In this document: piece after piece, positions 1-64,000 of the stretch | How positions within the stretch are numbered: position 1 is the first letter of the stretch | How the letters are laid out: each line of letters begins with the position of its first letter | DNA from: an uncultured Gemmatimonadota bacterium | Lineage (GTDB): Bacteria > JAAXHH01 | Assembly (NCBI GenBank): GCA_951812955.1 | Contig: OX638340.1 | Coordinates: 1,952,001-2,016,000 of the forward strand | DNA length: 64,000 bases | Direction: 5' to 3' | Notes under the pieces: generated by a model | What the model saw: only the letters and a program-made list of their open reading frames with translations | Told to the model about the DNA's origin: nothing | Database searches by the model: none | Program-made: the position numbers and the translations under genes

Positions 1-244
1 TTACTCGATGAGGGCGATCAAGTTTTTAACCACAGGCGACCGGTCCCGATGGCGTTCAAGATGCCATAGTGGACCAGCTCTACGAGCAGATCGGACGCTT
101 GAAGATGGAACTGAAGTGGCTAAAAAAGTTGCCCTTTCAACGCGTCACAGACGCCTGATGATCGATGTCGATACGCCTCGGCTTTCCATACGCTGTCATT
201 GCGAACTGATGGATCTTTCAAGGTCCAGCTTCTACCAAGAATAG
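1..244 (+). mobile_element. IS3-family transposase remnant: 3' end of orfA (frame ending at the TGA at 156-158), A_AAA_AAG slippery heptamer at 122-128, and only the first ~38 codons of the -1 frame orfB before a stop at 242-244
   Basis: The orfA-frame translation '...DQLYEQIGRLKMELKWLKKLPFQ' is the leucine-zipper C-terminus typical of IS3 OrfA. The -1 frame gives 'RLSIRCHCELMDLSRSSFYQE', which matches the conserved IS3 OrfB N-terminus (L-S-x-R-x-x-C-E-L-L-G-x-S-R-S-x-Y-Y). The canonical A6G frameshift motif sits exactly between the two frames. orfB is cut off where the sequence turns AT-rich. Confidence 0.55.
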
Positions 245-273
245 GACTTGCATAACATTAGCATGTCGGGCAG

Positions 274-1062
274 TTACAATGTATTACGGATCCTGTTCGC
301 TATACACTTGAATACCCATTCATTAGGATGGAGTTCATCATCCCAGAAATTCTTGTAATGACCTGGACTGTTACTAAGAAGATCACGAACATCTACGTAA
401 CGTACATAGTCATAGTTTACTGCCAACAACTGAAGCATTTCGTTGAACTTGTCTATCAGTACCTCCATCACCCTGGTAGCAAACCAAAGGTCATCGTGAC
501 TTTTTTTAATATTGTATCCCTTTTTCCTGAATACCGGATAGAGCCAAGGCCCCTTTACCTTTATCCAAAACTTGAACTTGCGTCCATCGGGAACTGGGTG
601 GCCATATCCATGGACGATTATCGGAATATCACTTTGGGGCCAATACACTAAACAAGCTCCCCTTATAACTTCGATAAGTTGCGAGTAGTAAGTACGAAGA
701 TAGCAGAATATCATTTTCTGGACTTCATTCGTGTCTAACGCACTATTTACATCTGATGCTGATGTACGATCGTTAAGCATTTTCTTCAGCTTCTTTGTCA
801 GATCATTGCCGCCACCGGAGAGGAGGACTGCTTTGGGTTTGCTATTGAGTTTGTGTAGTTTTTGTAGTTTTTTAAGAAGGGCTTTGTGTTGTTCTTGTGC
901 ATAGGCCATATCCTTGAGCGTGTCACCGTGTTTAGCTACACTTCTCACTTTGTATCCCATGCCCCTTAACCCCTCTAATACATCATCAGCTTGATTTGTA
1001 GAGTTTGGCAAATCGAACCATGAATCACCCTCCGCTACCAAGATTGGTTTTTGATTTGGCAT
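274..1062 (-). CDS. SGNH/GDSL-family hydrolase (lipase/esterase-like) in an AT-rich (~40% GC) islet
   Basis: Block I 'EGDSWFD' (GDS-x), block III 'SGGGNDL' and block V 'DDELHP' (DxxH) are present in the expected order. Composition is strongly atypical versus the ~65% GC of the rest of the window. Confidence 0.6.
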   Translation of the reverse strand: MPNQKPILVAEGDSWFDLPNSTNQADDVLEGLRGMGYKVRSVAKHGDTLKDMAYAQEQHKALLKKLQKLHKLNSKPKAVLLSGGGNDLTKKLKKMLNDRTSASDVNSALDTNEVQKMIFCYLRTYYSQLIEVIRGACLVYWPQSDIPIIVHGYGHPVPDGRKFKFWIKVKGPWLYPVFRKKGYNIKKSHDDLWFATRVMEVLIDKFNEMLQLLAVNYDYVRYVDVRDLLSNSPGHYKNFWDDELHPNEWVFKCIANRIRNTL

Positions 1063-1184
1063 GTTAGTTCTCCTCTATAGGTGGATTACTATAGGAACCT
1101 CTGATCAAGTCTACCCGCCCCGGGGAAGCTGATGTCACTCATCTTTCGCGGACGGTTTACGGTTAGATATTCAGATTGATTCCT

Positions 1185-1532
1185 TTAGTACAGATCGACC
1201 CGGAAGGCGCCTCGCGTCAAGGCCTCCTGCAGTCTCGTCTGGTGGCTGCGATGACGCGGATGTCCGATGATACTGCCCGGACGCTTCCCAAGGGACGATA
1301 GGTCTTCTCGGAGAGGACCCGCAGCGTGGATCGCCTTGGCGATCAGTTCCTTGCCGGCCCCCGTTTCGCCCGTGATCAATACGGGCATATCCTTTGATGC
1401 GTAACGGTAGGCTCTCGCCGGGATCCATTTCATCTCGTGGCTCCTGTGCTTGATCGCATCGAAGGCGCCGTGCGCTTCATGCCCTTGCGCTGGTTCCGGC
1501 GGATTCTGGCTCGTCATCAGGGAGTACGCCAT
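1185..1532 (-). pseudogene. Fragment of a sigma-54-dependent (NtrC-family AAA+) transcriptional activator, truncated and decayed
   Basis: The 115-aa ORF contains the Walker A region 'VLITGETGAGKELIAKAIH' of the sigma54-interaction domain. It has no N-terminal receiver/sensor domain. After the P-loop the sequence degenerates ('...GHPRHRSHQTRLQEALTRGAFR' loosely recalls ELFGHEKGAFTGA) and ends early. There is no C-terminal HTH. Confidence 0.45.
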
Positions 1533-1860
1533 GGTTGCTCCGGATTAAGGCAGGTAAACCTAGCAAAAATCGGACCCGGTATTTTCGTGTTTTTCATGTA
1601 AAGTGGTATGAATTACAATATGATGGAAAAAGAGTGACTTGTGTGTGAATTATCCGCTCAGCAAGAAGAATATTGCGCGAATTTTACGCATAGTGTATCA
1701 TATCGCCATCACGGCCAGCTCTCGATCGGCCTCCGGCGGGCATTCCAGCGCGTCCGCCCAACCTGAGCGTTTCACCCTCAGAAGGCGATCTATCCGGCCG
1801 GCCTCCGACGGGCGTTCCGGCGAGTCGACCTCCGGCCGCAGGAGCGCCGCATGCCGCAGG

Positions 1861-1899
1861 GATCACGGGCAAGGGTCACGGGCAAGGGTCACGGGAAGG
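1861..1899. repeat. Three tandem 13-bp direct repeats (GaTCACGGGCAAG / GGTCACGGGCAAG / GGTCACGGGAAGG) 30-70 bp upstream of the HK-RR fusion gene
   Basis: Read directly from the sequence. Further short direct repeats lie at 1729-1756/1800-1826 (GGCCTCCGrCGGGCrTTCC) and 1927-1937/1945-1955 (CGGTGAAGCGT). Confidence 0.7.
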
Positions 1900-1929
1900 A
1901 TGGATCTGTGACACGGAAAGGATGGACCG

Positions 1930-4305
1930 GTGAAGCGTGATACATCGGTGAAGCGTAAAGACGGACCGGGGCGGGAGATCGAGGCGCTGCGCGAACGCAT
2001 CTCGATGCTGAGCGCGGCAAGCCTGCGCATCAGCGCGAGCCTGGACCTGGAGACCGTCCTGCACGAGGTCATCAACAGCGCCCGCGCGCTGATCGAGGCT
2101 CGTTACGGCGGCATCGTCACCATCGACGAGTCCGGGCAGCCCCGGGACTTCATCACCTCCGGTTTCACCGACGCGGAGCACCGCCAAATGGCCGACTGGC
2201 CCGACGGGCCCAGGCTCTTCGAGCACTTCCGCGACCTCAAGGGCGTGCTGAGACTGCCGGATGCGCGCGCCTACGTGCGCTCGCTCGGCTTCGCCTCGGA
2301 CCGGCTGTCGTCCGGCACCTTCCTGGGCACCCCGATGCGCCATCGCGGCCTGCACGTCGGCAACTTCTATCTCGTCGAGAAGGAAGGCGGAGCGGAGTTC
2401 ACCAGCGAGGACGAGGAGATCCTGGTGCTGTTCGCCTCCCAGGCTGCGACGGCCATCGCCAATGCCCGCACGTACCAGGCCGAGCAGCGCGCCCGGGCCG
2501 ACCTGGAGGCCCTGGTCGAGACCTCGCCGGTGGGCGTCCTGGTCTTCGATGCCGGGACCGGCCGGCTCATGTCGTCCAATCAGGAGGCGAAGCGGATCGT
2601 GGAGGGCCTGCGCATGCCGGGCCGTCCCATGGAGGCGCTGCAGGAGGTGATCACCTGCCGGCGCGCCGACGGGCGCGAGATCGCACTGGAGAAGTTGCCC
2701 CTGTCGCAGGTGCTGAACCGCACCGAGACGGTCCGGGCCGAGGAGATGGTGCTCTCGGTCCCCGACGGACGAAGCGTCACGGCGCTGATCAATTCCACGC
2801 CGATCCACTCGGAGCAAGGCGCTGTCGTGTCCGTTGTGGTCACCATGCAGGACCTGGCGCCGCTACAGGAACTGGAGCGATTACGGGCGGAGTTCCTTGG
2901 CCTGGTGAGTCATGAGTTGCGCACCCCGCTCACGTCGATCAAGGGCTCGGCGGCCACGCTGCTGGATGCCGCCCCGAAACTCGACCCGGCGGAGATGCGC
3001 GAGTTCTGCCGCATCATCCTCTCGCAGGCCGATCACATGCGCGTCCTGATCAGCGACCTGCTGGACGCGGGCCGCATCGACACGGGCACGCTGTCGGTGA
3101 CGCCCGAGCCCTCCGAGGTCGCCGCCCTGGTGGACCGGGCGCGGACCACGTTCCAGAGCGGCGGCGGCAGGCACCCCGTACTGATCGACCTGCCGCCCGA
3201 TCTGCCACGGGTCATGGCCGACCGGCAGCGCATCGAACAAGTGCTGAACAACCTGTTCGCCAATGCCGCGCGGCACGCTCCCGAGTCCTCTCCCATCAGG
3301 GTCTCCGGGGCGCGCGACGGGGTGCATGTCGCGGTCACGGTACGCGACGAAGGCGCGGGAGTAGCGCCCGACCGGCTCCCGCATCTCTTTCGGAAATATG
3401 CCGGGCTCGAGGGCGGCGACCGCGAGTCCGGGGCTGCCGGCTCGGGGCTCGGTCTGGCCATCTGCAAAGGGCTGGTCGAAACTCACGGAGGGCGTATCCG
3501 GGCCGAAAGTCCGGGCATGGGCCAGGGCACGCGCATCACCTTCACGATCCCGGTAGCCGCCGAGGCCGCCGAGGCCGCCCGAGAGCCGGTTCGTACCGAC
3601 CCGCAAGACACCGGAGAAACTGGCGAGCCGACGCGCATCCTCGTGGTCGACGACGACCCGCAGACGCTACGCTACGTGCGCGAAGCGCTCACGGCGGCCG
3701 GCTACTCCGCGCTCGTGACCAGCAACCATGACGAACTGGCGAGCATTATACACGCCGAGCGACCCGAACTGGTCCTGCTGGACCTGCTGCTGCCCGGCAC
3801 GGACGGTATAGCGTTGATGGAACGCCTGCCCGAACTGGCCGAACTTCCGGTCATCTTCATCTCCGCCTACGGACGGGACGAGACCATCGCGCGGGCGCTC
3901 GATACCGGCGCCGCCGACTACCTCGTCAAGCCCTTCTCGACGACCGAGCTCGTGGCGCGGATCCGGGCGGCGCTGCACAGACGGGCCGATCCCGACCCCT
4001 TCGTGCTGGGCGAACTCGCCATCCACTACGATCGGCGAAGGGTGAGCACAGGCGGTGTACGGGTCGACCTCACCGCCACCGAGTATGAGCTGCTGCGCGT
4101 CCTCTCGCTCAACGCGGGACGGGTTTTGACCTTCGCCACCCTGATGCGCCAGGTCTGGGGTACGCGCGCCTACGCCAATCCGAAGCTCGTGCGCGCCTTC
4201 GTCAAGAAGCTCCGCCACAAGCTCGGCGACAATGCAGACAAGCCTATCTACATCTTCAACGAGCGCGGGGTCGGCTACCGAATGGCCCAGCCGGCCGAAT
4301 CGTAG
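1930..4305 (+). CDS. Hybrid sensor histidine kinase fused to a complete OmpR-type response regulator (GAF - PAS - HisKA - HATPase_c - REC - winged-helix Trans_reg_C)
   Basis: The H-box is 'LVSHELRTPLTSIKGSA'. ATPase motifs are 'NLFANAARH', 'VRDEGAGV' and 'GSGLGLAICKGLVE'. The receiver 'ILVVDDDPQ...LVLLDLLLPGTDG...YLVKPF' has the acidic pocket and the Lys. The C-terminus 'LTATEYELLRVLSLNAGRVLTFATLMRQVWG...YIFNERGVGYRM' is an OmpR/PhoB wHTH. A GTG start was chosen by the ORF track; an in-frame Met start further downstream is possible. Confidence 0.8.
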   Translation: MKRDTSVKRKDGPGREIEALRERISMLSAASLRISASLDLETVLHEVINSARALIEARYGGIVTIDESGQPRDFITSGFTDAEHRQMADWPDGPRLFEHFRDLKGVLRLPDARAYVRSLGFASDRLSSGTFLGTPMRHRGLHVGNFYLVEKEGGAEFTSEDEEILVLFASQAATAIANARTYQAEQRARADLEALVETSPVGVLVFDAGTGRLMSSNQEAKRIVEGLRMPGRPMEALQEVITCRRADGREIALEKLPLSQVLNRTETVRAEEMVLSVPDGRSVTALINSTPIHSEQGAVVSVVVTMQDLAPLQELERLRAEFLGLVSHELRTPLTSIKGSAATLLDAAPKLDPAEMREFCRIILSQADHMRVLISDLLDAGRIDTGTLSVTPEPSEVAALVDRARTTFQSGGGRHPVLIDLPPDLPRVMADRQRIEQVLNNLFANAARHAPESSPIRVSGARDGVHVAVTVRDEGAGVAPDRLPHLFRKYAGLEGGDRESGAAGSGLGLAICKGLVETHGGRIRAESPGMGQGTRITFTIPVAAEAAEAAREPVRTDPQDTGETGEPTRILVVDDDPQTLRYVREALTAAGYSALVTSNHDELASIIHAERPELVLLDLLLPGTDGIALMERLPELAELPVIFISAYGRDETIARALDTGAADYLVKPFSTTELVARIRAALHRRADPDPFVLGELAIHYDRRRVSTGGVRVDLTATEYELLRVLSLNAGRVLTFATLMRQVWGTRAYANPKLVRAFVKKLRHKLGDNADKPIYIFNERGVGYRMAQPAES

Positions 4306-4388
4306 ACACCTTCTGTTTCCCGGCAAGGCGAGCAGGACGCGAAGAGCGGAGATCAGAGTCCCTCAGGGAAGGCAAAAGTCCGCAGCCT

Positions 4389-5201
4389 TTAAACCCGCTT
4401 CTTCCGACCCACCAGGACCAGGTTCGCCGGCATTTTCTCAAGCGGCGCGCCGCCCTCCCAGTCCTGGTTCCCGTCACCGTACTCCTCCACGGCCAGGAGT
4501 TCGCATCCACTCTCGATCAGCGCGCGGATCATGTCCGAAACGGTCCAGTGGAATTCATAACTGGGGAGCGGACTGGGCGGTCCTTGGCGTCCTTGCGTAC
4601 CGGACGGCCCCGCACCCTCGGGCAGTTCCTCTGACCGGTCATAGGTAAAGGGACCGTGGTCGAAGTAATGATATTCCTGTTTCAGCGGCCCGGCGTCGAG
4701 TTTCCATAGCCTGCGGAACGGATGGTACTCGTTGACCATGAAGAGTCCGCCGTGTTTGAGAATCCGGATTCCCTCGCCGTAGTAGCGCTGCAGGTCGGAC
4801 ACCCAGACAGCAACGTGGCCTCCCGTGTAAACGATGTCGAAATGATCGTCCGGCAGTTCGTGCAGATCAGTCACGTCAGCCTGGAGAAACCGGATCGAGA
4901 GTCCAAGCTCACCCGCTCTTCCGGCGGCGATATCCAGCTGGGTCTGCGATATATCCACGGAGGTGACCCGCGCCCCGGCACCGGCCAGGGCAAAGGCCGC
5001 CAGGTTGTCTCCGCTGCCGAGCACGCAGACGGACCTTCCGGATACCTCGCCGAGGTATTTCAATTCGACGGCGTCCAGCACAAGATGGATGTTGTCCGGG
5101 ATGCTCCGCCAGTCCACCCTGGCGTCGATCTCCGCCTGCCATCCGGCGGAAACGGCGTCCCAGCCCCTGCGATTCGCCTCGTGCATGGGATGCTGGCTCA
5201 T
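4389..5201 (-). CDS. Class I SAM-dependent methyltransferase
   Basis: Motif I 'VCVLGSGDNLAAFALAGAGARVTSVDIS' is present, along with a post-I acidic residue and an overall Rossmann MTase layout. Confidence 0.6.
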   Translation of the reverse strand: MSQHPMHEANRRGWDAVSAGWQAEIDARVDWRSIPDNIHLVLDAVELKYLGEVSGRSVCVLGSGDNLAAFALAGAGARVTSVDISQTQLDIAAGRAGELGLSIRFLQADVTDLHELPDDHFDIVYTGGHVAVWVSDLQRYYGEGIRILKHGGLFMVNEYHPFRRLWKLDAGPLKQEYHYFDHGPFTYDRSEELPEGAGPSGTQGRQGPPSPLPSYEFHWTVSDMIRALIESGCELLAVEEYGDGNQDWEGGAPLEKMPANLVLVGRKKRV

Positions 5202-5374
5202 TTACTTAAATCCTCCCAGCGACATCGATCCGCCCAGAGCTCTCCCGATTCAGGCACGCTGGTTCAGGGCCCTCCCGGTTCAGGCTCTCCCGCTCAGGGC
5301 CCGCTCGAGTCAGGGTCCGCCTGGCTTGACCCAGGTACTCCCGACTCAGGCACGCAGCCTCAGGTCCGCGCGGC

Positions 5375-6157
5375 TCAGACTCTCCTGGCTACCCACACTT
5401 GCTCATGTCCATGCCGGAACGGTCCGCGTCGGAAGTCGCCGTATAGTGCCTCGACTTCGTAGCCACATACTTCGAGGAGGTACTGCATTTCGAAACGGTG
5501 CACGTAGCGCAGGTGTAGCGGGGTGGCAGTCTTCGAAAGTACACGGCCCTCGTCGTCCACTTCCTCGAAGAACCGGTGTTCCTCCAGCGTCTGCTCCAAC
5601 GGATCGTACCGGCGCGTATCCGATACCATGACGCGGCGTCCCGTTTCAGGATGCACGATCGATTCCATGTAATTGATGGTACCGGAAGGTCTCGACATGT
5701 ACGCCGCGATGATCTCGATGCTCGGATCGAAGATGTTGAACACCAGGCGCCCTTGCTCCGTCAGGTGTTCTCGGATGCGGGTCAAGGCCCGCCGCTGGTC
5801 GTCGGGGGTCATCATGTGAAGGAACGCGCGGTACGGTATGATGGCCAGCGGGAAACGCCGTTCCAGGCTGAATGTCCGCATATCGCCTTCGACGATCTGA
5901 ATGCGCCGCTGTGTATCGTCCGGCAGCGCGTCGATCTTCCGACGCGCCACATCCAGCATCGCCGGCGCCCGATCCAGTCCGACGATGGACGTACCCGACT
6001 CGGCGATCGGGATCGTGATCCGGCCGGTTCCGCAACCGATTTCCAGCACGGGGCCGTCCGCCCTGGCGGCTTCTTCCACGTAGAATGCCTCGTCGCCTTC
6101 GAGCCCCGTCGAGTAGCTGTCGTATATCCCGGCGTCCGTCCTGTCGTATTCTGACAT
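5375..6157 (-). CDS. Class I SAM-dependent methyltransferase (second, adjacent paralog-like)
   Basis: Motif I is 'VLEIGCGTGRITIPIAESGTSIVGLDRAPAML', and motif II 'IQIVEGDM' is present. Confidence 0.6.
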   Translation of the reverse strand: MSEYDRTDAGIYDSYSTGLEGDEAFYVEEAARADGPVLEIGCGTGRITIPIAESGTSIVGLDRAPAMLDVARRKIDALPDDTQRRIQIVEGDMRTFSLERRFPLAIIPYRAFLHMMTPDDQRRALTRIREHLTEQGRLVFNIFDPSIEIIAAYMSRPSGTINYMESIVHPETGRRVMVSDTRRYDPLEQTLEEHRFFEEVDDEGRVLSKTATPLHLRYVHRFEMQYLLEVCGYEVEALYGDFRRGPFRHGHEQVWVARRV

Positions 6158-6383
6158 GTCCTGCCCTCCCGGAAAACTGGCTTTATCTTTGCCAAATCAC
6201 TTGTATGCGCAACGTCATTGCTACAGCACACCATGCTGGATGCAGGATACCCGCGATCCACTTCCAGCGTACCGAACTCGTTATACCAAATTATACCGGT
6301 TGATTTCGCTATTGTCCCGGTTTTACTTCAGTTGAAGTCTGCCCAATTGCCTACATCAGTCACGCCACGGCCAAGGATCATTT

Positions 6384-7346
6384 ATGCCAGACCGACAACG
6401 CATTGTAATACCCGGTGACGATCCGCCCCAGATGCAGGGATCACCCCACCTGGAACGCCTTGAGGCTTACGGAGAAGTCGTCCTGTACACCGATCGTCCC
6501 GAGACTTCTGATGAGAAAATCGAGCGGGTCAAGGGCGCCGGGGTGATGATCAATTCCCGGGGACTCGTCAAATGGCCCGGTGACGTCCTGCGTTCGCTGC
6601 CGGATCTCCGCATGATCGCGACTTGTTCGATCGGCGTCGACAGTTTCGATCTTGTCGCGGCGCGGGAATGCGGCATCGCCATATCCAACCAACCGGGACG
6701 GACGGCGCCGGTCGTGGCGGAACATACCTTCGGCCTGATGTTCGCCCTCGCGAAGAGAGCGGCGTACTTCACGGGCGCCATGAAAGCCGGCCAATGGCCG
6801 CGACTGGACGCCTACTACCTAAAGGGGAAGACGCTCGGGGTCATCGGAACGGGTCCAATCGGATCGGAGTTGGCGAAGCTGGCGGGCAGCGTGGGGATGG
6901 ACGTGATCGCCTGGACGTACAACCCGTCGGACGAAAGGGCCAGGGAGATCGGGGCGGCCTACGTGGAACTCGACGAACTATTGAGCAGGTCGGACGTGGT
7001 GTCGCTGCATGTCAGGCTTACGGAGGATAGCAGGCACATGATCGACAGTGCATCGCTGGGAAGCATGAAACCGGGCGCGCTGCTGATCAACTGCGGCCGG
7101 GGAGGCCTGGTGGATACGGACGCGCTGGTGGAAGCGCTGAGCTCGGGGCATCTGGGCGGCGCAGCCCTGGACGTCTTCGAGGAAGAGCCCCTGCCCGCGG
7201 ATCATCCCCTGCTCGGCATGGAGCAGGTCGTGCTCACCCCGCACTGCGCGGACATGACGCCCGAAGGGGTCGAACTGCTCAACGAAGGCGCGGTGGACAA
7301 CGTCATCGCATTTCTCGAAGGTCGTCCCCGGAACCTGGTGGTCTGA
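6384..7346 (+). CDS. D-isomer-specific 2-hydroxyacid dehydrogenase family (phosphoglycerate dehydrogenase/hydroxypyruvate reductase-like)
   Basis: The NAD-binding motif is 'GKTLGVIGTGPIGSELAKLAG'. The catalytic region is 'LINCGRGGLVDTDALVEAL ... LDVFEEEP ... LTPHCA' (His/Glu/Arg triad context). Confidence 0.75.
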   Translation: MPDRQRIVIPGDDPPQMQGSPHLERLEAYGEVVLYTDRPETSDEKIERVKGAGVMINSRGLVKWPGDVLRSLPDLRMIATCSIGVDSFDLVAARECGIAISNQPGRTAPVVAEHTFGLMFALAKRAAYFTGAMKAGQWPRLDAYYLKGKTLGVIGTGPIGSELAKLAGSVGMDVIAWTYNPSDERAREIGAAYVELDELLSRSDVVSLHVRLTEDSRHMIDSASLGSMKPGALLINCGRGGLVDTDALVEALSSGHLGGAALDVFEEEPLPADHPLLGMEQVVLTPHCADMTPEGVELLNEGAVDNVIAFLEGRPRNLVV

Positions 7347-7403
7347 GTGGTCTGCGTGGTCTGAGCAATCCGCGGTACGCAGTGGTCCGAAAACCGGTAC
7401 CGG

Positions 7404-7805
7404 TCACTCCGGCGCCCGGTGCCGCAACTCCCGGCCCTTGTCCGGGGTGGGGTCCTCGACCATACCATACATCTGCCGGCCCTCGTGGTCCTCGGGAAGA
7501 TACTCCGTGATCGGCAGTCCCTCGGGTGTCACGAATAGCAGGCAGTGACAGTACTTCCAGATCTTCATCTCGTCGCAGGCGCAGACCCATTCGCGGCTGC
7601 GTTCCAGTTCGGCCTTCTTGTCGGGATAGAAATTGCACGGGCACAGGGGCCGTCCCAGTTCGTCCACGTGGGCGGCGAGCCCCTTGACCACGGAATCCTT
7701 CACTTCCGCGTTCGGATGGGGCGAGGTGCCGGTTTTCTCCCAATACTTCTCGCAGTATTTCTCCATGCGCCGCATGCTTTTCTCGGAAGGTTGCTGTTCG
7801 TTCAT
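7404..7805 (-). CDS. Ferredoxin-thioredoxin reductase catalytic (beta) subunit-like protein
   Basis: The spacing 'LCPCNFY...WVCACDEMKIWKYCHCLLF' reproduces the CPC / CxC / CHC signature of FTR catalytic subunits (FeThRed_B). Size is 133 aa. Confidence 0.65.
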   Translation of the reverse strand: MNEQQPSEKSMRRMEKYCEKYWEKTGTSPHPNAEVKDSVVKGLAAHVDELGRPLCPCNFYPDKKAELERSREWVCACDEMKIWKYCHCLLFVTPEGLPITEYLPEDHEGRQMYGMVEDPTPDKGRELRHRAPE

Positions 7806-8061
7806 TTACCGCTCCTTGTATGGGTAACGCTTCCCGGTACTCCTACAGATCGTCGGCCCTTTCAATCTGAATATAATCTATTCTTACCTCCCCTTCATGT
7901 CAATCGGTCCGTGCCAGGATCCGTGGAATGACAGCGCCCTGAAAAACCGCGCCGGGAATTGCGAATCCGCAGAACGATTTGCAGTCCGCGAAGCCGACGA
8001 GTCGTCGAAAATCCCCGCCGACAGACTCGTCGTCAAAAAACCAATTTTTTGTGGATTTGTA

Positions 8062-8090
8062 TTGACTTTGTTAGCGACGCGGCATATCGT
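8062..8090 (+). promoter_or_regulatory. Candidate sigma70-type promoter for the act operon (TTGACT-N17-TATCGT); an inverted repeat (7994-8034) and TTTGTCGA direct repeats lie nearby
   Basis: Sequence match only, ~70 bp upstream of actA. No experimental support. Confidence 0.25.
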
Positions 8091-8158
8091 GTACAACTGT
8101 TTGTCGAATACCGTTCATTTGTCGAGAAACGTAACAGAAAGAGATAGAACGAGTTCTT

Positions 8159-23153: not shown

Positions 23154-24524
23154 CTATTCCGGCTGACCGACCTCGCTTCTCGACAACCGATAGGTCGCGT
23201 ACATCAACCCGGATAGCAACACCAGCACCAGGCCGGTGCCGACGAGCAATGCGTATTCGTCTACGAGCAAGAGCAGATACAGGACCGTGTAGAGCGTCGC
23301 AAGCACGACGGACACGTATGCCGTGCCCCGGCCGGACCTGGAGGCGGCAGCGACGTATATTCCGTTCATCGACGTGATAAGCGCGGCCGCGATCAGGTAG
23401 CCCCATCCGAAACCGATGTGCTCGGCCAGCGACAGCAGCGCGAGAAAGAACACGACGAGGCCAATGCCCACCACGCCGAATTGCACGATGTGAAAGCGGA
23501 TGCCGGTAATCAGTTCTATGCATACCACGCTGATCATGGTGAAGACGATAAACAGAATACCGTATTGCAGGCTGCGGGTCACGGAACGATAGATGTCATC
23601 GGCCTTGAATACGCTGAATCCGACCCCTTCCCGGTATTCAGATGGAGCAGTCGCGTTCCGGCGGCCCGGTTCCGTGAAGGATTCGCCGCGGGTCGTGAAA
23701 GGCAGCATTTCGGCGGCACCGCGACCGTACGCGTCCAGAACGCGTGAATAACCTCTGGCGAGCCTTCCCGTGGTCCACTCGGCCGTGAAACCGCTGTCGT
23801 CCACGGTGTGTTCATCCGGCAGTATGCGACCGTCGAAGCTTGGATGGGGCCACGTCGACGTCATCGTGATACGCGTCTCGTCTCCCACGGGTTCAATGCC
23901 GAACCGCTCGGTCCCACGAAACGTGAGAGCGAGCTGAAACGTACGGTCCCACGTCATTCCGGCAAGACGCACCGGAGCCTGCACCCCTTCGCCAATCGTG
24001 TCGAAACCGGTACCGGACTCCAGATCGACCGGGATGTCGCCGAGTCTCAACGTTCCTTGCTGAATGCCCCGGGTGTCCGACACGCCCACTAGAACCGTCA
24101 TACGGTCCAGGATGATTTCACCGTACTGGTTCTGCAATTCCGAAACGTCGAGATCGGGGAATTCGCCGGTGGCGTCCAGGGACGCGGTGAAGACTGGTAC
24201 GTCGAAGATCCCTCTGGAACGGATTTCGTACGTACTGTTCAGTTCCGCGCTCAGTTTGTCGGGCATGACGAAGATATGCGGTTCGCCATCGGGGTAGCCC
24301 TCTCTGTCGTCGTCCTGGGGAGGGTTGTAGGGTATAGCCAGGATCGGTCCGACGATGGTCTGCGGCCCCGACCATGAATGACTGACGTTCGTAAGCGCCT
24401 CGTCCTGGTATCCGCTGCGGTCCATCACCACGACATTAAGCAATGCCCACGGGATCATCAGGCCGACGATCAGGATGATCGCGATCAGGAATCGAATGGT
24501 TGTCGACGAAGTATTGATTTGCAT
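23154..24524 (-). CDS. creD: CreD-family cell envelope integrity inner-membrane protein
   Basis: The N-terminal TM is followed by 'DRSGYQDEALTNVSHSWSGPQTIVGPILAIPY', which matches the conserved CreD N-terminal block. The C-terminal third is polytopic. Length is 456 aa. Confidence 0.65.
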   Translation of the reverse strand: MQINTSSTTIRFLIAIILIVGLMIPWALLNVVVMDRSGYQDEALTNVSHSWSGPQTIVGPILAIPYNPPQDDDREGYPDGEPHIFVMPDKLSAELNSTYEIRSRGIFDVPVFTASLDATGEFPDLDVSELQNQYGEIILDRMTVLVGVSDTRGIQQGTLRLGDIPVDLESGTGFDTIGEGVQAPVRLAGMTWDRTFQLALTFRGTERFGIEPVGDETRITMTSTWPHPSFDGRILPDEHTVDDSGFTAEWTTGRLARGYSRVLDAYGRGAAEMLPFTTRGESFTEPGRRNATAPSEYREGVGFSVFKADDIYRSVTRSLQYGILFIVFTMISVVCIELITGIRFHIVQFGVVGIGLVVFFLALLSLAEHIGFGWGYLIAAALITSMNGIYVAAASRSGRGTAYVSVVLATLYTVLYLLLLVDEYALLVGTGLVLVLLSGLMYATYRLSRSEVGQPE

Positions 24525-24688
24525 CGTAGTGCATTTCCCTTCATGGCGGCGACGTTCCTGCTATGACAATGGCGTCTGTATCAGTGAATTAGACGAAGGA
24601 CCCGGGAGATCGTTCCTTCTCCGCGACAAAGCCGGTCCGGTTGTTCAATTCGTCGCAGTTGATCCGTGTGGTTGGTTTTCAGGGCGGG

Positions 24689-26011
24689 CTAGATGTATCG
24701 TACCCAACTGCTGGGCCGGCGGGATTTGAAACGGCGGAACCAGAGGCACACGGGATAGAGCAGGACCAGCACGGCCAGGGCGGCCAGGTAGGCGGCGCCT
24801 ACACCTTGATTCATGAACATGCCCATGGCCAGCGCACTGAATATCAAAATGTGCATATGAATCAAGTAGAAGAAAAAGGCGGTCTGACCGAACACAAGCA
24901 GCGGATTCCAGGCTCTTGCCGGTCTTTTCATCGTCCGCTGGTATCTGAAGAAACCCCACAGGAACAGGGCCATCAGTCCCAACTCGAGCAACGCAAACGT
25001 CAGGCTGGGCGGGTACTTGTTGACATGCAGCCATTGCACCAGCGAGAAGTCTTCACGCAACAGCAGCATATTCCCATAGCCATTCCAGGCGCGAAACAGC
25101 ACAAACAGACCCAATGCCAGCATGCCCGCGATGAGCAGCAGGCGTTCGACAGACATCGGCGACCGGGCGTTCGGACGTTGCGGCGTTGCGGCGGTAGGCA
25201 CCGGTTCGACGGGTACTGCGGCGGTCAGGCGTTGCAGCAGGAACCGGCCAAATAGCCAGCCCAGTATCATCATCCCCAGCCAAGGCACAAAAGGATACTG
25301 TACCCACAAGGGTATGGGGCCGATCTTGACCAGCAGTCCCGGATGGAAAAAGGGGTTGAAGATGCTCATCCAGCCCAGGTTTCGGACCTGGGCGGCCGCG
25401 TCGTTCATCGCATCCTGATCGAATTCCCCATCCGGAACCGGCATATTCGTCACCTCGCGAATCATGTCGGCTGTAACACCCCCCAGATGCATGATGCCCC
25501 AGAACAGGGCCTCGTACAAAAACAGGATCGCCAGCGCGGTGATCAACAGGGTGCGGGTGGACAGGCGCCGCAAGGGGATCATGCAGATGAGACCCATGCC
25601 GATGGCGAAGAGGACCTGCAGCGAAAACGGTGCCCACCACAGCAGTTCAAAAGCCAGGATGACGAGCGCTCGTTTGAAAAGGTGCCAGTCCAGGTCGCGG
25701 TCGCGAGCTCCCACCAGGCGGCGCCGTTCGAAACTCAGCGCCACCGCGGTTCCGGCCAGAAAGACGAAGGTAGGCGCGCACAGGTGGGTGATCCAGCGGG
25801 TAAAGAACTGGGCGGCGGGCAGTTCGGATCCCGCCTCGTGCGCGAACCACGAATCGTCCCCGAGCCGGCCGCCGTTAAATGCAAGGCTGGCGTGGTCGAT
25901 GGCCATCAGGACCATGACGAGGCCGCGCATCCAGTCGATGGCTGCCAGGCGGTTCGCGTCCGTGGTTAACGGCCTCCCGGGATCAACGGCGTTCTTGACA
26001 CCAGTAGCCAT
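24689..26011 (-). CDS. DUF1624/HGSNAT-like polytopic membrane protein (putative acyltransferase)
   Basis: 'RLAAIDWMRGLVMVLMAIDH' matches the DUF1624 signature (IDxxRG). There are ~10 predicted TMs. Confidence 0.5.
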   Translation of the reverse strand: MATGVKNAVDPGRPLTTDANRLAAIDWMRGLVMVLMAIDHASLAFNGGRLGDDSWFAHEAGSELPAAQFFTRWITHLCAPTFVFLAGTAVALSFERRRLVGARDRDLDWHLFKRALVILAFELLWWAPFSLQVLFAIGMGLICMIPLRRLSTRTLLITALAILFLYEALFWGIMHLGGVTADMIREVTNMPVPDGEFDQDAMNDAAAQVRNLGWMSIFNPFFHPGLLVKIGPIPLWVQYPFVPWLGMMILGWLFGRFLLQRLTAAVPVEPVPTAATPQRPNARSPMSVERLLLIAGMLALGLFVLFRAWNGYGNMLLLREDFSLVQWLHVNKYPPSLTFALLELGLMALFLWGFFRYQRTMKRPARAWNPLLVFGQTAFFFYLIHMHILIFSALAMGMFMNQGVGAAYLAALAVLVLLYPVCLWFRRFKSRRPSSWVRYI

Positions 26012-26079
26012 TCGGATTGCTCTCTATCGTTGAAATTGGATTTCATCTCTGATTCGATCGGAGTTGCCATCCAATTGGC

Positions 26080-27429
26080 CTACAACAGGGACATGTAGGT
26101 TTTCAGTTCGTAGTCGGTGACCTGCGACCGGTAGCGTTCCCACTCTTCCTGCTTGTTCTCGATCAGTTTGTCGAAGACCTCTTTGCCAAGACATTCCACC
26201 AGCAGCTCGCTTCCTTCCGCCAGTTTGATCGCCTCGTTCAGGTCCTTGGGCAGGGACTTGATGCCCAGTTGCCGCCGTTCTTCGTGGGACATGCTGTACA
26301 AGTCGGTTTCAGCGGGCGGACCGAGTTCGTATCCGTTTTCGATGCCCGCAAGGCCCGCCGAAAGGATGACGGCGAAGGCCAGGTAGGGATTGCAGGAAGG
26401 ATCGGGAGCGCGGTACTCCACGCGCATGGCTTCGTGTTTCGCGGGGTTGTAGGTGGGCAGCCGGATCATGTCCGCGCGGTTGTGCAGTGCCCAGGAGACG
26501 AAGAGGGGAGCTTCGTATCCCGCGATCAGGCGCTTGTACGAGTTCACCCACTGGTTCGTGACCAGCATGGTCTCGGGGGCGTGGCGCATCAGCCCGGCGA
26601 TGAAGGCCCGACCCGTGTCCGACAGGTGGTGTTCTTTGTCTTCGTCGAAAAAGGCGTTCGTATCGCCACGGAACAGCGAAAGGTGTATATGCATCCCGCT
26701 CCCGTTGTGGCCGGCGTGGGGTTTGGGCATGAAGGTGGCGTACACGTTGTGCCGGAGGGCTACTTCCTTCACCACCAGGCGGTAGGTCATGGTGTAGTCC
26801 GCCATGGTCATGGCGTCGGTATATCGCAGGGAGATCTCGCTCTGGCTGGGGCCGCCCTCGTGGTGGCTGAACTCGACGCCGATACCGACCTCCTCCAAGG
26901 CCATCACGGTGTCGCGTCGCAGGTCGGTCGCCCAGTCCAGGGGGGTCAGGTCGAAGTAGCCGCCCCGGTCGAGGGGCTGGGGCGGACCTTCGCTGGACTT
27001 GAGGTAGTAGTATTCCAGTTCTGGCTGGACGTAGAAGGTAAACCCGTGCTCCGCCGCGCGCTGTAGGCTTCTTTTCAGGATCTGGCGTGGATCGCCTTCG
27101 TAGGGCCCGGCGCCATCCGGATCCAGGATATCGCAGAACATGCTGCCCACGGCGCTCTTCCTCGCATCCGGGCGCCAGGGGAGGACCTGGAACGTGCTGG
27201 GATCCGGCATGGCGATCATGTCCTGCTCGCTGTGCCGGATGAATCCCTCGATAGACGAACCGTCGAAGACCTCGCCGTCCTTCAAAGCGTCTTCCAGTTC
27301 CTCCACCGTAATGGAGAAACTCTTCAGAAAACCCAGTATATCCGTAAACCACAACTGGATGATCTTAACGTTGTGTTCCTGGGCCGTATGGAGTACGTAG
27401 TCCTTCGCCGCATCCGATGTGTCGCTCAT
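26080..27429 (-). CDS. glnA: Glutamine synthetase, type I (GlnA)
   Basis: It shows 'NVKIIQLWFTDILGFLKSFSI' (N-terminal beta-grasp), 'FDGSSIEGF', and a catalytic-domain pattern consistent with GSI-alpha. Length is 449 aa. Confidence 0.85.
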   Translation of the reverse strand: MSDTSDAAKDYVLHTAQEHNVKIIQLWFTDILGFLKSFSITVEELEDALKDGEVFDGSSIEGFIRHSEQDMIAMPDPSTFQVLPWRPDARKSAVGSMFCDILDPDGAGPYEGDPRQILKRSLQRAAEHGFTFYVQPELEYYYLKSSEGPPQPLDRGGYFDLTPLDWATDLRRDTVMALEEVGIGVEFSHHEGGPSQSEISLRYTDAMTMADYTMTYRLVVKEVALRHNVYATFMPKPHAGHNGSGMHIHLSLFRGDTNAFFDEDKEHHLSDTGRAFIAGLMRHAPETMLVTNQWVNSYKRLIAGYEAPLFVSWALHNRADMIRLPTYNPAKHEAMRVEYRAPDPSCNPYLAFAVILSAGLAGIENGYELGPPAETDLYSMSHEERRQLGIKSLPKDLNEAIKLAEGSELLVECLGKEVFDKLIENKQEEWERYRSQVTDYELKTYMSLL

Positions 27430-27687
27430 GCCTCACCTGTCAGAGTTTCCAGACTGGCTACTTGGACGGCTTTACCTTTCTTTTTCTCTTCATCTGGCGG
27501 ACCGCGGCCTTGCGCCTCTGTTCCTTGCGAAACCGCTGTCTCCGTAGTTCCTTCTGGCGTTCACGCATATCCACTCCCTGGTACATGTCCCGGCTCTACG
27601 GCCCGGACGGTATAATGGGCTCCCGACGATCCTGATCACGGGGATCCTCGCGGAGGTTCTACGGCTGTTTTTTTTATCAGTTTGTCA

Positions 27688-27716
27688 TTGATTGCAGCTT
27701 CAAGGACGATTATACA
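27688..27716 (+). promoter_or_regulatory. Candidate promoter TTGATT-N17-TATACA upstream of the ocd-like/GT9 pair
   Basis: Sequence resemblance only. It is preceded by a T8 run at 27668-27675. Confidence 0.2.
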
Positions 27717-27799
27717 ATCTAAACCGGACCAACAGTCCGGGCAATCAGTTTCTCGCTCGCTTAACACACCATGAGTCCTTCTTCCGATCGGAGCCTTTC

Positions 27800-28786
27800 G
27801 TGAACCAGGTACGCCTTCTATCCAGGTCGGATATGGCTTCCGTCCTCGCCATGCCGGATGTGATCGAGGCCGTGGAAGAAGGATTTCGCTCCGTCGGCGA
27901 GAAAGATCACGTCCCCGTCCGCCTGCCCGTCCGGGTGGCGGACCGGCCCGCGGTCGCGCTCTTCATGCCGGCCTACCTGCATGGTTCGCATACGCTGGGC
28001 GCCAAGGTCGTTTCCGCGTTTCACGACAATCCATCCAGGGGCCTTCCCATGATCACAGGGTTTTACGTCCTGTGCGACGCGGAGACCGGCCGGCTCATCG
28101 CCCTCATGGACGCCACTTTCCTCACCGGTATTCGGACGGCGGCCGCGTCCGCGGTGGCCACGAAGTACCTGGCCCGCGAGGATGCGAAGGTACTGGGCAT
28201 AATCGGAACGGGCGTTCAGGGCCGGTTCCACGTAGACGCGATCGCGGCGGTCCGCCCTATTGAACGGGTCGTCGCGTACAACAGGACGGCCGAGCGGGGA
28301 CGCGCATTCGTGGAAGGCCTTCAATCCCGGGGGATATCCTGCAGGCTGGCGGACACCGCCGCCGAATGCGCGGCCGAAGCGGACGTGCTGGCGGTCTGCA
28401 CTTCCGGCAAGACCCCCCTCTTCGACGGCGAACTGGTCCGTCCCGGTACGCACGTGAACGCCGTGGGCGTCTTCACCGCCGACTCGCAGGAACTGGACGT
28501 CACGTTGATACAGCGGGCCCGCGTCTTCGTAGATACGTTCGAAGGCGCGTTCGAGGAAGCGGGCGACATCATCGTTCCCCTGCGGGCGGGCGACATCGAT
28601 AGGGATCACATCCTCGCGGAATTGACCGAACTCGTTACCGGCCGGAAGGCCGGACGGACAAACCGTGAAGAGATCACGGTGTTCAAGTCCGTGGGATACG
28701 CCATGGAGGACGCGGTCACTGCAAAGCTGGCCTATGAGCGGGCATCGGCCGCCGGGACCGGGTCCGTCTTCGACCTGGAAGCATGA
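27800..28786 (+). CDS. Ornithine cyclodeaminase/mu-crystallin family protein
   Basis: The NAD-binding motif is 'LGIIGTGVQGRFHVDAIAAVRPIERVVAYNRT'. The N-terminus 'LLSRSDMASVLAMPDVIEAVEEGF' is typical of OCD. A GTG start at 27800 was preferred over the ORF-track 27692. Confidence 0.7.
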   Translation: MNQVRLLSRSDMASVLAMPDVIEAVEEGFRSVGEKDHVPVRLPVRVADRPAVALFMPAYLHGSHTLGAKVVSAFHDNPSRGLPMITGFYVLCDAETGRLIALMDATFLTGIRTAAASAVATKYLAREDAKVLGIIGTGVQGRFHVDAIAAVRPIERVVAYNRTAERGRAFVEGLQSRGISCRLADTAAECAAEADVLAVCTSGKTPLFDGELVRPGTHVNAVGVFTADSQELDVTLIQRARVFVDTFEGAFEEAGDIIVPLRAGDIDRDHILAELTELVTGRKAGRTNREEITVFKSVGYAMEDAVTAKLAYERASAAGTGSVFDLEA

Positions 28787-29769
28787 AGCGCGTTCTGATC
28801 ATCCGGTCCGGCGCGGTCGGCGACCTGATCCTTACCCTGCCCGTGCTCTCCGCGCTGAAGAAGCACTACGAAGGCCTGTCCATCGACATGATGGGCGATC
28901 CGGTCCGCCTGGCCCTGCTTAAGCATTGCGGCTGCGTGGACAACGTGCTTTCAATTGACGACCGCGTATTCACCCCGTTGTTCGCGCCGAGTGGTGCACC
29001 CTCGGGCCCCGGGTTGCACAGCCTGCAGTCTTACGAAGCGATCATTTCCTACCTTCCTGATGCAGACGGAGTGTTTGAGGATAACCTTCGAAAATTCGTG
29101 GGCGGTCCAGTGCTGACAGGGCTGTCCCGTCCCCCCGAAGGCCGTAGAATCCACATGACCCATGTGCTGATGGACGCCCTGGAGCCCCTGGGAGTGGACG
29201 CCATCGCCGATCCACCCGAGATCGACCTTCCTTTGGGCGCGGCAGCGGAGGATGTCTCACACCTGGCTTCGGACAGAACGCCCATCGCCATCCATCCAGG
29301 CAGCGGCGGACCCGCGAAATGCTGGCCGGCAGAGCGGTTCGTGGCGCTGATCGAATGCCTTGTCGGCTTGGGCTACATGCCAGTCGTCACCTTCGGTCCC
29401 GCCGACGACGCGGTACGCCGTCGCATACTCCCGCGCATCTCGGATAGCGACGTGCTTATCGTGGAGAACCGCCCGCTCGTCGACATGGCCGTCCTCTATG
29501 GCCGATGCCGGGCGATGATCGGCAACGATTCCGGCATGACCCACCTGGCCGCGGCGACGGGCACGCAGGTCATCGGCCTTTTCGGACCGACCGATCCGGC
29601 CGTTTGGGGTCCCAGGGGGAAAAGTGTGAGGATTTTGTGGGGGAAGGAAGTGATTGAGGAAGACGTGGGAGCGGCGAGGTGTACGGATGTGTTTTATGTC
29701 AGAAGGTTGAAGGATATAGCCGTGGGGTCAGTCCTGAACAAACTGGCGGTTCTGCAAACTCCAACCTGA
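28783..29769 (+). CDS. Glycosyltransferase family 9 (ADP-heptose:LPS heptosyltransferase-like)
   Basis: The N-terminus 'MKRVLIIRSGAVGDLILTLPVLSALKKHY' is the GT9 hallmark. There is an ATGA start/stop overlap with the upstream gene. Confidence 0.75.
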   Translation: MKRVLIIRSGAVGDLILTLPVLSALKKHYEGLSIDMMGDPVRLALLKHCGCVDNVLSIDDRVFTPLFAPSGAPSGPGLHSLQSYEAIISYLPDADGVFEDNLRKFVGGPVLTGLSRPPEGRRIHMTHVLMDALEPLGVDAIADPPEIDLPLGAAAEDVSHLASDRTPIAIHPGSGGPAKCWPAERFVALIECLVGLGYMPVVTFGPADDAVRRRILPRISDSDVLIVENRPLVDMAVLYGRCRAMIGNDSGMTHLAAATGTQVIGLFGPTDPAVWGPRGKSVRILWGKEVIEEDVGAARCTDVFYVRRLKDIAVGSVLNKLAVLQTPT

Positions 29770-29805
29770 GGGATAGTTAGCGTTACCGATTTGGTTTGAG
29801 CAGAC

Positions 29806-30798
29806 CTAGGGCCTGAAGGACCACGTGGCCTTACCCGTCCTCTCCACGGTAAGGCGGCACGCGGGACCAAAGGTATGGGTCGTGGTTACGGAAACAGACT
29901 GCGTTTCCATGGTAAAGGCGCTGATGCCTCCGACGCTTCCGGTTCCTCCGCCCACTCCATTTTGCCCTGTTCCATCGCGGTCTTCTTCCTGCAGCATCCG
30001 TTCCACTACGATTTCGAGATCGGGACCGCGGAACTTATTCCGATCAGGGGAAGTTTTTGGCTCGTCCCCGGTTTCTCCATTCTTCCCAAGGTCCCGGTCG
30101 ACTCTATTCACACGCTCTAAACCATCCCGTCCCACCGGCGCTTCGTGTCCAGCCTCTTCCCGGGCATATCCGAATATATCGAGCTCCGCTTCGAGCAAAT
30201 CGGCCTCATCGGGGGGCAGGGTCACGGTCACCGACGTGATATCCCGGAAGAGCCGGTCAGGCAGGTCGTCACCGATGGCGGAACGGTAGCGGGTCAGGAA
30301 CCTGCTTCGGGCGATGCCGGGGGTACCCGCGCCTGGCATCCCGGGGGGAAGATCGGGCGCCCAGTGGGCCAGGAACCCCGGGTTGTACTCCATTACCCAG
30401 GAAATCAACCGGGCATCGTCCGCGCGCGGAACCTCGACGGACCAGAACCAGGGGATGTCCTGGTCCCTGTACCTTCTGTTGCGCCTGTAACGCCTCACTT
30501 CGACTTCCGTGGCCTGTTTCAGCCGGCGCGCTAACTCTTCCGACCCGCCTTCCGACTCAATGCCGAATGCCAGGCCGTCGCGGGGTGCCCAGGAAGTCTT
30601 CTCCGGATTCATGAACTCGAAATAGGTCTGGCGGCCGTAGTAGTAGCGGCCGGTCCACGACATGCCCGTGGCCTGATCGTGGGTCGTACGTTCTTCCGAA
30701 CAGGCGAAGTGTTCGTTCAAGAACCCGGACGCGGACAGGGCGCGGTAGGTGTCCCGGTCGACGAATACGAGCAGGTGGTTCAGATAGACGGAATGCAT
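29806..30798 (-). CDS. Hypothetical protein (no recognised motif; Gly-rich C-terminal tail)
   Basis: A 330-aa ORF in the same orientation and only 4 nt downstream of the sulfatase gene. The true 3' extent is uncertain. Confidence 0.4.
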   Translation of the reverse strand: MHSVYLNHLLVFVDRDTYRALSASGFLNEHFACSEERTTHDQATGMSWTGRYYYGRQTYFEFMNPEKTSWAPRDGLAFGIESEGGSEELARRLKQATEVEVRRYRRNRRYRDQDIPWFWSVEVPRADDARLISWVMEYNPGFLAHWAPDLPPGMPGAGTPGIARSRFLTRYRSAIGDDLPDRLFRDITSVTVTLPPDEADLLEAELDIFGYAREEAGHEAPVGRDGLERVNRVDRDLGKNGETGDEPKTSPDRNKFRGPDLEIVVERMLQEEDRDGTGQNGVGGGTGSVGGISAFTMETQSVSVTTTHTFGPACRLTVERTGKATWSFRP

Positions 30799-30801
30799 GG
30801 C

Positions 30802-32118
30802 TCAGACCGGGTACTGCGGATCGTCGGCCGCCGAGAGGTCGCCAGGACGGTTCAGCACGCCCCCGGGATCCGGAGGCACGACCTCGTGATCGACCAGGGG
30901 ATCGCCCGTTGAAGCCATCCAGCGGTCGAGCCGGGCACGCATGTCGCGCAGCGTATCGGCCGCTTTGGGACAGTCTGCCAGGTTGTTGGTCTCCGACGGG
31001 TCGAACAGGGTGTCGTAGAGCCGTTCGCGCGGCACGGGTCTTTCACGCCAGCCCGAATCGATCAGAGTCGACTTCGTGATCGATGCATCGCAGTTGGTCA
31101 TGACGGGCAGGTCGCGGCAGCCGTACCGCCGGATATACTTCCATCGGCGGGTCCGCACGGCCCGCTGGGGTTCATAGGCCGCGTGGAAATTCACCTCGGC
31201 GAAGACTTCATCGCGCACCTCTTCGGTTTCGCCCTGTACCAGGGGATCGAATGAAACGCCCTGCAGCCAGTCCGGACGTTCGATCCCGGCCAGATCGCAC
31301 ACGGTAGGGAATACGTCGATGTGGCTCACCATGCCATCGACGACCTTGCCGCCGCGGTATCCCGCGGGACCGCGCAGTATGAGCATGACGCCCATGCCGT
31401 GGTCGGTGAGGTGGCACTTCATCATGGGAAAGGCGATGCCGTGGTCGGTGGTACATATGACCAGGGTGTCGTCCCCCCACCCGTTCCGGTCAATCGCCTC
31501 GAGCACGCGTCCCATCTTCTGGTCGAGCGTCCGCGCGGCATCGATGAAGAGGCCCATGTCGCGGCGAAAATCGTCGGAATCCGGAAAAGGCGCCGGCGGG
31601 CGCACAAAACGGGGATCGGTCGACACTTCCCCATCGGGCTGCGCTGAGAATCCAGCACCCCTGCGATGGGTTTCGCCGAATCCCACGTCGAGGAAGAAGG
31701 GCCGGTCATGGGATTCCGCCAGGAACGATGCGGCCAGTTCCTCGGCAGGCGCCTTTTCGTTGCCGGCCTCTTGCGGCATGACGCGGGACCACCCGGCTTC
31801 GTCCAGGTCTTTGACGACGTGCTGGAATCCGGCCATCACCGTGTCGTACCCCGCCCTTCGCAGCGTGTGCATGATAAGTCGTTCCGGATGATGGATCGAC
31901 CAGCCCCGGTTGACCAGGCCGAACATGCCGCAACTGTGCGCCCACTGACCGGTAAGCAGGGCCCCGCGGCTCGGTGAGCAGGACGGGTTCGCACAGAAGG
32001 CTGACCTGAACACAACGCCCGTTTCCGCCAGATTCTGCAGGGCGGGTGTCGGGATGGCGTGGCCGTAAGGTTGGATGTACCGGCCGGTGTCGTGAGAATG
32101 GAGGTAAACGATATTCAT
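30802..32118 (-). CDS. Sulfatase (formylglycine-dependent arylsulfatase family)
   Basis: The N-terminal signature is 'CSPSRGALLTGQW' (C-x-P-x-R FGly motif). Metal-binding residues 'LHSHDTG' and 'CTTDHG' are present. Confidence 0.85.
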   Translation of the reverse strand: MNIVYLHSHDTGRYIQPYGHAIPTPALQNLAETGVVFRSAFCANPSCSPSRGALLTGQWAHSCGMFGLVNRGWSIHHPERLIMHTLRRAGYDTVMAGFQHVVKDLDEAGWSRVMPQEAGNEKAPAEELAASFLAESHDRPFFLDVGFGETHRRGAGFSAQPDGEVSTDPRFVRPPAPFPDSDDFRRDMGLFIDAARTLDQKMGRVLEAIDRNGWGDDTLVICTTDHGIAFPMMKCHLTDHGMGVMLILRGPAGYRGGKVVDGMVSHIDVFPTVCDLAGIERPDWLQGVSFDPLVQGETEEVRDEVFAEVNFHAAYEPQRAVRTRRWKYIRRYGCRDLPVMTNCDASITKSTLIDSGWRERPVPRERLYDTLFDPSETNNLADCPKAADTLRDMRARLDRWMASTGDPLVDHEVVPPDPGGVLNRPGDLSAADDPQYPV

Positions 32119-32197
32119 TGATGGTCGTTCCGCAAAGCCTCATTTCCAGCATGCGCCGGGCACTTCGATGCCTACATGCGCCTGGGCACTTCGATAC

Positions 32198-33967
32198 CTA
32201 CATCCGCCTCGGTACTTCGATTCCGAGCAGGTCCAGCACCCGTTCCAATACGCGCAGCGTGACCTCGGAAAGGGCAAGCCACGAGTCGCGACGTTGGGCG
32301 TCTTCCTCATTCAGCATGTGGTGGACATGGTAGAACCGGTTGTAGGCCGTGGCCAGTTGAAAGGCATATTCGCACAGGTGGTTCGGCGCGCGGGTCTCGA
32401 AGGCCAGAGCGATCGTCCCGGGCAGCTCGGACAACTTGAGGTCCAGGTCGCGTTCCGATTCGCTTAAGGGGGCCAGGATCCTGCCCGGCTGGAGACCGCG
32501 CTCGGCAGCCCGCCGCAAGACCGACTTGATCCGCACCGCCGCGTAGAGGATGTAAGGACCGGTGCGGCCCTCGAAGGACGAGAACCTTTCCAGATCGAAT
32601 ACGTAGTCCTTCGTGCGGTGGTTCATCAGGTCGGCGTATTTCAGTGCGGCTACGCCCACGATGCGGGATATGTCCTCTTTTTCGTCCTCGGCGTACTCCC
32701 TGACCGATTCGATGGCTTCAACCCGCGCCCTCGCGTGGTCGGTCACCAGCGCGATCAGGTCCTTCAGCTTCATGATCCCGCCCTCGCGGGTCTTGAAGGG
32801 CTTGCCGTCCTTTCCGTTCATCGTCCCGAAGCCGTCGTGCTCCAGGCGCGTCGATTCCGGCGCTACGCCCGTCTTGTAGGAAGCCTTGAAGACCTGCTTG
32901 AAATGCTGTTGCTGCCGGTTGTCGACCACGTATAGAATGAGGTCCGGCGTGAACTGTTCCACGCGCTGTTCGATGGTCGCCAGGTCGGTCGTGCCGTAGA
33001 GGACCGCGCCATCGGTCTTTTCCAACATCAGCGGCGGGATCTCCTCCCGGTCGCCCGGCTCGCCGACTTCCACGATCAGGGCCCCCCGGCTTTCCAGGGC
33101 GTACCCTTCCTGCTTGAGGCGCGCGATCAGGCCGCGAACGCGGTCCTGGGTATCGCTCTCACCGAGCCACAGGTCGAACCGGATATTCAACTGCTCGTAG
33201 CTCTGCCGGAGATCATCGACGGACACATCCCGGAATTGCTGCCACAGTGCGCGGTAACCCGGTCGGCCGGCCTGGAGGTCCACGGTGGCCTGACGTGCCG
33301 ATTCGGCGAACTCCAGATCCGTTTTCTGCCGTTCGGCGGCTTTCGGATAGATCTCTTCCAGGTCGGCGATGTTCACCGGGGGATCATCGGGATAGTGCCC
33401 GGCAAAGTCGTGGTCGAAATACGGAAGGTCCGGCCGACTTTCTTCCAGCGCGGCGATGATGAGGCCCATCTGCAGCCCCCAGTCTCCCAGGTGCACGTCC
33501 CCGATCACCTCGTGGCCCACGAAACGGCAGATCCGAACGATGCTCTCGCCGATGATCGCGGCGCGGAGGTGACCCACGTGCAGTGGTTTGGCCACATTGG
33601 GGCCCCCGTAATCGACCATGATCCGCAGGGGACGCGCTACCGCTTCGCATCCGAGCCGATCGTCATCATGCACCTCCTGGACGTGGCGCGCGATGTATTC
33701 GTCGGTCAGTACGACATTGATGAACCCCGGTCCGGCCAGACTCAGATCCCGGACAACCTCGGGCGCCCTGATCGTATCGACCACGTTCTGTGCGATCTCG
33801 CGCGGGCTGGTCCGGTACCGTTTGGCCGCCGCGAGCGCCCCGTTGCACTGGTACTGGCACAGGTCCGGCCGGTCGGAAACCCGCACTTCGCCGTAGCTCC
33901 GATCATAGCCTGCCGATTCGAAGGCGTCCGCGAAGACGACCGTAAGTTTGTCCGCCAGTGATCCCAC
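32198..33967 (-). CDS. argS: Arginine--tRNA ligase
   Basis: Class I HIGH motif 'PLHVGHLRAAIIGESI', a KMSK-like region and a length of 589 aa. Confidence 0.9.
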   Translation of the reverse strand: MGSLADKLTVVFADAFESAGYDRSYGEVRVSDRPDLCQYQCNGALAAAKRYRTSPREIAQNVVDTIRAPEVVRDLSLAGPGFINVVLTDEYIARHVQEVHDDDRLGCEAVARPLRIMVDYGGPNVAKPLHVGHLRAAIIGESIVRICRFVGHEVIGDVHLGDWGLQMGLIIAALEESRPDLPYFDHDFAGHYPDDPPVNIADLEEIYPKAAERQKTDLEFAESARQATVDLQAGRPGYRALWQQFRDVSVDDLRQSYEQLNIRFDLWLGESDTQDRVRGLIARLKQEGYALESRGALIVEVGEPGDREEIPPLMLEKTDGAVLYGTTDLATIEQRVEQFTPDLILYVVDNRQQQHFKQVFKASYKTGVAPESTRLEHDGFGTMNGKDGKPFKTREGGIMKLKDLIALVTDHARARVEAIESVREYAEDEKEDISRIVGVAALKYADLMNHRTKDYVFDLERFSSFEGRTGPYILYAAVRIKSVLRRAAERGLQPGRILAPLSESERDLDLKLSELPGTIALAFETRAPNHLCEYAFQLATAYNRFYHVHHMLNEEDAQRRDSWLALSEVTLRVLERVLDLLGIEVPRRM

Positions 33968-33977
33968 GGTTTTCCCT

Positions 33978-34406
33978 TCAGGATGGATTGCCGTAAATGG
34001 TGACCACCAATTGCCGGGCGCCGCCGTGGTCGCGGTGTTCGCAGAGATAAATGCCCTGCCAGATGCCCAGGTTCAGCCGGCCGCCGGTGATCGGAATGGA
34101 CACGCTGCTTCCCATCATCGAAGCCTTGATGTGCGCGGGCATGTCGTCCGGCCCCTCCTCGTCATGGCGGTAATACGGCTGGTCCTCCGGAACGAGGACG
34201 TTCATGTGGCGCTCGAAATCACCCCTGACGTCCGGCGCCGCATTCTCGTTGATGGTCAGCGAAGCGGAGGTGTGGCAGATGAAGACATGGGCGATGCCGA
34301 CCTCGATACCTGCCAGTTCGCGAACCTGCCCGGTGATTTCATCCGTGACCAGGTGGAAACCCCGTGGCCTGGCAGAAAGCATAATCTGTTTCTGAATCCA
34401 CTGCAT
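33978..34406 (-). CDS. YjbQ/UPF0047-family protein (secondary thiamine-phosphate synthase-like)
   Basis: 'HIKASMMGSSVSIPITGGRLNLGIWQGIYLCEHR' matches the conserved YjbQ core. Length is 142 aa. Confidence 0.7.
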   Translation of the reverse strand: MQWIQKQIMLSARPRGFHLVTDEITGQVRELAGIEVGIAHVFICHTSASLTINENAAPDVRGDFERHMNVLVPEDQPYYRHDEEGPDDMPAHIKASMMGSSVSIPITGGRLNLGIWQGIYLCEHRDHGGARQLVVTIYGNPS

Positions 34407-36268
34407 CAGAGTACGTAACGCTTCAGGAAGCGCTCCACATCATCGTAGAAGGCGACGATCGTCTCCACCTTGCGCCAGCCATGCCCCTCCCCTTCGTACA
34501 ACCGGTAGATGTGGGGCACCCTGTTCTTTTGGAGGACTTCGACGATCGATTCGGCCTGGTCCGGCGGAACCACCTTGTCCTCGCTGCCCTGGAATATGGC
34601 GACCGGGTCTCGGATCCCGTCCGCGTGGAAGAGCGGTGACCAGGCCTGGTACCGGTCGCTGTGCTCTGGGAGTGTCCCCACCATCAGGTCCAGGTATTTT
34701 GCCTCGAATTTGTGGGTGTCCGTGGCCAGGCCGAAGAGATTGGTAACTCCGTACAGGCACAGGCCGGCCCGGAAAACACCGGGATGATGGGCGAGCACGT
34801 TCAGCACGGTAAATCCGCCCGCGCTGCCGCCCTTGATGACCATGCGCTCCGGATCGGCGAGTTCCCTTTCCACGAGGGCGTGCGCACCGCTGACGGCATC
34901 CTCCGTATCGTAATCCCCCCAGTGTTCGCGCAGCGCGGTCATGTATGAACGGCCATATCCCGTGCTGCCTCGGTAGTTTACGTAGAGGCAGGCGTAACCG
35001 CGGTTGGTGAAGAAGGGGATCTCGGCAGCGTAGTCGGCCCTGGACTGGCCGGTCGGCCCCCCGTGAATGCTGACGACGACCGGAGGTTTGCCCGAACCGG
35101 TGAACCGGCTGCTGGCGGGTGGATAGTAGAGTCCGTGCACCTCGCCGCCCCCCGGATTCGTCCAGGTGATTGATTCGGGAATGGACAGGTCCGCTTCGGG
35201 GATCATCTCCGACTGGCTGCGGCGATGCACGGTATGGTCGTTTTCATCCAGGGTCACCACGCGCTCGGGGACGGCGGACGACGAGGCGATATACGCCAGG
35301 GCATTCCGCGCAGGCGATACGGAGAGCTGCATCATCCAGGTGTATCCGGGAGACTCAAGCTGCGTTTTTCGGCCAGAGGCCAGGGAGACCTTCCACAACG
35401 ATGCGAATCCCCGTTCATGGCTGCGGAAGTACAGCGTATCGCTGTCCGGTCCCCAGCCGTAGACGCGTACGCCCTGAACCCAGGCGGGATCGGCCAGGGT
35501 GGTTCCCTCCACAGGCGCGCTCCGTTCCCCCGTTTCGAGGTCCAGCACGACCAGGCTGTCCCATTCTCCTTCCGTTATGACGTAGGACAAATACCGACCA
35601 TCCGGGGAATAGGCGGGTTGAAAGACCGGCGTATCCGTGTCTCCCGCGATCAGGCACTCGTCTGTCAGGTTTCTACGATCGGTATCGAGCCGGGCGGTCT
35701 TAAGTCTCGTCCCGTCCCAGGGCATCTGCGGCTGATCCCATTCGATCCACGCGATCCGTTCGCAGTCCGGGTGCCAGACAGGCTGCATGTAGAAATCTGC
35801 TCCGCGGACCAGGTTGACCGGCCAGCCGCTACCCCTGCTGTCGACCAGGGCGACGACGTCGACGGATTCGCAGGTATGGACGTAGATTACCCACTTTCCA
35901 TCCCGCGACACGGCCGGAGAAGCGGCCGCGCCGAAAGCGGGCGTAATCGAAGCGGCCGATCCCGGTGAGAGGGGCTGGCGGTACAGCCTGCCGTCCTTTT
36001 CGGCGAAAACGACGAAATCGTCCGCCACGGTGAAATCACCGCCCCCATATCCGACGCCGCCCCGGACAAGATGCCCGTCCGTCAGGTCGTAAGGCGCCTC
36101 GCTGCCCTTCCGGCAAACGAGCACGCCGGTATCCGATCGCTGTTCCATCCAGACCAGGCCGGAGCCGTCGCCGATCCACTGCACATCGTAGAGCGGCGTT
36201 CGGGCCCCCATGGTCTTTGCCGTGATGGCGCTCTTCCAGTATCCGTATGCGACGGGAATTCGATTCAT
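34406..36268 (-). CDS. S9-family serine peptidase (prolyl oligopeptidase/acylaminoacyl-peptidase type) with N-terminal beta-propeller
   Basis: The nucleophile elbow is 'IKGGSAGGFTV'. Downstream Asp/His contexts are 'FQGSEDKVV' and 'EGEGHGW'. The first 370 aa are propeller-like. Confidence 0.8.
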   Translation of the reverse strand: MNRIPVAYGYWKSAITAKTMGARTPLYDVQWIGDGSGLVWMEQRSDTGVLVCRKGSEAPYDLTDGHLVRGGVGYGGGDFTVADDFVVFAEKDGRLYRQPLSPGSAASITPAFGAAASPAVSRDGKWVIYVHTCESVDVVALVDSRGSGWPVNLVRGADFYMQPVWHPDCERIAWIEWDQPQMPWDGTRLKTARLDTDRRNLTDECLIAGDTDTPVFQPAYSPDGRYLSYVITEGEWDSLVVLDLETGERSAPVEGTTLADPAWVQGVRVYGWGPDSDTLYFRSHERGFASLWKVSLASGRKTQLESPGYTWMMQLSVSPARNALAYIASSSAVPERVVTLDENDHTVHRRSQSEMIPEADLSIPESITWTNPGGGEVHGLYYPPASSRFTGSGKPPVVVSIHGGPTGQSRADYAAEIPFFTNRGYACLYVNYRGSTGYGRSYMTALREHWGDYDTEDAVSGAHALVERELADPERMVIKGGSAGGFTVLNVLAHHPGVFRAGLCLYGVTNLFGLATDTHKFEAKYLDLMVGTLPEHSDRYQAWSPLFHADGIRDPVAIFQGSEDKVVPPDQAESIVEVLQKNRVPHIYRLYEGEGHGWRKVETIVAFYDDVERFLKRYVL

Positions 36269-36454
36269 TGCGAATCCGGATTCAACCTGTTTGTATGATT
36301 CGGCCGGGACCGTGTTTAGCGCTTGTCTTGACAGACTTCAAATTCTTTCTTGAATATACCGGCGAGCGGTACGAAAGCAACCGTTTATGCGCCGTCCATT
36401 CGTCCCGGTTTACTATCGAATTACGCCGTTCCGTTCCCAGCCCGCGGTCCACCC

Positions 36455-38194
36455 ATGCGCCTGTCCGAGTACCTTTTTCAAACATACCGCGAACCCCCGG
36501 GCGAAGCGGAACTGGTCAGTCATCAACTCCTGCTGCGCGCCGGACTCGTCCGGCAGGTGGCATCCGGCATCTTTGCCTACCTCCCCCTCGGCCAGCGGGT
36601 CAAACACCGTATCGAACGCATCGTCCGTGAAGAGATGGACGCCATTGGCGGGCAGGAGGTTACGCTCCCCGTAGTGCAACCCGCGGAACTGTGGCGCGAA
36701 AGCGGACGCTGGGACCGGATTGGCAGCGAAATGGCGCGGCTGAAGGACCGGAACGGCCGCGACCTCTGCCTCGCCATGACGCACGAGGAACTGGTTACGT
36801 CGCTGGTCCGCGACGTGATCCGAAGCTACCGGCAGTTGCCGTGCCTGCTGTACCAGGTTCAGACGAAGTTCAGGGACGAACCCCGACCACGGGGCGGACT
36901 GATTCGCGTGCGGGAGTTCACGATGAAGGACGGGTACTCGTTTCACGTGGACACCGCAGATCTGGACTTATGGTACGAGAAGGTATACCAGGCTTACACC
37001 AACATTTTTCAGCGTTGCGGCCTCGACGCGGTGGCCGTGCGAAGCGACCCGGGCATGATGAGCGGATCGGACGCCCACGAGTTTATTGAAATGTCGCCGT
37101 CGGGCGAAGACACGATCCTTTCCTGCGCATCCTGCGGTTACCGGGCCAACAGGCAGGTGGCCCTGTTCGGGAAAGACGAACCTGCTCCTGAAGAGCCGTT
37201 GCCTGTTGAGGAAATCCACACGCCGGACACCGCCACGATCGACGATCTCGCCCGTTACCTGGATGTCCCGAAGACGAAGACCGCCAAGGCGTTGTTCATG
37301 GTCGCAACAGTTACAGACGAAAAGGAAGCGGCGGTGGATCGGTTCTTGTTCGCCGTGCTCAGGGGCGATATGGAACTCAGCGAGACCAAGCTGGCCAATG
37401 CCGTCGGCGCGCTTCAACTCCGGCCGGCCACGCCGGAGGAGATCCGCGCCGCCGGGGCCGAACCCGGTTTCGGTTCTCCCCTCGGAATCGATCGATCCCG
37501 AACGCTCTTGATCGTCGACGACCTGATCCCGTCCTCATTCAACCTGGTCGCGGGCGCCAACCGGATAGACTATCACATGGCCAATGTGAATTACGGCAGG
37601 GACTACGAGGCCGATCTGGTCACGGATATCGCCGCGGCCGGTGACGGAAGCCCCTGTCCGGCCTGCGGCGGCGCCCTCCGGGCCGATCAGGGTATCGAAG
37701 TCGGAAACATCTTCAAGCTGGGAGACAAGTACAGCAAGGCCATGGACGCGGGCTACCTGGACCGGGAGAATGCCTCCCGGCCGATCGTCATGGGCTGTTA
37801 CGGCATCGGCATCGACCGACTCATGGCTTCGATCGTGGAGCGTCACCACGACGAAAACGGCATTTGCTGGCCCGCGAGCGTAGCGCCATTCCAGGTCTTC
37901 CTCGTCGATCTGTCCGGCGGCGACCCGCACATTTCGGAAGTTGCGGCGGCCGTTTACGACGATCTCGTCGCGGCGGGACTGGAAGTACTCTACGACGATC
38001 GGGACGACCGCGCAGGGGTGAAGTTCAACGACGCGGACCTGATGGGGATCCCGGTCAGGCTGACCGTGGGAGGGCGCGGCGTGAAAAAGGGCGTGGTGGA
38101 GCTCAAGGTACGGCGGACGGGGCAGATGAAGGACGTGCCGCTGGGGGGCGGACTGGCGGAAGAAGTAACAGAAACGCTGGCGTCCTGCACGTAA
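36455..38194 (+). CDS. proS: Proline--tRNA ligase (bacterial type with INS editing domain)
   Basis: The N-terminus is 'MRLSEYLFQTYREPPGEAELVSHQLLLRAGLVRQVASGIFAYLPLG'. Class II motifs are present, e.g. 'REFTMKDGYSFH'. Start was set at the Met matching the ProS N-terminus. Confidence 0.9.
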   Translation: MRLSEYLFQTYREPPGEAELVSHQLLLRAGLVRQVASGIFAYLPLGQRVKHRIERIVREEMDAIGGQEVTLPVVQPAELWRESGRWDRIGSEMARLKDRNGRDLCLAMTHEELVTSLVRDVIRSYRQLPCLLYQVQTKFRDEPRPRGGLIRVREFTMKDGYSFHVDTADLDLWYEKVYQAYTNIFQRCGLDAVAVRSDPGMMSGSDAHEFIEMSPSGEDTILSCASCGYRANRQVALFGKDEPAPEEPLPVEEIHTPDTATIDDLARYLDVPKTKTAKALFMVATVTDEKEAAVDRFLFAVLRGDMELSETKLANAVGALQLRPATPEEIRAAGAEPGFGSPLGIDRSRTLLIVDDLIPSSFNLVAGANRIDYHMANVNYGRDYEADLVTDIAAAGDGSPCPACGGALRADQGIEVGNIFKLGDKYSKAMDAGYLDRENASRPIVMGCYGIGIDRLMASIVERHHDENGICWPASVAPFQVFLVDLSGGDPHISEVAAAVYDDLVAAGLEVLYDDRDDRAGVKFNDADLMGIPVRLTVGGRGVKKGVVELKVRRTGQMKDVPLGGGLAEEVTETLASCT

Positions 38195-38221
38195 CCCGCC
38201 GGGTCATGTACCCTGTTTACG

Positions 38222-39085
38222 TCAAATAATGCGTACGCCAGCCTCTGCCGCGATACGCCGGACGTTGGCAACCGCCGTCGGGATCTTGTCCTCGGGCAGA
38301 TGTTCGACTAGCATGTAGCCGTCAGGATGGAGCGCTTCCCAGCGCCGCACGGCCGTGACGAGGTCGAGTTCGCCGGCGCCGGGGACTTCTTCGTTCATGT
38401 GAATGACGAAGCCGGGTTCCACGCTGATGTCCTTGATATGGGCGACGGTCGAGATCGGTCCCATGACGTCGAATATGCGGTTCAAGCGTTCTGCGCTGTT
38501 GTACACCTGTGCCAGGGACTGGAAGTGGTTCACGAAGTCCATGACCACGCGCAGCCGGTCGGACCCGACGGCGTCTACCACCTGCCGGTTGATTTCCGGG
38601 GACCCCATTATCGTGAGCGCGTGGGTCTCGACCACGACGTTCATCCCCTCCGCCTCCGCCTTGTCCGCGACACGGGACAGGGTGTCGATCAGCACCTCCA
38701 GGCGCCCGGGTTCGTGGTTCTCGGGCGCGGGGTCGTAGGAACCTCCGGGGTTCAGGCTGCCGGTCCGGATGAGCACGTTGTGCGCCCGGAGCGCGCTGCC
38801 CACTTCCAGGCCGCGGTGAATGATCCGTACGACCCGTTCCCGGACCGAAGCCTCCGGATCGAACAGGCATTCGCGGTACCCTACACCGAACTGGGCCAGT
38901 TCCAGACCCAGGTTACCGTAGAGATCGTTCACCCGGTAGCAATCCGATGTCGTCAACTCGTCCAGGATCTCGCCGGGACCGTGATAGCAGGCGGAAGTAA
39001 CCTCCAGATCCAGCGCTTTTCTCAATACCTCTTCCGTTACGGCCCGGGGATCTCCCGGTACGTAGCCCACGACACCCAGACGCAT
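38222..39085 (-). CDS. Sugar phosphate isomerase/epimerase (xylose-isomerase-like TIM barrel)
   Basis: A 287-aa protein with the acidic/His metal-site spacing of the AP_endonuc_2 fold ('VVETHAL', 'MDFVNHFQ', 'HIKD'). Confidence 0.55.
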   Translation of the reverse strand: MRLGVVGYVPGDPRAVTEEVLRKALDLEVTSACYHGPGEILDELTTSDCYRVNDLYGNLGLELAQFGVGYRECLFDPEASVRERVVRIIHRGLEVGSALRAHNVLIRTGSLNPGGSYDPAPENHEPGRLEVLIDTLSRVADKAEAEGMNVVVETHALTIMGSPEINRQVVDAVGSDRLRVVMDFVNHFQSLAQVYNSAERLNRIFDVMGPISTVAHIKDISVEPGFVIHMNEEVPGAGELDLVTAVRRWEALHPDGYMLVEHLPEDKIPTAVANVRRIAAEAGVRII

Positions 39086-39118
39086 GCGATATTCCTTTCT
39101 ATATCCGTTTGAAGTCGT

Positions 39119-39625
39119 TCAGTCCCCGATGACCACCAGCACGGCGTTTTTATCTACCGTATCCCCTTCGCCGATCCGGATCTCTTTGACGGTTCCACTC
39201 GCGTGGGCGCGCAATTCGTTCTCCATCTTCATGGCTTCGATGACGACCACGCCCTGGCCGCTCTCCACCGTATCGCCCTCGGCCGCGGCTATCGACACGA
39301 TGCGGCCTGGCATGGGCGCCTTGATCTGTTCCCCTCCTGCACGGCGCCGGGACTTGACCTGACCGCGCAACCTGGCCAGTTCTTCGTCTTCCACGGCGAC
39401 CGCGGACGACACGCCATTGACCGTGACCTCCCGTTGCTCGCCCTGGGTCGCCGCGACTGCCGTATATGACCTTCCATCGATAAGCAGGGAATACAACTGG
39501 TCCCCTTGAATCGAGGCCATGTCGATTTCCAGCTGCCTGCCGTCAATACGCAGCGCGACCCGTCCGTCCGCGTCGTCCAGGCTGACCGAATAGGTGGTTC
39601 CATGAATCGTGACGAGATAGCTCAA
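39119..39625 (-). CDS. accB: Biotin carboxyl carrier protein
   Basis: The C-terminal biotinyl domain carries 'VVVIEAMKMENEL'. Confidence 0.85.
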   Translation of the reverse strand: MSYLVTIHGTTYSVSLDDADGRVALRIDGRQLEIDMASIQGDQLYSLLIDGRSYTAVAATQGEQREVTVNGVSSAVAVEDEELARLRGQVKSRRRAGGEQIKAPMPGRIVSIAAAEGDTVESGQGVVVIEAMKMENELRAHASGTVKEIRIGEGDTVDKNAVLVVIGD

Positions 39626-39711
39626 TGCTACTCCTTACACCCGCGGCCAGCCAGCGCTGTGGACAGCGCGCTTCCATTCTTTGAATCTGGCAACCGGACA
39701 CGGAAAGACCG

Positions 39712-41226
39712 TCATCGTTCCCGTCTCATGGCGTCCCGACGTCCGGTCAGTTTCCACGGACTCTCCCCTGACCTGTCGGTTCCGTCCCCGCCGGCTCCGA
39801 TCGGCATCGCCCTTTTCGCCTCCCGGTGTTTCATGATCGCGGCGAAAGCCGCTGCGATATGACGCTCATCGGCCCCGGCATCCTCGTCCGGCCCCATGGT
39901 CTCGACGAAGGAAGTCGTATAATCGCCGGAAGTGAATCGGGGGTCCGCCAGGGCCCGGAGGTGAAACGGAATGGTGGTTTTGATACCGCCGATATCGTAC
40001 TCACCCAGGGCTCTTTTCATGCGGGCGATGGCCTCTTCCCGCTTCTCGGCCCACACGATCAGTTTGGCGATCATGGGATCGTAGTAGATCGGCACCTCGT
40101 AACCCGCGCAGAAACCGCTGTCCAGCCGGACCCCGGGCCCCCCGGGCTCGCCCAGGCGCGTAACCACGCCGACCGAGGGCATGAACTGCGCGTTGGGGTC
40201 CTCGGCGGAGATGCGGCATTCCAGGGCCGCACCGAGGAACTGCACGTCTTCCTGCTTGAAGGGCAGGGGCATGCCGGCGGCTATTTCTATCTGCCGCCTG
40301 ACCAGGTCCTGTCCGGTCCGCAGTTCCGTGACCGGGTGCTCGACCTGGAGACGGGTGTTCATCTCTAGAAAGTAGAACTGTCGGTCCCGGTCCACGATGA
40401 ACTCCACGGTACCGGCGTTGGTATACCCTACGGCCTCGGCGGCCCTGACCGCCGCCTCGCCCATGGCGTTTCTCATCGCATCGTCGAGTACGCAGGATGG
40501 GGACTCCTCTATGAGTTTCTGATGGCGGCGCTGTATCGAACATTCCCGTTCGCCGAGATGCACCACGTGACCGTGTTGGTCGGCGAGCACCTGGAACTCC
40601 ACGTGACGGGGCTCCACCACAAATTTCTCAAGGTAGACCGTGGCATCGCCGAAGGCGGACTGGGCCTCGGAGCGCGCGGTACGCAGGGCGGCTGCCAGAT
40701 CGTCCGGAGCATCCACGACGCGCATGCCCTTGCCGCCACCGCCCATGGCCGCCTTGACGAGGACCGGGTAGCCGATGGATTCGGCCACGCCGATGGCGTC
40801 CCCGTCGTTTTCGATCCCTTCTTCGGTTCCCGGTACGACCGGCACGCCGGCCCGGCTCATGGTCTTCCGTGCCGCGGTCTTGCTTCCCATGGTCCGCATG
40901 GCCTCGCCGGAAGGACCGATGAACGCTATGCCCGCCTCGGCACAGCGATCGGCGAATTCCCCGTTTTCGGAAAGAAACCCGTATCCCGGGTGTATCGCGT
41001 CGGCTCCGGCCTTTTCGGCCGTTTCGATGATCCGGTCCATGCGGAGGTAACTGTCCGAGGAAGGTGCGTCTCCAATGCAATATGCCTCGTCGGCAAACTG
41101 GACATGGAGGGCCGTACGGTCCGCTTCCGAGAACACGGCCGTCGCTTCAATACCCATCTCCCGGCAGGTGCGGATCACCCGTACGGCGATCTCACCGCGA
41201 TTGGCGATCAGGATTTTCCGAAACAT
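39712..41226 (-). CDS. accC: Biotin carboxylase subunit of acetyl/propionyl-CoA carboxylase
   Basis: It begins 'MFRKILIANRGEIAVRVIRTCREMGI' and has the ATP-grasp motifs 'GGGGKGMRVV' and 'EMNTRLQVEHPVTE'. Confidence 0.9.
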   Translation of the reverse strand: MFRKILIANRGEIAVRVIRTCREMGIEATAVFSEADRTALHVQFADEAYCIGDAPSSDSYLRMDRIIETAEKAGADAIHPGYGFLSENGEFADRCAEAGIAFIGPSGEAMRTMGSKTAARKTMSRAGVPVVPGTEEGIENDGDAIGVAESIGYPVLVKAAMGGGGKGMRVVDAPDDLAAALRTARSEAQSAFGDATVYLEKFVVEPRHVEFQVLADQHGHVVHLGERECSIQRRHQKLIEESPSCVLDDAMRNAMGEAAVRAAEAVGYTNAGTVEFIVDRDRQFYFLEMNTRLQVEHPVTELRTGQDLVRRQIEIAAGMPLPFKQEDVQFLGAALECRISAEDPNAQFMPSVGVVTRLGEPGGPGVRLDSGFCAGYEVPIYYDPMIAKLIVWAEKREEAIARMKRALGEYDIGGIKTTIPFHLRALADPRFTSGDYTTSFVETMGPDEDAGADERHIAAAFAAIMKHREAKRAMPIGAGGDGTDRSGESPWKLTGRRDAMRRER

Positions 41227-41234
41227 GTATCCTC

Positions 41235-42785
41235 TTACAGTGGAATGTTCCCGTGTTTCTTGGGTGGATTCGTATCTCGCTTGTTTTTCAGCATCTCCAG
41301 CGCGGAAATGATGCGGGGACGGGTCTCCTGGGGCTGAATCACTTCGTCGATGTATCCTATTTTCGCCGCGATGTAGGGATTGTCGAACTTCTCCCTGAAT
41401 TCGTCGGTCAGCGATTCCCGCAGGGCGTCGGGATCATCCGCCTCGGCAAGCTCCCTTCGGTATAGGACGTTCACCGAGGCTTCCGGACCCATGACGGCAA
41501 ACTGTCCGGATGGCCATGCGTAGTTGATGTCGGCGCGTATATGCTTGCTGTTCATCACGCAGTAGGCCCCGCCGTACGCCTTGCGCGTGACGACGGTGAT
41601 TCGTGGCACCGTGCTCTCGCAGAACGCGTAGAGCAGTTTTGCGCCTTCCTTGATGATGCCGCCGTGTTCCTGGCCGACGCCGGGGAGAAACCCGGGAACG
41701 TCTTCGAAAACGACCAGCGGAATATTAAAGGCGTCGCAAAAGCGCACGAACCGCGCGCCTTTGATCGACGCGTCGATGTCCAGCACCCCTGCGAGGGAAG
41801 CGGGCTGATTTGCGACGATGCCGGCGGTCCGGCCATTGAACCTGGCAAACCCCACGACGATATTGTCGGCGAATGCTCCATGCACTTCGAAGAAATCGCC
41901 GTGGTCCACCACTCGGTGGATCACGTCCTTGATGTCGTAGGGTTTGTTGGCGTCATCGGGTACGATGCCGGCGAGTTCCTCGTCCATGCGGTCCGGGTCG
42001 TCCGCAGGGCTCAGGCGAAGCGAGTCCTCCATGTTGTTTGAGGGCAGGTACGCCATGAGCTCCTTCACCATGGTCAGGCACGCGGGCTCGTCGGACGCGG
42101 AAAAGTGGGCGACGCCCGTCACGGAATTGTGAACGTGCGCACCGCCCAACTCGTCGAACGTCACCTCTTCGTGGGTCACCGCGCGGATGACGTCCGGACC
42201 GGTGATGAACATGTAACTGGTATCTTCCACCATGAAGACGAAGTCGGTCATCGCCGGCGAATAGACCGCGCCGCCCGCACAGGGTCCCATGATCACCGAA
42301 ATCTGCGGGATCACGCCGGAAGCCAGCACGTTGCGCAGGAAGATATCGGCATAGCCCGCGAGGCTGACCACCCCTTCCTGGATACGCGCGCCGCCGGAAT
42401 CCTTCAGACTGATCACCGGCGCCCCGTTCTTCATCGCCAGATCCATGAGCTTGCAGATCTTCTCCCCGTAGGCCTGGCCCAGCGAACCGCCGAACACCGT
42501 GAAGTCTTCCGACACGACGTAGACGGTCCGTCCGTCGATCGTCCCGTAGCCCGTGATCACGCCGTCGCCCAGGATTTCCTTGCCCTCCATGCCGAAATCA
42601 CGGCAGTCGTGCGTCACGAGGGCGCCGATCTCCTCGAAGCTGCCTTCGTCCAGGAGAAAGGCCACCCGTTCCCTGGCGGTCCATTTCCCCGCCTCGTGCT
42701 GCCGGGCGATGCGCTTCTGGCCGCCGCCTTCGGCCGCCTTTTTCCGTAGCGCGTCCAGGTGTTTCATTTTTTCGGACATGGACAT
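41235..42785 (-). CDS. Acyl-CoA carboxylase carboxyltransferase subunit (propionyl-CoA carboxylase beta / methylmalonyl-CoA carboxyltransferase family)
   Basis: The N-terminus is 'MSEKMKHLDALRKKAAEGGGQKRIARQHEAGKWTARERV'. Duplicated crotonase-like CT halves are present. Start was trimmed from the ORF-track 43007 to the Met at 42785. Confidence 0.8.
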   Translation of the reverse strand: MSMSEKMKHLDALRKKAAEGGGQKRIARQHEAGKWTARERVAFLLDEGSFEEIGALVTHDCRDFGMEGKEILGDGVITGYGTIDGRTVYVVSEDFTVFGGSLGQAYGEKICKLMDLAMKNGAPVISLKDSGGARIQEGVVSLAGYADIFLRNVLASGVIPQISVIMGPCAGGAVYSPAMTDFVFMVEDTSYMFITGPDVIRAVTHEEVTFDELGGAHVHNSVTGVAHFSASDEPACLTMVKELMAYLPSNNMEDSLRLSPADDPDRMDEELAGIVPDDANKPYDIKDVIHRVVDHGDFFEVHGAFADNIVVGFARFNGRTAGIVANQPASLAGVLDIDASIKGARFVRFCDAFNIPLVVFEDVPGFLPGVGQEHGGIIKEGAKLLYAFCESTVPRITVVTRKAYGGAYCVMNSKHIRADINYAWPSGQFAVMGPEASVNVLYRRELAEADDPDALRESLTDEFREKFDNPYIAAKIGYIDEVIQPQETRPRIISALEMLKNKRDTNPPKKHGNIPL

Positions 42786-42895
42786 GGAATGCGATGCTCC
42801 TGCCGGGCGTGCGATTCTCCTACCGGGCACGTGCATTCGAATCACGGGGAACGCCAGCGCCTGGCCCGACTTATGCTTTTCTACGTCGTATACCA

Positions 42896-43789
42896 CTATA
42901 CTACGTCGAAATCCAGTGCCTCCAGGCCGGCTCGAAGCCGGTCTTCCCCTTCCCCGGTCAGCCGGGCAGTTGGCGGGCGCGGCGGCCCGACAGGTATTCC
43001 GCGCCATTCGAGCATCTTCTTGATTCCGGCCAGGACACCCACCGAGATCAGCAGCGCGATGACCCGGTTGGCCTGGACCTGCAATGCCATGGCCTCCTGG
43101 ATGCGTCCGTTTCGAAAAGCGTCATGCATACTCAGGAACATCCGGGGCATGATGTTGTACGTGGAACCGATGGCCCCGTCGCTGCCCATCACGAATCCCG
43201 CCACGCACATCTCGTCCGGCCCCGTGATGGCGTTCAGTCCACCGCCAGACAGGTCGACGAGTTGCTGGAAGACGAAGAAATTCGGGTCCGTGAACTTGAT
43301 GCCGGCGAAGTTGGGCACCGCGTCCATGGCCTCCAGGAACTGCGCGGGCGTTACCTGCCCGTCGACGTCGCGCGCGAGCCAGTAGACGTAGAATGGGACC
43401 GTGGACGCCGCACCGATGGCGGCGTAGTGCCGCACGGCCGCCGACAGGTCGTTAGGCTGATCCGCGGGTGCGACCGATGCGACCGCGTCCGCGCCCAGCG
43501 AGTCCGCTTCCGAGGCAAGGGTGACGGCGTCCTCCGTGGTCGTGCCCCCCACGTGAAATACCACCGGGACCTGGCCCGCGACGTCGCGGGCCACGATCTC
43601 GCACATGGTGCGCCGTTCCGGGACCGACATCTGTCGGCCCTCGCCCGTTCCGCCGGTGATGAAGAAACCATCGCTTCCGGCGTCCACCAGGTGGCGTACG
43701 AGGGGCGCCACCCGATCGGTCGAAAGGGCGAGCCCGTCATCGAAAGGGGTGCAGAGGGCCGGCCAGATGCCTTGGACCAGTTTGGACAT
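42896..43789 (-). CDS. DapA/NAL-family class I aldolase (dihydrodipicolinate synthase / 2-keto-3-deoxy-sugar-acid aldolase family)
   Basis: It has 'GIWPALCTPF', 'DGFFITGGTGEG', and a Schiff-base Lys context 'IKFTD'. Start was trimmed to 'MSKLVQG'. Confidence 0.65.
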   Translation of the reverse strand: MSKLVQGIWPALCTPFDDGLALSTDRVAPLVRHLVDAGSDGFFITGGTGEGRQMSVPERRTMCEIVARDVAGQVPVVFHVGGTTTEDAVTLASEADSLGADAVASVAPADQPNDLSAAVRHYAAIGAASTVPFYVYWLARDVDGQVTPAQFLEAMDAVPNFAGIKFTDPNFFVFQQLVDLSGGGLNAITGPDEMCVAGFVMGSDGAIGSTYNIMPRMFLSMHDAFRNGRIQEAMALQVQANRVIALLISVGVLAGIKKMLEWRGIPVGPPRPPTARLTGEGEDRLRAGLEALDFDVV

Positions 43790-44115
43790 AGCTGCATTCC
43801 GAGTGAAATAACGGGCGAAATGGAAAATACGAAGCATGCGGGTTCGAAGCTGGTTACTTCCTTGCTTCCACCCGTGTGTTCACGGAATTACGAATCTTCA
43901 GAATGCCGGAAAATAAAGTGATTCGGTATCAACGTCAAGGGTTCTCGAATGTGAACAACATCCGGGGATTCGACGGAGACACATCGATCTCGAACCTGTC
44001 CGGACTACGGTATTATTGGTCGTTAAGGAGAATCAGCGAAACCGCCTATGTGGGGCTGCAGGCGGGTAACGGATGGAGGCTGTTATTGGTCAAGCCGGTC
44101 CGGCAGCGGCGACGA

Positions 44116-45288
44116 TTACCACTCGCCGGACCGTTCATCGTGTGCGTGGTCTGGCAACAGGTACGTCAAGCCGGCTTCGTCGTACGCCGACGCTACGAGA
44201 AGCGTCGCAAAATCCGAAAGGGCCGCGGAGTCATTCCTTCGTAACTGCGATCTCAATTTCTGTATACGCTTGTCTATCCGGTACAGCAACAGCGGGAAGG
44301 GGAATCTGTTCGTGGGAAACCTGAGTTGGTCGGCGAGTTCGTTCCCTATGAGGCCGCGGGAAACAGGATATATGATTTTGTTTACCAGCTTTTTCCTTTC
44401 TTCCTTGTCCTCAATGCCAGCGACCAGCGGGGCTGAGTTGATCAGCGCATTTGCCATGATGATCGCCTCTGGCGTGGGAGGAGGCTCACTCAGAGAACCG
44501 ATCCGGTACATATGCAGGGCGTGGACTTCGTCGGTATAGAGGATGGTTTCGGGGATACCCATGAGGTAACCGGAGTAGCGCCATACGTCGTGGAAACCGG
44601 CTCGCTCCTCCTTGCTGTAACGAGCCCCCAGCGCCTGCGAGTGTTTGACGGTGCGCGCAGAGAAACAGGCGACGGCATAGCCCAGATGCGCGGCGCTTAG
44701 CGGCACCCCCCATGCGTCATGCTGCCATTCTTCAGTCTTTCCCAGCAGCAACCGAACCTGAGCGTGTATAATCCGGATACGGACAGATAGCTTCCACCCG
44801 TCGCCCTTGCGGTCCAGTCCACCAGGCCAGAATATCTCCATCTGATGACGGTTGTTTTGCTTCAGCCGCCGGACGCCATTGTCGAATATACGCCCGGTTT
44901 GCACGAAGGACTTGCTGATCAGCGTCGAAAAACCGTCTACCAGTACACCAGTGACGAAAGCCGAAAGGATGGCGACCGAGTTCTTTTGGAATGCGCGGAC
45001 GCCCGGTCCGAACGCGTCGCGATCGAGCCAGTCCGGATCGGGTTGCGGCGCGTCGGCAAAAAAATCGCGCAACGATTTCGGCGCGTCCCTCAACCCGTTT
45101 CGGTCTTCCTCCATTCCAGCGTGAATGAACTGGTGCACCTTCTGCTGAGGCAGCGACTCCAGATCTGCCACTATCGTGTCCATGACGGGGTCGCCGACCC
45201 AGGTGTGGGCAATGTAGTTGTCCGCAGCCGCCTGGTCGACCAATCGAGCCTTTTCGTAACCAGGTTTGTAATCAGATGGTATCTTCAT
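44116..45288 (-). CDS. DUF2236/MpaB-Lcp-like putative oxygenase
   Basis: The 390-aa soluble protein has a general fold-level resemblance to the ER-bound oxygenase MpaB / latex-clearing-protein family. Recognition is weak. Confidence 0.35.
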   Translation of the reverse strand: MKIPSDYKPGYEKARLVDQAAADNYIAHTWVGDPVMDTIVADLESLPQQKVHQFIHAGMEEDRNGLRDAPKSLRDFFADAPQPDPDWLDRDAFGPGVRAFQKNSVAILSAFVTGVLVDGFSTLISKSFVQTGRIFDNGVRRLKQNNRHQMEIFWPGGLDRKGDGWKLSVRIRIIHAQVRLLLGKTEEWQHDAWGVPLSAAHLGYAVACFSARTVKHSQALGARYSKEERAGFHDVWRYSGYLMGIPETILYTDEVHALHMYRIGSLSEPPPTPEAIIMANALINSAPLVAGIEDKEERKKLVNKIIYPVSRGLIGNELADQLRFPTNRFPFPLLLYRIDKRIQKLRSQLRRNDSAALSDFATLLVASAYDEAGLTYLLPDHAHDERSGEW

Positions 45289-45357
45289 AAGAAGGCAATC
45301 AATCAGGACAGGATGTTTCGTGCAGGTTATTGTTCCGAGATGGATTCCGGTCCACGC

Positions 45358-46644
45358 CTAGAAGTGGTAATCCAGGCTGAATTGAACGAAGCCGTCCCGG
45401 CGTAAGTCATAGTAGAGATCCGACGCATCGATATTTGTTATCGCGACCGACTCCAGGTTCACGGACCACGTGTCCGTCAGGCGGCGCGCCAATTCCAGTC
45501 CGTAAATGCGCTGACTTCGATCCAAATCATGCAGCACACTTGCCGTCACCTCCGTGCCCTGGACGTCGTTCAACATGAACCGCAGGGCGGCGAAGAGGTC
45601 GTTTTCGTAGAAATTGGTCGCTCGGCGGCCGCGCCCGTCACGGTCCCATTCGACGAATAAGGTAAGGTCGGAGTCCGAACCCAACAAGGAAAACAACGAG
45701 TATTCGCCGCCTACTACAAAGGCGTTGTAGTCCTCTTCCGTGCTCAGCAGGTTGCGTGCGCCGGTCCGTCGAATCGCCTCGAGCTTAAGGAGAAGGGAAC
45801 CGGTAGTCCACTGCGCGTCCACACCGAACTGGCGGATCCGTTCATACGTCGGATACAACGCAGGCGGACCAGGCGGACTCGACTGACCAGGCTGACCACC
45901 GCAATCCAGACAAAGACCCAGGGTCGGATCGCGGGCCGTGCCGTCGAAGACACTGACGCCGAAGTCCATCAGGCCAAGGGTATGACTGTATCGCGCGGCA
46001 AAATCCGGGTGCCATTTGCCGGACGATCCTTCGTATTCCACCCGCTCATCGTCGACGATGAGCGATGCGCGCAACCGTCCCTTGCTCCCCGGGAATGTGC
46101 GAGCCCGATGATAGGTCATTCCCAGCAATTCAAGCACGCCCCAGTTCGAAGACCAGGTTACGTAGGCCATCGGTTGCCCCATCCGGGTTTTTTCATCGGG
46201 ATGTTCGACCAGGTCGATCTGGTTGACGATATCCACCAGGTGGCGGGATTCCACGACACCCCAGAAAACGCGGTCTATTCCCAGCCGCAGTTCCCATTCC
46301 CCATTTCCGAGTGCACCGGTTAACAGGATGTAGGCCTCCCGCAGATCGAAATGGGTACGACGGGCATCGGCGCTGTCGTACCTGAAGAAGGGCGTAATGG
46401 AAAGTACCCGGCCCGCTTCGTCCTCGAGATAAAGGTTGGGAATCGCAACGAAACCGCTCGCGTTGGAACCCTGGTCCGGGAAGAGGGCTGGCTGGGGAAA
46501 CCACCTGCTCTCCGCGCTCAGCCGGCCCGTAAAATCGATTTCGGCGATTGCGGCCTGGGCACGAGAGGAAACCGTGTATACCGAAACTCCGATCAAACAG
46601 ACACCGAAACACAGCAGGCGAACCGTGATCCGTGACGGCATCAC
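45358..46644 (-). CDS. Outer-membrane beta-barrel protein (DUF1302-like) with signal peptide
   Basis: The cleavable signal is 'LLCFGVCLIGVSVYTVSSRAQA'. Alternating amphipathic strands run throughout, and the C-terminus ends in aromatic 'LDYHF', an OMP beta-signal. Confidence 0.6.
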   Translation of the reverse strand: MMPSRITVRLLCFGVCLIGVSVYTVSSRAQAAIAEIDFTGRLSAESRWFPQPALFPDQGSNASGFVAIPNLYLEDEAGRVLSITPFFRYDSADARRTHFDLREAYILLTGALGNGEWELRLGIDRVFWGVVESRHLVDIVNQIDLVEHPDEKTRMGQPMAYVTWSSNWGVLELLGMTYHRARTFPGSKGRLRASLIVDDERVEYEGSSGKWHPDFAARYSHTLGLMDFGVSVFDGTARDPTLGLCLDCGGQPGQSSPPGPPALYPTYERIRQFGVDAQWTTGSLLLKLEAIRRTGARNLLSTEEDYNAFVVGGEYSLFSLLGSDSDLTLFVEWDRDGRGRRATNFYENDLFAALRFMLNDVQGTEVTASVLHDLDRSQRIYGLELARRLTDTWSVNLESVAITNIDASDLYYDLRRDGFVQFSLDYHF

Positions 46645-47477
46645 CGCACCCGCCTCAGGCCGGTCCGGGTAAAGTCTCGTTCATCGATGTCGGTCCGGAA
46701 CTGGTAATCCGTCCATACCAGGTCGGTACTCTTCCCCGTCAGGTGGTTTACCATGACCATCTTTCCGGCTCGCCAGTAGCTTTCCAGGTATTGTTGGTAT
46801 TCGCCCAATGTAAGCGTCTTGAGATGGGCGTCTTTGCGGTCGAAGTACTCCACCTTCCAAACCCGAAGCTCAGCCTTGTCGCGCCAGACCACCTGGCGGC
46901 GGTAGACCGATCCTTTTTCCACCGGCACGCGTTCGGTTACCACGCAGTCCAGACCGTCGCCGCAGGGTTCGTCACGCAGATACCTGTAGGTGAACTTTTC
47001 CACTTCCTGGACAGTCATGTCCTCGTAGGTAAACTCGCTTCCCATGAAGGATCCCGATCGGTTGGACGAACTGATGCGCTTGACGCGCTTCAAGGCCGGC
47101 AGGTAGAGCCATTGATCGTCCGACCGGTCCTTGTGGCCGTGTATGAGTAGCGCGGTGCCCCTGGCGTCACGCGGCTGGTCGAAGACGAAGAGACTCATGT
47201 TGCCGTCGTTTTCCGCCTCGAGCACTTTTACGCGCACTTCGCGGAGGCTTTCCTGGCCTTTCTTGTTGCGCAGAACCATGCTCATGCCGGCCGCGAAATT
47301 CCCGAAACCTTCGTCCTGCTTCCGGGCGTCGCGGGCAATCTGCAGCCCCTTTTCTTCCTCCTGGTCGGCGGCCGATGCCTCCAGTAGCGGCATGCCTGGT
47401 AATACGAACATCGCCAGGAGGGTGAATCGGGCGGCGCGCAGTCCGCGCACCGGCCGCAATAGTCTATCAAATATCAT
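46641..47477 (-). CDS. LolA-like 'outer membrane lipoprotein-sorting' family protein (DUF1329/LolA_like)
   Basis: A signal peptide 'FTLLAMFVLPGMPLLEASA' precedes a ~250-aa soluble domain. The ATG overlaps the stop of the upstream RND gene (ATGA). The ORF track extends further upstream to 47645, into the RND gene. Confidence 0.5.
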   Translation of the reverse strand: MIFDRLLRPVRGLRAARFTLLAMFVLPGMPLLEASAADQEEEKGLQIARDARKQDEGFGNFAAGMSMVLRNKKGQESLREVRVKVLEAENDGNMSLFVFDQPRDARGTALLIHGHKDRSDDQWLYLPALKRVKRISSSNRSGSFMGSEFTYEDMTVQEVEKFTYRYLRDEPCGDGLDCVVTERVPVEKGSVYRRQVVWRDKAELRVWKVEYFDRKDAHLKTLTLGEYQQYLESYWRAGKMVMVNHLTGKSTDLVWTDYQFRTDIDERDFTRTGLRRVR

Positions 47478-49759
47478 GGTTTTCTCCTGTCGAGCGCCAT
47501 AAGCAGCGGAGGAAGAAGCAGAAAATCGGCTATGATCGCAAATGCGATGGTAATGGTCACCAGCAGTCCGAGGGCCCATGACACCTGGAATCCCGACCCC
47601 GCGAAGGCCAGGAAGCCCGCGGAAAGGACCAGTGTCGTGGTCCACAGCGCCTTCCCCACGGATCGGAAGGTAACACGCACCGCTTCTTCCGCCGACAGAC
47701 CTTCCTCTTTGCGCGCCTTGAGGTACCTGCTGAGAAAGTGGATCGTATCGTCCACGACGATGCCGAATGCGACGACGATGACCACCGATGAGGCGATGCC
47801 CACTTCGCCGACCAGGTGTCCCCAGAGCCCAAAGCTCATGGCTGCCGGTACGAAATTGGGCAGCAGACTGATGAGACCGAACCGGATACTCTTGAAGACC
47901 ACGACCAGGATGATCGATATGAACGCCATGGCGACCACCGTTCCGCGCAGCATCGATTCGATATTGCGCTGGGAGATATGGGCGAACACCACATTGAGTC
48001 CGGTGGCTTCGGTGGCAAGGGCCGGGGCGTTTTCGCGGAGCCAGGCCTCCCCCCGACTGGCCAGGTCCTGCAGATCCTGACTCGACCGGCCGCGAATCAC
48101 GACCGTCATGCGCGTTGCGGACCTGGAAACATCGATCCGGTCGTTCAGGTCGCTGCCGAAGGGCAGAGACAATTCGTAGAGCAGCAGGTACTGCGAGGCA
48201 AGATCCTGTGCTTCGGGAATACGGAAGAAGGCCGGATCGTCTCCGTGCATGTTCTTGTTCAACCGTTTCATGATGTCCGAGAAGGCCTGCACGTGGCCCA
48301 CTTCAGGCTGACCCCGGTTCCATTCCGCGAAAGCCTCCACCTGACGGAGGTAATCAGGATCGGTGATCCCGCCTTCTTCCTCCGCGGCCAACGTATACTC
48401 GAAGGACAGCAATCCGGTCAGGTTTTCCATGACGAAATCCGTATCCCGCCGGAACTCGTAGCGTTCATCGAAGTAGTCCGGCCAACTGTCGGTCAGGTGG
48501 TTCCTGGGCACGCCGGTGATCAGGACGACTGTCAACAGCCCTACGGACCAAAGCAGCGGTTTTCGCCGAGAAACGACGAAATCACCCAGGCGATCGAAGA
48601 AGACAGGTTGCCGGGAACCAGCGGCACGGGCCCGCAGCGGAAGGACCGAAAGCAGCGCAGGAAGGAGCGTCATGGCGTAGACGTAGGTGATCATCACCCC
48701 GAAGGCCACGAAATTGCCGAGAATGTGAAACGGTGGCGAATCAGAGAAGTTCAGGCTGAGAAAACCGATCGCGGTGGTGATCGAGGCCAGGAACACCGGG
48801 TAGGCATTTGTTCTAATGGATTTCGCGACCGCCTCGTTCCGTTCCGCTCCGTCTCTAATCCCCGTCAGTGTATGCGTGATGATGTGTACCGCCTGGGCGA
48901 CGGAAATCGCCATGACAATAATGGGCACCCCTGAATTTACCGGACTGAAAACCGTATGGAACCAACCGGCGAACCCCATGGTCGTCGAGATCACGAAGCC
49001 TATCATGACGATGATGATGCCTGTTCCCAGAAAGGATCTCAGGAGTAAGGTCGAGGTGATCAGGATGAGGACGAAAACGATGGGCAGCAGGGTTTCAAGG
49101 TCGTCTTGGGTGGCATCGGCGAAGGCCCGGTTCATGACCACGTCGCCCGTCAGGTAGAAATCAACGTCGGGAGCGTCCACCCGTGCATCCTCCAGCATGA
49201 TGTCCAGGTAATCGGTGAGCTCCTTGACCGCCAGGTCCGGATCATCGCCCATTACGAAGTTGATCGCCAGTCCGGCCACCCGTCCGTCAGGAGAAACGAG
49301 TCGCCCCACCACTTCCTGGGAACCCAGCGCGATCGACTCGATTCGAACCAGGTCGGTATCGCTCAGCGACGCGGCGTCTTCAACAAGCGGTCCGACGATG
49401 AGATCATCTTCCATCGCCTCGCTGTGGAAGTAATTCGTGAGGGAATTTACCCGGGTGGAATATGGAGCGAGCCAGGCGGCTTCGGTAAGCGCTTCGACGA
49501 CACCCAGCGCATCGCGGGTGAAGACGGAACCGGTCCGGGGCGCGATGGCGACCAGGGCGGTATTGGAGGCAGCGTAGGTGTCCTCCAGCGCGTCGAAGGC
49601 GGCGAGTTGCGGATTGTCCTCGCCGAACATGACGCGATGTTCGTTGGAGACGGTTATGAAACGGCTACCGGCCGCCATGGCGAGCATGAATGCCAGCGAG
49701 AATACAATCACCAACCATCGGTGACGGAGTACCACGACGGTGTAACGGTCGAGATTCAA
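47474..49759 (-). CDS. RND-superfamily exporter (COG1033/MMPL-type, two 6-TM halves each with a periplasmic loop)
   Basis: A 761-aa protein with TM1 followed by a large loop, then a TM2-6 cluster, repeated twice. It has the conserved 'GIVVDD(T/A)IH' type motif ('GIVVDDTIHFLSRY'). Confidence 0.75.
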   Translation of the reverse strand: MNLDRYTVVVLRHRWLVIVFSLAFMLAMAAGSRFITVSNEHRVMFGEDNPQLAAFDALEDTYAASNTALVAIAPRTGSVFTRDALGVVEALTEAAWLAPYSTRVNSLTNYFHSEAMEDDLIVGPLVEDAASLSDTDLVRIESIALGSQEVVGRLVSPDGRVAGLAINFVMGDDPDLAVKELTDYLDIMLEDARVDAPDVDFYLTGDVVMNRAFADATQDDLETLLPIVFVLILITSTLLLRSFLGTGIIIVMIGFVISTTMGFAGWFHTVFSPVNSGVPIIVMAISVAQAVHIITHTLTGIRDGAERNEAVAKSIRTNAYPVFLASITTAIGFLSLNFSDSPPFHILGNFVAFGVMITYVYAMTLLPALLSVLPLRARAAGSRQPVFFDRLGDFVVSRRKPLLWSVGLLTVVLITGVPRNHLTDSWPDYFDERYEFRRDTDFVMENLTGLLSFEYTLAAEEEGGITDPDYLRQVEAFAEWNRGQPEVGHVQAFSDIMKRLNKNMHGDDPAFFRIPEAQDLASQYLLLYELSLPFGSDLNDRIDVSRSATRMTVVIRGRSSQDLQDLASRGEAWLRENAPALATEATGLNVVFAHISQRNIESMLRGTVVAMAFISIILVVVFKSIRFGLISLLPNFVPAAMSFGLWGHLVGEVGIASSVVIVVAFGIVVDDTIHFLSRYLKARKEEGLSAEEAVRVTFRSVGKALWTTTLVLSAGFLAFAGSGFQVSWALGLLVTITIAFAIIADFLLLPPLLMALDRRKP

Positions 49760-50472
49760 AAATGCGGCCCCTCTGTTTTATTCGTCCTTCGCAATGGTAA
49801 TTTAGTTCATACTAACGTAATATACACCACTGTATTGTCAAGATTTCAGATTTAAATCGAGTTTATTCCTAAATTCCCGACTAATACATTATGGCGTTTG
49901 TATCGCCTTTATTTTCGCCAATCACTGCACACGTGTACATTCAGAATTTAACTGGAAGCGCATCTCGGGTCAATATTAACCAGCTATACGGCTGATCTGA
50001 ATGTACGACTGATCGGTGCGAACGGTGTGGTGGGCTTTCACCATGCACAATACTGGTCCAGGTTGCACCGTAATTAAACTAGTAACCGGTCTGCCCCGAC
50101 GAGGCGCCACGGGGCCGTTACCGGTTTGCACTGCGAAGATAAAGCAGCACCGGAGTTCCGGTCTGCTCTTCGATGCATTTAGGCGTGTACCATCTACCGC
50201 CTCAAAAAGTACAGATTGAACGCTGTTGTGTCCGCGTCGGCCGTGAATGGAACAGGGTTCGATCCCAATATCCCGTCAAGTCGAGTCAACCATCGGCCAT
50301 TGTATCCTTGAGCTGGCGGAGCGGCAACCAGGTTGTCCATTCGCAGGCTCAGGATAGCGGAGTTCTCTTCCCCGGAGATCCCGGGAATACATCCGTGATG
50401 GATACATCAGACGCGCCTGATCGGCCCTGTGCGTTCAGGCGCCTTCAGTGGAAAGGCAGCTACTTTGAAACC

Positions 50473-51180
50473 ATGAACACGCAATCAAAAAGCCCAGGAG
50501 ACGTCAATCTGATACACGCCTGCCTTGAGGGTCGATCAGATGCGCAGAGTCAACTCTACAATCTTTACTTCACACAGGACAAGCCTGTTCACTTCTGGGT
50601 ATACCAGAAAGCATACTGGATTCCAGCAGGTGAAAAGGAGGATATCCTGAATGATATCTACATCGCGGTCATTCAAAGCCTGCCCCAGTTCGAATTTCGC
50701 AGTGCATTGGGCACCTATATTACCCGCATTGCAAAGATCAAGTGCCTGGACGCAATGCCTTCTCGGCTAGGCGTCGCCCGGGGGAAGGGGATCAAGTTCG
50801 TCGATATCGACTGGTTCGCATCGAACAACGAGTCAGGGTTTCAGATCGAAGACACGGATCCCAACAACAGACCGGACCGGTATTTGAGACAAAGGGAAGA
50901 AGAAGAACTGGTTTTCCTGTTGCATACGGCCCTGAAGTACTTTACGGGACAGCGATGCAGGAATGTCCTCTACATGTACGTCAAAGAACTCAGAGGCGAA
51001 ATGAGCAGGGAGGACATTGCGGAATCGCTCGGAGTACCGGTTAAACGCATGGGACAGATGATCTACGACTGCATGTATCGGCTTCGCCGTAAGGTACAAA
51101 GTAGATTTCGAGATTACGAACATTTTGCCAATTGCGTATGTGAAGGTATTCAACGTCCCAAACCCAATAACAAGGAGTAG
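50473..51180 (+). CDS. ECF-type sigma-70 family RNA polymerase sigma factor (low-GC gene)
   Basis: Region 2 is 'ILNDIYIAVIQSLPQFEF'. The region 4 HTH is 'MSREDIAESLGVPVKRMGQMIYDCMYRLRRK'. Start was set at the internal Met. The surrounding DNA is ~50% GC. Confidence 0.65.
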   Translation: MNTQSKSPGDVNLIHACLEGRSDAQSQLYNLYFTQDKPVHFWVYQKAYWIPAGEKEDILNDIYIAVIQSLPQFEFRSALGTYITRIAKIKCLDAMPSRLGVARGKGIKFVDIDWFASNNESGFQIEDTDPNNRPDRYLRQREEEELVFLLHTALKYFTGQRCRNVLYMYVKELRGEMSREDIAESLGVPVKRMGQMIYDCMYRLRRKVQSRFRDYEHFANCVCEGIQRPKPNNKE

Positions 51181-51182
51181 CC

Positions 51183-51869
51183 ATGCATCAGCGAGTTGCG
51201 GGGCGCGGCAACTTCGACAGTTTGCCGGATCGTACTCAGATCGCTGACCTCCTGCGAAAATACTGTGAGCTGCTGGTTTCTTCATGTCCTACCTCGGAAA
51301 CACTGTTGGTATTTCATGAAGATCCGAATCAGCTTCCCACATGCGAGAGAAAGACCCTGGGAGGGCACCTTGGAATCTGTCTCGACTGCAGGGACAAACT
51401 TCGATGGCTGGAGGAATCTGAAGCTTCGTCCTATACCGATTCCATCGCACGTGTAATCTGGTATATGCTCAATGTACACCATCCATCCGAGGTGGCAGCC
51501 TCAAAGTACTTCTCATCCGCCAGGAGTGCAGGCAATCCCGACTCGCTTTCCACACAGAATTTGCAACCGGATGCTGCAAAAACGGCCACAACCCGCAAGA
51601 CTTCGGCGCCTTTTTTCGCCAGCGGGGATGGAGCGTTGTGTGGGGAAATCCATCAGGACAGGAATCAACGGGTGTATTTAAGGATTTTTCGGCTGCCCAG
51701 GTCGTTTCAGTGGCATGCCCTGCATATTCGAGCAATAACGTTTGACCGTCGCGTACTGGTGAGCAGGTCCAGGACCATATCGGGACCGAAATTCCCGATC
51801 GATCATCCTCCTCGCATTACGCCCGGTGACATGGACAAGGTCGAACTCGGTCTGATCCCGCTGCGTTGA
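51183..51869 (+). CDS. Putative soluble zinc-binding anti-sigma factor
   Basis: It starts 2 nt after the sigma stop. The N-terminus 'CPTSE...H...CERK...HLGICLDC' gives a C/H/C/H/C/C cluster resembling ZAS/ChrR-type anti-sigma domains. No TM segment is visible. Confidence 0.4.
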   Translation: MHQRVAGRGNFDSLPDRTQIADLLRKYCELLVSSCPTSETLLVFHEDPNQLPTCERKTLGGHLGICLDCRDKLRWLEESEASSYTDSIARVIWYMLNVHHPSEVAASKYFSSARSAGNPDSLSTQNLQPDAAKTATTRKTSAPFFASGDGALCGEIHQDRNQRVYLRIFRLPRSFQWHALHIRAITFDRRVLVSRSRTISGPKFPIDHPPRITPGDMDKVELGLIPLR

Positions 51870-51879
51870 GCGGGATCAG
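51852..51879 (+). terminator. Perfect 11-bp inverted repeat hairpin (CTGATCCCGCT-GCGTTG-AGCGGGATCAG) spanning the anti-sigma stop codon
   Basis: Read from the sequence. There is no U-tract, so an intrinsic terminator is uncertain. A second hairpin lies at 51991-52015 (ATGCGCGAAGC-AGG-GCTTCGCGCAT). Confidence 0.3.
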
Positions 51880-52099
51880 CGCCGTTCCGGTGTATTCGAC
51901 CGGATTCCACTGGTTGTTTGCGGTACGTAACCCAGGCAATAAGATGTTGACAATCGACTGGGGGCGAGTACGTTACGAAGTATCTGAATGATGCGCGAAG
52001 CAGGCTTCGCGCATATACGGAATTGGAGGAATACCGGTACCTTCAAACCGGCCGGGTCGATGATCCCGCCATGGTACCGTCCATGAAGGAACCAACTGC

Positions 52100-53272
52100 A
52101 TGGAGATGGTTTATCCGAGGAGGAAAACGCGGGAAGTCCGCGTAGGAAACATCACGATCGGCGGCCAGCATCCCATTGTCGTGCAGTCGATGATCACGGA
52201 GAACACGCGGGACGTCGCAGCGTGTGTGGAAGCGATCATCCGATTGCATGAACTGGGATGTGAAATCGTACGAGTGACCACACCTACGCTCGCGGACGCC
52301 CACAGCCTGCGGGAAATCAAGCATACCCTCGTTCTGAATGGTGTGGACGTGCCCCTGGTAGCGGATGTTCATCACCAGGGAACCCGAATAGCCGAGGAAG
52401 TCGCCAGGTCTGTAGACAAGGTACGTATCAACCCCGGCCTGTTCGTATTCCAGCGTCTGGCAGATTCCATCGAATACTCACCCGAGGAATTCGAGGCCGC
52501 GAGACAAAAGGTGGCCGATGATCTGGCCCCCGTAATCAAGGTCTGCCGGGAGCGGGACATCGCCATGCGCATCGGTGTGAACCACGGATCCCTTTCGGAC
52601 CGCATGACCGTGACATACGGAGACACGCCAGAGGGCATGGTGGAATCCGCGCTGGAATTCATTCGAATTTGCGAGTCGCACGACTACAGAAACCTGATCG
52701 TATCGCTTAAAGCGTCCCGCGTGCCCGTCATGATTCAGGCCAACCGCCTCATGGCCGGCCGTATGGACGAAGAGGGGATGGACTATCCGCTGCACCTGGG
52801 TGTCACGGAGGCCGGTGACGGCGAGTATGCCCGGGTCAAGTCGACCTCCGGAATAGGCACCCTGCTGGCAGAAGGTCTCGGCGACACCATCCGGGTATCG
52901 CTCGCCGAGGATCCCGCCAAAGAAATCCCGGTCTGTTACGATATTCTCCAGTCTCTGGGCCTGCGACGTACCAAGGTGGAGTTTATCGCATGTCCTTCCT
53001 GCGGACGAACCAAATTCAACCTGGAAAACGTGCTTGCGGAGGTCAAGGCGGCCACCGACCATCTCGCGGGTCTCGACATCGCCGTAATGGGATGCATCGT
53101 CAACGGCCCCGGAGAGATGGCCGATGCCGATTACGGGTATGTCGGACGCGCCAACGGGATTATCTCCCTCTACCGCGGGCGTGACTGCGTCAAGATGAGT
53201 GTTCCGCAGGAACGGGGTGTCGAGGAACTGGTCGACCTGATCAAGTCGGATGACCGTTGGGTAGATCCTTGA
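52100..53272 (+). CDS. ispG: 4-hydroxy-3-methylbut-2-enyl diphosphate synthase (flavodoxin)
   Basis: It begins '[27 protein letters not shown]' and ends with the C-terminal Cys triad 'CPSCGR ... [10 protein letters not shown]'. Confidence 0.9.
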
Positions 53273-54092
53273 TCGATGGCAGGTCTCTATTCAGCATTTC
53301 CATGACATCCTTCAGCTCAAAAACGAAACCGAACGCCAGAGAGACGCGCCACAGCGCAAGTTCCTTGGCCGCTTCCGTTTCCGCCGTTTCCCGGTTTTCC
53401 ACGGCGGTCACCGCCTGGCGAATCGTGGAACAGATTATCCCGTAACGCCGCATGTCCAGCATGCCACCCGGCGACATGAGCAGGCACCAGTTGATAGCAA
53501 ATCCCATGTAGATGAGGTGGTTGATGCCGGCGGCGCGGCAGAGGGCGGCCAACTGGCGGCCGTTCTCAGCGACACCCTCGCCCGATTCCGGCCGTGCCTG
53601 GGGAGCGAAATCGATACGGTCGAATCCGCGCTTGATGTCGGCGGTGTTCCGGGCCCCTGGAAAAACCCGTTCGACCCGGAACCTGTTCAGTTCCTCGTAA
53701 ACGGGATCGCGGTCGACGGACTCCACCGGATCCGGTTCCGGGCCCGCCAGTTCGACGGCAGCCCTGTATCCCGGGTGATTCTCGTGATACCGGCCGCCGC
53801 CCACGACGTGGAACAACTTCATGCCATTCGCCCGGATAGCCTGGAGCAGCGGGGGAAACACCTCGCGGCTTATCTCCTCCGCCCTGGGAAAGTACTCGAC
53901 GGCGCGGTACCATCCCGCGTACTCCTCCAGGCTTCCCGTATCCCACGCGTGCATGACGACAAACGCCGTGTGGTCGGTGTCGATCTTTATTTCCGACCGC
54001 TGCCAGCCCCCGTAACCCTGACCCGGCGTTTCAAGTGCATAATCCGCATCGAATTGCTGGTAATACCCGGCGGGTATATTGATTATTGCCAT
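53241..54092 (-). CDS. Isochorismatase-family cysteine hydrolase-like protein
   Basis: '[10 protein letters not shown]' (Asp region) and 'GFAINWCLL' (G-x-x-T/N-x-C nucleophile context) are present. It is paralogous to 56488-57297. Confidence 0.5.
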
Positions 54093-54315
54093 GGTTCAAC
54101 TCCGCTGCCGCGTCTAGGTTTTTGCGACGGTCATGGGATGCGATGACTCCGGCGGCATGGCTGTGCCCGCCGTAGTAGAGGATAGATCGACTGGAGTGTG
54201 TATCGAGACTGATTTGGGTTGACCAAAATGCCGCGGCGACTTAACTTGTTGGTTTCACGGCGCGCCAGTCCCCGTGTCGTTCCCTTCCCAAGCCAGTTTC
54301 AGGAGGTTGTACTGC

Positions 54316-55629
54316 ATGCCCGACACGTTGACCGTCATAGACAATCGGACCGGCAAGGAATACGAGATTCCCATCATGTACGGGACCTATCCCAGGTACG
54401 GCGCGGCGATCCCCACCACGGACTTTCGACAGATCAAGGTGTCCGAAGACGACTTCGGCCTGCTGGGGTACGATCCGGCATTCAACAACACCGCCTCCTG
54501 CCGAAGCAGCATAACCCACATCGATGGGGAAAAGGGCATACTGCGCTACCGGGGCTATCCCATCGAGGACCTGGCCGTTAAAAGTTCCTTTCTCGAAGTC
54601 GCCTTCCTGATCGTTCACGGCATGCTGCCGACCCGGGCCGAGCTCGAAGAATGGTCACACGACATCACCCATCACGCGATTGTCCATGAGAACATCAAGA
54701 AATTCATGGACGGATTCCGGTACGACGCCCATCCCATGGGAATCCTGATCAGTACGGTTGCCGCGCTGTCCACCTTCTATCCGGAGGCCAAGCAGATTCG
54801 CGACGTGGCCATACGAAACGAACAGATCCACCGGCTTATCGCCAAGATTCCGACCATCGCGGCCTTTGCTTACCGGCACAGTCAGGGCTTTCCCTACACC
54901 TATCCGGACAATGGCCTGGGTTATTGCGGCAACTTTCTGTCCATGATGTATAAGATGACGGAACAATACTCGCCCGATCCCGTGCTGGAAAAAGCGCTGG
55001 ACGTGGTTTTCATCCTGCACGTGGATCACGAACAGAACTGCAGTGCCAACGCGATGCGCAGCGTGGGCAGTTCGCTGCCCGATCCCTACGTTTCCGTGGC
55101 CGCCGCCGCCGCCGGGCTGTACGGCCCCCTGCACGGTGGCGCCAATGAGCAGGTGCTGCATATGCTTCAGGAAATCGGTCATATCAGCCGGGTACCCTCA
55201 TACATAAAAAAGGTCAAGCAGGGGGATATCCGGCTCATGGGCTTCGGCCACAGGGTGTACAAGAACTACGACCCGCGCGCAAGGATTCTCAAGGAAATGA
55301 CCCACCGGGTACTGGGTGTCACCGGCAAGAACACGCTGCTGGACGTTGCCGTGGAACTGGAGCGGATCGCCCTTGAAGACGATTATTTCGTCAATCGCAA
55401 ACTCTATCCCAATGTGGACTTTTATTCAGGTCTCATCTACCAGGCCATGGGATTCCCGCTCGAAATGTTCCCAGTGCTTTTCGCCATTCCCCGCACCGTG
55501 GGCTGGCTGGCGCAATGGGCGGAGATGCTGGACGATCCCGACCAGAAAATCGCGCGACCCCGCCAGATCTACACCGGTGACGATGTCTGCGAATACGTAC
55601 CGATAGAGGACCGGTTGCAGGTCGGTTGA
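54316..55629 (+). CDS. gltA: Citrate synthase
   Basis: It shows 'ILRYRGYPIEDLA', 'GPLHGGANE' and 'GFGHRVYKNYDPRA', the canonical catalytic His/Asp motifs. Confidence 0.9.
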   Translation: MPDTLTVIDNRTGKEYEIPIMYGTYPRYGAAIPTTDFRQIKVSEDDFGLLGYDPAFNNTASCRSSITHIDGEKGILRYRGYPIEDLAVKSSFLEVAFLIVHGMLPTRAELEEWSHDITHHAIVHENIKKFMDGFRYDAHPMGILISTVAALSTFYPEAKQIRDVAIRNEQIHRLIAKIPTIAAFAYRHSQGFPYTYPDNGLGYCGNFLSMMYKMTEQYSPDPVLEKALDVVFILHVDHEQNCSANAMRSVGSSLPDPYVSVAAAAAGLYGPLHGGANEQVLHMLQEIGHISRVPSYIKKVKQGDIRLMGFGHRVYKNYDPRARILKEMTHRVLGVTGKNTLLDVAVELERIALEDDYFVNRKLYPNVDFYSGLIYQAMGFPLEMFPVLFAIPRTVGWLAQWAEMLDDPDQKIARPRQIYTGDDVCEYVPIEDRLQVG

Positions 55630-55657
55630 ACGAACGTCACCCGCGGATGAACGAACG

Positions 55658-56521
55658 TCACCCGCGCGGAACCCACCTGTAGGCTTCCCTGCTGTTGCCC
55701 CCCATGATTTTGTCCAGGACATCCGACCCCTTCGATTCGAAGCAGGCTATGGCCAGAGACTGTACCTGCCGGTAGGTAGCGTATCTCCAGGATACCGGCC
55801 AGTTGCTGGCATACAGCAGCCTGTCCTCTCCAAATGCGTGCCAGAGCACATCAAGGACCGGTCTGTAATAGGCCGGATCCTCCGGCGGCGGCGTATCCTG
55901 CGCCAGTTCCACCATACCCGATATCTTGCAGAAAACGTTGGGATGGGCTGCGACAGACTTAATGCCGGATGCCCATTCGTCATCCGGCCGACCGCCGGTC
56001 ACCGGCACGTGGGCGAGATGGTTCAGCACAATTCTGAGTCCCGGAAACCGCGCGGCGCAGGCAGCCACGCCAGGCAGCCACTCCTTGCCCACGAGCAGGT
56101 CCAGCGTGAGGTCGTGGGCGGCGAGTTGCTCCAACGCCCTGAAGTACACTGGGTCGTCCACCGGCGCCTTGCCCAGTCGGATGCCGTAGAACAGATCATG
56201 GCCCGCAAACCGGTTCAGGTCCGATTCGAAACCGGGATCCGGAGGTTCAAGGTGTCCCACCAGGCCCAGCAGGAACGGATCGGCCTCGGCAAGGTCCAGG
56301 ACCCACTGGTTGTCTTCCACCCAGGCGCTGGCTTCCACCACGACCGTTCCCGTGACGCCTTCAGACAACACTTCCCTTTTGAAATCATCGGGCATGATAC
56401 GCCGGTAGAGAAACTGGTCGCCGCGGTCCGGCCACGGCACGCCCTGCGGCCGGGTGGGGTCGTAGAAATGGGTATGGGTGTCGACGATCAAGTTATGTTC
56501 CTCTCTGAAACCTTCTGGCAA
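55658..56521 (-). CDS. Amidohydrolase-2 family TIM-barrel metal-dependent hydrolase
   Basis: The N-terminal motif is '[11 protein letters not shown]'. Downstream His/Asp ligand contexts include 'IVLNHLAH'. Confidence 0.65.
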   Translation of the reverse strand: MPEGFREEHNLIVDTHTHFYDPTRPQGVPWPDRGDQFLYRRIMPDDFKREVLSEGVTGTVVVEASAWVEDNQWVLDLAEADPFLLGLVGHLEPPDPGFESDLNRFAGHDLFYGIRLGKAPVDDPVYFRALEQLAAHDLTLDLLVGKEWLPGVAACAARFPGLRIVLNHLAHVPVTGGRPDDEWASGIKSVAAHPNVFCKISGMVELAQDTPPPEDPAYYRPVLDVLWHAFGEDRLLYASNWPVSWRYATYRQVQSLAIACFESKGSDVLDKIMGGNSREAYRWVPRG

Positions 56522-57297
56522 CTCTCGAAGAAATCCTCATTTGACGCAGAAAAGCCAAACTGCTGCTCGATCTCCCGGACCGCGATTTCCGTCACGAAGA
56601 GCTCGCCCAGCGTGTCGGGAAACTCGACGCCCGCCGTGCAGTCGCGCAGGAATACGATGTTGTATCCGTATCGGGCCATGGACCGGATGCCGTAGTCCCT
56701 GCCCAGGACGCACCAGTTGGTGGCAAAACCCGCATAGACCAGGTGAAGCACGTTCCGGTCGGCCAGCACCTCGTGTAGCTCGGCGCCGCTGGCGATCACC
56801 ACGTCTTCGTCGCGGACCTCCACGGCCGGCGAAATGGTCAGGTCGTCGCTGATGGGGTCCCAGTGAATGCCGATGCTCGGCGGCTGGCTTCTGGGTCCGC
56901 GGTAGGCATGGTACTCGCCTTCCCTGCCACGGAACGCCGGGGGTGGCCAGTCCGCGCCGCCACCCGGCGGATCGGGCGCCGCCGGATTGCGGGATGACTG
57001 GGAAAACTGCCGCGCCACTTCGGGCGAGGGGGCGTGAATCACGGTCAGCCCGGCATCCCGGCTCGATTCGATGGCCGGCACGATCGCCTCCCGGGTTACC
57101 CGCGCAGCCCGTTCGATCCAGCTGTCGATGAAATGGGTGTTCCACAGGTCCACCAGGACAAGCGCCGTCCGGTCGACGGGCAGTTCCATCCGGATTTCCC
57201 TGCGGATGAAGTTTTCTTCCCTGCAGGGCACACCGGCTGGCGTGCTGTCCTGGAAGTATCTCACTTTCAGATCGAGTATTGCCGGACTATCTGCCAT
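56488..57297 (-). CDS. Isochorismatase-family cysteine hydrolase-like protein (paralog of 53241-54092)
   Basis: '[13 protein letters not shown]', 'LTVIHAPS' and 'GFATNWCVL' are present. Confidence 0.55.
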
Positions 57298-59353
57298 TTT
57301 TTCCTGCCTTCGTCTTGGGCTGTGACTGCTCAGGGGGCGCCGCCGTCTTCTGCGACGACGCTTGCGTCACATTCTGCTCACCGTTTCTCATGCGACGAAC
57401 GATTTCGTCCACGTCATAGACACATCCGCCCCACGCGCCTCCACCAGCCTGCTGCAGGATGGCCCAGAGACGAGTGTCGTCGGGCAGCTTCGGATCGACG
57501 GCGAGATCGGGCCGCGGCGGGCGATCGGCGAGCAGGCGGGTACCTTCCTCGACGCCGAAAGTGCGGTCATCGCTTCCGACCAGGTTGATGGAGCCGGTCA
57601 GGTTGTTCCGGTCTATGACGATTTCGACAAGATCGCCATCGATTACTTTGCCGATGGGACCGCCCGCCAGGGCCTCGGGACCGACGTGGCCGATACAGGC
57701 GCCCGTCGAGATTCCGGAGAATCGGGCGTCGGTTACCACGGAGACGTGCTTGCCGAAGGACAAATGCCGCAACGCGGCGGTGATCTGGTAGGTTTCTTCC
57801 ATCCCGGCGCCCATGGGTCCGCGGCAGATGAGGATCAACACGTCGCCGGGCTTGATCCCGTCCTCGCCCCGGCTTTTGATGGCTGCAATAGCGTCCCGTT
57901 CACGCGTGAATACCCGCGCCGGTCCCGTTTTCCGGTACACGCCATCCGGATCGACGACGTCCGGATCGATCGCCGTACTTTTGATGACCGACCCATCCGG
58001 CGCCAGGTTGCCCCGGGGGAACGTGACCGTGCTGGTCAATTGCCGGTTCCTCGCCCGTTCGGGAGACATGATGACGTCATCCGGATCGATCCCGTCCACC
58101 TTCTTCAGCCGCTCGCGGACCAGCTGCCGTCTTTCTGACGTTCGCCACCAGTCCAGGACCTGCCCCAGGGTCGCACCCGTCGCGGTGAGGGCTTCTTCGT
58201 TCAACAGGTCCGCCTCCCGCAGGTGCAGCATCACCTCCGGCACGCCGCCGGCGAGGAAGGCGATCACCGTGGGATATCCCGTGGGACCATTCGGCAGTAC
58301 GTCCACAAGCCGGGGTGTCCGGCGGTTGATCCTGGTCCAGTCTTCCACTGAGGGGCGCCGCAGGCCGGCGGCGTGGGCAACCGCCGGGATGTGCAGCAGC
58401 AGGTTGGTCGAACCCCCGAAGGCGGCATGGACCGTCATGGCATTCTCAAGCGCTTCTTCGGTCAAAATCCGCTTCACGTTCTGCCCCTCGGCGTCGAGCC
58501 GCATCAGCGCTCGTGCGGATCGCCGCGCCATGTCGGTCCAGATCGGCTGGCCCGAAGGCGCCAGCGCGCTGTGGGGCAACGAGAGTCCGAAGGCCTCCCC
58601 GACCACCTGCGAGGTCGCCGCCGTGCCCAGGAACTGGCAACCGCCACCCGGCGACGCACAGGTGCGGCAACCCATGTCCGCCGCATATTCCAGGGAGATC
58701 TCACCGTGGGCGTACCTCGCGCCGATCGACTGGATCTTGCCGGCGTCCTCGCCCTCTTCCGCCGGCAGCGTAACGCCGCCCGGTACCAGCACGCACGGCA
58801 GGTCATGGGACGCCGCCAGTGCGATCATCATGGCGGGCAATCCCTTGTCGCACGTCGCCACGCCGATCACGCCGCGGCGCGTCGGCAACGACCGGATCAA
58901 CCGCCGGAATATGATCGCCGCGTCGTTGCGGTAGGGGAGACTGTCCATCATACCAGGCGTGCCCTGCGTGCGGCCGTCGCAGGGATCGGTGCAGTAGCCG
59001 CCGAAGGGGATGCCGCCCAGCGCGGTCAACTCCTCGGCAGCCGCCTGCATGAGCAGGCCCACCTCCCAGTGGCCGGTGTGGTAACCCAGCGCCACCGGGC
59101 TTCCATCGGAGGCCCGCATTCCCCCCTGGGTGCTGAGGATCAGGTATTGCCTGCGGTTCAACTCGCGGGGATTCCACCCCATCCCCACGTTCTGGGACAG
59201 CGCGAACAGGTCGCCGCTGGGGCTTTCCCGCAACATGTCGTCGGTGAGCGGCAAGCTGCCCTCCGGACCGGGCGCACTGGATTGGATGTCGTAGATGCCC
59301 GGATCGGAATGACCGACGACGGCCTCGAAGGACAGCAGGGATGGAGGTTTCAT
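57287..59353 (-). CDS. IlvD/EDD-family dehydratase (sugar-acid dehydratase-like; long form with Q/P/K-rich C-terminal tail)
   Basis: '[15 protein letters not shown]' and '[16 protein letters not shown]' match the conserved [Fe-S]-ligand and substrate motifs of the family. At 688 aa it is longer than canonical IlvD. Confidence 0.7.
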
Positions 59354-60360
59354 GAATGGGTTTTTCCGTTTCCGATGCGTCCGACGTTGTCCAGCAGCGC
59401 CTTCATATAGCCCAGTGCGTACGCCCGGGAAGTCTGATGAAGGCCATCCGGATCAAGAACCAAACGCGGCACGTGATCGTCGATCATCGGACAGTCCACA
59501 CCGGCCTCCTCGTAGGCCATGAGGGACTCCATGGGGTCGACGTGGCCCTGGTCGATGAACGTTTCGGAGAACGCGGGGACGGGATTCGAGACGAATCGGA
59601 AATGGACGTAGTTGATCTTACCGCGCTTCCCGAAGTACCGTATGGCGTCGAGCGCGTCACCCGGCATTTCCGAAACTGTACCCTGGCAGAAACCCAGGCC
59701 GTTGTATTCACTGGGTACGATGTCGACAAGCCGTTTCAACGCTTCGTGACTGCGGAAGACGCGGGCGATTCCGCCGATCGGAGAAACAGGCGGGTCATCG
59801 GGATGCAGGCTCATGCGCACCCCGGCTTTTTCGGCCACCGGTATGACCGCCTTAAGAAAGTAGGTAATGTTGTTCCACATGTCCTCGTCGGATAGCTCCA
59901 GGTCATGAGGTATGGGCGGGTACCAGTAATCCTGCCTCGCACCTTTAACCTGCTCATAGTCGAAACTGGTGACGATCGCACCGCCTCTGCTTCGGGTCGA
60001 TTTGGAAGTGCGAAGTCCATAATTGCCGCCTACGTTGCGCAGGCTGAAGAAGTAACCGAGAACGGGAATCCCCACCGCGCCCATGTTTTCCACCGTCCTG
60101 CACCAGTTCTCGATCTGCTCGTCACGGCCGGGCAGTCCAAGCTTGATGTTGTCGCACCACTCGGGGGGCACGCCTTCGAGCACCGACCAGGTCAACCCTG
60201 CGTCTTCAATGCGCGATTTCTGAAGCGTCAAATCATGGAAATCGTAGTATCCCTTTGCGAGGTCGCAGTCCGGCACCCCGTTCACCACGTCCGTCACGCC
60301 CAGTTGCCGGGCGAAATCGAGGTGTTCGAGGTCCATCCTGCCGTTGACCGCAAGCTTCAT
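59350..60360 (-). CDS. Mannonate dehydratase (UxuA)-like xylose-isomerase-fold TIM barrel protein
   Basis: 'INYVHFRFV' and 'IDDHVP' resemble UxuA metal-site blocks. It overlaps the downstream dehydratase start by 4 nt. The assignment is tentative. Confidence 0.45.
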
Positions 60361-60466
60361 GGCTGGATCTCCACGATCGGCTGCATTCGTACCCTTTATC
60401 GGACGGTACGATCCCGTGTTTACCTTGACAGGACCGGCGGCGAACCGTATTATTACCGGGTCTTTA

Positions 60467-60541
60467 CGGGGTGTAGCGCAGTCCGGTCAGCGCACCTGCT
60501 TTGGGAGCAGGGGGTCGGGGGTTCAAATCCCCCCACCCCGA
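60467..60541 (+). tRNA. tRNA-Pro (anticodon UGG)
   Basis: A manual cloverleaf fits: acceptor CGGGGTG/CACCCCG, D-arm GCGC-AGTCCGGTCA-GCGC, anticodon arm CCTGC-TTTGGGA-GCAGG (UGG with G37), T-arm GGGGG-TTCAAAT-CCCCC, discriminator A. No CCA is encoded. Confidence 0.85.
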
Positions 60542-60614
60542 TTACCACTACCCGCGCGCCACGCTCATTTCCTGCCTTATCCAACGGTTCCCCCACGCAC
60601 AGTACACTCATTTC

Positions 60615-61358
60615 CTACGGTTCGCGGCTTCGGATTTCCACGTATCTTTCCATTCTGGCTACCTCGCCGTCGTCCACGTACTTCCCGATTTCACGACGGA
60701 ACTGCTCCATGTCGGTATAGGGACGGTACTCCTTGAACTCGTGGAGCATCCGGTCGCCCACACCCGGTACCGCCAGTATCTCCTCGTCGGTGGCCGTATT
60801 GAGATCGATGGGAACGAATACGTACTGTTCCATGCGGGCGACCTCGGCGTCGTCCACGTACTTGCCCATTTCCCGCCGCCACTGTTCGATGACGAGATAG
60901 GGCCGGTATTCCTTGAACTCGTGAAGCATCCGGTCACCCACGCCGGGCACCAGGAGTATCTCCTCGTCAGCGGCCGTGTTCAGGTCAATAGGGATAAACA
61001 TCTGCGCATAGAGCGCGGCGGTCTCATCGCTGCTTACGTGCTGCGTGACCAGCGCATCCAGTTCGCTCATGTCCGAAAAGGGGCGGGCTTCCACCACCAT
61101 GTCCGCAAGCTCCGCGGTCATTCCCGGCAACATGGCCAGTTCGTCGCTTCCGGCGAGGTTGGGATTCAGGACCGTCAGTACTGATTCGGCCGTAGATTCG
61201 ACGTCGGCGGGATCCGCCTGTTCCGCCGTAGATTCGACGTCGGCGGGATCCGCCTGTTCCGCCGTTTCGGAACCGCCGCATCCGCCGATCCCTACCGCGA
61301 AAAGGCAGGCAAGAAAAGTAGTCAGCAGGACGGTCTGGGATTGCTTGAATGTGATCAT
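60615..61358 (-). CDS. Lipoprotein with two ComEA-like helix-hairpin-helix DNA-binding repeats and an N-terminal tandem acidic repeat
   Basis: The signal plus lipobox is 'FLACLFAVGIGGCGG'. A 12-aa unit 'AEQADPADVEST' occurs twice. Two copies of 'IDLNTA(A/T)DEEIL(L/A)VPGVGDRMLHEFKEYRPY' carry the GVG hairpin of HhH motifs. Confidence 0.55.
   Translation of the reverse strand: MITFKQSQTVLLTTFLACLFAVGIGGCGGSETAEQADPADVESTAEQADPADVESTAESVLTVLNPNLAGSDELAMLPGMTAELADMVVEARPFSDMSELDALVTQHVSSDETAALYAQMFIPIDLNTAADEEILLVPGVGDRMLHEFKEYRPYLVIEQWRREMGKYVDDAEVARMEQYVFVPIDLNTATDEEILAVPGVGDRMLHEFKEYRPYTDMEQFRREIGKYVDDGEVARMERYVEIRSREP
60640..61000. repeat. Internal ~135-bp direct duplication (two HhH modules) within the lipoprotein gene
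   Basis: Two near-identical ~45-aa segments are encoded back-to-back. The nucleotide identity is visible by eye. Confidence 0.6.
61180..61260. repeat. 36-bp tandem repeat x2.2 (GCCGTAGATTCGACGTCGGCGGGATCCGCCTGTTCC) inside the lipoprotein N-terminus
   Basis: Two exact copies lie at 61180-61215 and 61216-61251, followed by a partial third. Confidence 0.8.
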
Positions 61359-61837
61359 GATTTCTCCATGATTTTGGTAGGAACACGATTTGAATTCAGA
61401 ACCGGGTGCCGAAGGCAGGCCACCAGGCCCAGCAGGCCGATCAACGTCATGGTGCCAGGCGCAAGAGACGGATAGGCACCTCCAAGCGCTTCCCACACCA
61501 GTTCAAGTCCTTCCCGCGATGGATACATTTCCAGTTCGAATTCCATATTGCCCTGGTAGTGCAGCCACTGGCCCGTGAAACCGGAAAGGATGAATAGTAC
61601 CATCATGACCTGGTACGCCCGTACGGCCGCGAAACCGGGCGAGCGTATGAGCCAGATCGAAACCGGCAAAGCGGCCGCGAGGAGCACAATCGGGGCCCAT
61701 TGCCAGTTGTCCTCCATGTGATCCAGGAGTATGAGTTCGAGACCAACGCCCACGATGCCCACAGTCAGAACGATGAGAACGAGGCGTCGAAGCGTCGAGT
61801 CATGGTCTCGCGGTAATCCGTGAGACGGTTTTTCCAT
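61355..61837 (-). CDS. Small polytopic membrane protein (4 predicted TMs), hypothetical
   Basis: A 160-aa protein with hydrophobic stretches and no motif. It lies immediately upstream of the lipoprotein gene on the same strand. Confidence 0.4.
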   Translation of the reverse strand: MEKPSHGLPRDHDSTLRRLVLIVLTVGIVGVGLELILLDHMEDNWQWAPIVLLAAALPVSIWLIRSPGFAAVRAYQVMMVLFILSGFTGQWLHYQGNMEFELEMYPSREGLELVWEALGGAYPSLAPGTMTLIGLLGLVACLRHPVLNSNRVPTKIMEKS

Positions 61838-61864
61838 GGCTTGGGCCTCGCGTACGTCGGGAAA

Positions 61865-62551
61865 TCAGAAGAGTGTATTCCTCACCAGGGGTGTCAGGAT
61901 ATCCGGGGTGTCGTTGGCCACGCGGTTTACCATGTCGCTGACAGGGCGGATTTCGTACGGACCTTCGTAAGGCGGCCCGATGATTTCCTTCAGGGTTTCC
62001 TGGGGCGTACCGGGATCGAGCCAATCGGTGAAGTCGTCCGGATCGACCACTGCGGGCTGGCGATCGTGGATATCCGTAAGTCCGGGCGAAGCTTCGGTCG
62101 TGATAATGGTGAACGATTCGATATGCTGGCCGTCCCGGCCCCACTGCTCCCACAGCGCGGCGAAGGAAACCGGCGCACTGCTTTCCAGCGCCAGGAAGTA
62201 AGGCTGCTTGCCGCCTCCGGTCCGCTTCCATTCGAACCATCCATTCGACGGGATGAGGCATCGCCGAGCCCGGAATGCCGATCGGAAGGCCGGCTTCTCA
62301 TGGACGGTCTCGGCCCGGGCATTGATGAGGCGCGCGCCGATCTTGACGTCTTTGGCCCAGAACGGCACCAGTCCCCAGCGAAGCACGGCCATGGACCTTG
62401 TCCCGTTTTCGTCCAGGCGGCAGAGCGCAAATTCCTGGGTCGGCGCACCGTTGTACCGTGGTTGCGGATCCAGCCGCGGCGTCGAATCGGGCAAGGTATA
62501 CAGCGTGTAGATTTGCTGCCAGGTCAGGTTCTGGGAAAGGCGGCCGCACAT
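61865..62551 (-). CDS. SOS-response-associated peptidase (SRAP/YedK/HMCES family; abasic-site DNA-protein crosslink sensor)
   Basis: The invariant N-terminus is 'MCGR' (Cys2 nucleophile). Family-typical 'WGLVPFWAKD' and 'NARAETV' are present. Length is 228 aa. Confidence 0.8.
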   Translation of the reverse strand: MCGRLSQNLTWQQIYTLYTLPDSTPRLDPQPRYNGAPTQEFALCRLDENGTRSMAVLRWGLVPFWAKDVKIGARLINARAETVHEKPAFRSAFRARRCLIPSNGWFEWKRTGGGKQPYFLALESSAPVSFAALWEQWGRDGQHIESFTIITTEASPGLTDIHDRQPAVVDPDDFTDWLDPGTPQETLKEIIGPPYEGPYEIRPVSDMVNRVANDTPDILTPLVRNTLF

Positions 62552-62651
62552 GGGTTCAGTCGTCCTCCCGGCATGATTCCAGCCCGGTTCGGCCGGTAAG
62601 GCGTTTCAGTCGACCAGAATGCTTGACCATATTACTCCGATATGCTTCATT

Positions 62652-62715
62652 ACGCTACCAATGCAAACGCCACAACAGTGCAATACGCTACCAACACAAA
62701 ACGCTACCAATGCAA
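62652..62715. repeat. Three copies of a 15-bp motif ACGCTACCAA(T/C)(G/A)CAA (62652-62666, 62685-62699, 62701-62715) in the divergent intergenic region between SRAP and SulP genes
   Basis: Read directly from the sequence. Confidence 0.7.

Positions 62716-64000: not shown

What the first reader, a model, noticed from the sequence alone, without database searches (positions are those of the whole stretch)
1..1540. IS3-family remnant, AT-rich SGNH hydrolase islet and a decayed sigma54-activator fragment: scar of a mobile-element-mediated insertion
The first 244 nt retain the IS3 OrfA C-terminus, an intact A_AAA_AAG -1 frameshift heptamer and the first ~38 codons of OrfB, but OrfB stops exactly where base composition drops to ~40% GC. 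The SGNH/GDSL hydrolase gene (all three catalytic blocks intact) sits in that AT-rich stretch on the opposite strand. Immediately beyond it is a 115-aa sigma54-activator fragment that has the Walker A motif but lacks both N- and C-terminal domains. Together this looks like a foreign cargo gene delivered or stranded by IS activity, which truncated a resident NtrC-type regulator gene.
Basis: partly seen in the sequence, partly recalled or inferred. Interest (0 to 1): 0.5.

Follow-up and report, generated by a model that had tools for sequence, protein, structure and literature searches.

The report
Variable gene slot: hydrolase, dead neighbours
The first 1.5 kb of this window is the edge of a strain-variable gene slot in an uncultured bacterium, where an intact, AT-rich esterase-type gene sits between a dead insertion-sequence stub and a dead regulator gene; this is an ordinary genomic scar, although the esterase gene changes unusually fast.

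Summary
Window 1-244 is an IS3-family stub with an intact A_AAA_AAG heptamer. Window 274-1062 (- strand) is an intact 262-aa SGNH/GDSL hydrolase at about 42% GC. Window 1185-1532 (- strand) is a 115-aa piece of a sigma54-activator-type AAA+ gene.

The proposed history is only partly right. Two independent metagenome assemblies, 96% identical and colinear with the window, carry the same junctions and show what lies beyond window position 1. The IS3 piece there is a relic of about 460 nt. Two AT-rich ORFans, a second decaying IS3 and a NotI restriction-modification system follow it.

More distant relatives hold a hydrolase homologue at the same position (57% and 51% aa identity, same 42% GC3) without that IS relic. 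One of them has a nearly intact regulator. Another strain has two DUF1353 genes and an MmeI system in the slot instead.

The regulator is a resident partner of the neighbouring histidine-kinase gene, 343 aa when intact, with no N-terminal domain. It has decayed independently in three lineages. In the window it carries a 209-nt internal deletion, a 1-nt deletion and an 821-nt 3' deletion, and none of these lies at an IS end.

Interest is low to moderate.

The parts
1..244 (+). Distal 244 nt of a ~460-nt IS3-family relic. It holds the OrfA C-terminal part, split over two frames by a frameshift near 40-70, and the first ~38 codons of OrfB ending at stop 242-244. The rve/DDE domain and the right inverted repeat are absent.
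   Evidence: translations. (NCBIfam transpos_IS3 positions 62-119 and 3-119 of 369). (40-44% aa identity to annotated IS3 transposases such as ISGlo6-like). (L081 shows the rest: OrfA with HTH_Tnp_1 and a putative IRL).
122..128 (+). A_AAA_AAG programmed -1 frameshift heptamer, intact and in the correct zero frame (CTA AAA AAG).
   Evidence: frame 3 reads ...WLKK, and frame 2 continues KKVALS... from the same A-run.
245..273 (.). A 29-nt junction between the truncated OrfB and the hydrolase stop codon. The breakpoint of the deletion that removed the rest of the IS lies in or beside this stretch.
   Evidence: The stretch is identical in L081/L082 and absent from L083 and L084.
274..1062 (-). 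Intact 262-aa cytoplasmic SGNH/GDSL hydrolase, 'allele A'. GC is 41.6% and GC3 43%. There is no signal peptide, and the ~60-aa N-terminal extension seen in distant homologues is missing.
557..896 (-). Fast-changing core of the hydrolase gene. Against L081 it carries 13 substitutions, almost all non-synonymous, and three in-frame indels of 12, 6 and 9 nt. The 12-nt indel falls in one of the two lower-confidence parts of the model (residues 161-170).
   Evidence: positions of the differences; dN 0.023, dS 0.003; pLDDT dips at residues 21-30 and 161-170.
1063..1185 (-). A 123-nt hydrolase leader with a Shine-Dalgarno sequence (GAGGAGAA, its last base 7 nt before the ATG). It is about 65% alignable to the last 125 nt upstream of allele B in L083. 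No sigma70-like or sigma54-like promoter match was found.
1185..1532 (-). Pseudogene of a PspF-type (AAA+ plus HTH_8, no sensor domain) enhancer-binding-protein homologue. It retains residues 1-71 (1532-1320), residues 140-170 out of frame (1324-1232) and residues 171-183 (1232-1190) of a 343-aa protein.
   Evidence: Intact or near-intact relatives are in L089 (343 aa) and L083 (306 aa).
1320..1326 (.). Junction of the 209-nt internal deletion. Relative to L083 8705-8913 it removes Walker B and the GAFTGA-loop region and shifts the frame.
   Evidence: three-way alignment. Shared with L081/L082, absent from L083 and L084.
1184..1187 (.). Junction of the 821-nt deletion (L083 9055-9875). It removed the last 463 nt of the regulator gene and 358 nt of the spacer before the hydrolase. 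Nucleotide identity to L083 switches here from about 92% to about 67%.
1533..1947 (.). Divergent intergenic region between the regulator pseudogene and the kinase gene. It has an AT-rich part at 1540-1700 with sigma70-like hexamer pairs, and a repeat-rich part at 1856-1990 (CACGGGCAAGGGT units, copy number variable between strains).
1948..4305 (+). Conserved flank: a hybrid histidine kinase / response regulator (GAF-PAS-HisKA-HATPase-REC-OmpR type DNA-binding domain, 785 aa). It is 98-99.7% identical in L081, L083 and L090.

Best explanation
Window 1-1540 is the inner edge of a strain-variable cargo slot in the chromosome of an uncultured bacterium. NCBI labels related MAGs Gemmatimonadota. 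The slot lies between two conserved blocks. On one side is a hybrid histidine-kinase gene with its divergently transcribed PspF-type AAA+ regulator. On the other side is a rhodanese / AAA_14-DUF4143 block.

In the window's lineage the slot holds, in order: the SGNH hydrolase, a ~460-nt IS3 relic, two AT-rich ORFans, a second decaying IS3 of another subgroup, and a NotI restriction-modification pair. Everything after the first 244 nt of the relic lies outside the window.

Shown. The hydrolase is a long-standing occupant of the position next to the regulator, because three divergent alleles sit at the same place in different lineages. The IS relic is present only in allele-A genomes.

Inferred. 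The IS3 relic inserted later, downstream of the hydrolase, and was then cut down by a deletion that ended 29 nt from the hydrolase stop codon.

Shown. The regulator was inactivated by ordinary deletions: 209 nt internal, 1 nt, and 821 nt that removed its 3' end plus most of the spacer. It was not inactivated by an IS insertion. The same regulator has been eroded independently in sister lineages.

Inferred. The regulator is dispensable in this clade, and repeated cargo turnover next to its 3' end wears it away. The hydrolase remains an active esterase/acyl-hydrolase, since its ORF, catalytic residues and fold are all intact. With no promoter match in its 123-nt leader, it is probably transcribed by read-through from the regulator's old promoter region (window about 1620-1725, - strand). 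It is evolving under relaxed or diversifying selection.
For: 1. Shared junctions. Window 1-11102 is colinear with L081/L082 1-11047 at 96.3% identity, including every junction in 1-1540. L081 and L082 come from two different samples, so this is not an assembly artefact.

2. Beyond window position 1. L081 continues with the frameshifted OrfA (HTH_Tnp_1), a putative IRL, ORFans of 175 and 307 aa (GC 46-47%), a different IS3 (orfA plus rve orfB), NotI and a D12 methyltransferase.

3. L083. The order is kinase, then a 306-aa regulator with AAA+, lid and HTH_8, then a 483-nt spacer, then hydrolase allele B (57% aa). The second IS3 follows directly, with no relic and no ORFans.

4. L084. The order is kinase, a 176-aa regulator fragment with different deletions, hydrolase allele C (51% aa), then MmeI fragments.

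5. L090. The flanks are the same, but the slot holds an intact MmeI, a 125-aa ORF, two DUF1353 genes and regulator fragments covering residues 1-24, 177-296 and 306-342.

6. L089. An intact 343-aa regulator is divergent from the kinase orthologue and has the same 22-aa leader.

7. Composition and divergence. All three hydrolase alleles have GC3 0.42-0.43, against 0.73-0.87 for neighbouring genes. dS between alleles is 0.69-1.07, against 0.55-0.72 for background genes in the same genome pairs.

8. Hydrolase integrity.

9. Hydrolase rate of change. Window against L081 gives dN/dS of about 7, with about 13 non-synonymous and about 0.5 synonymous differences plus 3 in-frame indels. The adjacent pseudogenes differ by only 1-3 substitutions.

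10. Promoters. No sigma54 or sigma70 promoter match lies in 1063-1185. Sigma70-like matches on the - strand lie at 1725-1697 and 1649-1620.
Against: The DNA upstream of window position 1 is inferred from L081/L082, not read from the source genome.

The order of events (hydrolase first, IS later) rests on parsimony over five loci without a phylogeny.

The deletion that truncated OrfB next to the hydrolase could itself have been transposase-mediated. An IS that once sat at the regulator junction and was later fully deleted cannot be excluded.

The unchanged 42% GC3 of all three alleles, despite dS of about 0.7-1.0, fits poorly with long residence in a GC-rich genome. It is easier to explain by repeated import. 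The 92% to 67% identity switch sits exactly at the 821-nt deletion junction, which is also what a cassette replacement would produce.

Read-through transcription is inference only.

dN/dS above 1 rests on about 14 substitutions and is not significant on its own.
Confidence: 0.65

Rival explanations
1. An IS3 element delivered or stranded the hydrolase as foreign cargo, and the same event truncated the resident regulator.
For: The hydrolase is compositionally foreign. An IS3 stub lies 29 nt from its stop codon. The regulator's 3' end is missing exactly where the AT-rich block starts.
Against: Hydrolase homologues are syntenic in L083 and L084, which lack this relic. The relic is on the opposite side of the hydrolase from the regulator, and its inward end is a truncated OrfB, not an inverted repeat. 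No IS end is found at any regulator lesion, and one lesion is an internal 209-nt deletion. The regulator also decays in L090 and L084, which carry other cargo. IS3 elements are not known to carry passenger genes (general knowledge of the family).
Confidence: 0.08
2. Cassette exchange. The three hydrolase alleles did not diverge in place. Each was imported separately from an AT-rich external gene pool into the same slot, replacing earlier cargo. In the window lineage the incoming piece (hydrolase A, IS relic, ORFans) replaced the regulator's 3' end, the spacer and an older allele.
For: GC3 is 0.42-0.43 in all alleles, with no sign of amelioration despite dS of 0.7-1.07. Identity to L083 drops from 92% to 67% exactly at window 1185/1186 and recovers to 93% exactly at the left end of the second IS3. 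Other cargo in the slot is also AT-rich and strain-specific: DUF1353 genes at 41-43% GC and ORFans at 46-47%. NotI and MmeI systems alternate in the slot.
Against: No donor is known. After the 92% (L081/L082), 57% (L083) and 51% (L084) homologues in the related genomes, the next-best homologue is 45% identical and sits in an unrelated context. dS between alleles is close to the genome background for the same pairs, 0.55-0.72, so vertical descent with recombination-homogenised flanks fits as well. The leader just upstream of the ATG is still alignable between A and B up to the deletion junction, as a plain deletion predicts. L083 against L084 shows a gradient (98, 90, 83, 76, 71%) rather than a sharp cassette edge.
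Confidence: 0.3
3. The hydrolase is a defence or conflict effector of a chromosomal defence hotspot, kept diverse by selection from phages or other mobile elements.
For: It sits beside alternating restriction-modification systems (NotI, MmeI) and a PADLOC candidate defence gene, PDC-S01. It has strain-specific alleles, an excess of non-synonymous changes and in-frame loop indels between near-identical strains. Distant homologues often neighbour peptidases with no evident signal peptide: S8 in 14 of 80 loci, astacin-like in 11 of 80, and trypsin-like.
Against: There is no PADLOC hit for any allele and only one weak PHROG hit of unknown function. A literature search found no paper among its top-ranked hits that mentions SGNH hydrolases together with defence islands. 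The excess of non-synonymous change is equally explained by relaxed constraint. One strain simply lacks the gene. Only five loci were examined.
Confidence: 0.1
4. Assembly or binning artefact: a chimeric join at a repeated IS.
For: IS elements and sharp GC changes are typical places for misassembly. The window starts inside the IS.
Against: The same junctions, base for base, occur in two further assemblies from different samples and assemblers (L081 from ERZ15614337, L082 from ERZ23495265). No second copy of the IS exists in the window.
Confidence: 0.02

Closest known systems
IS3-family insertion sequences (two-ORF, -1 frameshift type such as IS911; the nearest annotated relatives are ISGlo6-like IS3 transposases)
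   Same: OrfA has an HTH plus a leucine-zipper-like C-terminus. The A_AAA_AAG slippery heptamer is present. The OrfB N-terminal HTH_21-type region follows in the -1 frame. Identity to annotated IS3 transposases is 40-44% aa. The putative IRL starts with TG and contains CAAAAACTGG, which I recall as resembling the IS911 end (the resemblance is from memory).
   Different: Only model positions 3-119 of 369 survive. OrfA is frameshifted. There is no DDE/rve domain, no right inverted repeat and no target duplication to check. It cannot transpose.
SGNH/GDSL hydrolases (for example EstL5 8ik1, Geobacillus GDSL esterase 7e16, E. coli TesA/TAP 1ivn, PAF-acetylhydrolase 1bwq)
   Same: The fold matches (Foldseek E 2e-9 to 1e-5, TM 0.5-0.7). 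Block I GDS serine, block II Gly, block III GGND and block V His are all present.
   Different: Identity to any solved structure is only 11-17%, and there is no sequence-level PDB hit. The family has extra long helices (residues 111-140 and 189-216). Its consensus has N-E-L-H where D-x-x-H is usual, with an invariant Glu next to the acid position. The substrate is unknown. The clade studied here lacks the ~60-aa N-terminal extension of most family members.
Bacterial enhancer-binding proteins of PspF architecture, and the AAA+/HTH part of RtcR-like regulators (PADLOC RtcR_PspF2--CARF_AAA_HTH)
   Same: The intact relatives have the Sigma54_activat AAA+ domain, AAA_lid_14 and HTH_8. They have no receiver or sensor domain, like PspF. 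The best profile matches are to RtcR-type AAA+.
   Different: There is no CARF domain. No equivalog cut-off is reached. GAFTGA reads GAHADA in L089 and GSTRTP in L083, so contact with sigma54 is doubtful even for intact copies (the motif's role is from established knowledge of bEBPs). The window copy is a pseudogene.
Chromosomal defence or cargo hotspots between conserved core genes (as described for Pseudomonas aeruginosa in PMC10250203 and for E. coli in PMC10121019)
   Same: The flanks are conserved. The cargo is strain-specific, AT-rich and includes alternating restriction-modification systems. IS debris is present, and an edge gene has been eroded.
   Different: Only five loci from metagenome assemblies were compared. 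No integrase or att site was identified. Whether the hydrolase takes part in defence is unknown.

Membership tests
IS3 family insertion sequence | OrfA with an N-terminal HTH (HTH_Tnp_1) | tested here: met
   The HTH is not inside the window. In the colinear L081 10979-11263 it hits HTH_Tnp_1 at E 9.8e-5, 22.9 bits, just under the 24.1 cut-off. The rebuilt peptide matches transpos_IS3 positions 3-119, E 4.1e-13.
IS3 family insertion sequence | Programmed -1 frameshift signal (A_AAA_AAG) joining OrfA and OrfB | tested here: met
   Window 122-128, in the correct frames.
IS3 family insertion sequence | OrfB with an rve (DDE) catalytic domain | tested here: not met
   OrfB stops after about 38 codons at window 244, and the hydrolase gene follows. 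The element is a relic, not a functional member.
IS3 family insertion sequence | Terminal inverted repeats (TG...CA) and 3-5 bp target duplications | tested here: inconclusive
   A putative IRL, TGTAATTGGCCTCAAAAACTGG, lies at L081 11267. The right end is deleted, so neither the repeat pair nor the duplication can be checked.
SGNH/GDSL hydrolase superfamily | Block I GDS with the nucleophilic Ser | tested here: met
   G12-D13-S14 are invariant in 48 sequences.
SGNH/GDSL hydrolase superfamily | Block II Gly and block III GxND (oxyanion hole) | tested here: met
   G46 is conserved in at least 90% of sequences. G84, G85 and D87 are invariant, and N86 is conserved in at least 90%.
SGNH/GDSL hydrolase superfamily | Block V DxxH | tested here: met
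   The window protein has D242-E-L-H245. H245 and E243 are invariant. The family consensus has N at 242, so the acid may be E243 in most members.
SGNH/GDSL hydrolase superfamily | Three-layer alpha/beta/alpha flavodoxin-like fold | tested here: met
   AF2 pLDDT is 94.2 and pTM 0.91. All of the top 50 PDB matches are SGNH/GDSL enzymes, best E 2e-9.
SGNH/GDSL hydrolase superfamily | Esterase / acyl-hydrolase activity | not testable with these tools
   This needs expression and assays with pNP-esters and O-acetylated substrates.
Sigma54-dependent enhancer-binding protein (bEBP) | AAA+ domain with Walker A | tested here: met
   GETGAGKE is present. PF00158 positions 3-47 match at E 3.5e-10.
Sigma54-dependent enhancer-binding protein (bEBP) | Walker B and the rest of the AAA+ core | tested here: not met
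   Removed by the 209-nt deletion. The remainder is out of frame or deleted.
Sigma54-dependent enhancer-binding protein (bEBP) | GAFTGA loop that contacts sigma54 | tested here: not met
   Deleted in the window. It reads GAHADA in the intact L089 orthologue and GSTRTP in L083.
Sigma54-dependent enhancer-binding protein (bEBP) | C-terminal HTH_8 DNA-binding domain | tested here: not met
   Absent from the window because of the 821-nt deletion. Present in L083 (HTH_8 E 1.2e-5) and in L089.
Sigma54-dependent enhancer-binding protein (bEBP) | A sigma54 promoter (TGGCAC-N5-TTGC) at a neighbouring target gene | tested here: not met
   No match lies upstream of the hydrolase. Window-wide matches number 18, against 23 expected by chance.
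NtrC-type response regulator | N-terminal receiver domain | tested here: not met
   The intact orthologues (343 aa) start with a 22-aa leader directly before the AAA+ domain. No receiver exists in this family.
Known anti-phage defence system component | Match to a PADLOC model | tested here: not met
   Hydrolase alleles A and B gave no hit. The neighbours do hit: the D12 methyltransferase, PDC-S01, and the RtcR_PspF2 AAA+ part.

The most novel reading that the evidence does not exclude
The AT-rich SGNH hydrolase may be an undescribed, diversifying conflict or defence gene that marks the inner edge of a chromosomal defence hotspot. It would be kept as divergent alleles next to interchangeable restriction-modification systems, with its substrate-facing loops under positive selection. 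It may originally have been controlled by the adjacent GAFTGA-less AAA+ regulator.
Probability: 0.1. Interest if true: 0.55.

Novelty: new member of a known kind. Interest (0 to 1): 0.25.

Why it matters
The main value is as a correction. A pattern that looks like 'an IS dropped a foreign gene and broke a regulator' turns out, once relatives are compared, to be the worn edge of a recombining cargo slot. The foreign-looking gene is older at the site than the IS stub, and the regulator was lost by plain deletions.

Two points have some wider use. First, an uncharacterised and widespread SGNH subfamily (more than 2000 relatives) appears here as three allelic forms with unchanged low GC, an excess of amino-acid changes and loop indels. 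That makes it a reasonable candidate for a functional test. Second, the kinase and NotI-side flanks are 93% identical between genomes whose background is about 81% identical. That is a clear example of recent lateral exchange around a restriction-modification slot in an uncultured lineage.

Tried and rejected
- Exact look-up of the window's hydrolase in the assembly index found nothing on record.
- The GTDB-representative genome scan gave only distant homologues, at most 44% identical, so the source species is not among the representatives.
- No second copy of the IS or of any part of 1-1700 exists elsewhere in the window.
- Exact-match scans of JGI metagenome contigs for the OrfB/hydrolase junction and for the heptamer region gave 0 hits each. 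No intact copy of this IS type was found, so its full length and right end stay unknown.
- A sequence search of the PDB with the hydrolase gave no meaningful hit.
- PADLOC and PHROGs gave nothing informative for the hydrolase or the ORFans.
- A sigma54 promoter upstream of the hydrolase was sought and not found.
- A conserved regulator-hydrolase gene pair was considered and rejected. Only 2 of 80 distant hydrolase loci have such an AAA+ gene within 10 kb.
- The ~90-nt direct repeat at window 1888-1990 and L081 16147-16234 was considered as att-like island boundaries. This was rejected as a general boundary because the second copy is absent from L090, which has the same flanks.
- The HK homologues at 85% identity (L086-L088) sit in a different context and were set aside as probable paralogues.
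- A literature search for SGNH hydrolases in defence islands returned nothing relevant.
Full report
**Observation**

- **IS3 stub.** Window 1-244 translates in frame 3 to an IS3 OrfA C-terminus (IVDQLYEQIGRLKMELKWLKK). From the A-run, frame 2 gives an OrfB N-terminus (KKVALSTRHRRLMIDVDTPRLSIRCHCELMDLSRSSFYQE*) that stops at 244. The heptamer A_AAA_AAG lies at 122-128 in the correct zero frame. The fused peptide matches NCBIfam transpos_IS3 positions 62-119 of 369. The first 66 nt (LLDEGDQVFNHRRPVPMAFKMP*) belong to OrfA but are in a third frame, so OrfA carries a frameshift mutation.
- **Base composition.** GC drops from 0.515 to 0.41 across the end of OrfB and stays near 0.40-0.45 up to about 1100.
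- **Hydrolase.** Window 274-1062 (- strand) is an open 262-aa ORF that passes the Pfam Lipase_GDSL_2 threshold.
- **Regulator fragment.** Window 1185-1532 (- strand) is a 115-aa ORF. Residues 29-73 match the first 45 positions of the Sigma54_activat domain, including Walker A.

**Relatives that extend and date the locus**

The source genome is not among the GTDB representatives, where the best hydrolase match is 44% identical. It is also not in the exact-match index. A protein search did find a 92%-identical hydrolase (P0001), then homologues at 57% (P0002) and 51% (P0003), then nothing above 45%.

The contigs carrying P0001 are L081 and L082, which come from two different samples. They are colinear with window 1-11102 at 96.3% identity, through every junction in 1-1540. 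This rules out an assembly artefact and lets L081 stand in for the DNA beyond window position 1. Reading outward from the hydrolase in L081, the locus contains:

1. the rest of OrfA (HTH_Tnp_1);
2. a putative left inverted repeat, TGTAATTGGCCTCAAAAACTGG;
3. two ORFans of 175 and 307 aa at 46-47% GC, the first starting 13 nt beyond the repeat;
4. a second IS3 of a different subgroup, itself frameshifted;
5. a NotI endonuclease with a D12 methyltransferase;
6. rhodanese and an AAA_14/DUF4143 gene (PADLOC PDC-S01).

The rebuilt 128-aa N-terminal product of the relic matches transpos_IS3 positions 3-119 of 369. It is 40-44% identical to annotated IS3 transposases on plasmids. The element next to the hydrolase is therefore a relic of about 460 nt: left end, broken OrfA, heptamer and 38 codons of OrfB. 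About two thirds of a normal IS3 is missing, including the DDE domain and the right end.

**The same slot in other lineages**

- **L083.** The order is kinase, then a 306-aa regulator with AAA+, lid and HTH_8, then a 483-nt spacer, then hydrolase allele B. The second IS3, NotI and the rest follow directly, with no relic and no ORFans.
- **L084.** The order is kinase, a 176-aa regulator fragment, hydrolase allele C, then fragments of an MmeI-type enzyme.
- **L090.** The kinase is 98% identical and the rhodanese/AAA_14 flank is the same. It has no hydrolase. The slot holds an intact MmeI gene, a 125-aa ORF, two DUF1353 genes at 41-43% GC, and regulator fragments.
- **L089.** This is a more distant genome (kinase 79% identical). 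It has an intact 343-aa regulator transcribed divergently from the kinase gene, with housekeeping genes beyond it.

Two conclusions follow. The kinase-regulator pair is the resident unit. The DNA beyond the regulator's 3' end is a strain-variable cargo slot.

**The regulator**

The L089 protein starts MATSPMTSPNPPERTQGYEAHGAFDAI..., and the window ORF starts MAYSLMTSQNPPEPAQGHEAHGAFDAI.... The family therefore has no N-terminal sensor or receiver domain, and its architecture is that of PspF. The best profile matches are to the AAA+/HTH part of RtcR-like proteins, but no curated cut-off is reached and there is no CARF domain. The GAFTGA loop reads GAHADA in L089 and GSTRTP in L083. Whether even the intact proteins act through sigma54 is therefore doubtful.

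A three-way alignment shows three lesions in the window copy, all shared with L081/L082:

- a 209-nt internal deletion at window ~1325, which removes Walker B and the loop region and shifts the frame;
- a 1-nt deletion at ~1232, which happens to restore the frame for the last 13 codons;
- an 821-nt deletion at 1185/1186, which removes the last 463 nt of the gene and 358 nt of the spacer.

L084 keeps residues 1-153 and 190-251. L090 keeps residues 1-24, 177-296 and 306-342. That makes three independent decay patterns. No IS end lies at any breakpoint.

**The hydrolase**

A 48-sequence alignment shows G12-D13-S14 invariant and G46 conserved in at least 90% of sequences. G84, G85 and D87 are invariant, and N86 is conserved in at least 90%. 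E243 and H245 are invariant, and the window protein has D242. The AlphaFold2 model is confident, with pLDDT 94.2. All of its top 50 PDB neighbours are SGNH/GDSL enzymes, best EstL5 8ik1 at E 2e-9. There is no sequence-level PDB hit. The protein starts six residues before the first strand, so it has no signal peptide. Most distant family members carry an extra ~60 residues at the N-terminus.

Alleles A, B and C all have GC3 of 0.42-0.43, against 0.73-0.87 for neighbouring genes. Between alleles dS is 0.69-1.07 and dN/dS is 0.33-0.52.

The genome background matters when reading these numbers. Between the window/L081 lineage and L083, ordinary genes have dS of 0.55-0.72 (about 81% nt identity). 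The kinase has dS of 0.04, and the NotI-side flank is 93% identical. The flanks were therefore exchanged recently between lineages, while the hydrolase differs by about as much as the rest of the genome.

Two histories fit this pattern, and I cannot separate them. In one, the hydrolase stayed in place while its flanks were homogenised by recombination. In the other, alleles were swapped in from an AT-rich pool. The unchanged low GC3 favours import. Three observations favour in-place descent followed by a plain deletion:

- the background-like dS;
- the still-alignable leader up to the deletion junction;
- the gradual identity decline between L083 and L084, from 98% through 90, 83 and 76 to 71%.

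Between the window and L081, the hydrolase carries about 13 non-synonymous and about 0.5 synonymous differences (dN/dS about 7). It also has three in-frame indels, all within window 557-896. The adjacent pseudogenes, which should evolve neutrally, differ by only 1-3 substitutions. One indel falls in one of the two lower-confidence parts of the model, residues 161-170. This indicates relaxed or diversifying selection, but the count is too small to decide between them.

**Expression**

The 123-nt leader has a good Shine-Dalgarno sequence but no sigma70-like or sigma54-like promoter match. The nearest - strand promoter-like sites lie upstream of the regulator pseudogene, at 1725-1697 and 1649-1620. 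Read-through from there is my inference. The 821-nt deletion would have shortened that path.

**Is the regulator functionally tied to the hydrolase?**

Probably not as a general rule. Only 2 of 80 distant hydrolase loci have such an AAA+ gene within 10 kb. Instead, distant homologues often neighbour peptidases with no evident signal peptide:

| Neighbour type | Loci out of 80 |
|---|---|
| S8 peptidase | 14 |
| Astacin-like peptidase | 11 |
| Trypsin-like peptidase | 5 + 4 (two clusters, one without a Pfam match) |
| C25-like peptidase | 6 |

I did not pursue this.

**Verdict on the interpretation**

The causal story is not supported.

- The relic sits on the other side of the intact hydrolase from the regulator.
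- The regulator's lesions are ordinary deletions that recur in lineages with other cargo.

The best reading is an ordinary, worn edge of a recombining cargo or defence hotspot.

The most novel reading still open is that the hydrolase is itself a diversifying conflict gene. I put that at about 10%. There was no PADLOC hit, no informative PHROG hit and no supporting literature in the search I ran.

**Taxonomy**

ProRS and kinase relatives at 85-95% identity come from uncultured MAGs, some labelled Gemmatimonadota by NCBI. This is a label carried by related MAGs, not something I tested.

Noticed in passing
window 1856-1990; L081 9129-9216 and 16147-16234; L083 8159-8244 and 14304-14391: A ~90-105-nt direct repeat (83-91% identical). 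One copy covers the 5' end and upstream region of the kinase gene. The other lies upstream of the D12 methyltransferase/NotI operon. It is built from short internal repeats (ACGCTTCAMCG, ATCCTTYCCGTG, CACGGGCAAGGGT). It could be a shared operator for the kinase's own OmpR-type DNA-binding domain. The second copy is absent from L090, so it travels with the NotI cargo.
   Followed up: partly
window 1856-1900 and 1924-1941: The copy number of the 13-nt CACGGGCAAGGGT unit and of an 18-nt unit differs between the window and L081/L083. Window 1751-2000 is the most indel-rich stretch in the comparison (82% identity against 99-100% in the kinase gene).
   Followed up: partly
window 4389-5201 (- strand, 270-aa methyltransferase): This gene has dS 0.37 and 88.5% aa identity between the window and L081, although the adjacent kinase has dS 0.018. 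It is a sharp recombination patch inside otherwise ~99% identical DNA.
   Followed up: partly
window ~1186-5245, and L081 12728-19700 against L083: About 14 kb (methyltransferase, kinase, regulator 5' part, second IS3, NotI R-M, rhodanese, AAA_14) is 93% identical between genomes whose background identity is about 80-82%. This points to recent lateral exchange of the whole neighbourhood, with the hydrolase excepted.
   Followed up: partly
L089 8662-9693; L083 8597-9517: The intact orthologues of the regulator lack a canonical GAFTGA loop (GAHADA and GSTRTP). L089 also has DD instead of DE in Walker B. The family may not act through sigma54 at all.
   Followed up: partly
L001-L080 (distant hydrolase homologues): Most family members have a ~60-aa N-terminal extension without a signal peptide. 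They frequently sit beside peptidases that also show no evident signal peptide: S8 in 14 of 80 loci, astacin-like in 11, C25-like in 6, and trypsin-like in 5 plus 4. This suggests an undescribed multi-hydrolase gene neighbourhood.
   Followed up: partly
L081 11280-11807 and 11795-12718 (just outside the window): Two overlapping AT-rich ORFs (175 and 307 aa) with no Pfam, PADLOC or PHROG match. They are wedged between the left ends of two inverted IS3 elements of different subgroups.
   Followed up: partly
L090 7172-7798 and 7861-8424: In one strain the hydrolase position is occupied by two DUF1353 genes (GC 41-43%). Both match PHROG 1158, which is annotated as a tail assembly chaperone.
   Followed up: no
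window 1930-4305: The hybrid kinase belongs to a very large family. More than 100 database clusters fall at 70-73% identity, and 7994 of the 8000 scored candidates have E below 1e-100.
   Followed up: no
window 21001-23000: A second low-GC patch (GC 0.49-0.50) contains a 355-aa ORF (21519-22586) with collagen-repeat and trypsin-like peptidase domains.
   Followed up: partly
window 49001-52000: A third low-GC patch (GC 0.52-0.54) contains ORFs with at most a weak sigma70 region-2 match. It may be another islet.
   Followed up: no
window 8159-20478: An alternative complex III-like operon (c7-type cytochrome, a 1004-aa QrcB/QrcC-like fusion, an NrfD/DsrP-like subunit) is followed by cytochrome c oxidase subunits I and III. 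The operon is conserved in L081, L083 and L090.
   Followed up: no

Follow-up and report, generated by a model that had tools for sequence, protein, structure and literature searches.

Pho boxes, such as those of E. coli pstS and phoBR, consist of tandem 11-bp units, each a core followed by an AT-rich tail, which replace the -35 element about 10 bp before the -10. PhoB, whose pho box half-site is CTGTCAT, is an example of positive autoregulation of a two-component operon. MtrA sites likewise pair two GTCACA/GTGAC-type hexamers as direct repeats, at a period of 11 bp (PMC4285127, PMC5650626). The Bacteroides HTCS carry a histidine kinase, a receiver and a DNA-binding domain on one polypeptide (PMC11253607). 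In the literature, we found nothing specific on a sponge-symbiont HK-RR-wHTH family.

The fusion gene occupies positions 1930–4305 (plus strand) of the window, that is, the whole 64-kb stretch of DNA that was analysed, and encodes a protein of 791 aa with the Pfam architecture GAF-PAS-HisKA-HATPase_c-REC-Trans_reg_C. The OmpR-type domain ascribed to this gene in the preliminary description was confirmed, with Response_reg (E 4e-26) and Trans_reg_C (E 2e-19) located after GAF, PAS, HisKA and HATPase_c. The protein is soluble, as no 19-residue segment exceeds a Kyte-Doolittle hydropathy of 1.28. The solved structures nearest to its REC-wHTH part are MtrA, KdpE and RegX3, MtrA (2gwr) being the closest (E 1e-36). 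No NCBIfam model passes its cut-off on the fusion protein, and a named family was not assigned: the MtrA model gives 164 bits against a cut-off of 300, so that the protein is no MtrA orthologue, and the PhoB model gives 150 bits against 296. The gene was found at 62–71% identity in at least eight phyla, mostly in host-associated MAGs, with a nearly invariant recognition helix across the family. Within the window, tblastn (E 1e-5 or better) detected no paralogue besides the gene itself.

Approximately 250 bp upstream of the start codon, four 11-bp direct repeats with a tGTGAAT-type half-site span positions 1634–1687 of the plus strand at offsets of 0, +11, +32 and +43, abutting a -10-like TATCAT. 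Half-site A (1634–1644, GTGACTTGTGT) scores 8.2 bits and is kept in orthologues L001, L003 and L084–L087, while half-site B (1645–1655, GTGAATTATCC), 11 bp past A, is the best in the interval 1540–1960 at 11.4 bits. Half-site C (1666–1676, AAGAATATTGC), 32 bp past A, is degenerate; its AAGAATATTGCG does not vary among the window, L001, L002 and L003 and also occurs in L084–L087. Half-site D (1677–1687, GCGAATTTTAC; 9.0 bits), 43 bp past A, stands at the putative -35 position and corresponds to the best-conserved unit of the family consensus, cGTGAATT. Within the window clade, the module does not vary.

The same phasing recurs throughout the family. In the 79 upstream regions compared, which represent at least eight phyla, half-sites lie 11 bp apart 41 times (2.4 expected, z 23.5), 32 bp apart 36 times (2.3 expected, z 20.9), 43 bp apart 26 times (2.3 expected, z 14.6) and 21 bp apart 20 times (z 11.6); these counts, like those of loci, are not independent events, since the family loci share descent and horizontal transfer. 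The peaks are confined to the gene strand, the reverse strand of the 79 regions having none at 11, 21, 32 or 43 bp, and they remain at 29, 13, 25 and 20 for distances of 11, 21, 32 and 43 bp, respectively, when one representative is taken from each of 64 mutually unalignable leader clusters. A PWM trained on the same loci that it scored (the distance histogram alone is independent of it) placed 54 of 63 matches of at least 25 bits within 450 nt upstream of the gene and on its strand, across 585 kb searched on both strands; it scored the window module at 1634 with 48.5 bits, or 43.2 bits in a 60-column model, and returned it as the sole match of at least 15 bits in the window. TRF identified 11-bp-period repeats at the module position in seven other leaders, and a clear module is missing in about 20 of the 79 loci. 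Segment 1634–1687 thereby displays two hallmarks of an OmpR/PhoB-type operator, namely direct repeats phased at 10–11 bp and conservation upstream of orthologues and paralogues. The earlier proposal of an OmpR-type direct-repeat operator in this interval is supported insofar as such a module travels with the gene across phyla, but the repeats named at the time are not that module.

The module coincides with a putative promoter. A weak -35-like hexamer, TTGCGC (1673–1678, plus strand), can be read from the sequence across the junction of sites C and D. With 3/6 matches to TTGACA, it is not called by a consensus scan, which needs 4/6 and favours another pair at 1591–1619. The putative -10-like hexamer TATCAT, read by consensus, follows 17 nt past TTGCGC at 1696–1701 (plus strand). 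GTATCAT is shared without change by the window, L001, L002 and L003, with TATCAT in L084 and L085 and TATTAT in L086 and L087, and similar -10-like hexamers follow site D in other phyla. A sharp family-wide distance between site D and the best -10-like hexamer was rejected: no fixed spacing holds across the family, the values scattering over 10–39 nt with clusters at 12–14 and 22–24. A -35 as weak as TTGCGC would fit an activator-dependent promoter.

Because MtrA, the closest solved relative, binds GTGAC-type hexamers with 11-bp spacing, autoregulation of the fusion gene is plausible, at a site other than the repeats flagged initially. An alternative is that the module is bound by another OmpR/PhoB-family regulator of the host (e.g., one of phosphate or envelope stress) or represents a mobile-element end. 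Every host possesses many OmpR-family regulators with similar direct-repeat sites; however, module and gene occur together in at least eight phyla, between flanks that are unrelated, and the gene product is the sole trans factor known to be common to these loci. Moreover, the module core is unlike the pho box CTGTCAT. In addition, position 5 of the half-site and a residue of the recognition helix covary, this position being A in 2/20 sites where His replaces Arg755 versus 93/192 in the Arg group (p 7e-4), a covariation that draws on five loci from about three clusters. In favour of the alternative, loci are often homologous in the module, leader and gene only, in a cassette-like manner, and an inverted module is found 3' of the gene in a few loci (L005, L018 and L024). 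Yet the inverted copy of L005 is a truncated paralogue and no transposon end, and the transposon-end reading was rejected because most loci, the window included, are without an inverted partner. We therefore regard a foreign regulator or a mobile-element end as unlikely, and favour the fusion protein itself as the candidate ligand of the module.

The repeats proposed as the operator in the preliminary description lie closer to the gene. All four sets are present, with coordinates off by no more than 2 nt. The 13-bp tandem array at 1861–1899 does contain three copies, but they are imperfect and not identical as described: copy 1 (1861–1873, GATCACGGGCAAG) has 1 mismatch, copy 2 (1874–1886, GGTCACGGGCAAG) is exact, and copy 3 (1887–1899, GGTCACGGGAAGG) has 2 mismatches, effectively a 1-nt deletion. 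TRF reports this array at 1858–1899 of the plus strand (consensus AGGGTCACGGGCA, period 13, 3.2 copies, 93% matches, score 68). The imperfect direct repeat of ~27 bp noted at 1729–1756 and 1800–1826 was recovered as a 28-nt pair at 1727–1754 and 1799–1826 (plus strand, 86% identity), with 0 chance matches in 100 shuffles of the window; as the 44 nt separating the copies are not repeated, this is no full 72-bp duplication. The CGGTGAAGCGT pair, noted at 1927 and 1945, was found at 1928–1938 and 1946–1956 within an 18-bp duplication (1921–1938 and 1939–1956, plus strand, 83% identity), whose part from GTG 1930 on is in frame and supplies six extra N-terminal codons. The AAGGATGGA(T/C)C pair, noted at ~1896 and ~1917, was found at 1896–1906 and 1918–1928 within a 22-bp tandem repeat (1890–1933, plus strand, 2.0 copies, 86%, TRF score 67) that duplicates the module of Shine-Dalgarno sequence (SD) plus start codon. 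As noted before, the repeats reach and overlap GTG 1930. A TRF score of at least 60 was obtained in 0 of 500 dinucleotide-preserving shuffles of 1540–1960, the shuffle maximum being 53.

Close orthologues excepted, no further copy of the 13-mer, of the 28-mer or of any segment of 1700–1960 was found in the window or among 80 family loci, and a dispersed repeat, REP or MITE was rejected for this reason; the 13 sequences that resemble the 13-mer with ≤2 mismatches occur singly at scattered positions. Since the flagged repeats lie 160–250 bp downstream of the conserved -10-like element, they probably fall within the transcribed leader and the first codons. The predicted GC-rich 5' leader (1702–1929, plus strand) runs ~130–140 nt beyond the family norm, the distance from site A to the residue-20 anchor being 353 nt in the window versus a norm of ~210 nt. 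The whole of window 1705–1838 is missing in L002.

Conservation upstream of orthologues had been set beforehand as the test that could refute the operator role of the flagged repeats, and they failed it, varying in copy number and spacing among orthologues of 98–85% identity. The 13-mer core has 3 copies in the window, 2 in each of the 98% relatives L001, L083 and L002, 3 in the 86% orthologue L003 at spacings of 13 and 9, 1 in the 85% orthologue L084, and 0 in L085 and L086 (85%) as well as in the syntenic 79% orthologue L087. The latter retains an intact sigma-54 activator gene upstream and is without any of the flagged repeats, which are also absent in the rest of the family beyond the close orthologues. 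The 28-nt repeat is a single copy in L001, aligning with window copy 2 and the sequence following it, and is missing in L002, so the presence of a second copy varies by lineage. The 22-bp duplication is shared by L001, L002, L084 and L086, with a single copy in L087, and the 18-bp duplication is present in the window, L002 and L084 and missing in L001 and L083. In an alignment of the four orthologous leaders of the window, L001, L002 and L003, indels coincide exactly with repeat units, and neither AAGAATATTGCG.GAATTT nor GTATCAT shows any variation.

The periods of the flagged repeats, 13, 22 and 18 bp, also do not fit the ~11 bp of OmpR-type phasing. Measured with the family half-site model, their units stay under 5 bits in either orientation, although GTGAC(C) is present on the minus strand of the 13-mers. 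All half-site matches of at least 5 bits within 1540–1960 lie inside 1587–1695. Copy-number variation among close strains, the mark of a phase-variable contingency locus, is indeed found in the flagged repeats; such a switch was rejected, the 13- and 22-mers occupying leader sequence past the putative -10 and the 18-mer being in frame. The flagged repeats represent recent lineage-specific tandem duplications that most likely arose via replication slippage or unequal recombination, and they are most likely neutral or merely modulatory and not the operator.

The 13-mers, alone or together with the 22- and 18-mers, might nevertheless act as a secondary site for the protein's own wHTH. Such a site would be located past the promoter and would either block transcription as an autorepressive roadblock or form a loop with the upstream module. 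Each 13-mer contains CGTGACC in minus-strand orientation (copy 1, which is imperfect, has CGTGATC), sharing GTGAC with the core of site A and fitting the S. coelicolor MtrA hexamer G/T-T-G/A-A-C-C (PMC5650626); GTCACGGGC in the array may similarly be compared with the GTCACAgcg-like MtrA boxes of M. tuberculosis (PMC4285127). In L003, three GATCAC cores are kept though their flanking bases diverged. The minus-strand CGTGACC and these retained cores leave some room for weak secondary binding at the 13-mers. However, neighbouring copies are 13 bp apart (in L003, 13 and 9) and not 11 bp, the units have no AT-rich tails in addition to their half-site scores below 5 bits, and the copy number falls from 3 to 0 among 98–79% orthologues. 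Other family leaders show no excess of inverted TCAC cores (3 observed vs. 5.1 expected in 38 non-redundant ones), and the part of the 13-mer unit that survives in 85% orthologues is the pre-SD module ACGG(G/A)AAGGA, not GTCAC. A functional secondary site thus appears quite improbable compared with tandem duplication of neutral or modulatory sequence.

The duplications also affect the translation start. An SD, AAGGA (1918–1922, plus strand), was read from the sequence 7 nt ahead of GTG 1930, and the combination of SD, 7-nt spacer and TTG/GTG start recurs in L001, L002, L003 and L084. A true start further downstream, suggested earlier in view of the overlapping repeats, is possible at GTG 1948 and is not favoured, given the SD ahead of GTG 1930 and the recurrence in these four orthologues. 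The 22-bp duplication copies AAGGA, the 7 nt and GTG, its first copy yielding GTG 1908, which opens a 10-codon out-of-frame uORF, VTRKGWTGEA* (1908–1940), overlapping GTG 1930. The uORF is also found in L001 and L002. Furthermore, 1859–1895 is the sole canonical G3N1-7 x4 (G4) motif on either strand of the window. The flagged repeats could accordingly tune translation of the kinase-regulator, through the doubled SD and start with its uORF or through an RNA or DNA G-quadruplex formed by the GGG tracts of the 13-mer array. We consider this very unlikely, as L001, L083, L003 and L084–L087 lack the G4 motif, the uORF is open-ended in L003 and absent in L087, the leader folds no more stably than shuffled sequence (z +0.82 and -0.61), and Rfam gives no match for it up to E 1. 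The last two results also led us to reject a riboswitch or other structured leader RNA.

Further candidates were examined upstream of the gene. An ORF at 1639–1911, in the frame of the gene and split off by TGA 1909–1911, was rejected as a coding extension: it has no Pfam match and overlaps the AT-rich promoter, and the orthologue indels are not multiples of three. Some database gene calls (P0006 and P0008) run too far through this ORF. An IS3-like fragment recognized by eye at ~66–244 was also rejected, with no Pfam match for ORF 8–244 and no NCBIfam match for frame 2–244, the only frames scanned.

Overall, we consider it likely that the interval has two layers, a conserved operator/promoter at 1634–1687 bound by the protein's own wHTH and young, variable repeats in the leader. 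The existence of the flagged repeats, their variation among orthologues and the conservation and phasing of the module across the family are established by the sequence comparisons; the promoter, the protein that binds the module and the direction of regulation are inferred. The interval 1540–1960 would thus form the promoter and leader of a single-polypeptide soluble two-component regulator. The old layer would comprise two tandem half-site pairs three helical turns apart, with the last repeat at -35 before TATCAT. Upon phosphorylation of the receiver, the protein's own MtrA/PhoB-like winged helix would bind 1634–1687 as head-to-tail dimers, and the bound regulator would bring RNA polymerase to a promoter whose -35 is poor, resulting in positive autoregulation in the style of pho boxes. 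The young layer (the 28-nt pair, three 13-mers, two 22-mers and two 18-mers) stretches the leader from the family-typical ~210 to 353 nt between site A and codon 20, doubles the SD-start module and adds six N-terminal residues.

The candidate operator is thereby shifted ~200 bp upstream of the flagged repeats. This suggests that striking repeats by a start codon can be evolutionary noise, and that the functional ones can be degenerate and AT-rich. The locus presents a soluble sensor-kinase/regulator fusion carrying its own phased candidate operator, which, if self-recognised, would constitute a portable, insulated signalling circuit. More tentatively, and with a somewhat greater chance of being wrong than right, the gene and module may form a self-contained, self-activating "one-gene two-component system" cassette, often multi-copy, that spread horizontally among unrelated bacterial phyla living in the same kinds of marine-invertebrate host (sponge or coral). 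Operator and recognition helix would co-evolve in such a cassette, and the duplications in the window leader would be one route of post-transfer retuning. Such a cassette may report something common to the sponge or coral holobiont environment.

Among the systems described, the MtrA boxes of Actinobacteria (MtrA/MtrB) have the same core and phasing as the 1634–1687 module, whereas here the regulator, its kinase and the GAF/PAS sensors form one fused protein, and the module has four repeats (0, 11, 32, 43) with AT-rich tails at the gene's own putative promoter. With pho boxes, the module shares tandem 11-bp core-plus-AT-tail units and, in the reading proposed here, a place at the -35 about 10 bp before the -10 and positive autoregulation; it differs in its half-site, tGTGAAT and not CTGTCAT, and in having the two boxes 10 bp further apart. 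The single-polypeptide layout of kinase, receiver and DNA-binding domain is that of the Bacteroides HTCS, as judged from Pfam, but while the latter span the membrane, sense in the periplasm and bind DNA through AraC-type domains, the fusion protein is soluble with cytoplasmic GAF/PAS domains and an OmpR-type Trans_reg_C. Finally, the 13–22-bp units of the leader change copy number among near-identical strains in the manner of VNTR-like intergenic variation; unlike switch-type VNTR, they neither lie between -35 and -10 nor switch the reading frame, the 18-bp unit being the only coding one, and in frame.

All four sets of repeats that the preliminary description had placed at 1540-1960, ahead of the fusion gene, were recovered by direct inspection of the interval, TRF and a repeat finder. 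The 13-bp array (1858-1899; TRF: 3.2 copies, 93% matches, score 68) holds three tandem units where they had been reported, GATCACGGGCAAG, GGTCACGGGCAAG and GGTCACGGGAAGG, although these are imperfect copies. A 22-bp tandem duplication covers 1890-1933 (TRF score 67), an 18-nt unit that includes the reported CGGTGAAGCGT occurs twice (1921-1938 and 1939-1956), and a 28-nt pair, 86% identical, lies at 1727-1754 and 1799-1826. A TRF score of ≥60 was reached in 0 of 500 dinucleotide-preserving shuffles of 1540-1960, and shuffled versions of the window gave zero chance matches for the 28-nt pair. The downstream gene also carries the OmpR-type domain ascribed to it: the ORF at 1930-4305 (+), encoding a 791-aa protein with GAF, PAS, HisKA and HATPase_c domains, ends in Response_reg-Trans_reg_C.

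The repeats had been proposed to form the operator of an autoregulatory circuit. Close relatives of the window protein number in the thousands; we compared the window with eight orthologous leaders, from loci at 98% (L001, L002, L083), 85-86% (L003, L084, L085, L086) and 79% identity (L087, a syntenic locus whose upstream sigma-54 activator gene is apparently intact). In a four-way leader alignment, indels fell precisely on repeat units. The 13-mer core is present in three copies in the window, two each in L001, L083 and L002, one in L084 and none in L085, L086 and L087; L003 has three cores at spacings of 13 and 9. The 28-nt repeat has one copy in L001, and L002 is devoid of the entire GC-rich block 1705-1838. 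The 18-bp unit was found in the window, L002 and L084 and is missing from L001 and L083, while the 22-bp duplication of the Shine-Dalgarno (SD)-start region is older, being common to the 85% orthologues and missing from L087. Nothing similar to these repeats was detected in the other family leaders examined. Since these repeats vary or vanish among orthologues, the 13-mer core running from 3 copies to 0 across nine leaders, they fail as an operator by the conservation measure that the preliminary description had set.

A genome scan returned 80 loci with relatives at 61-86% identity (mostly 62-71% outside the window's own clade), labelled in their titles as Latescibacterota, Acidobacteriota, Gemmatimonadota, Alpha- and Gammaproteobacteria, Spirochaetia, Binatia, Nitrospirales and SAR202; for three of the less common names the taxonomy was looked up. 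In most of them, GC content dips 160-240 nt ahead of codon 20 before a GC-rich leader follows, and this AT-rich stretch is enriched in oriented words, TGTGAA among them (25 vs. 0 on the opposite strand). Spacings between [GA]TG[AT][ACT] words in the family upstream regions peaked sharply at 11 bp (41 observed, 2.4 expected, z 23.5), 21 bp (20, 2.3, z 11.6), 32 bp (36, 2.3, z 20.9) and 43 bp (26, 2.3, z 14.6). These peaks were confined to the gene strand and persisted after reduction to 64 mutually unalignable leader clusters. A model of the resulting module, refined by iteration, four 11-bp direct repeats with tGTGAAT-type half-sites A-D, has the consensus tGTGAatTTtGtGTGA.tAta..G.cta.taT.GTGA.ttTTTcGTGAATTtt; across 585 kb, both strands, 54 of its 63 matches at ≥25 bits lay upstream of the family gene and on its strand. 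TRF independently reported 11-bp-period repeats at the module position in seven other leaders.

The window holds a single match in 64 kb, comprising sites A (1634-1644, GTGACTTGTGT), B (1645-1655, GTGAATTATCC), C (1666-1676, AAGAATATTGC) and D (1677-1687, GCGAATTTTAC), and all half-site matches of ≥5 bits in 1540-1960 fall between 1587 and 1695. A -10-like TATCAT (1696-1701) lies 3' of the module, 17 nt after a weak TTGCGC; module and hexamer are kept in every orthologue with the promoter region on its contig. Further module copies were seen away from the gene's own promoter: ahead of a truncated inverted paralogue (L005, 5746(-)), 180-250 bp 3' of the stop and directed back at the gene (L018, 5028(-); L024, 5071(-)), facing a large divergent ORF that is hydantoinase_B/oxoprolinase-like by eye (L012, 2411(-)), and ~2 kb upstream of the gene (L019, 518-529(+)).

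The fusion gene product contains no hydrophobic segment, and the solved structures nearest to its REC-wHTH part are MtrA, KdpE, RegX3, BaeR and PrrA. The Streptomyces coelicolor MtrA site, GT(G/A)ACC-N5-GT(G/T)AC (PMC5650626), shares both its core and its 11-bp period with the module. Across the family there is almost no variation in the recognition helix, KLVRAFVKKLR. Five loci have His in place of Arg755; their half-sites carry C or T rather than A at position 5, with A in 2 of 20 sites vs. 93 of 192 for loci with Arg (Fisher p 7e-4, phylogeny ignored, the five His loci falling in about three clusters). In many locus pairs, homology does not extend beyond module, leader and gene, the flanks being unrelated, so that no trans factor other than the gene product is known to travel with the module. 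From the MtrA-like match of domain and site, the near-invariant helix, the Arg755-position 5 pattern and this co-travel, we infer that the module is bound by the gene's own product. The -35 position of site D would point to positive autoregulation of the PhoB type; its spacing to the -10 varies across phyla. The earlier proposal of an autoregulatory operator is plausible for the interval and not for the flagged repeats: 1540-1960 holds a well-supported candidate of known kind, at 1634-1687, in an unusual single-gene context that is apparently horizontally mobile.

Site A lies 353 nt ahead of codon 20 in the window vs. a family norm of ~210 nt, an excess of ~140 nt. The lineage-specific insertions, namely an extra 28-nt copy with a 44-nt spacer (72 nt), two extra 13-mers (26 nt), the 22-bp duplication (22 nt) and the 18-bp duplication (18 nt), sum to 138 nt. 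Given this agreement, the flagged repeats are best explained as recent products of slippage or duplication that lengthen a tolerant leader and N-terminal tail; the 18-bp unit contributes six residues (KRDTSV) to the variable tail. It is improbable that the minus-strand GTGAC core of the 13-mers serves as a weak secondary binding site, and inverted TCAC cores were not enriched in other family leaders. Other clade and family leaders hold their own unrelated tandem duplications at the same position: a ~26-bp unit in three copies (L084, 1045-1125, GCCGGTTGCCGGGG...), a ~46-bp unit in two (L004), GTTCCAACAA in two (L087, 1105-1140), and a decayed second copy of the SD with the first ~25 codons, ~100 bp ahead of the true start (L003, 1596-1700).

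The SD sequence AAGGA (1918-1922) stands 7 nt before GTG 1930. L001, L002, L003 and L084 share this SD, the 7-nt spacer and the start codon, and in most homologues the N-terminus lies ~10-15 residues ahead of the conserved EIEALRERIS, making GTG 1930 the likely start; the start further downstream that the preliminary description had suggested, from repeats overlapping the annotated GTG, is possible but not favoured. The first copy of the 22-mer duplication gives rise to a 10-codon uORF with its own AAGGA SD (VTRKGWTGEA*, GTG...TGA, 1908-1940), out of frame and overlapping the main start. L001 and L002 also have this uORF; in L003 it is open-ended, and L087 lacks it. The 13-mer array (1859-1895) is the sole canonical G-quadruplex motif (≥4 GGG tracts, loops of 1-7 nt) in the 64-kb window, both strands considered; L002 shares it and the other seven orthologous leaders lack it. 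Folding of the leader RNA was no better than that of shuffled controls, and Rfam gave zero matches for the leader. Effects on translation, whether by way of the SD duplication, the uORF or the G-quadruplex motif, have a low probability as an account of the repeats. Separately, CCGAA (12 observed vs. 4.0 expected, z 4.4) and, more weakly, GGTCC (11 vs. 5.7, z 2.4) are enriched ~10-40 nt ahead of the SD in GC-rich leaders from non-redundant members of the family. Public gene calls of several members (P0006, P0008 and others) are over-extended N-terminally through the AT-rich operator and leader, the N-terminus of P0006, MCELPLLQKEYCVNFY..., being the operator in translation.

MAGs from at least eight phyla carry the GAF-PAS-HK-REC-wHTH family (62-71% identity to the window protein at most loci); many of them have sponge- or coral-associated names, and multiple copies per genome are frequent (four in CBDAOQ010000003, three in OZ219745). 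This cross-phylum spread, with homology often limited to operator, leader and gene between unrelated flanks, suggests a horizontally transferred single-gene cassette. Upstream in the window, a 115-aa ORF at 1185-1532 (-) matches only the first ~45 positions of the Sigma54_activat domain and is, by its sequence, a truncated remnant of a divergently transcribed sigma-54 activator; that gene is seemingly intact in L087, where the locus ends before its product does, and differently broken in L001. Positions 1-1170 form an AT-rich block (~40-45% GC vs. 65-70% in the gene) with a GDSL-lipase-like ORF at 274-1062 (-) and, by eye only, an IS3-family orfA-end/orfB-start fragment at ~66-244, which gave zero Pfam or NCBIfam matches in the frames scanned. 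The block looks like foreign DNA replacing most of the sigma-54 activator gene.

NCBIfam scores under the cut-offs led us to reject the protein as an MtrA or PhoB orthologue, and our literature search found no description of this family. In its mode of working, the module, here predicted from sequence, may be likened to MtrA boxes or pho boxes. The single-polypeptide design parallels that of Bacteroides HTCS (PMC11253607), but the window protein, unlike these, is soluble, uses GAF and PAS domains as sensors and has an OmpR-type output domain.

Follow-up and report, generated by a model that had tools for sequence, protein, structure and literature searches.

Work on two-component systems contained in a single polypeptide has so far been confined, essentially, to Bacteroides, whose systems sit in the membrane and have an AraC-type output. 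These HTCSs (e.g. the BT4663-type regulators of polysaccharide utilisation loci) unite kinase, receiver and DNA-binding output in one polypeptide, occur in several copies per genome and usually adjoin the genes that they control (PMC11253607, PMC3404733). Located in the inner membrane, they bind glycans through a periplasmic sensor and act through an AraC-type HTH. The window analysed here (the whole stretch of 64,000 nucleotides) carries at 1930..4305, on the forward strand like all features described below, a gene for a 791-aa protein that resembles the HTCSs in joining a histidine kinase (HK), a receiver (REC) and a DNA-binding domain without a separate cognate regulator, and in its copy expansion within genomes. 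Unlike the HTCSs, it is a soluble protein that has its GAF and PAS sensors in the cytoplasm and an OmpR-type winged helix-turn-helix (wHTH) as output, and it shares no whole-protein homology with them. Its family is spread across phyla, whereas the HTCSs are confined to one. The searched literature yielded only the Bacteroides AraC-type HTCSs as characterised single-polypeptide systems and no paper on an OmpR-type system of HK, response regulator (RR) and DNA-binding domain in one chain, in agreement with an earlier sequence-only reading of this DNA that had called OmpR-type outputs poorly characterised. The protein belongs to a large, unstudied family of soluble OmpR-type single-protein two-component systems. 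With its invariant catalytic residues, this soluble version offers a second, independent case for the control of a tethered receiver and DNA-binding domain, and it is expected to be easy to test in vitro because it lacks a membrane segment and its candidate operator is short. Relative to the sequence-only reading, the cross-phylum spread, the multiple copies per genome, the operator-like island transferred together with the gene and the link with divergent giant genes are new.

The coding sequence begins with GTG and its stop codon ends at 4305. An in-frame TGA at 1909-1911 rules out a start further upstream, a plausible Shine-Dalgarno sequence (GGAAAGGA) is found at 1915-1922, and the GTG is aligned with ATG in the related loci L002 and L003 and with TTG in L001. 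The GC content of the gene is 0.68 (GC3 0.86), that of the whole window 0.60. A Pfam search placed all six domains above their gathering scores, in the order GAF, PAS, HisKA, HATPase_c, REC and OmpR-type wHTH, and detected neither an HPt domain nor a match to HTH_AraC or HTH_18 in the 791 residues, the output being Trans_reg_C. The open reading frame and these domains bear out the claim that sensor, kinase, receiver and DNA-binding output form one polypeptide. No transmembrane segment was found by a hydropathy scan (highest Kyte-Doolittle 19-mer, 1.28), which, together with the Pfam GAF_2 and PAS matches, upholds the description of a cytoplasmic protein with GAF/PAS sensing. All domains are under purifying selection, relaxed only in the linker between kinase and receiver; dN/dS in the functional domains was mostly 0.1-0.5, with a maximum of 0.67 for HATPase_c in one pair. 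An AlphaFold (AF2) monomer model was confident for the individual domains but not for their arrangement (pTM 0.35), and is uninformative on the reach of REC to the DHp domain.

The GAF domain (2041..2460; aa 38-177; Pfam GAF_2, 41 bits) is homologous over its whole length to GAF-A of the soluble haem-GAF kinases DevS (DosS) and DosT of Mycobacterium, sensors of redox state and gases, and the region aa 38-184 matched the PDB entries 2y79, 2w3d and 2vzw (E 7e-20 to 5e-15). The PAS domain follows at 2500..2853 (aa 191-308; Pfam PAS, 30.1 bits; gathering score 22.6). DevS combines two GAF domains with a HisKA_3 core and signals to a separate NarL-type partner, DevR, whereas in the present protein a GAF-PAS sensor precedes a HisKA core, to which the OmpR-type output is fused. 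The proximal haem histidine of DevS is the His of PPYHPP, which we take to be His149. It is replaced here by Arg125, and at the aligned position the best 80 genome loci of the family, which share ancestry so that counts over them are not phylogenetically independent, have R in 42, L in 13, P in 12 and A in 5. Haem sensing of the DevS type was rejected, because the proximal His position is not conserved in the family; His138 is kept in 75 of 80 members. Judging from these residues, the intracellular cue is probably not sensed via a canonical His-ligated haem.

The HisKA/DHp domain (2884..3087; aa 319-386; 60.4 bits) contains the phospho-acceptor His328 (codon 2911-2913), which is invariant together with E329 in the 80 relatives. 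At the H+4 position of the E/DxxT/N phosphatase motif the window protein has Thr (HELRT). Since this is the case in just 11 of the 80 (A 44, E 13, V 12, T 11), signalling kinetics may be unusual. In the HATPase_c domain (3220..3558; aa 431-543; 94 bits), N445, G475, G477 and G506 of the N/G1/G2 boxes are invariant (80/80), and D473 and G508 are kept in 79 of 80. The Ala/Glu/Pro-rich linker at 3559..3636 (aa 544-569) is the least conserved segment (majority identity 0.39) and has a pLDDT below 50; its dN/dS was 0.33 between the window and L001, 1.6-1.9 in two other pairs and undefined in a fourth. A flexible linker between HATPase and REC, as proposed before, is thus present, and the string quoted for it, AAEAAEAAREPVRTDPQDTGETGEP, lies within aa 544-569. 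The receiver (Response_reg, 3637..3966; aa 570-679; 91.8 bits) has its phospho-acceptor at Asp618 (codon 3781-3783); D575, D576, D618, S645, Y664 and K667 are invariant in all 80 relatives and D574 in 79. The domain search also confirmed that the receiver continues in frame into an OmpR/PhoB-type wHTH (4060..4284; aa 711-785; Trans_reg_C, 69.8 bits, profile positions 3-77 of 77), for which dN/dS was 0.40-0.46.

Both the kinase core and the REC-wHTH unit fall within the superfamilies of MtrB/MtrA, KdpD/KdpE, PhoR/PhoB and SenX3/RegX3 as ordinary representatives, the differences being that HK and RR are fused here and that there is no membrane sensor. The REC-wHTH unit aligned over its full length with structures of MtrA, KdpE, RegX3 and PrrA (E 1e-30 to 1e-35), the MtrA structure 2gwr being matched by aa 568-789 (E 1e-35). 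None of the NCBIfam equivalog cut-offs was reached (MtrA, 164 against 300 bits; KdpE, 138 against 325), and the KdpD match covered the kinase core only (115 bits against a cut-off of 1123). Identity with KdpD/KdpE was rejected, as the N-terminal sensor and Usp domains of KdpD are missing and the scores stay below the equivalog cut-offs.

Phosphorelay hybrid kinases of the ArcB, TorS, LuxQ and BarA type, which were among the partial NCBIfam matches, likewise carry a C-terminal REC on a flexible linker. However, they terminate in REC or HPt and hand the phosphate on, whereas the present protein has no HPt and places its own DNA-binding domain after REC. In the reading that we favour, an N-terminal coiled coil, the DevS-like GAF domain and the PAS domain would sense an intracellular cue, the HisKA/HATPase core, presumably a dimer like others of its class, would autophosphorylate His328, and Asp618 of the tethered receiver, in the same chain or dimer, would accept the phosphoryl group. 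Alternatively, the receiver may not drive the wHTH but function as a phosphate sink, in autoinhibition or as relay intermediate for a separate partner, leaving no closed His-to-Asp-to-DNA circuit, and the wHTH would bind DNA constitutively or serve another role. Hybrid kinases mostly use REC in a relay, which favours this alternative, and an H+4 residue that is mostly Ala, Glu or Val suggests a non-standard phosphate flow. In Bacteroides HTCSs, moreover, DNA binding is reported to be governed by an inhibitory interdomain interaction (PMC11253607). On the other hand, the lack of an HPt domain in the Pfam search, the lack of a conserved RR or HPt gene nearby, the full-length REC-wHTH match to MtrA, KdpE, RegX3 and PrrA, and the invariance of the activation residues S645, Y664 and K667 all argue for a receiver that controls its own output, and we consider the alternative improbable.

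The fusion itself could result from a sequencing or assembly error, a missed stop or a frameshift within 3559-3636 that joined separate HK and RR genes. The linker is of low complexity, poorly conserved and modelled with low confidence, and the nearest relatives from cultured bacteria are adjacent yet separate HK and RR genes, as such an error would have it. However, the same fusion was found in related genomes: more than 120 independent 90%-identity clusters (at least 70% identity) have the same length and domain list, and a further 100 or so clusters at 50% identity can be aligned over their entire length in one stretch. A single open frame runs across the length-variable linker in 80 of 81 sequences (the 80 loci and the window), L002 being the only one with an in-frame stop somewhere in the gene, and many copies lie on contigs of 2-7 Mb labelled as chromosomes. 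Given the open frames and the clusters of identical architecture, a chimeric or frameshift artefact is excluded, its probability being negligible, and comparison among relatives confirms the fused architecture as genuine. The architecture had been called uncommon. This holds for cultured organisms, since the best matches on their plasmids (PLSDB) are split KdpD/KdpE-like pairs with 32-40% identity and the carriers of the best 80 genome loci are uncultured MAGs without exception (80/80). It does not hold for metagenomic sequence space, with its roughly 100 full-length 50%-identity clusters.

One clade with at least 78% identity spans Acidobacteriota, Alpha- and Gammaproteobacteria and Binatia; the copies in these groups are 87-91% identical, with dS values of 0.17-0.23, and over all comparisons dS between copies of different phyla or classes is only 0.09-0.25. 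The carriers look sponge- or coral-associated from their record titles and from sponge metagenome papers that use the same taxon names, a habitat assignment that rests on MAG names and not on sample metadata. From these comparisons, the family is one exchanged recently between unrelated phyla of apparently sponge- or coral-associated bacteria, and the low dS shows that apparent sponge or coral symbionts have a regulatory gene pool in common and actively exchange its genes. The window copy sits in a Gemmatimonadota-like chromosome. The family has also multiplied within genomes, with four copies in OZ253547.1, two in at least nine other genomes, additional fragments and one tandem pair. The GC content of the family genes is about 0.70-0.73, nearly always above that of the flanks. 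DNA homology between loci begins 200-550 bp upstream of the gene and generally stops at or just past the stop codon.

Upstream of the gene, an operator-like island of 11-bp-phased units (1643..1697; GAAT cores at 1647, 1668 and 1679) is conserved with L001-L003 and with a distant cross-phylum clade, although the rest of the upstream DNA cannot be aligned. The 19-mer AAGAATATTGCGCGAATTT at 1666-1684, inside the island, has no second copy in the window. In family members that have the repeats, two to four 11-bp CGCGAAT(T) units follow one another in tandem, and their distance of 35 bp from a GTGTGAC box is fixed. In the window, a GAGTGAC box (1632..1638) precedes the AGAAT repeat at 1667 by 35 bp, and the same spacing of a G(T/A)GTGAC box is found in L001, L012, L017, L020, L027 and others. 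The pattern GAAT-N7-GAAT occurs at 0.47 per kb upstream of family genes and at 0.009 per kb elsewhere, an enrichment of about 50-fold. For PhoB, OmpR and KdpE, the expected type of operator is a tandem array of direct repeats of about 11 bp. The 11-bp-phased GAAT direct repeats have this OmpR/PhoB-operator geometry and are a candidate operator, and, judging from the alignments, the conserved island travels together with the gene. The repeats are found together with the recognition-helix variant xVRA(F/Y)VK(K/R)LR and not in clades whose helix differs, an association that is confounded by phylogeny; in the latter clades no convincing alternative repeats were found. Further operator copies in the window were rejected, as a loose CGAAT-N6-CGAAT pattern occurred at chance level. 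In the mechanism that we favour, the activated REC-wHTH would bind the tandem 11-bp GAAT-core direct repeats in this AT-rich island upstream of its own gene, and binding would set its own transcription and, where present, that of a divergent giant gene of the fn3/cadherin/Ig type.

Large secreted proteins or lipoproteins are encoded divergently upstream in about 30 of the 80 loci, with fn3, cadherin, Big_9, PKD, Calx-beta, LRR, M64/M66 peptidase or autotransporter domains. A shared module was present in 17 loci and lay within the upstream divergent gene in 15 of them, where, since the module HMM drifted into Ig-like repeats, "15 of 17" describes giant repeat proteins generally. Most loci lack a giant partner, and none was found at the locus of the window copy, which is an orphan: the operator-like island is present and the giant partner absent. 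This copy adjoins a strain-variable island with a low-GC lipase gene and the remnant of a sigma54 activator, which in L081 also holds an MmeI system. No neighbour or operon partner is universally conserved beside the family, a conserved RR or HPt gene included. Neighbours are 30-70% identical in local, non-collinear segments, the regulator 79-95%.

The gene might also be cargo or a regulatory part of an unrecognised mobile element, in which case its multi-copy, cross-phylum distribution would reflect the spread of the element and not selection for a host function, for instance surface-protein control, and the giant neighbours would be there by chance, such genes being abundant in variable islands. 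A multi-copy family with truncated fragments and a tandem pair, a GC content atypical of the hosts, IS21 IstB-like and DDE transposase genes near some copies and the strain-variable island (lipase, sigma54-activator remnant, MmeI in L081) bordering the window copy are all compatible with such an element. However, the family has no conserved neighbour, be it a transposase, an integrase or any other gene, terminal repeats were not seen, and searches of viral contigs and PLSDB plasmids turned up no members. The stop codon generally marks one limit of the homology, and the other lies inside the regulatory island or at the first codons of the partner. Purifying selection on all domains and the strong bias in partner position and orientation (upstream and divergent in 15 of 17 loci) also speak against this explanation, which we regard as unlikely.

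It is rather probable, in our view, that the locus encodes a soluble, self-contained two-component protein that signals in cis, binds its own GAAT operator, regulates itself and, where present, a divergent giant gene, and spreads as a module. The architecture, the intact catalytic residues, the purifying selection, the horizontal transfer, the conserved repeats and the bias in neighbours are documented by the analysis; that phosphotransfer occurs in cis, that the protein binds the repeats, which genes it regulates and with which sign are inferences. Sensor, kinase, regulator and operator would travel as one unit of about 2.7 kb, which transfers readily because it needs no cognate partner. For engineering, it would be a naturally occurring sensor-to-promoter module that is portable and self-contained. 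That giant fn3/cadherin/Ig surface proteins recur next to the family points to a regulator of "eukaryotic-like" proteins. Such surface proteins have long been suspected to mediate host interaction, and the searched literature contained no regulator of them. More tentatively, the family might be a habitat-specific "plug-and-play" circuit, passed between unrelated phyla in sponge or coral holobionts and controlling giant eukaryotic-like adhesins (fn3, cadherin, Ig, LRR) for host contact. The fusion would make such a circuit transferable, because there is no cognate partner to co-acquire or to insulate from cross-talk. This extension is possible but doubtful.

Between the island and the start codon, a GC-rich leader (1700..1929) contains lineage-specific repeats (72 nt twice, 13 nt three times and 22 nt twice) and includes the plausible Shine-Dalgarno sequence. 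An Rfam search of the leader gave no match, and a cis-regulatory RNA was rejected, as RNAalifold found no consensus structure across loci and the middle of the leader is missing from some of them. A candidate promoter, TTTTCA-17-TACAAT, lies on the other side of the island (1591..1619) and came from a consensus scan with three sites against 0.5 expected. By a strict sigma-70 scan the window was the sole locus with a match, L017 and L012 having none. The candidate aligns with a conserved TTGTAAT block of other loci.

The TCS gene is an ORF of 791 aa on the forward strand (1930-4305, with the stop codon ending at 4305) that starts with GTG. An in-frame TGA at 1909-1911 rules out an earlier start, and in an alignment with the closest relatives the GTG corresponds to the ATG of loci L002 and L003 and the TTG of locus L001. 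A putative Shine-Dalgarno (SD) sequence, GGAAAGGA, lies 8 nt 5′ of it. Pfam detected six domains, each above its gathering score: GAF (aa 38-177), PAS (aa 191-308), HisKA (aa 319-386), HATPase_c (aa 431-543), Response_reg (aa 570-679) and Trans_reg_C (aa 711-785). This is the order that the sequence-only reading had proposed for a single ORF, with the OmpR-type winged helix (wHTH) recognisable as Trans_reg_C, and the linker string quoted there falls within aa 544-569. Neither an HPt nor an AraC domain was found by Pfam. With a maximum 19-residue hydropathy of only 1.28, the protein has no membrane segment, in agreement with the cytoplasmic location assigned earlier. The REC-wHTH part aligned over its full length with the structures of MtrA, KdpE, RegX3, PrrA and BaeR (E 1e-30 to 1e-35). 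No NCBIfam equivalog threshold was reached by the protein. Judged by its sequence, the protein unites a genuine HisKA kinase with a genuine OmpR-family regulator. An AlphaFold model (mean pLDDT 75, pTM 0.35) confirms the predicted domains but not their arrangement.

A word-indexed search matched the protein to more than 120 clusters (clustered at 90% identity) that are 70-98% identical to it, about 785 aa long and share its Pfam list; many of them lie on contigs of 0.1-6 Mb. With each species represented by one genome, a scan yielded 172 relatives, of which the best 80 are full length and 60-86% identical, so the same fusion is indeed present in other genomes. Despite the varying sequence and length of the linker, a single open frame runs through it in 80 of 81 sequences (the 80 loci plus the window), L002 alone having an in-frame stop. 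An exhaustive search of 1.84 billion representatives gave about 100 further clusters at 50% identity, whose alignment is unbroken over query residues ~10-790 (37-63% identity); N-terminally extended variants are up to 1327 aa long. Because of these many clusters, full-length relatives and open frames, the fused TCS is, by its conservation, an old, diversified and selected architecture. A fusion made by sequencing or assembly error is refuted by the equal length and domain list of the more than 120 clusters and by the 80 open frames.

The residues of the signalling chain are strongly conserved. The H-box His328 and Glu329, N-box Asn445, G-box Gly475, Gly477 and Gly506, acidic-pocket Asp575 and Asp576, phospho-acceptor Asp618, and Ser645, Tyr664 and Lys667 are invariant in the 80 family members; Asp473, Gly508 and Asp574 are each kept in 79. 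The overall pairwise dN/dS of the gene is 0.28-0.42. Values for individual functional domains are mostly 0.1-0.5 (wHTH, 0.40-0.46), the highest being 0.67 for HATPase_c in one pair, and in two of the four pairs the kinase-receiver linker lies above 1. In the favoured reading, the signal would run from His328 to Asp618 and on to the wHTH. The receiver could possibly act as a sink, an inhibitor or a relay instead, but the protein lacks an HPt domain and its activation residues are intact. HisKA kinases are known to carry an E/DxxT/N phosphatase motif, to which the Thr at H+4 belongs. This residue is Thr332 in the window (codon 2923-2925), and Thr is found in just 11 of 80 members. Its replacement by Ala, Glu or Val in the other 69 suggests that most family members would not act normally as phosphatases of their own receiver. 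The GAF domain is homologous to the haem-binding GAF-A of DevS and DosT (E 7e-20 to 5e-15). Although DevS-like, it lacks the haem ligand of DevS: Arg125 is aligned with the proximal histidine (His149 of DevS), and this position is R, L, P or A across the family. Cue sensing through a canonical His-ligated haem is therefore improbable.

All of the best 80 loci (of 172) derive from MAGs. Their host labels are Latescibacterota, Gemmatimonadota, Alpha- and Gammaproteobacteria, Nitrospirales, Nitrospinota, Acidobacteriota (Terriglobia, Vicinamibacterales, Thermoanaerobaculia), Binatia, Spirochaetia, Chloroflexi and ‘Deltaproteobacteria’. The carriers include Poriferihabitaceae, IRC/COS/RHO bins and UUID-named isolates, and their taxon names recur in genome notes and holobiont papers on sponges. 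If the IRC, COS and RHO prefixes denote sponge or coral holobiont bins, as we assume, the bin and taxon names point to carriers from such holobionts. No family member was found in the viral contigs or PLSDB plasmids searched; the best plasmid matches were split KdpD/KdpE-like pairs (32-40% identity).

One clade at ≥78% protein identity brings together Acidobacteriota, Alphaproteobacteria, Gammaproteobacteria and Binatia, with pairs from different phyla at 87-91% and a Terriglobia-Thermoanaerobaculia pair at 95%. The dS of the TCS gene is 0.09 between Terriglobia and Thermoanaerobaculia, 0.17 between Acidobacteriota and Xanthomonadales, 0.23 between Alphaproteobacteria and Binatia, and 0.25 between the window and a Latescibacterota MAG. 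Vertical descent from a common ancestor of the phyla would have brought dS to saturation, and these values therefore mean recent transfer. Family genes have a GC content of 0.70-0.73, nearly independent of the host and almost always above that of the flanks; the window copy has 0.68 against 0.60 (GC3, 0.86). The window also carries an alternative complex III-like (ACIII) operon on the forward strand (8159-11868 and onwards), with an ActA-like multihaem cytochrome c (8159-8827, +) and an ActB-like molybdopterin/Fe-S subunit of 1004 aa, which matches a protein encoded on a 3.8-Mb contig at 100% identity. This housekeeping ActB is 90-91% identical to those of Gemmatimonadota MAGs, placing the host among Gemmatimonadota. 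The TCS copies of two of these related genomes are just ~72% identical to the window copy, with that of locus L007 in another genomic context, and the nearest relative of the window copy (87%) is labelled Latescibacterota. OZ253547.1 holds four copies, and at least nine other genomes hold two each. Truncated N-terminal fragments lie beside full copies (L016, 8001-8270; L020, 10686-11024; L050, 16393-16965); these, the in-frame stop of L002 and a tandem pair (L036, 8001-12903) are signs of family turnover.

Cross-phylum DNA homology generally stops at or just past the TCS stop codon and reaches 200-550 bp upstream. An alignment of 16 loci revealed four upstream parts. The first is an AT-rich island, which includes a TTGTAAT block and a GTGTGAC box. 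It is followed, 35 bp beyond the box, by two to four 11-bp units in tandem (core CGCGAAT(T)), then by a GC-rich leader and finally by a strong SD with ATG. The island is the only upstream segment common to the window and its relatives. The window has a GAGTGAC box (1632-1638), GAAT cores at 1647, 1668 and 1679, and the 19-mer AAGAATATTGCGCGAATTT (1666-1684), which occurs once in 64 kb. GAAT-N7-GAAT has a density of 0.47/kb within 450 bp upstream of family genes versus 0.009/kb elsewhere in the loci. The operators of PhoB, OmpR and KdpE are classically tandem direct repeats of ~11 bp. The repeats are present in clades with the predicted recognition helix xVRA(F/Y)VK(K/R)LR and were not found in those with VRIFVRN or VVRTLVKK helices, where no alternative repeat emerged; this correlation is partly phylogenetic. 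A consensus scan found a promoter-like TTTTCA-17-TACAAT (1591-1619). Its use would imply repression, since the repeats would then lie downstream of the transcription start; a strict scan of family loci L017 and L012 gave no promoter. The leader showed no Rfam match and no conserved RNA structure across loci. Within 1727-1933 it carries nested lineage-specific duplications. A 28-nt stretch at 1727-1754 recurs 72 nt further on at 1799-1826 (one copy only in the strain variant L081), a 13-nt unit is present in triplicate at 1856-1895, and the SD-plus-start region has been duplicated as a 22-nt unit whose first copy, at 1890-1911, ends in the in-frame TGA and whose second occupies 1912-1933.

No neighbouring gene is universal among family loci. 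About 30 of the 80, however, have a divergent gene directly upstream whose product is a large secreted protein or lipoprotein (hundreds to >2,500 aa); these products carry fn3, cadherin, Big_9, PKD, He_PIG, Calx-beta, LRR, M64/M66 peptidase or autotransporter domains. The DNA conserved in the cross-phylum clade extends to the SD and first codons of this divergent gene. Giant surface-protein genes adjoining the regulator on the reverse strand include those of L015 (4105-7554), L006 (4000-7449) and L017 (4293-7742). Their products share an N-terminal module of ~200 aa (…TLVSN…QAFTTG…) that had no Pfam match and may be an undescribed domain; Ig-like, fn3 and cadherin repeats come after it. A profile of the shared module (…LVSN…QAFTTG…) and adjacent Ig-like repeats matched 17 loci, and in 15 of them the match lies in the upstream divergent gene (Gemmatimonadota, Nitrospirales, Vicinamibacterales, Alphaproteobacteria and cross-phylum clades). 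The same profile found no giant partner of the window copy within 64 kb. The partners are modular, with 30-70% identity in non-collinear segments versus 79-95% for the regulator. The TCS gene could conceivably be cargo of an unrecognised mobile element, but neither element genes nor ends were found and partner orientation is biased. The best-supported reading is that the protein forms a closed soluble circuit, which would regulate itself through the candidate GAAT repeats and, where a giant is present, control the divergent surface-protein gene. Such self-sufficiency would explain its success in horizontal transfer.

The closest known systems in function are the Bacteroides HTCSs. Since their membrane and periplasmic sensor and AraC output are missing, the protein is, by domain content, not a member of that family. 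Our literature search found no paper on this family, whose members are named plainly ‘response regulator’ at NCBI. The architecture alone would be a moderate curiosity; the cross-phylum spread, portable candidate operator and adhesin-like giants add weight.

L081 encodes a TCS protein 98% identical to that of the window. Homology between the two starts at 1461, inside a sigma54-dependent activator remnant (1185-1532, reverse strand; 115 aa) that covers AAA+ positions 3-47 of 168 and has no regulatory or DNA-binding domain. The remnant thus marks the edge of what is, from this comparison, a strain-variable island upstream of the TCS gene. To the left, a GDSL-like lipase gene (274-1062, reverse strand; GC 0.42 against 0.60 for the window) is missing from L081, where two DUF1353 genes and an MmeI restriction-modification system lie upstream of the TCS copy; the lipase gene was probably inserted recently. 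Directly downstream and convergent are two adjacent class I SAM-dependent methyltransferase genes (4389-5201 and 5375-6157, reverse strand), kept in L081, with no evident functional link to the TCS. The TCS gene and first methyltransferase gene (1799-5278) share 93% DNA identity with L081, against just 84% for the adjacent housekeeping block from the second methyltransferase gene to ACIII (5359-12389), a contrast which could mean that the TCS segment recombined or was replaced recently.

Follow-up and report, generated by a model that had tools for sequence, protein, structure and literature searches.

A four-gene envelope module with an MpaB/Lcp-family oxygenase in an uncultured Gemmatimonadota bacterium, and its possible link to squalene export

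The AmeABCD system of Castellaniella defragrans, which consists of an HAE3 pump, a DUF1329 protein, a DUF1302 barrel and a BNR protein, raises monoterpene tolerance and affects Nile Red accumulation (PMC6394551). Together with the COG1033 cofitness cluster of Shewanella, Kangiella and Pseudomonas, it shares with the locus described here an HAE3-type pump, a LolA-superfamily protein and an outer-membrane barrel, and both kinds of system are putatively tied to apolar terpenoid or lipid compounds (PMC6394551; 10.1101/072470; 10.1101/2020.07.04.188060). HpnN is an HAE3-family pump found, like that of the present module, beside ispH, dxs and hpnCDE-type genes, and it has been proposed to supply the outer membrane with a lipid derived from squalene (PMC12324291, PMC6394551), as is proposed here for the module. 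HpnN, however, needs no co-encoded carrier or barrel (PMC6394551), whereas the module has both. HpnM, HpnS and HpnT, for which a part in hopanoid trafficking has recently been proposed, belong to families other than those of the module.

In Thalassolituus oleivorans, TOL_3187, a fusion of MMPL and LolA-like sequences, and the adjacent porin-like TOL_3188 display 42-fold or exclusive induction on a C28 alkane (PMC6304351). C28 is in the size class of squalene (C30). Set alongside the module by description, these proteins bring together the same three functions, and the fusion of pump and carrier supports the two working as a unit. The module differs in having separate genes, an oxygenase and an isoprenoid synthesis context; in T. 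oleivorans no oxygenase is reported and the context is growth on alkanes. The data there are equally compatible with export and with the handling of a growth substrate. Aryl-polyene clusters and the bacterial sterol transporters BstABC likewise pair a dedicated RND/MMPL pump with a periplasmic lipid-binding protein within a lipid cluster, the product going to the outer membrane. Their carriers and outer-membrane partners are from different families, they have no MpaB-type oxygenase, and the BstA model is only a weak match to the pump of the module (15 bits, cutoff 1400).

The module was found in a window of 64,000 nucleotides, the whole stretch of DNA analysed, from an uncultured Gemmatimonadota bacterium. 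Positions 44116-49759 are filled by four open reading frames, all on the minus strand, and coordinates and co-orientation agree with a preliminary description of this DNA. In the window, the operon opens with the gene for the RND/MMPL pump (47474-49759, 761 amino acids); its TTG start, preceded by AGAGGGG, is kept in related loci L003 and L017. It is followed by the LolA-like gene (46641-47477), whose product has 278 amino acids if translation starts at ATG 47477; the frame as called mechanically reaches 47645. The barrel gene (45358-46644, 428 amino acids, GTG start) and the MpaB/Lcp-family gene (44116-45288, 390 amino acids, ATG start) complete the set. Both overlaps noted previously are present: the pump stop and LolA-like start share ATGA at 47474-47477, and the LolA-like stop and barrel start share the 4 nt GTGA at 46641-46644, which would shrink to 1 nt with an alternative barrel start, the ATG at 46641. 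LolA-like and barrel genes also abut or overlap in most other loci, according to tblastn coordinates. The 69-nt spacer between the barrel and MpaB genes displays no terminator-like site. The four genes are coupled as one operon.

The 47474-49759 product is an RND transporter of the inner membrane and belongs to the HAE3/MMPL type. It matches the Pfam profile PF03176 MMPL (E=4.5e-42) as well as the Sterol-sensing and Patched SSD models, and displays 12 hydrophobic segments and two periplasmic loops of ~180 amino acids each, as expected of the MMPL-type exporter first suggested. The best NCBIfam match is TIGR00921 HAE3, at 152.8 bits below the cutoff of 351.9; HpnN models score 95 bits (cutoff 751.85) and 43.5 bits (cutoff 1100). 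The solved MmpL5 and MmpL4 structures are distant relatives (38 bits).

The 46641-47477 product is a soluble periplasmic protein of the LolA fold. It matches PF17131 LolA_like (E=9.5e-59) and, partially, PF07044 DUF1329. Similarity to the LolA-superfamily structure 3bk5 is extensive (E=1.2e-81, with ~58% identity over the mature domain by a hand count on the printed alignment), and further matches in the PDB are 9tp6, 4z48 and 3buu. The preliminary description had called this carrier a lipoprotein. That designation is withdrawn: the N-terminus in the window carries a Sec signal peptide ending EASA/AD, the lipobox cysteine is absent from it, and the carrier is thus not a lipoprotein in the window.

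For the 45358-46644 product, structure prediction (pLDDT 71.5, moderate confidence) gives a putative 18-stranded outer-membrane beta-barrel. The protein begins with a signal peptide (...SSRAQA/AIAE) and ends with the beta-signal noted before (...LDYHF). A family signature, FWGVxESxHLVDIVNQxDLVEHP, comprises residues 127-149, in predicted loop 3. The sequence only grazes DUF1302, with 19.5 bits against a cutoff of 23.2. The likeness to DUF1302/DUF1329/RND modules proposed earlier therefore holds for the combination of pump, carrier and barrel, but not for a strict DUF1302/DUF1329/BNR system, since the barrel is below cutoff and there is no BNR partner. AmeABCD (DUF1302/DUF1329/BNR/RND) is the closest studied system, and the module is a compact variant of it that lacks the BNR/COG4447 propeller and has an MpaB-type oxygenase foreign to AmeABCD-type clusters. 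The carrier is of the short PF17131 type (278 amino acids here, ~450 in the DUF1329 protein of AmeABCD-type clusters) and the barrel is also shorter (428 against ~600 amino acids). The neighbours differ as well, being isoprenoid biosynthesis genes here and genes of monoterpene or fatty-ester catabolism there.

The 44116-45288 product is assigned, by its match to PF09995 MPAB_Lcp_cat (DUF2236; E=3.7e-16), as a putative cytoplasmic haem oxygenase of the MpaB/Lcp family, and the original MpaB-like designation stands. It resembles Lcp K30 in sequence (E=9e-6, 17-18% identity) and in predicted fold (Foldseek E=4e-7, TM 0.62-0.67; model pLDDT 73, moderate confidence); the next fold match is t-anethole oxygenase, 8s1j. 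Residues R164, H198, R195 and R202 of Lcp align with the conserved R141, H175, R172 and R179. The window oxygenase has in common with Lcp, MpaB/MpaB' and t-anethole oxygenase its DUF2236 domain, an all-helical fold like that of Lcp, the conserved proximal histidine and the flanking arginines. In the distal haem pocket, however, K167 and T168 of Lcp align with Q144 and N145, and the position of Lcp E148, which we take to be the catalytic base of Lcp, aligns with a gap. With QN for KT and this gap, the oxygenase may carry out a reaction other than C=C cleavage. In fungi, MpaB' cleaves a farnesyl chain. Lcp, a catabolic enzyme cleaving polyisoprene (PMC6311187), is the second known member with an isoprenoid-chain substrate, and Lcp, MpaB' and t-anethole oxygenase all cleave C=C oxidatively (Lcp: PMC6311187). 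Lcp is secreted, whereas neither a signal peptide of the Sec type nor a Tat peptide was found on the window oxygenase, which, unlike Lcp, MpaB/MpaB' and t-anethole oxygenase, is coupled to an RND pump. A literature search found no paper connecting MpaB proteins with MMPL/RND pumps.

Conservation was examined in 73 loci anchored on a barrel homologue. They come from six or more phyla, and each extends for 6 kb or more to either side of that homologue. A LolA-like gene is present in all 73, an RND pump gene in 70 and an MpaB gene in 64, an arrangement far beyond chance. The conserved co-occurrence, along with the profile searches (in which the MMPL, LolA_like and MPAB_Lcp_cat assignments hold, DUF1329 is partial and the barrel is below the DUF1302 cutoff), supports the architecture originally outlined: pump, LolA-fold carrier, outer-membrane barrel and oxygenase. 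An MpaB gene is retained even though it can stand either ahead of the pump or behind the barrel and is not always of the same paralogue type. The window MpaB is another paralogue than that upstream of the pump in sister genomes, sharing 45-47% identity with the upstream copy in most sister loci and 73% with the one in L024. MpaB pairs with an RND pump even where there is no outer membrane or the pump is different, as in an MMPL-MpaB pair of a Chloroflexi MAG and an MpaB-AcrB-squalene-synthase-like arrangement in Palauibacter. Many of the loci are apparently from host-associated (sponge or coral) MAG projects, judging by record names. As the module may have spread among such genomes by transfer, the 73 loci do not represent 73 independent events.

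Upstream of the module and divergent from it is an ECF-type sigma factor gene on the plus strand (50473-51180, 235 amino acids), with a match to TIGR02937 sigma70-ECF (45.0 bits, cutoff 42.9) and one below cutoff to Sigma70_r2 (21.8 bits, cutoff 24). The ATG at 50473 is most likely its start, and the gene is likewise called at 235 amino acids in L001. A start at 50173 was rejected: that start codon lacks conservation, an in-frame TGA takes up this stretch in L007, and the 100-codon upstream extension is not a conserved open reading frame. The adjoining gene (51183-51869, plus strand, 228 amino acids) encodes a candidate cytoplasmic anti-sigma factor of the zinc-binding ZAS type, with the H-x3-C-x2-C motif HLGICLDC in 7/7 homologues; it has no match in Pfam or NCBIfam and no hydrophobic or transmembrane segment. 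The sigma/anti-sigma pair described earlier is thus retained with regard to the sigma factor, with the start set at 50473 and the partner redefined as a cytoplasmic HxxxCxxC candidate. The pair adjoins the module only in the window's own clade, where it may control the module.

The divergent intergenic region, 49760-50472, contains a conserved non-coding element at 50040-50263 (core 50084-50216). It is 72-82% identical in all loci of the clade, the flanking intergenic DNA aligning in few only, and a 22-nt block is invariant in 13/15 sequences. The element is probably a structured RNA of three hairpins: 85% of cells are paired as opposed to 30-48% in slid controls, six pairs display compensatory change, and folding gives MFE z-scores of -3.9 and -4.7. 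The plus strand is tentatively assigned, the G-U pairs being in favour of the sigma direction. Rfam has no match at E<=1, and a metagenome scan found the element solely at this type of locus.

Downstream of the sigma/anti-sigma pair is a gene on the plus strand for IspG (GcpE), the penultimate enzyme of the MEP pathway (52100-53272; PF04551, E=5e-126; TIGR00612, 485.9 bits, cutoff 280), a position kept in 13 loci of the clade. In 34 of the 73 loci, at least one MEP gene is found no more than 10 kb away (ispH in 21, ispG in 13, dxs in 9), the chance level being ~1% per locus by a rough estimate, and SQS_PSY genes occur in 15. The module often stands between isoprenoid genes and is co-directional with them, in orders such as dxs-MpaB-RND-LolA-barrel and barrel-dxs-ispH. 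A Binatia locus has the order dxs-MpaB-RND-LolA-barrel-ispH-hpnE-hpnD-hpnC, with HpnC, HpnD and HpnE all above NCBIfam equivalog cutoffs; other loci have, in place of hpnCDE, a single-gene enzyme whose best match is squalene synthase. Squalene synthesis genes of either kind recur in at least 10 gene orders and at least six phyla. Two routes to squalene beside the same module point to squalene itself as the substrate, and no squalene-hopene cyclase motif was detected in the ~80 loci examined. The hopanoid-, carotenoid- or polyisoprenoid-like substrate guessed at in the preliminary description gains independent support from this multi-phylum synteny with dxs, ispG, ispH, hpnCDE and squalene synthase. 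About half of the 73 loci have no isoprenoid gene within 10 kb, and the 64-kb window has ispG but lacks dxs, ispH and a squalene synthase gene. The MEP genes that adjoin the module (dxs, ispG, ispH) may be housekeeping copies, in which case the association could be with isoprenoid or envelope homeostasis in general and not with squalene.

It is proposed, with a probability of about 0.5, that the four gene products work as a single system across the envelope and handle an isoprenoid hydrocarbon lipid made by the cell itself; squalene, or a product of its oxidation or cleavage, is the most likely candidate. The cleavage of C=C by Lcp and t-anethole oxygenase, the induction of TOL_3187 and TOL_3188 on the C28 alkane and the monoterpene tolerance due to AmeABCD also speak for this reading. 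We infer the substrate, the direction of transport and the physical contacts between the parts. Squalene made from MEP-derived precursors would reside in the inner membrane, where the cytoplasmic MpaB/Lcp-type haem enzyme may oxygenate or cleave one trisubstituted C=C. The proton-driven HAE3/MMPL pump would draw the lipid from the membrane into its periplasmic domains, the soluble LolA-fold protein would shuttle it over the periplasm, and the 18-stranded barrel would take it for insertion into the outer membrane or release outside.

Defence against hydrophobic compounds from outside, such as terpenes and hydrocarbons of the host or the environment, is the strongest of the alternatives, if an unlikely one. 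The module would then act in the manner of AmeABCD, with pump, carrier and barrel driving out toxicants dissolved in the membrane and the oxygenase detoxifying what reaches the cytoplasm. Monoterpene tolerance and Nile Red accumulation in the AmeABCD system, the plausible exposure to terpenoids of carriers from host-associated projects (as inferred from record names) and, in the window's clade, the adjoining ECF sigma factor with a redox-type ZAS anti-sigma factor, which suits a stress response, favour this reading. It leaves unexplained why dxs, ispH, ispG, hpnCDE and squalene synthase recur in many gene orders, and why the module so frequently stands between these biosynthetic genes and is co-directional with them.

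Distinctly less probable is a generic exporter of outer-membrane lipid, without an isoprenoid tie, in which MpaB, MEP and squalene genes would reflect shared envelope regulation or hitch-hiking in transfer. In its favour, the role suggested by Price et al. for the DUF1302/DUF1329/BNR/RND cluster is 'export of a cell wall component'. Cassettes of pump and carrier, with or without the barrel, also occur beside unrelated lipid pathways. One follows a type I polyketide synthase on a Sulfitobacter plasmid, and another is on a Pseudoalteromonas plasmid with mobile-element genes alongside. Such joining to different lipid pathways in other subfamilies suggests that neighbours indicate the cargo; moreover, the MpaB linkage (64/73) and the isoprenoid linkage outlast many rearrangements and paralogue replacement, contrary to what hitch-hiking predicts. 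Least probable is catabolism of long-chain isoprenoids or alkanes, with envelope parts handling an external substrate and an Lcp-like oxygenase cleaving it for beta-oxidation: the T. oleivorans induction on a growth substrate, the catabolic role of Lcp and an acyl-CoA carboxylase gene set just downstream in the window's clade favour it, but the carboxylase synteny is limited to that one clade, the recurrent neighbours are biosynthetic and not beta-oxidation genes, the oxygenase, unlike Lcp, has no secretion signal, and all RND pumps characterised so far, to our knowledge, transport outwards.

Under the proposed export of squalene or a derivative, the squalene linkage would provide the first concrete candidate substrate for a so far uncharacterised type of transporter.

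The four minus-strand genes reported in the preliminary description lie at 44116-49759, and their coordinates were confirmed exactly. The RND pump gene (47474-49759, 761 amino acids) begins with a TTG codon preceded by AGAGGGG, a start that is kept in two related loci. It is followed by the LolA-like gene (46641-47477, 278 amino acids, ATG start), the barrel gene (45358-46644, 428 amino acids, GTG start) and the MpaB-like gene (44116-45288, 390 amino acids). The overlaps described earlier were both found: the pump stop and the carrier start share ATGA, and the carrier stop and the barrel start share GTGA, an overlap of 1 base instead should translation begin at the adjacent ATG (46641). A spacer of 69 nt without a terminator-like site separates the barrel and MpaB genes, and a scan of 43700-50600 for sigma-70-type promoters and terminators gave no more sites than shuffled sequences. 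The G + C content is ∼57-59% in the module, 61-65% in much of the downstream housekeeping DNA (roughly 38-44 kb) and ∼50-53% in the divergent intergenic region. The co-oriented genes after the module, at 38222-43837, encode a DHDPS-family protein, a carboxyltransferase, a biotin carboxylase, a biotin-carrier open reading frame and a xylose-isomerase-like TIM-barrel protein. Their order is kept in most of the window's clade. At its N-terminal end the carboxyltransferase reading frame runs into the DHDPS gene; the protein therefore probably begins near 42785.

The pump passes the MMPL family model (PF03176, 144.6 bits with a cutoff of 20.5, in two stretches) and additionally matches the sterol-sensing and Patched SSD models. 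A hydropathy scan places TM1 at residues ∼12-35, a loop at 36-215, TM2-6 at 216-375 and TM7 at 400-418, and in the C-terminal half a loop at 419-600 and TM8-12 at 607-750. With 12 transmembrane segments and a large periplasmic loop following each of TM1 and TM7, the proposed identity of an inner-membrane RND/MMPL exporter is upheld. The residues conserved within the membrane-embedded part include D220, D670 and D745. The best NCBIfam model is that of the HAE3 subfamily (TIGR00921, 152.8 bits, under the cutoff of 351.9), and the closest solved structures, MmpL5 and MmpL4, are distant (38 bits). The hopanoid transporter HpnN was rejected as an identity, since its models TIGR03480 (95.0 against 751.85 bits) and NF052374 (43.5 against 1100) stay far under their cutoffs; the MmpL3 and BstA equivalog models are likewise far from the pump.

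The carrier is a clear member of the LolA_like family (PF17131, 198.6 bits with a cutoff of 30). It aligns with 3bk5, a structural-genomics PDB entry from Vibrio parahaemolyticus, with E=1.2e-81 and ∼58% identity over residues 41-276, the identity being counted from the alignment. Homology to 3bk5 suggests that the carrier has a hydrophobic ligand cavity. Further structural relatives are 4z48, 3buu and 9tp6, the last of which is LolA3 of Porphyromonas gingivalis (PMC13103446). The label of lipoprotein given to this protein at first has to be withdrawn: the N-terminal 60 residues contain no cysteine and the signal peptide ends LLEASA/ADQ, so that in the window organism the carrier is a soluble protein of the periplasm. 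A lipobox-like motif, sought as [LVI][ASTVI][GAS]C, is present in 14 of 79 carrier homologues.

The third component was described as an outer-membrane beta-barrel, and this stands. It has a signal peptide, an AlphaFold2 model with 18 antiparallel strands (pLDDT 71.5, pTM 0.69), in which short turns join the strands at one end and long loops at the opposite end, and a C-terminal aromatic beta-signal in the terminal motif LDYHF. The best-conserved stretch, residues 125-213, reads FWGVxESxHLVDIVNQxDLVEHP followed by an R-rich block. It maps to external loops 3 and 4, which are poorly modelled and which, by analogy with porin loop 3, may fold into or gate the lumen. A strict DUF1302 assignment was discarded (PF06980, 19.5 against 23.2 bits, covering residues 88-164 only), and the partial match under the cutoff indicates a remote relative outside the curated family; some barrel homologues do have a precomputed PF06980 match. 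When 1.84 billion representative proteins were searched with a profile, 2,756 clusters, defined at 50% identity, were obtained at E≤1e-3, of which 1,177 reach E≤1e-30. The barrel family is thus large, yet Pfam has no model dedicated to it; its signature is FWGVxESxHLVDxxNQ. Long homologues were considered as possible LolA-barrel fusions and rejected as such: seven of ten extensions are AMIN, LysM, OmpA-like or Legionella_OMP domains, and three have no Pfam match. The AMIN, LysM and OmpA-like domains are all periplasmic and peptidoglycan-binding, and their presence at the N-terminus of longer members offers independent support for an outer-membrane location.

The fourth protein passes the MPAB_Lcp_cat model (PF09995, 60.3 bits with a cutoff of 23) and matches the latex clearing protein (Lcp) of K30 at the sequence level. 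Its model is all-helical (pLDDT 73, pTM 0.77), and Foldseek aligns it to the Lcp structures 5o1l and 5o1m with E=4e-7 to 1e-6, TM 0.62-0.67 and probability 1.00. Lcp and, after it, t-anethole oxygenase are the only significant PDB neighbours. Residues R164, T168 and H198 (LcpK30 numbering) are near-invariant in DUF2236 proteins (PMC6311187). When 69 homologues linked to the module are aligned with a fragment of Lcp, R164 falls on R141 and H198, the proximal haem ligand, on H175, each of them retained in 66 of the 69; R195 and R202 correspond to R172 and R179, also conserved. T168 is represented by N145 (again 66 of 69), so that the distal K167-T168 is swapped for a conserved Q-N pair. A secreted (Tat) rubber oxygenase was ruled out, as the N-terminus, MKIPSDYKPGYEKARL..., has neither a signal peptide nor a twin-arginine motif. 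The lack of a secretion signal argues for an intracellular enzyme, unlike Lcp.

A barrel-profile scan of one genome per species yielded 80 loci with 50-92% identity, in records labelled Latescibacterota, Gemmatimonadota, several Acidobacteriota orders, Binatia, Nitrospinota, Alphaproteobacteria, Opitutales and others. In the 73 loci flanked by at least 6 kb on each side, tblastn detects the LolA-like gene in all 73, the RND gene in 70 and MpaB in 64, and the co-occurrence suggested for these genes is thus borne out. The commonest order is MpaB-RND-LolA-barrel. MpaB stays paired with a pump in further contexts: a Chloroflexi MAG has an MMPL-MpaB pair alone, and Palauibacter has MpaB with an AcrB-type pump and a squalene-synthase-like gene.

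The position and the paralogue type of MpaB differ between close relatives. The gene comes after the barrel in the window (44116-45288) and in loci L003 (11453-12602), L017 (11406-12464) and L093, and ahead of the pump in most others, as in L004-L016 (∼5500-6870). The L003 copy aligns as two pieces, possibly because of a frameshift. The window MpaB shares just 45-47% identity with the MpaB found ahead of the pump in most sister genomes, and 70-77% with MpaBs of Alphaproteobacteria, Chloroflexi, Dehalococcoidia and Palauibacter MAGs, a likeness across several phyla that suggests recent horizontal spread. That MpaB is swapped and not dropped argues that the transporter requires one. In Terriglobia and Versatilivorator loci the usual MpaB slot directly upstream of the pump is held by a conserved 365-amino-acid protein without a Pfam or NCBIfam match (5669-6766 in the Terriglobia locus L050; also in L059 and L064).

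Unbiased clustering of all adjoining open reading frames shows which other genes accompany the module; the ranking of recurrent neighbours sets aside clade-specific synteny. IspH is a neighbour in 18 loci (21 by tblastn), SQS_PSY enzymes in 15, DXS in nine and an HpnE-like amine oxidase in seven; IspG is found in 13, every one in the window's clade. A gene of the MEP pathway lies within 10 kb in 34 of the 73 loci, where chance would give ∼1% per locus (an estimate for three genes among ∼4,500). One Binatia locus reads dxs-MpaB-RND-LolA-barrel-ispH-hpnE-hpnD-hpnC, with all three Hpn proteins above their equivalog cutoffs. In Vicinamibacterales, Terriglobia, Latescibacterota, Opitutales and Palauibacter loci, hpnCDE is replaced by one enzyme of 320-375 amino acids whose best model is squalene synthase, yet under the cutoff of that model. 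As two enzymatic routes to squalene are found beside the same module, in at least 10 gene orders, squalene appears as the common denominator. The recurrent MEP and squalene-synthesis neighbours support the initial guess of a hopanoid-, carotenoid- or polyisoprenoid-like substrate. In the 64-kb window itself the isoprenoid gene near the module is ispG only, and squalene synthase, hpnE, dxs, ispH, a P450-GPP34 fusion and a Rieske oxygenase were sought there and not found.

Membership of an hpn cluster through shc was considered and set aside: no triterpene cyclase (QW repeats, DxDD) is seen in the selected open reading frames within ±10 kb of the ∼80 loci. Two Terriglobia loci, L050 (14817-19360) and L059, carry a GPP34-P450 fusion of 700 amino acids, an HlyD-type protein and a KshA-like Rieske oxygenase. 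These genes adjoin squalene-synthesis genes and ispH, with an AcrB-type pump upstream, and the enzymes look like a triterpenoid-modifying set, with no cyclase visible. Sulfatase genes (30802-32118 in the window and 18806-20125 in locus L037) are found repeatedly near the module in the large genomes of Latescibacterota; these genes and the MAG names would be compatible with a host-associated (sponge or coral) lifestyle.

The preferred reading is that the module exports a squalene-class lipid, to which a probability of about 0.5 is assigned. The folds, operon coupling, co-occurrence and isoprenoid-gene linkage observed here are consistent with a mechanism of four steps. The haem enzyme would oxygenate or cleave the lipid before export, the pump, powered by the proton gradient, would draw it out of the inner membrane, the LolA-fold protein would shield it in the periplasm and the barrel would accept it from the carrier. 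To our knowledge, all characterised RND pumps move substrates outward, and outward transport is assumed in the module for this reason.

The closest studied system is AmeABCD of Castellaniella defragrans, in which an HAE3 pump is combined with a BNR-like protein, a DUF1329 protein of the LolA superfamily and a DUF1302 barrel; deletion of the system reduces monoterpene tolerance (PMC6394551). On this precedent the module might expel exogenous terpenes and hydrocarbons, an explanation judged unlikely. Compared with AmeABCD, the module lacks a BNR protein, has a small carrier and a small barrel, and is tied to an MpaB oxygenase as well as to squalene and MEP genes. The four-component architecture was rejected, since the genes at 39.7-53.3 kb are all assigned elsewhere and none is BNR; among the annotated neighbour families of the loci there is likewise no recurrent BNR family. 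The comparison with DUF1302/DUF1329/RND modules drawn in the preliminary description does not apply in the strict sense, the barrel being under the DUF1302 cutoff. With such corrections, the interpretation given there is supported overall.

The four AmeABCD families are cofit in several Gammaproteobacteria, and export of a cell-wall component has been proposed for them (10.1101/072470). A lipid exporter of a general kind, with no tie to isoprenoids, would accord with that proposal; given the linkage to MEP and squalene-synthesis genes it is judged very unlikely. Another proposal connects the AmeABCD families with the use of fatty esters (10.1101/2020.07.04.188060). Plasmids of cultured marine bacteria bear on this. 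Plasmid p1 of Pseudoalteromonas rhizosphaerae (L089) has a pump-carrier-barrel cassette whose barrel is 35% identical and keeps the signature motif; it adjoins gamma-mobile-trio recombinase genes. In plasmid pDSM109990_a of Sulfitobacter dubius (L090, 1-11814) the cassette comes directly after a type I polyketide synthase, and the barrel is 26% identical. The cassette appears to be a portable lipid-export unit, with a cargo that is probably indicated by its gene neighbours. Both plasmid carriers are tractable genetic hosts. Catabolic handling of long hydrocarbons, for which a Thalassolituus-type precedent exists in the strong induction on C28 alkane of a T. oleivorans MMPL-LolA-like fusion and an adjacent porin-like protein (PMC6304351), is the least probable account beside the same biosynthetic neighbours.

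Upstream of the pump operon, the divergent ECF sigma/anti-sigma pair described earlier was recovered. The sigma factor weakly passes the ECF model (TIGR02937, 45.0 bits with a cutoff of 42.9), and its start is most likely the ATG at 50473. A longer form of 335 amino acids, with its start at 50173, was discarded, as relatives do not keep that start codon and locus L007 has an in-frame stop. The 100-codon extension (50173-50472) seems conserved because a conserved non-coding element underlies it. The open reading frame after sigma has the zinc motif HxxxCxxC (HLGICLDC) in seven of seven homologues and no membrane segment, in which it resembles cytoplasmic redox-sensing ZAS anti-sigma factors. 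It matches none of the anti-sigma family models, and its assignment is drawn from the motif and the gene position. The pair is followed by ispG, an arrangement limited to the window's clade; the pair stands next to the module in 14 of 73 loci.

The conserved element occupies 50040-50263 (∼220 nt; core 50084-50216) in the 713-nt intergenic region that separates the pump operon from the sigma gene. Its identity is 72-82% clade-wide, with flanking intergenic DNA alignable in only a few of those loci, and a 22-nt block is invariant in 13 of 15 sequences. Its predicted fold comprises three hairpins, with 85% of cells paired compared with 30-48% in slid controls. Six pairs show compensatory change, the MFE z-scores on the two strands are -3.9 and -4.7, and G-U pairs favour the sigma direction. 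No Rfam family matched 43800-52200 at E≤1, and a metagenome scan found the element on three contigs, each with this type of locus, and so in no independent context. The element is a candidate for a new cis-regulatory RNA or an operator array. Lying beside an ECF sigma gene and ispG, it constitutes a separate lead on the possible regulation of isoprenoid-related genes.

A more elaborate form of the squalene-class reading can be imagined, although it is rather unlikely as a whole. The module would then belong to an unrecognised multi-phylum pathway, probably spread horizontally within sponge or coral holobionts, in which an intracellular MpaB/Lcp-type haem dioxygenase cuts squalene to apo-terpenoid aldehydes or ketones. 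These would leave the cell as signals, defence compounds or membrane modifiers through an RND-LolA-barrel conduit reserved for them, and in the window's clade a new structured RNA and a redox-sensing ECF sigma/ZAS pair that also drives ispG would govern the pathway.

Literature searches on DUF2236, on MpaB with MMPL, on squalene with LolA and MMPL, and on HAE3 with LolA found no description of the module. No paper treating MpaB together with MMPL was found in the library searched, and none of its 16 papers that name DUF2236 appears to be concerned with transport to judge by title and abstract. For hopanoids, a recent (2025) survey of linked transport factors puts forward other families, namely HpnM, HpnS and HpnT.

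Sets of RND, LolA-like and DUF1302-like barrel proteins are common in diderm bacteria and none has a proven cargo; the passage of very hydrophobic isoprenoid lipids across the periplasm is only partly understood. It is proposed that this uncharacterised kind of transporter now has a specific, testable cargo, a squalene-class lipid processed by a bacterial DUF2236 oxygenase. The analysis also defines a barrel family of ∼2,750 clusters and points to a trait apparently common to several phyla in host-associated communities. If true, the hypothesis would provide a physiological role for the large bacterial DUF2236 family, which is now annotated by analogy to rubber oxygenase alone.
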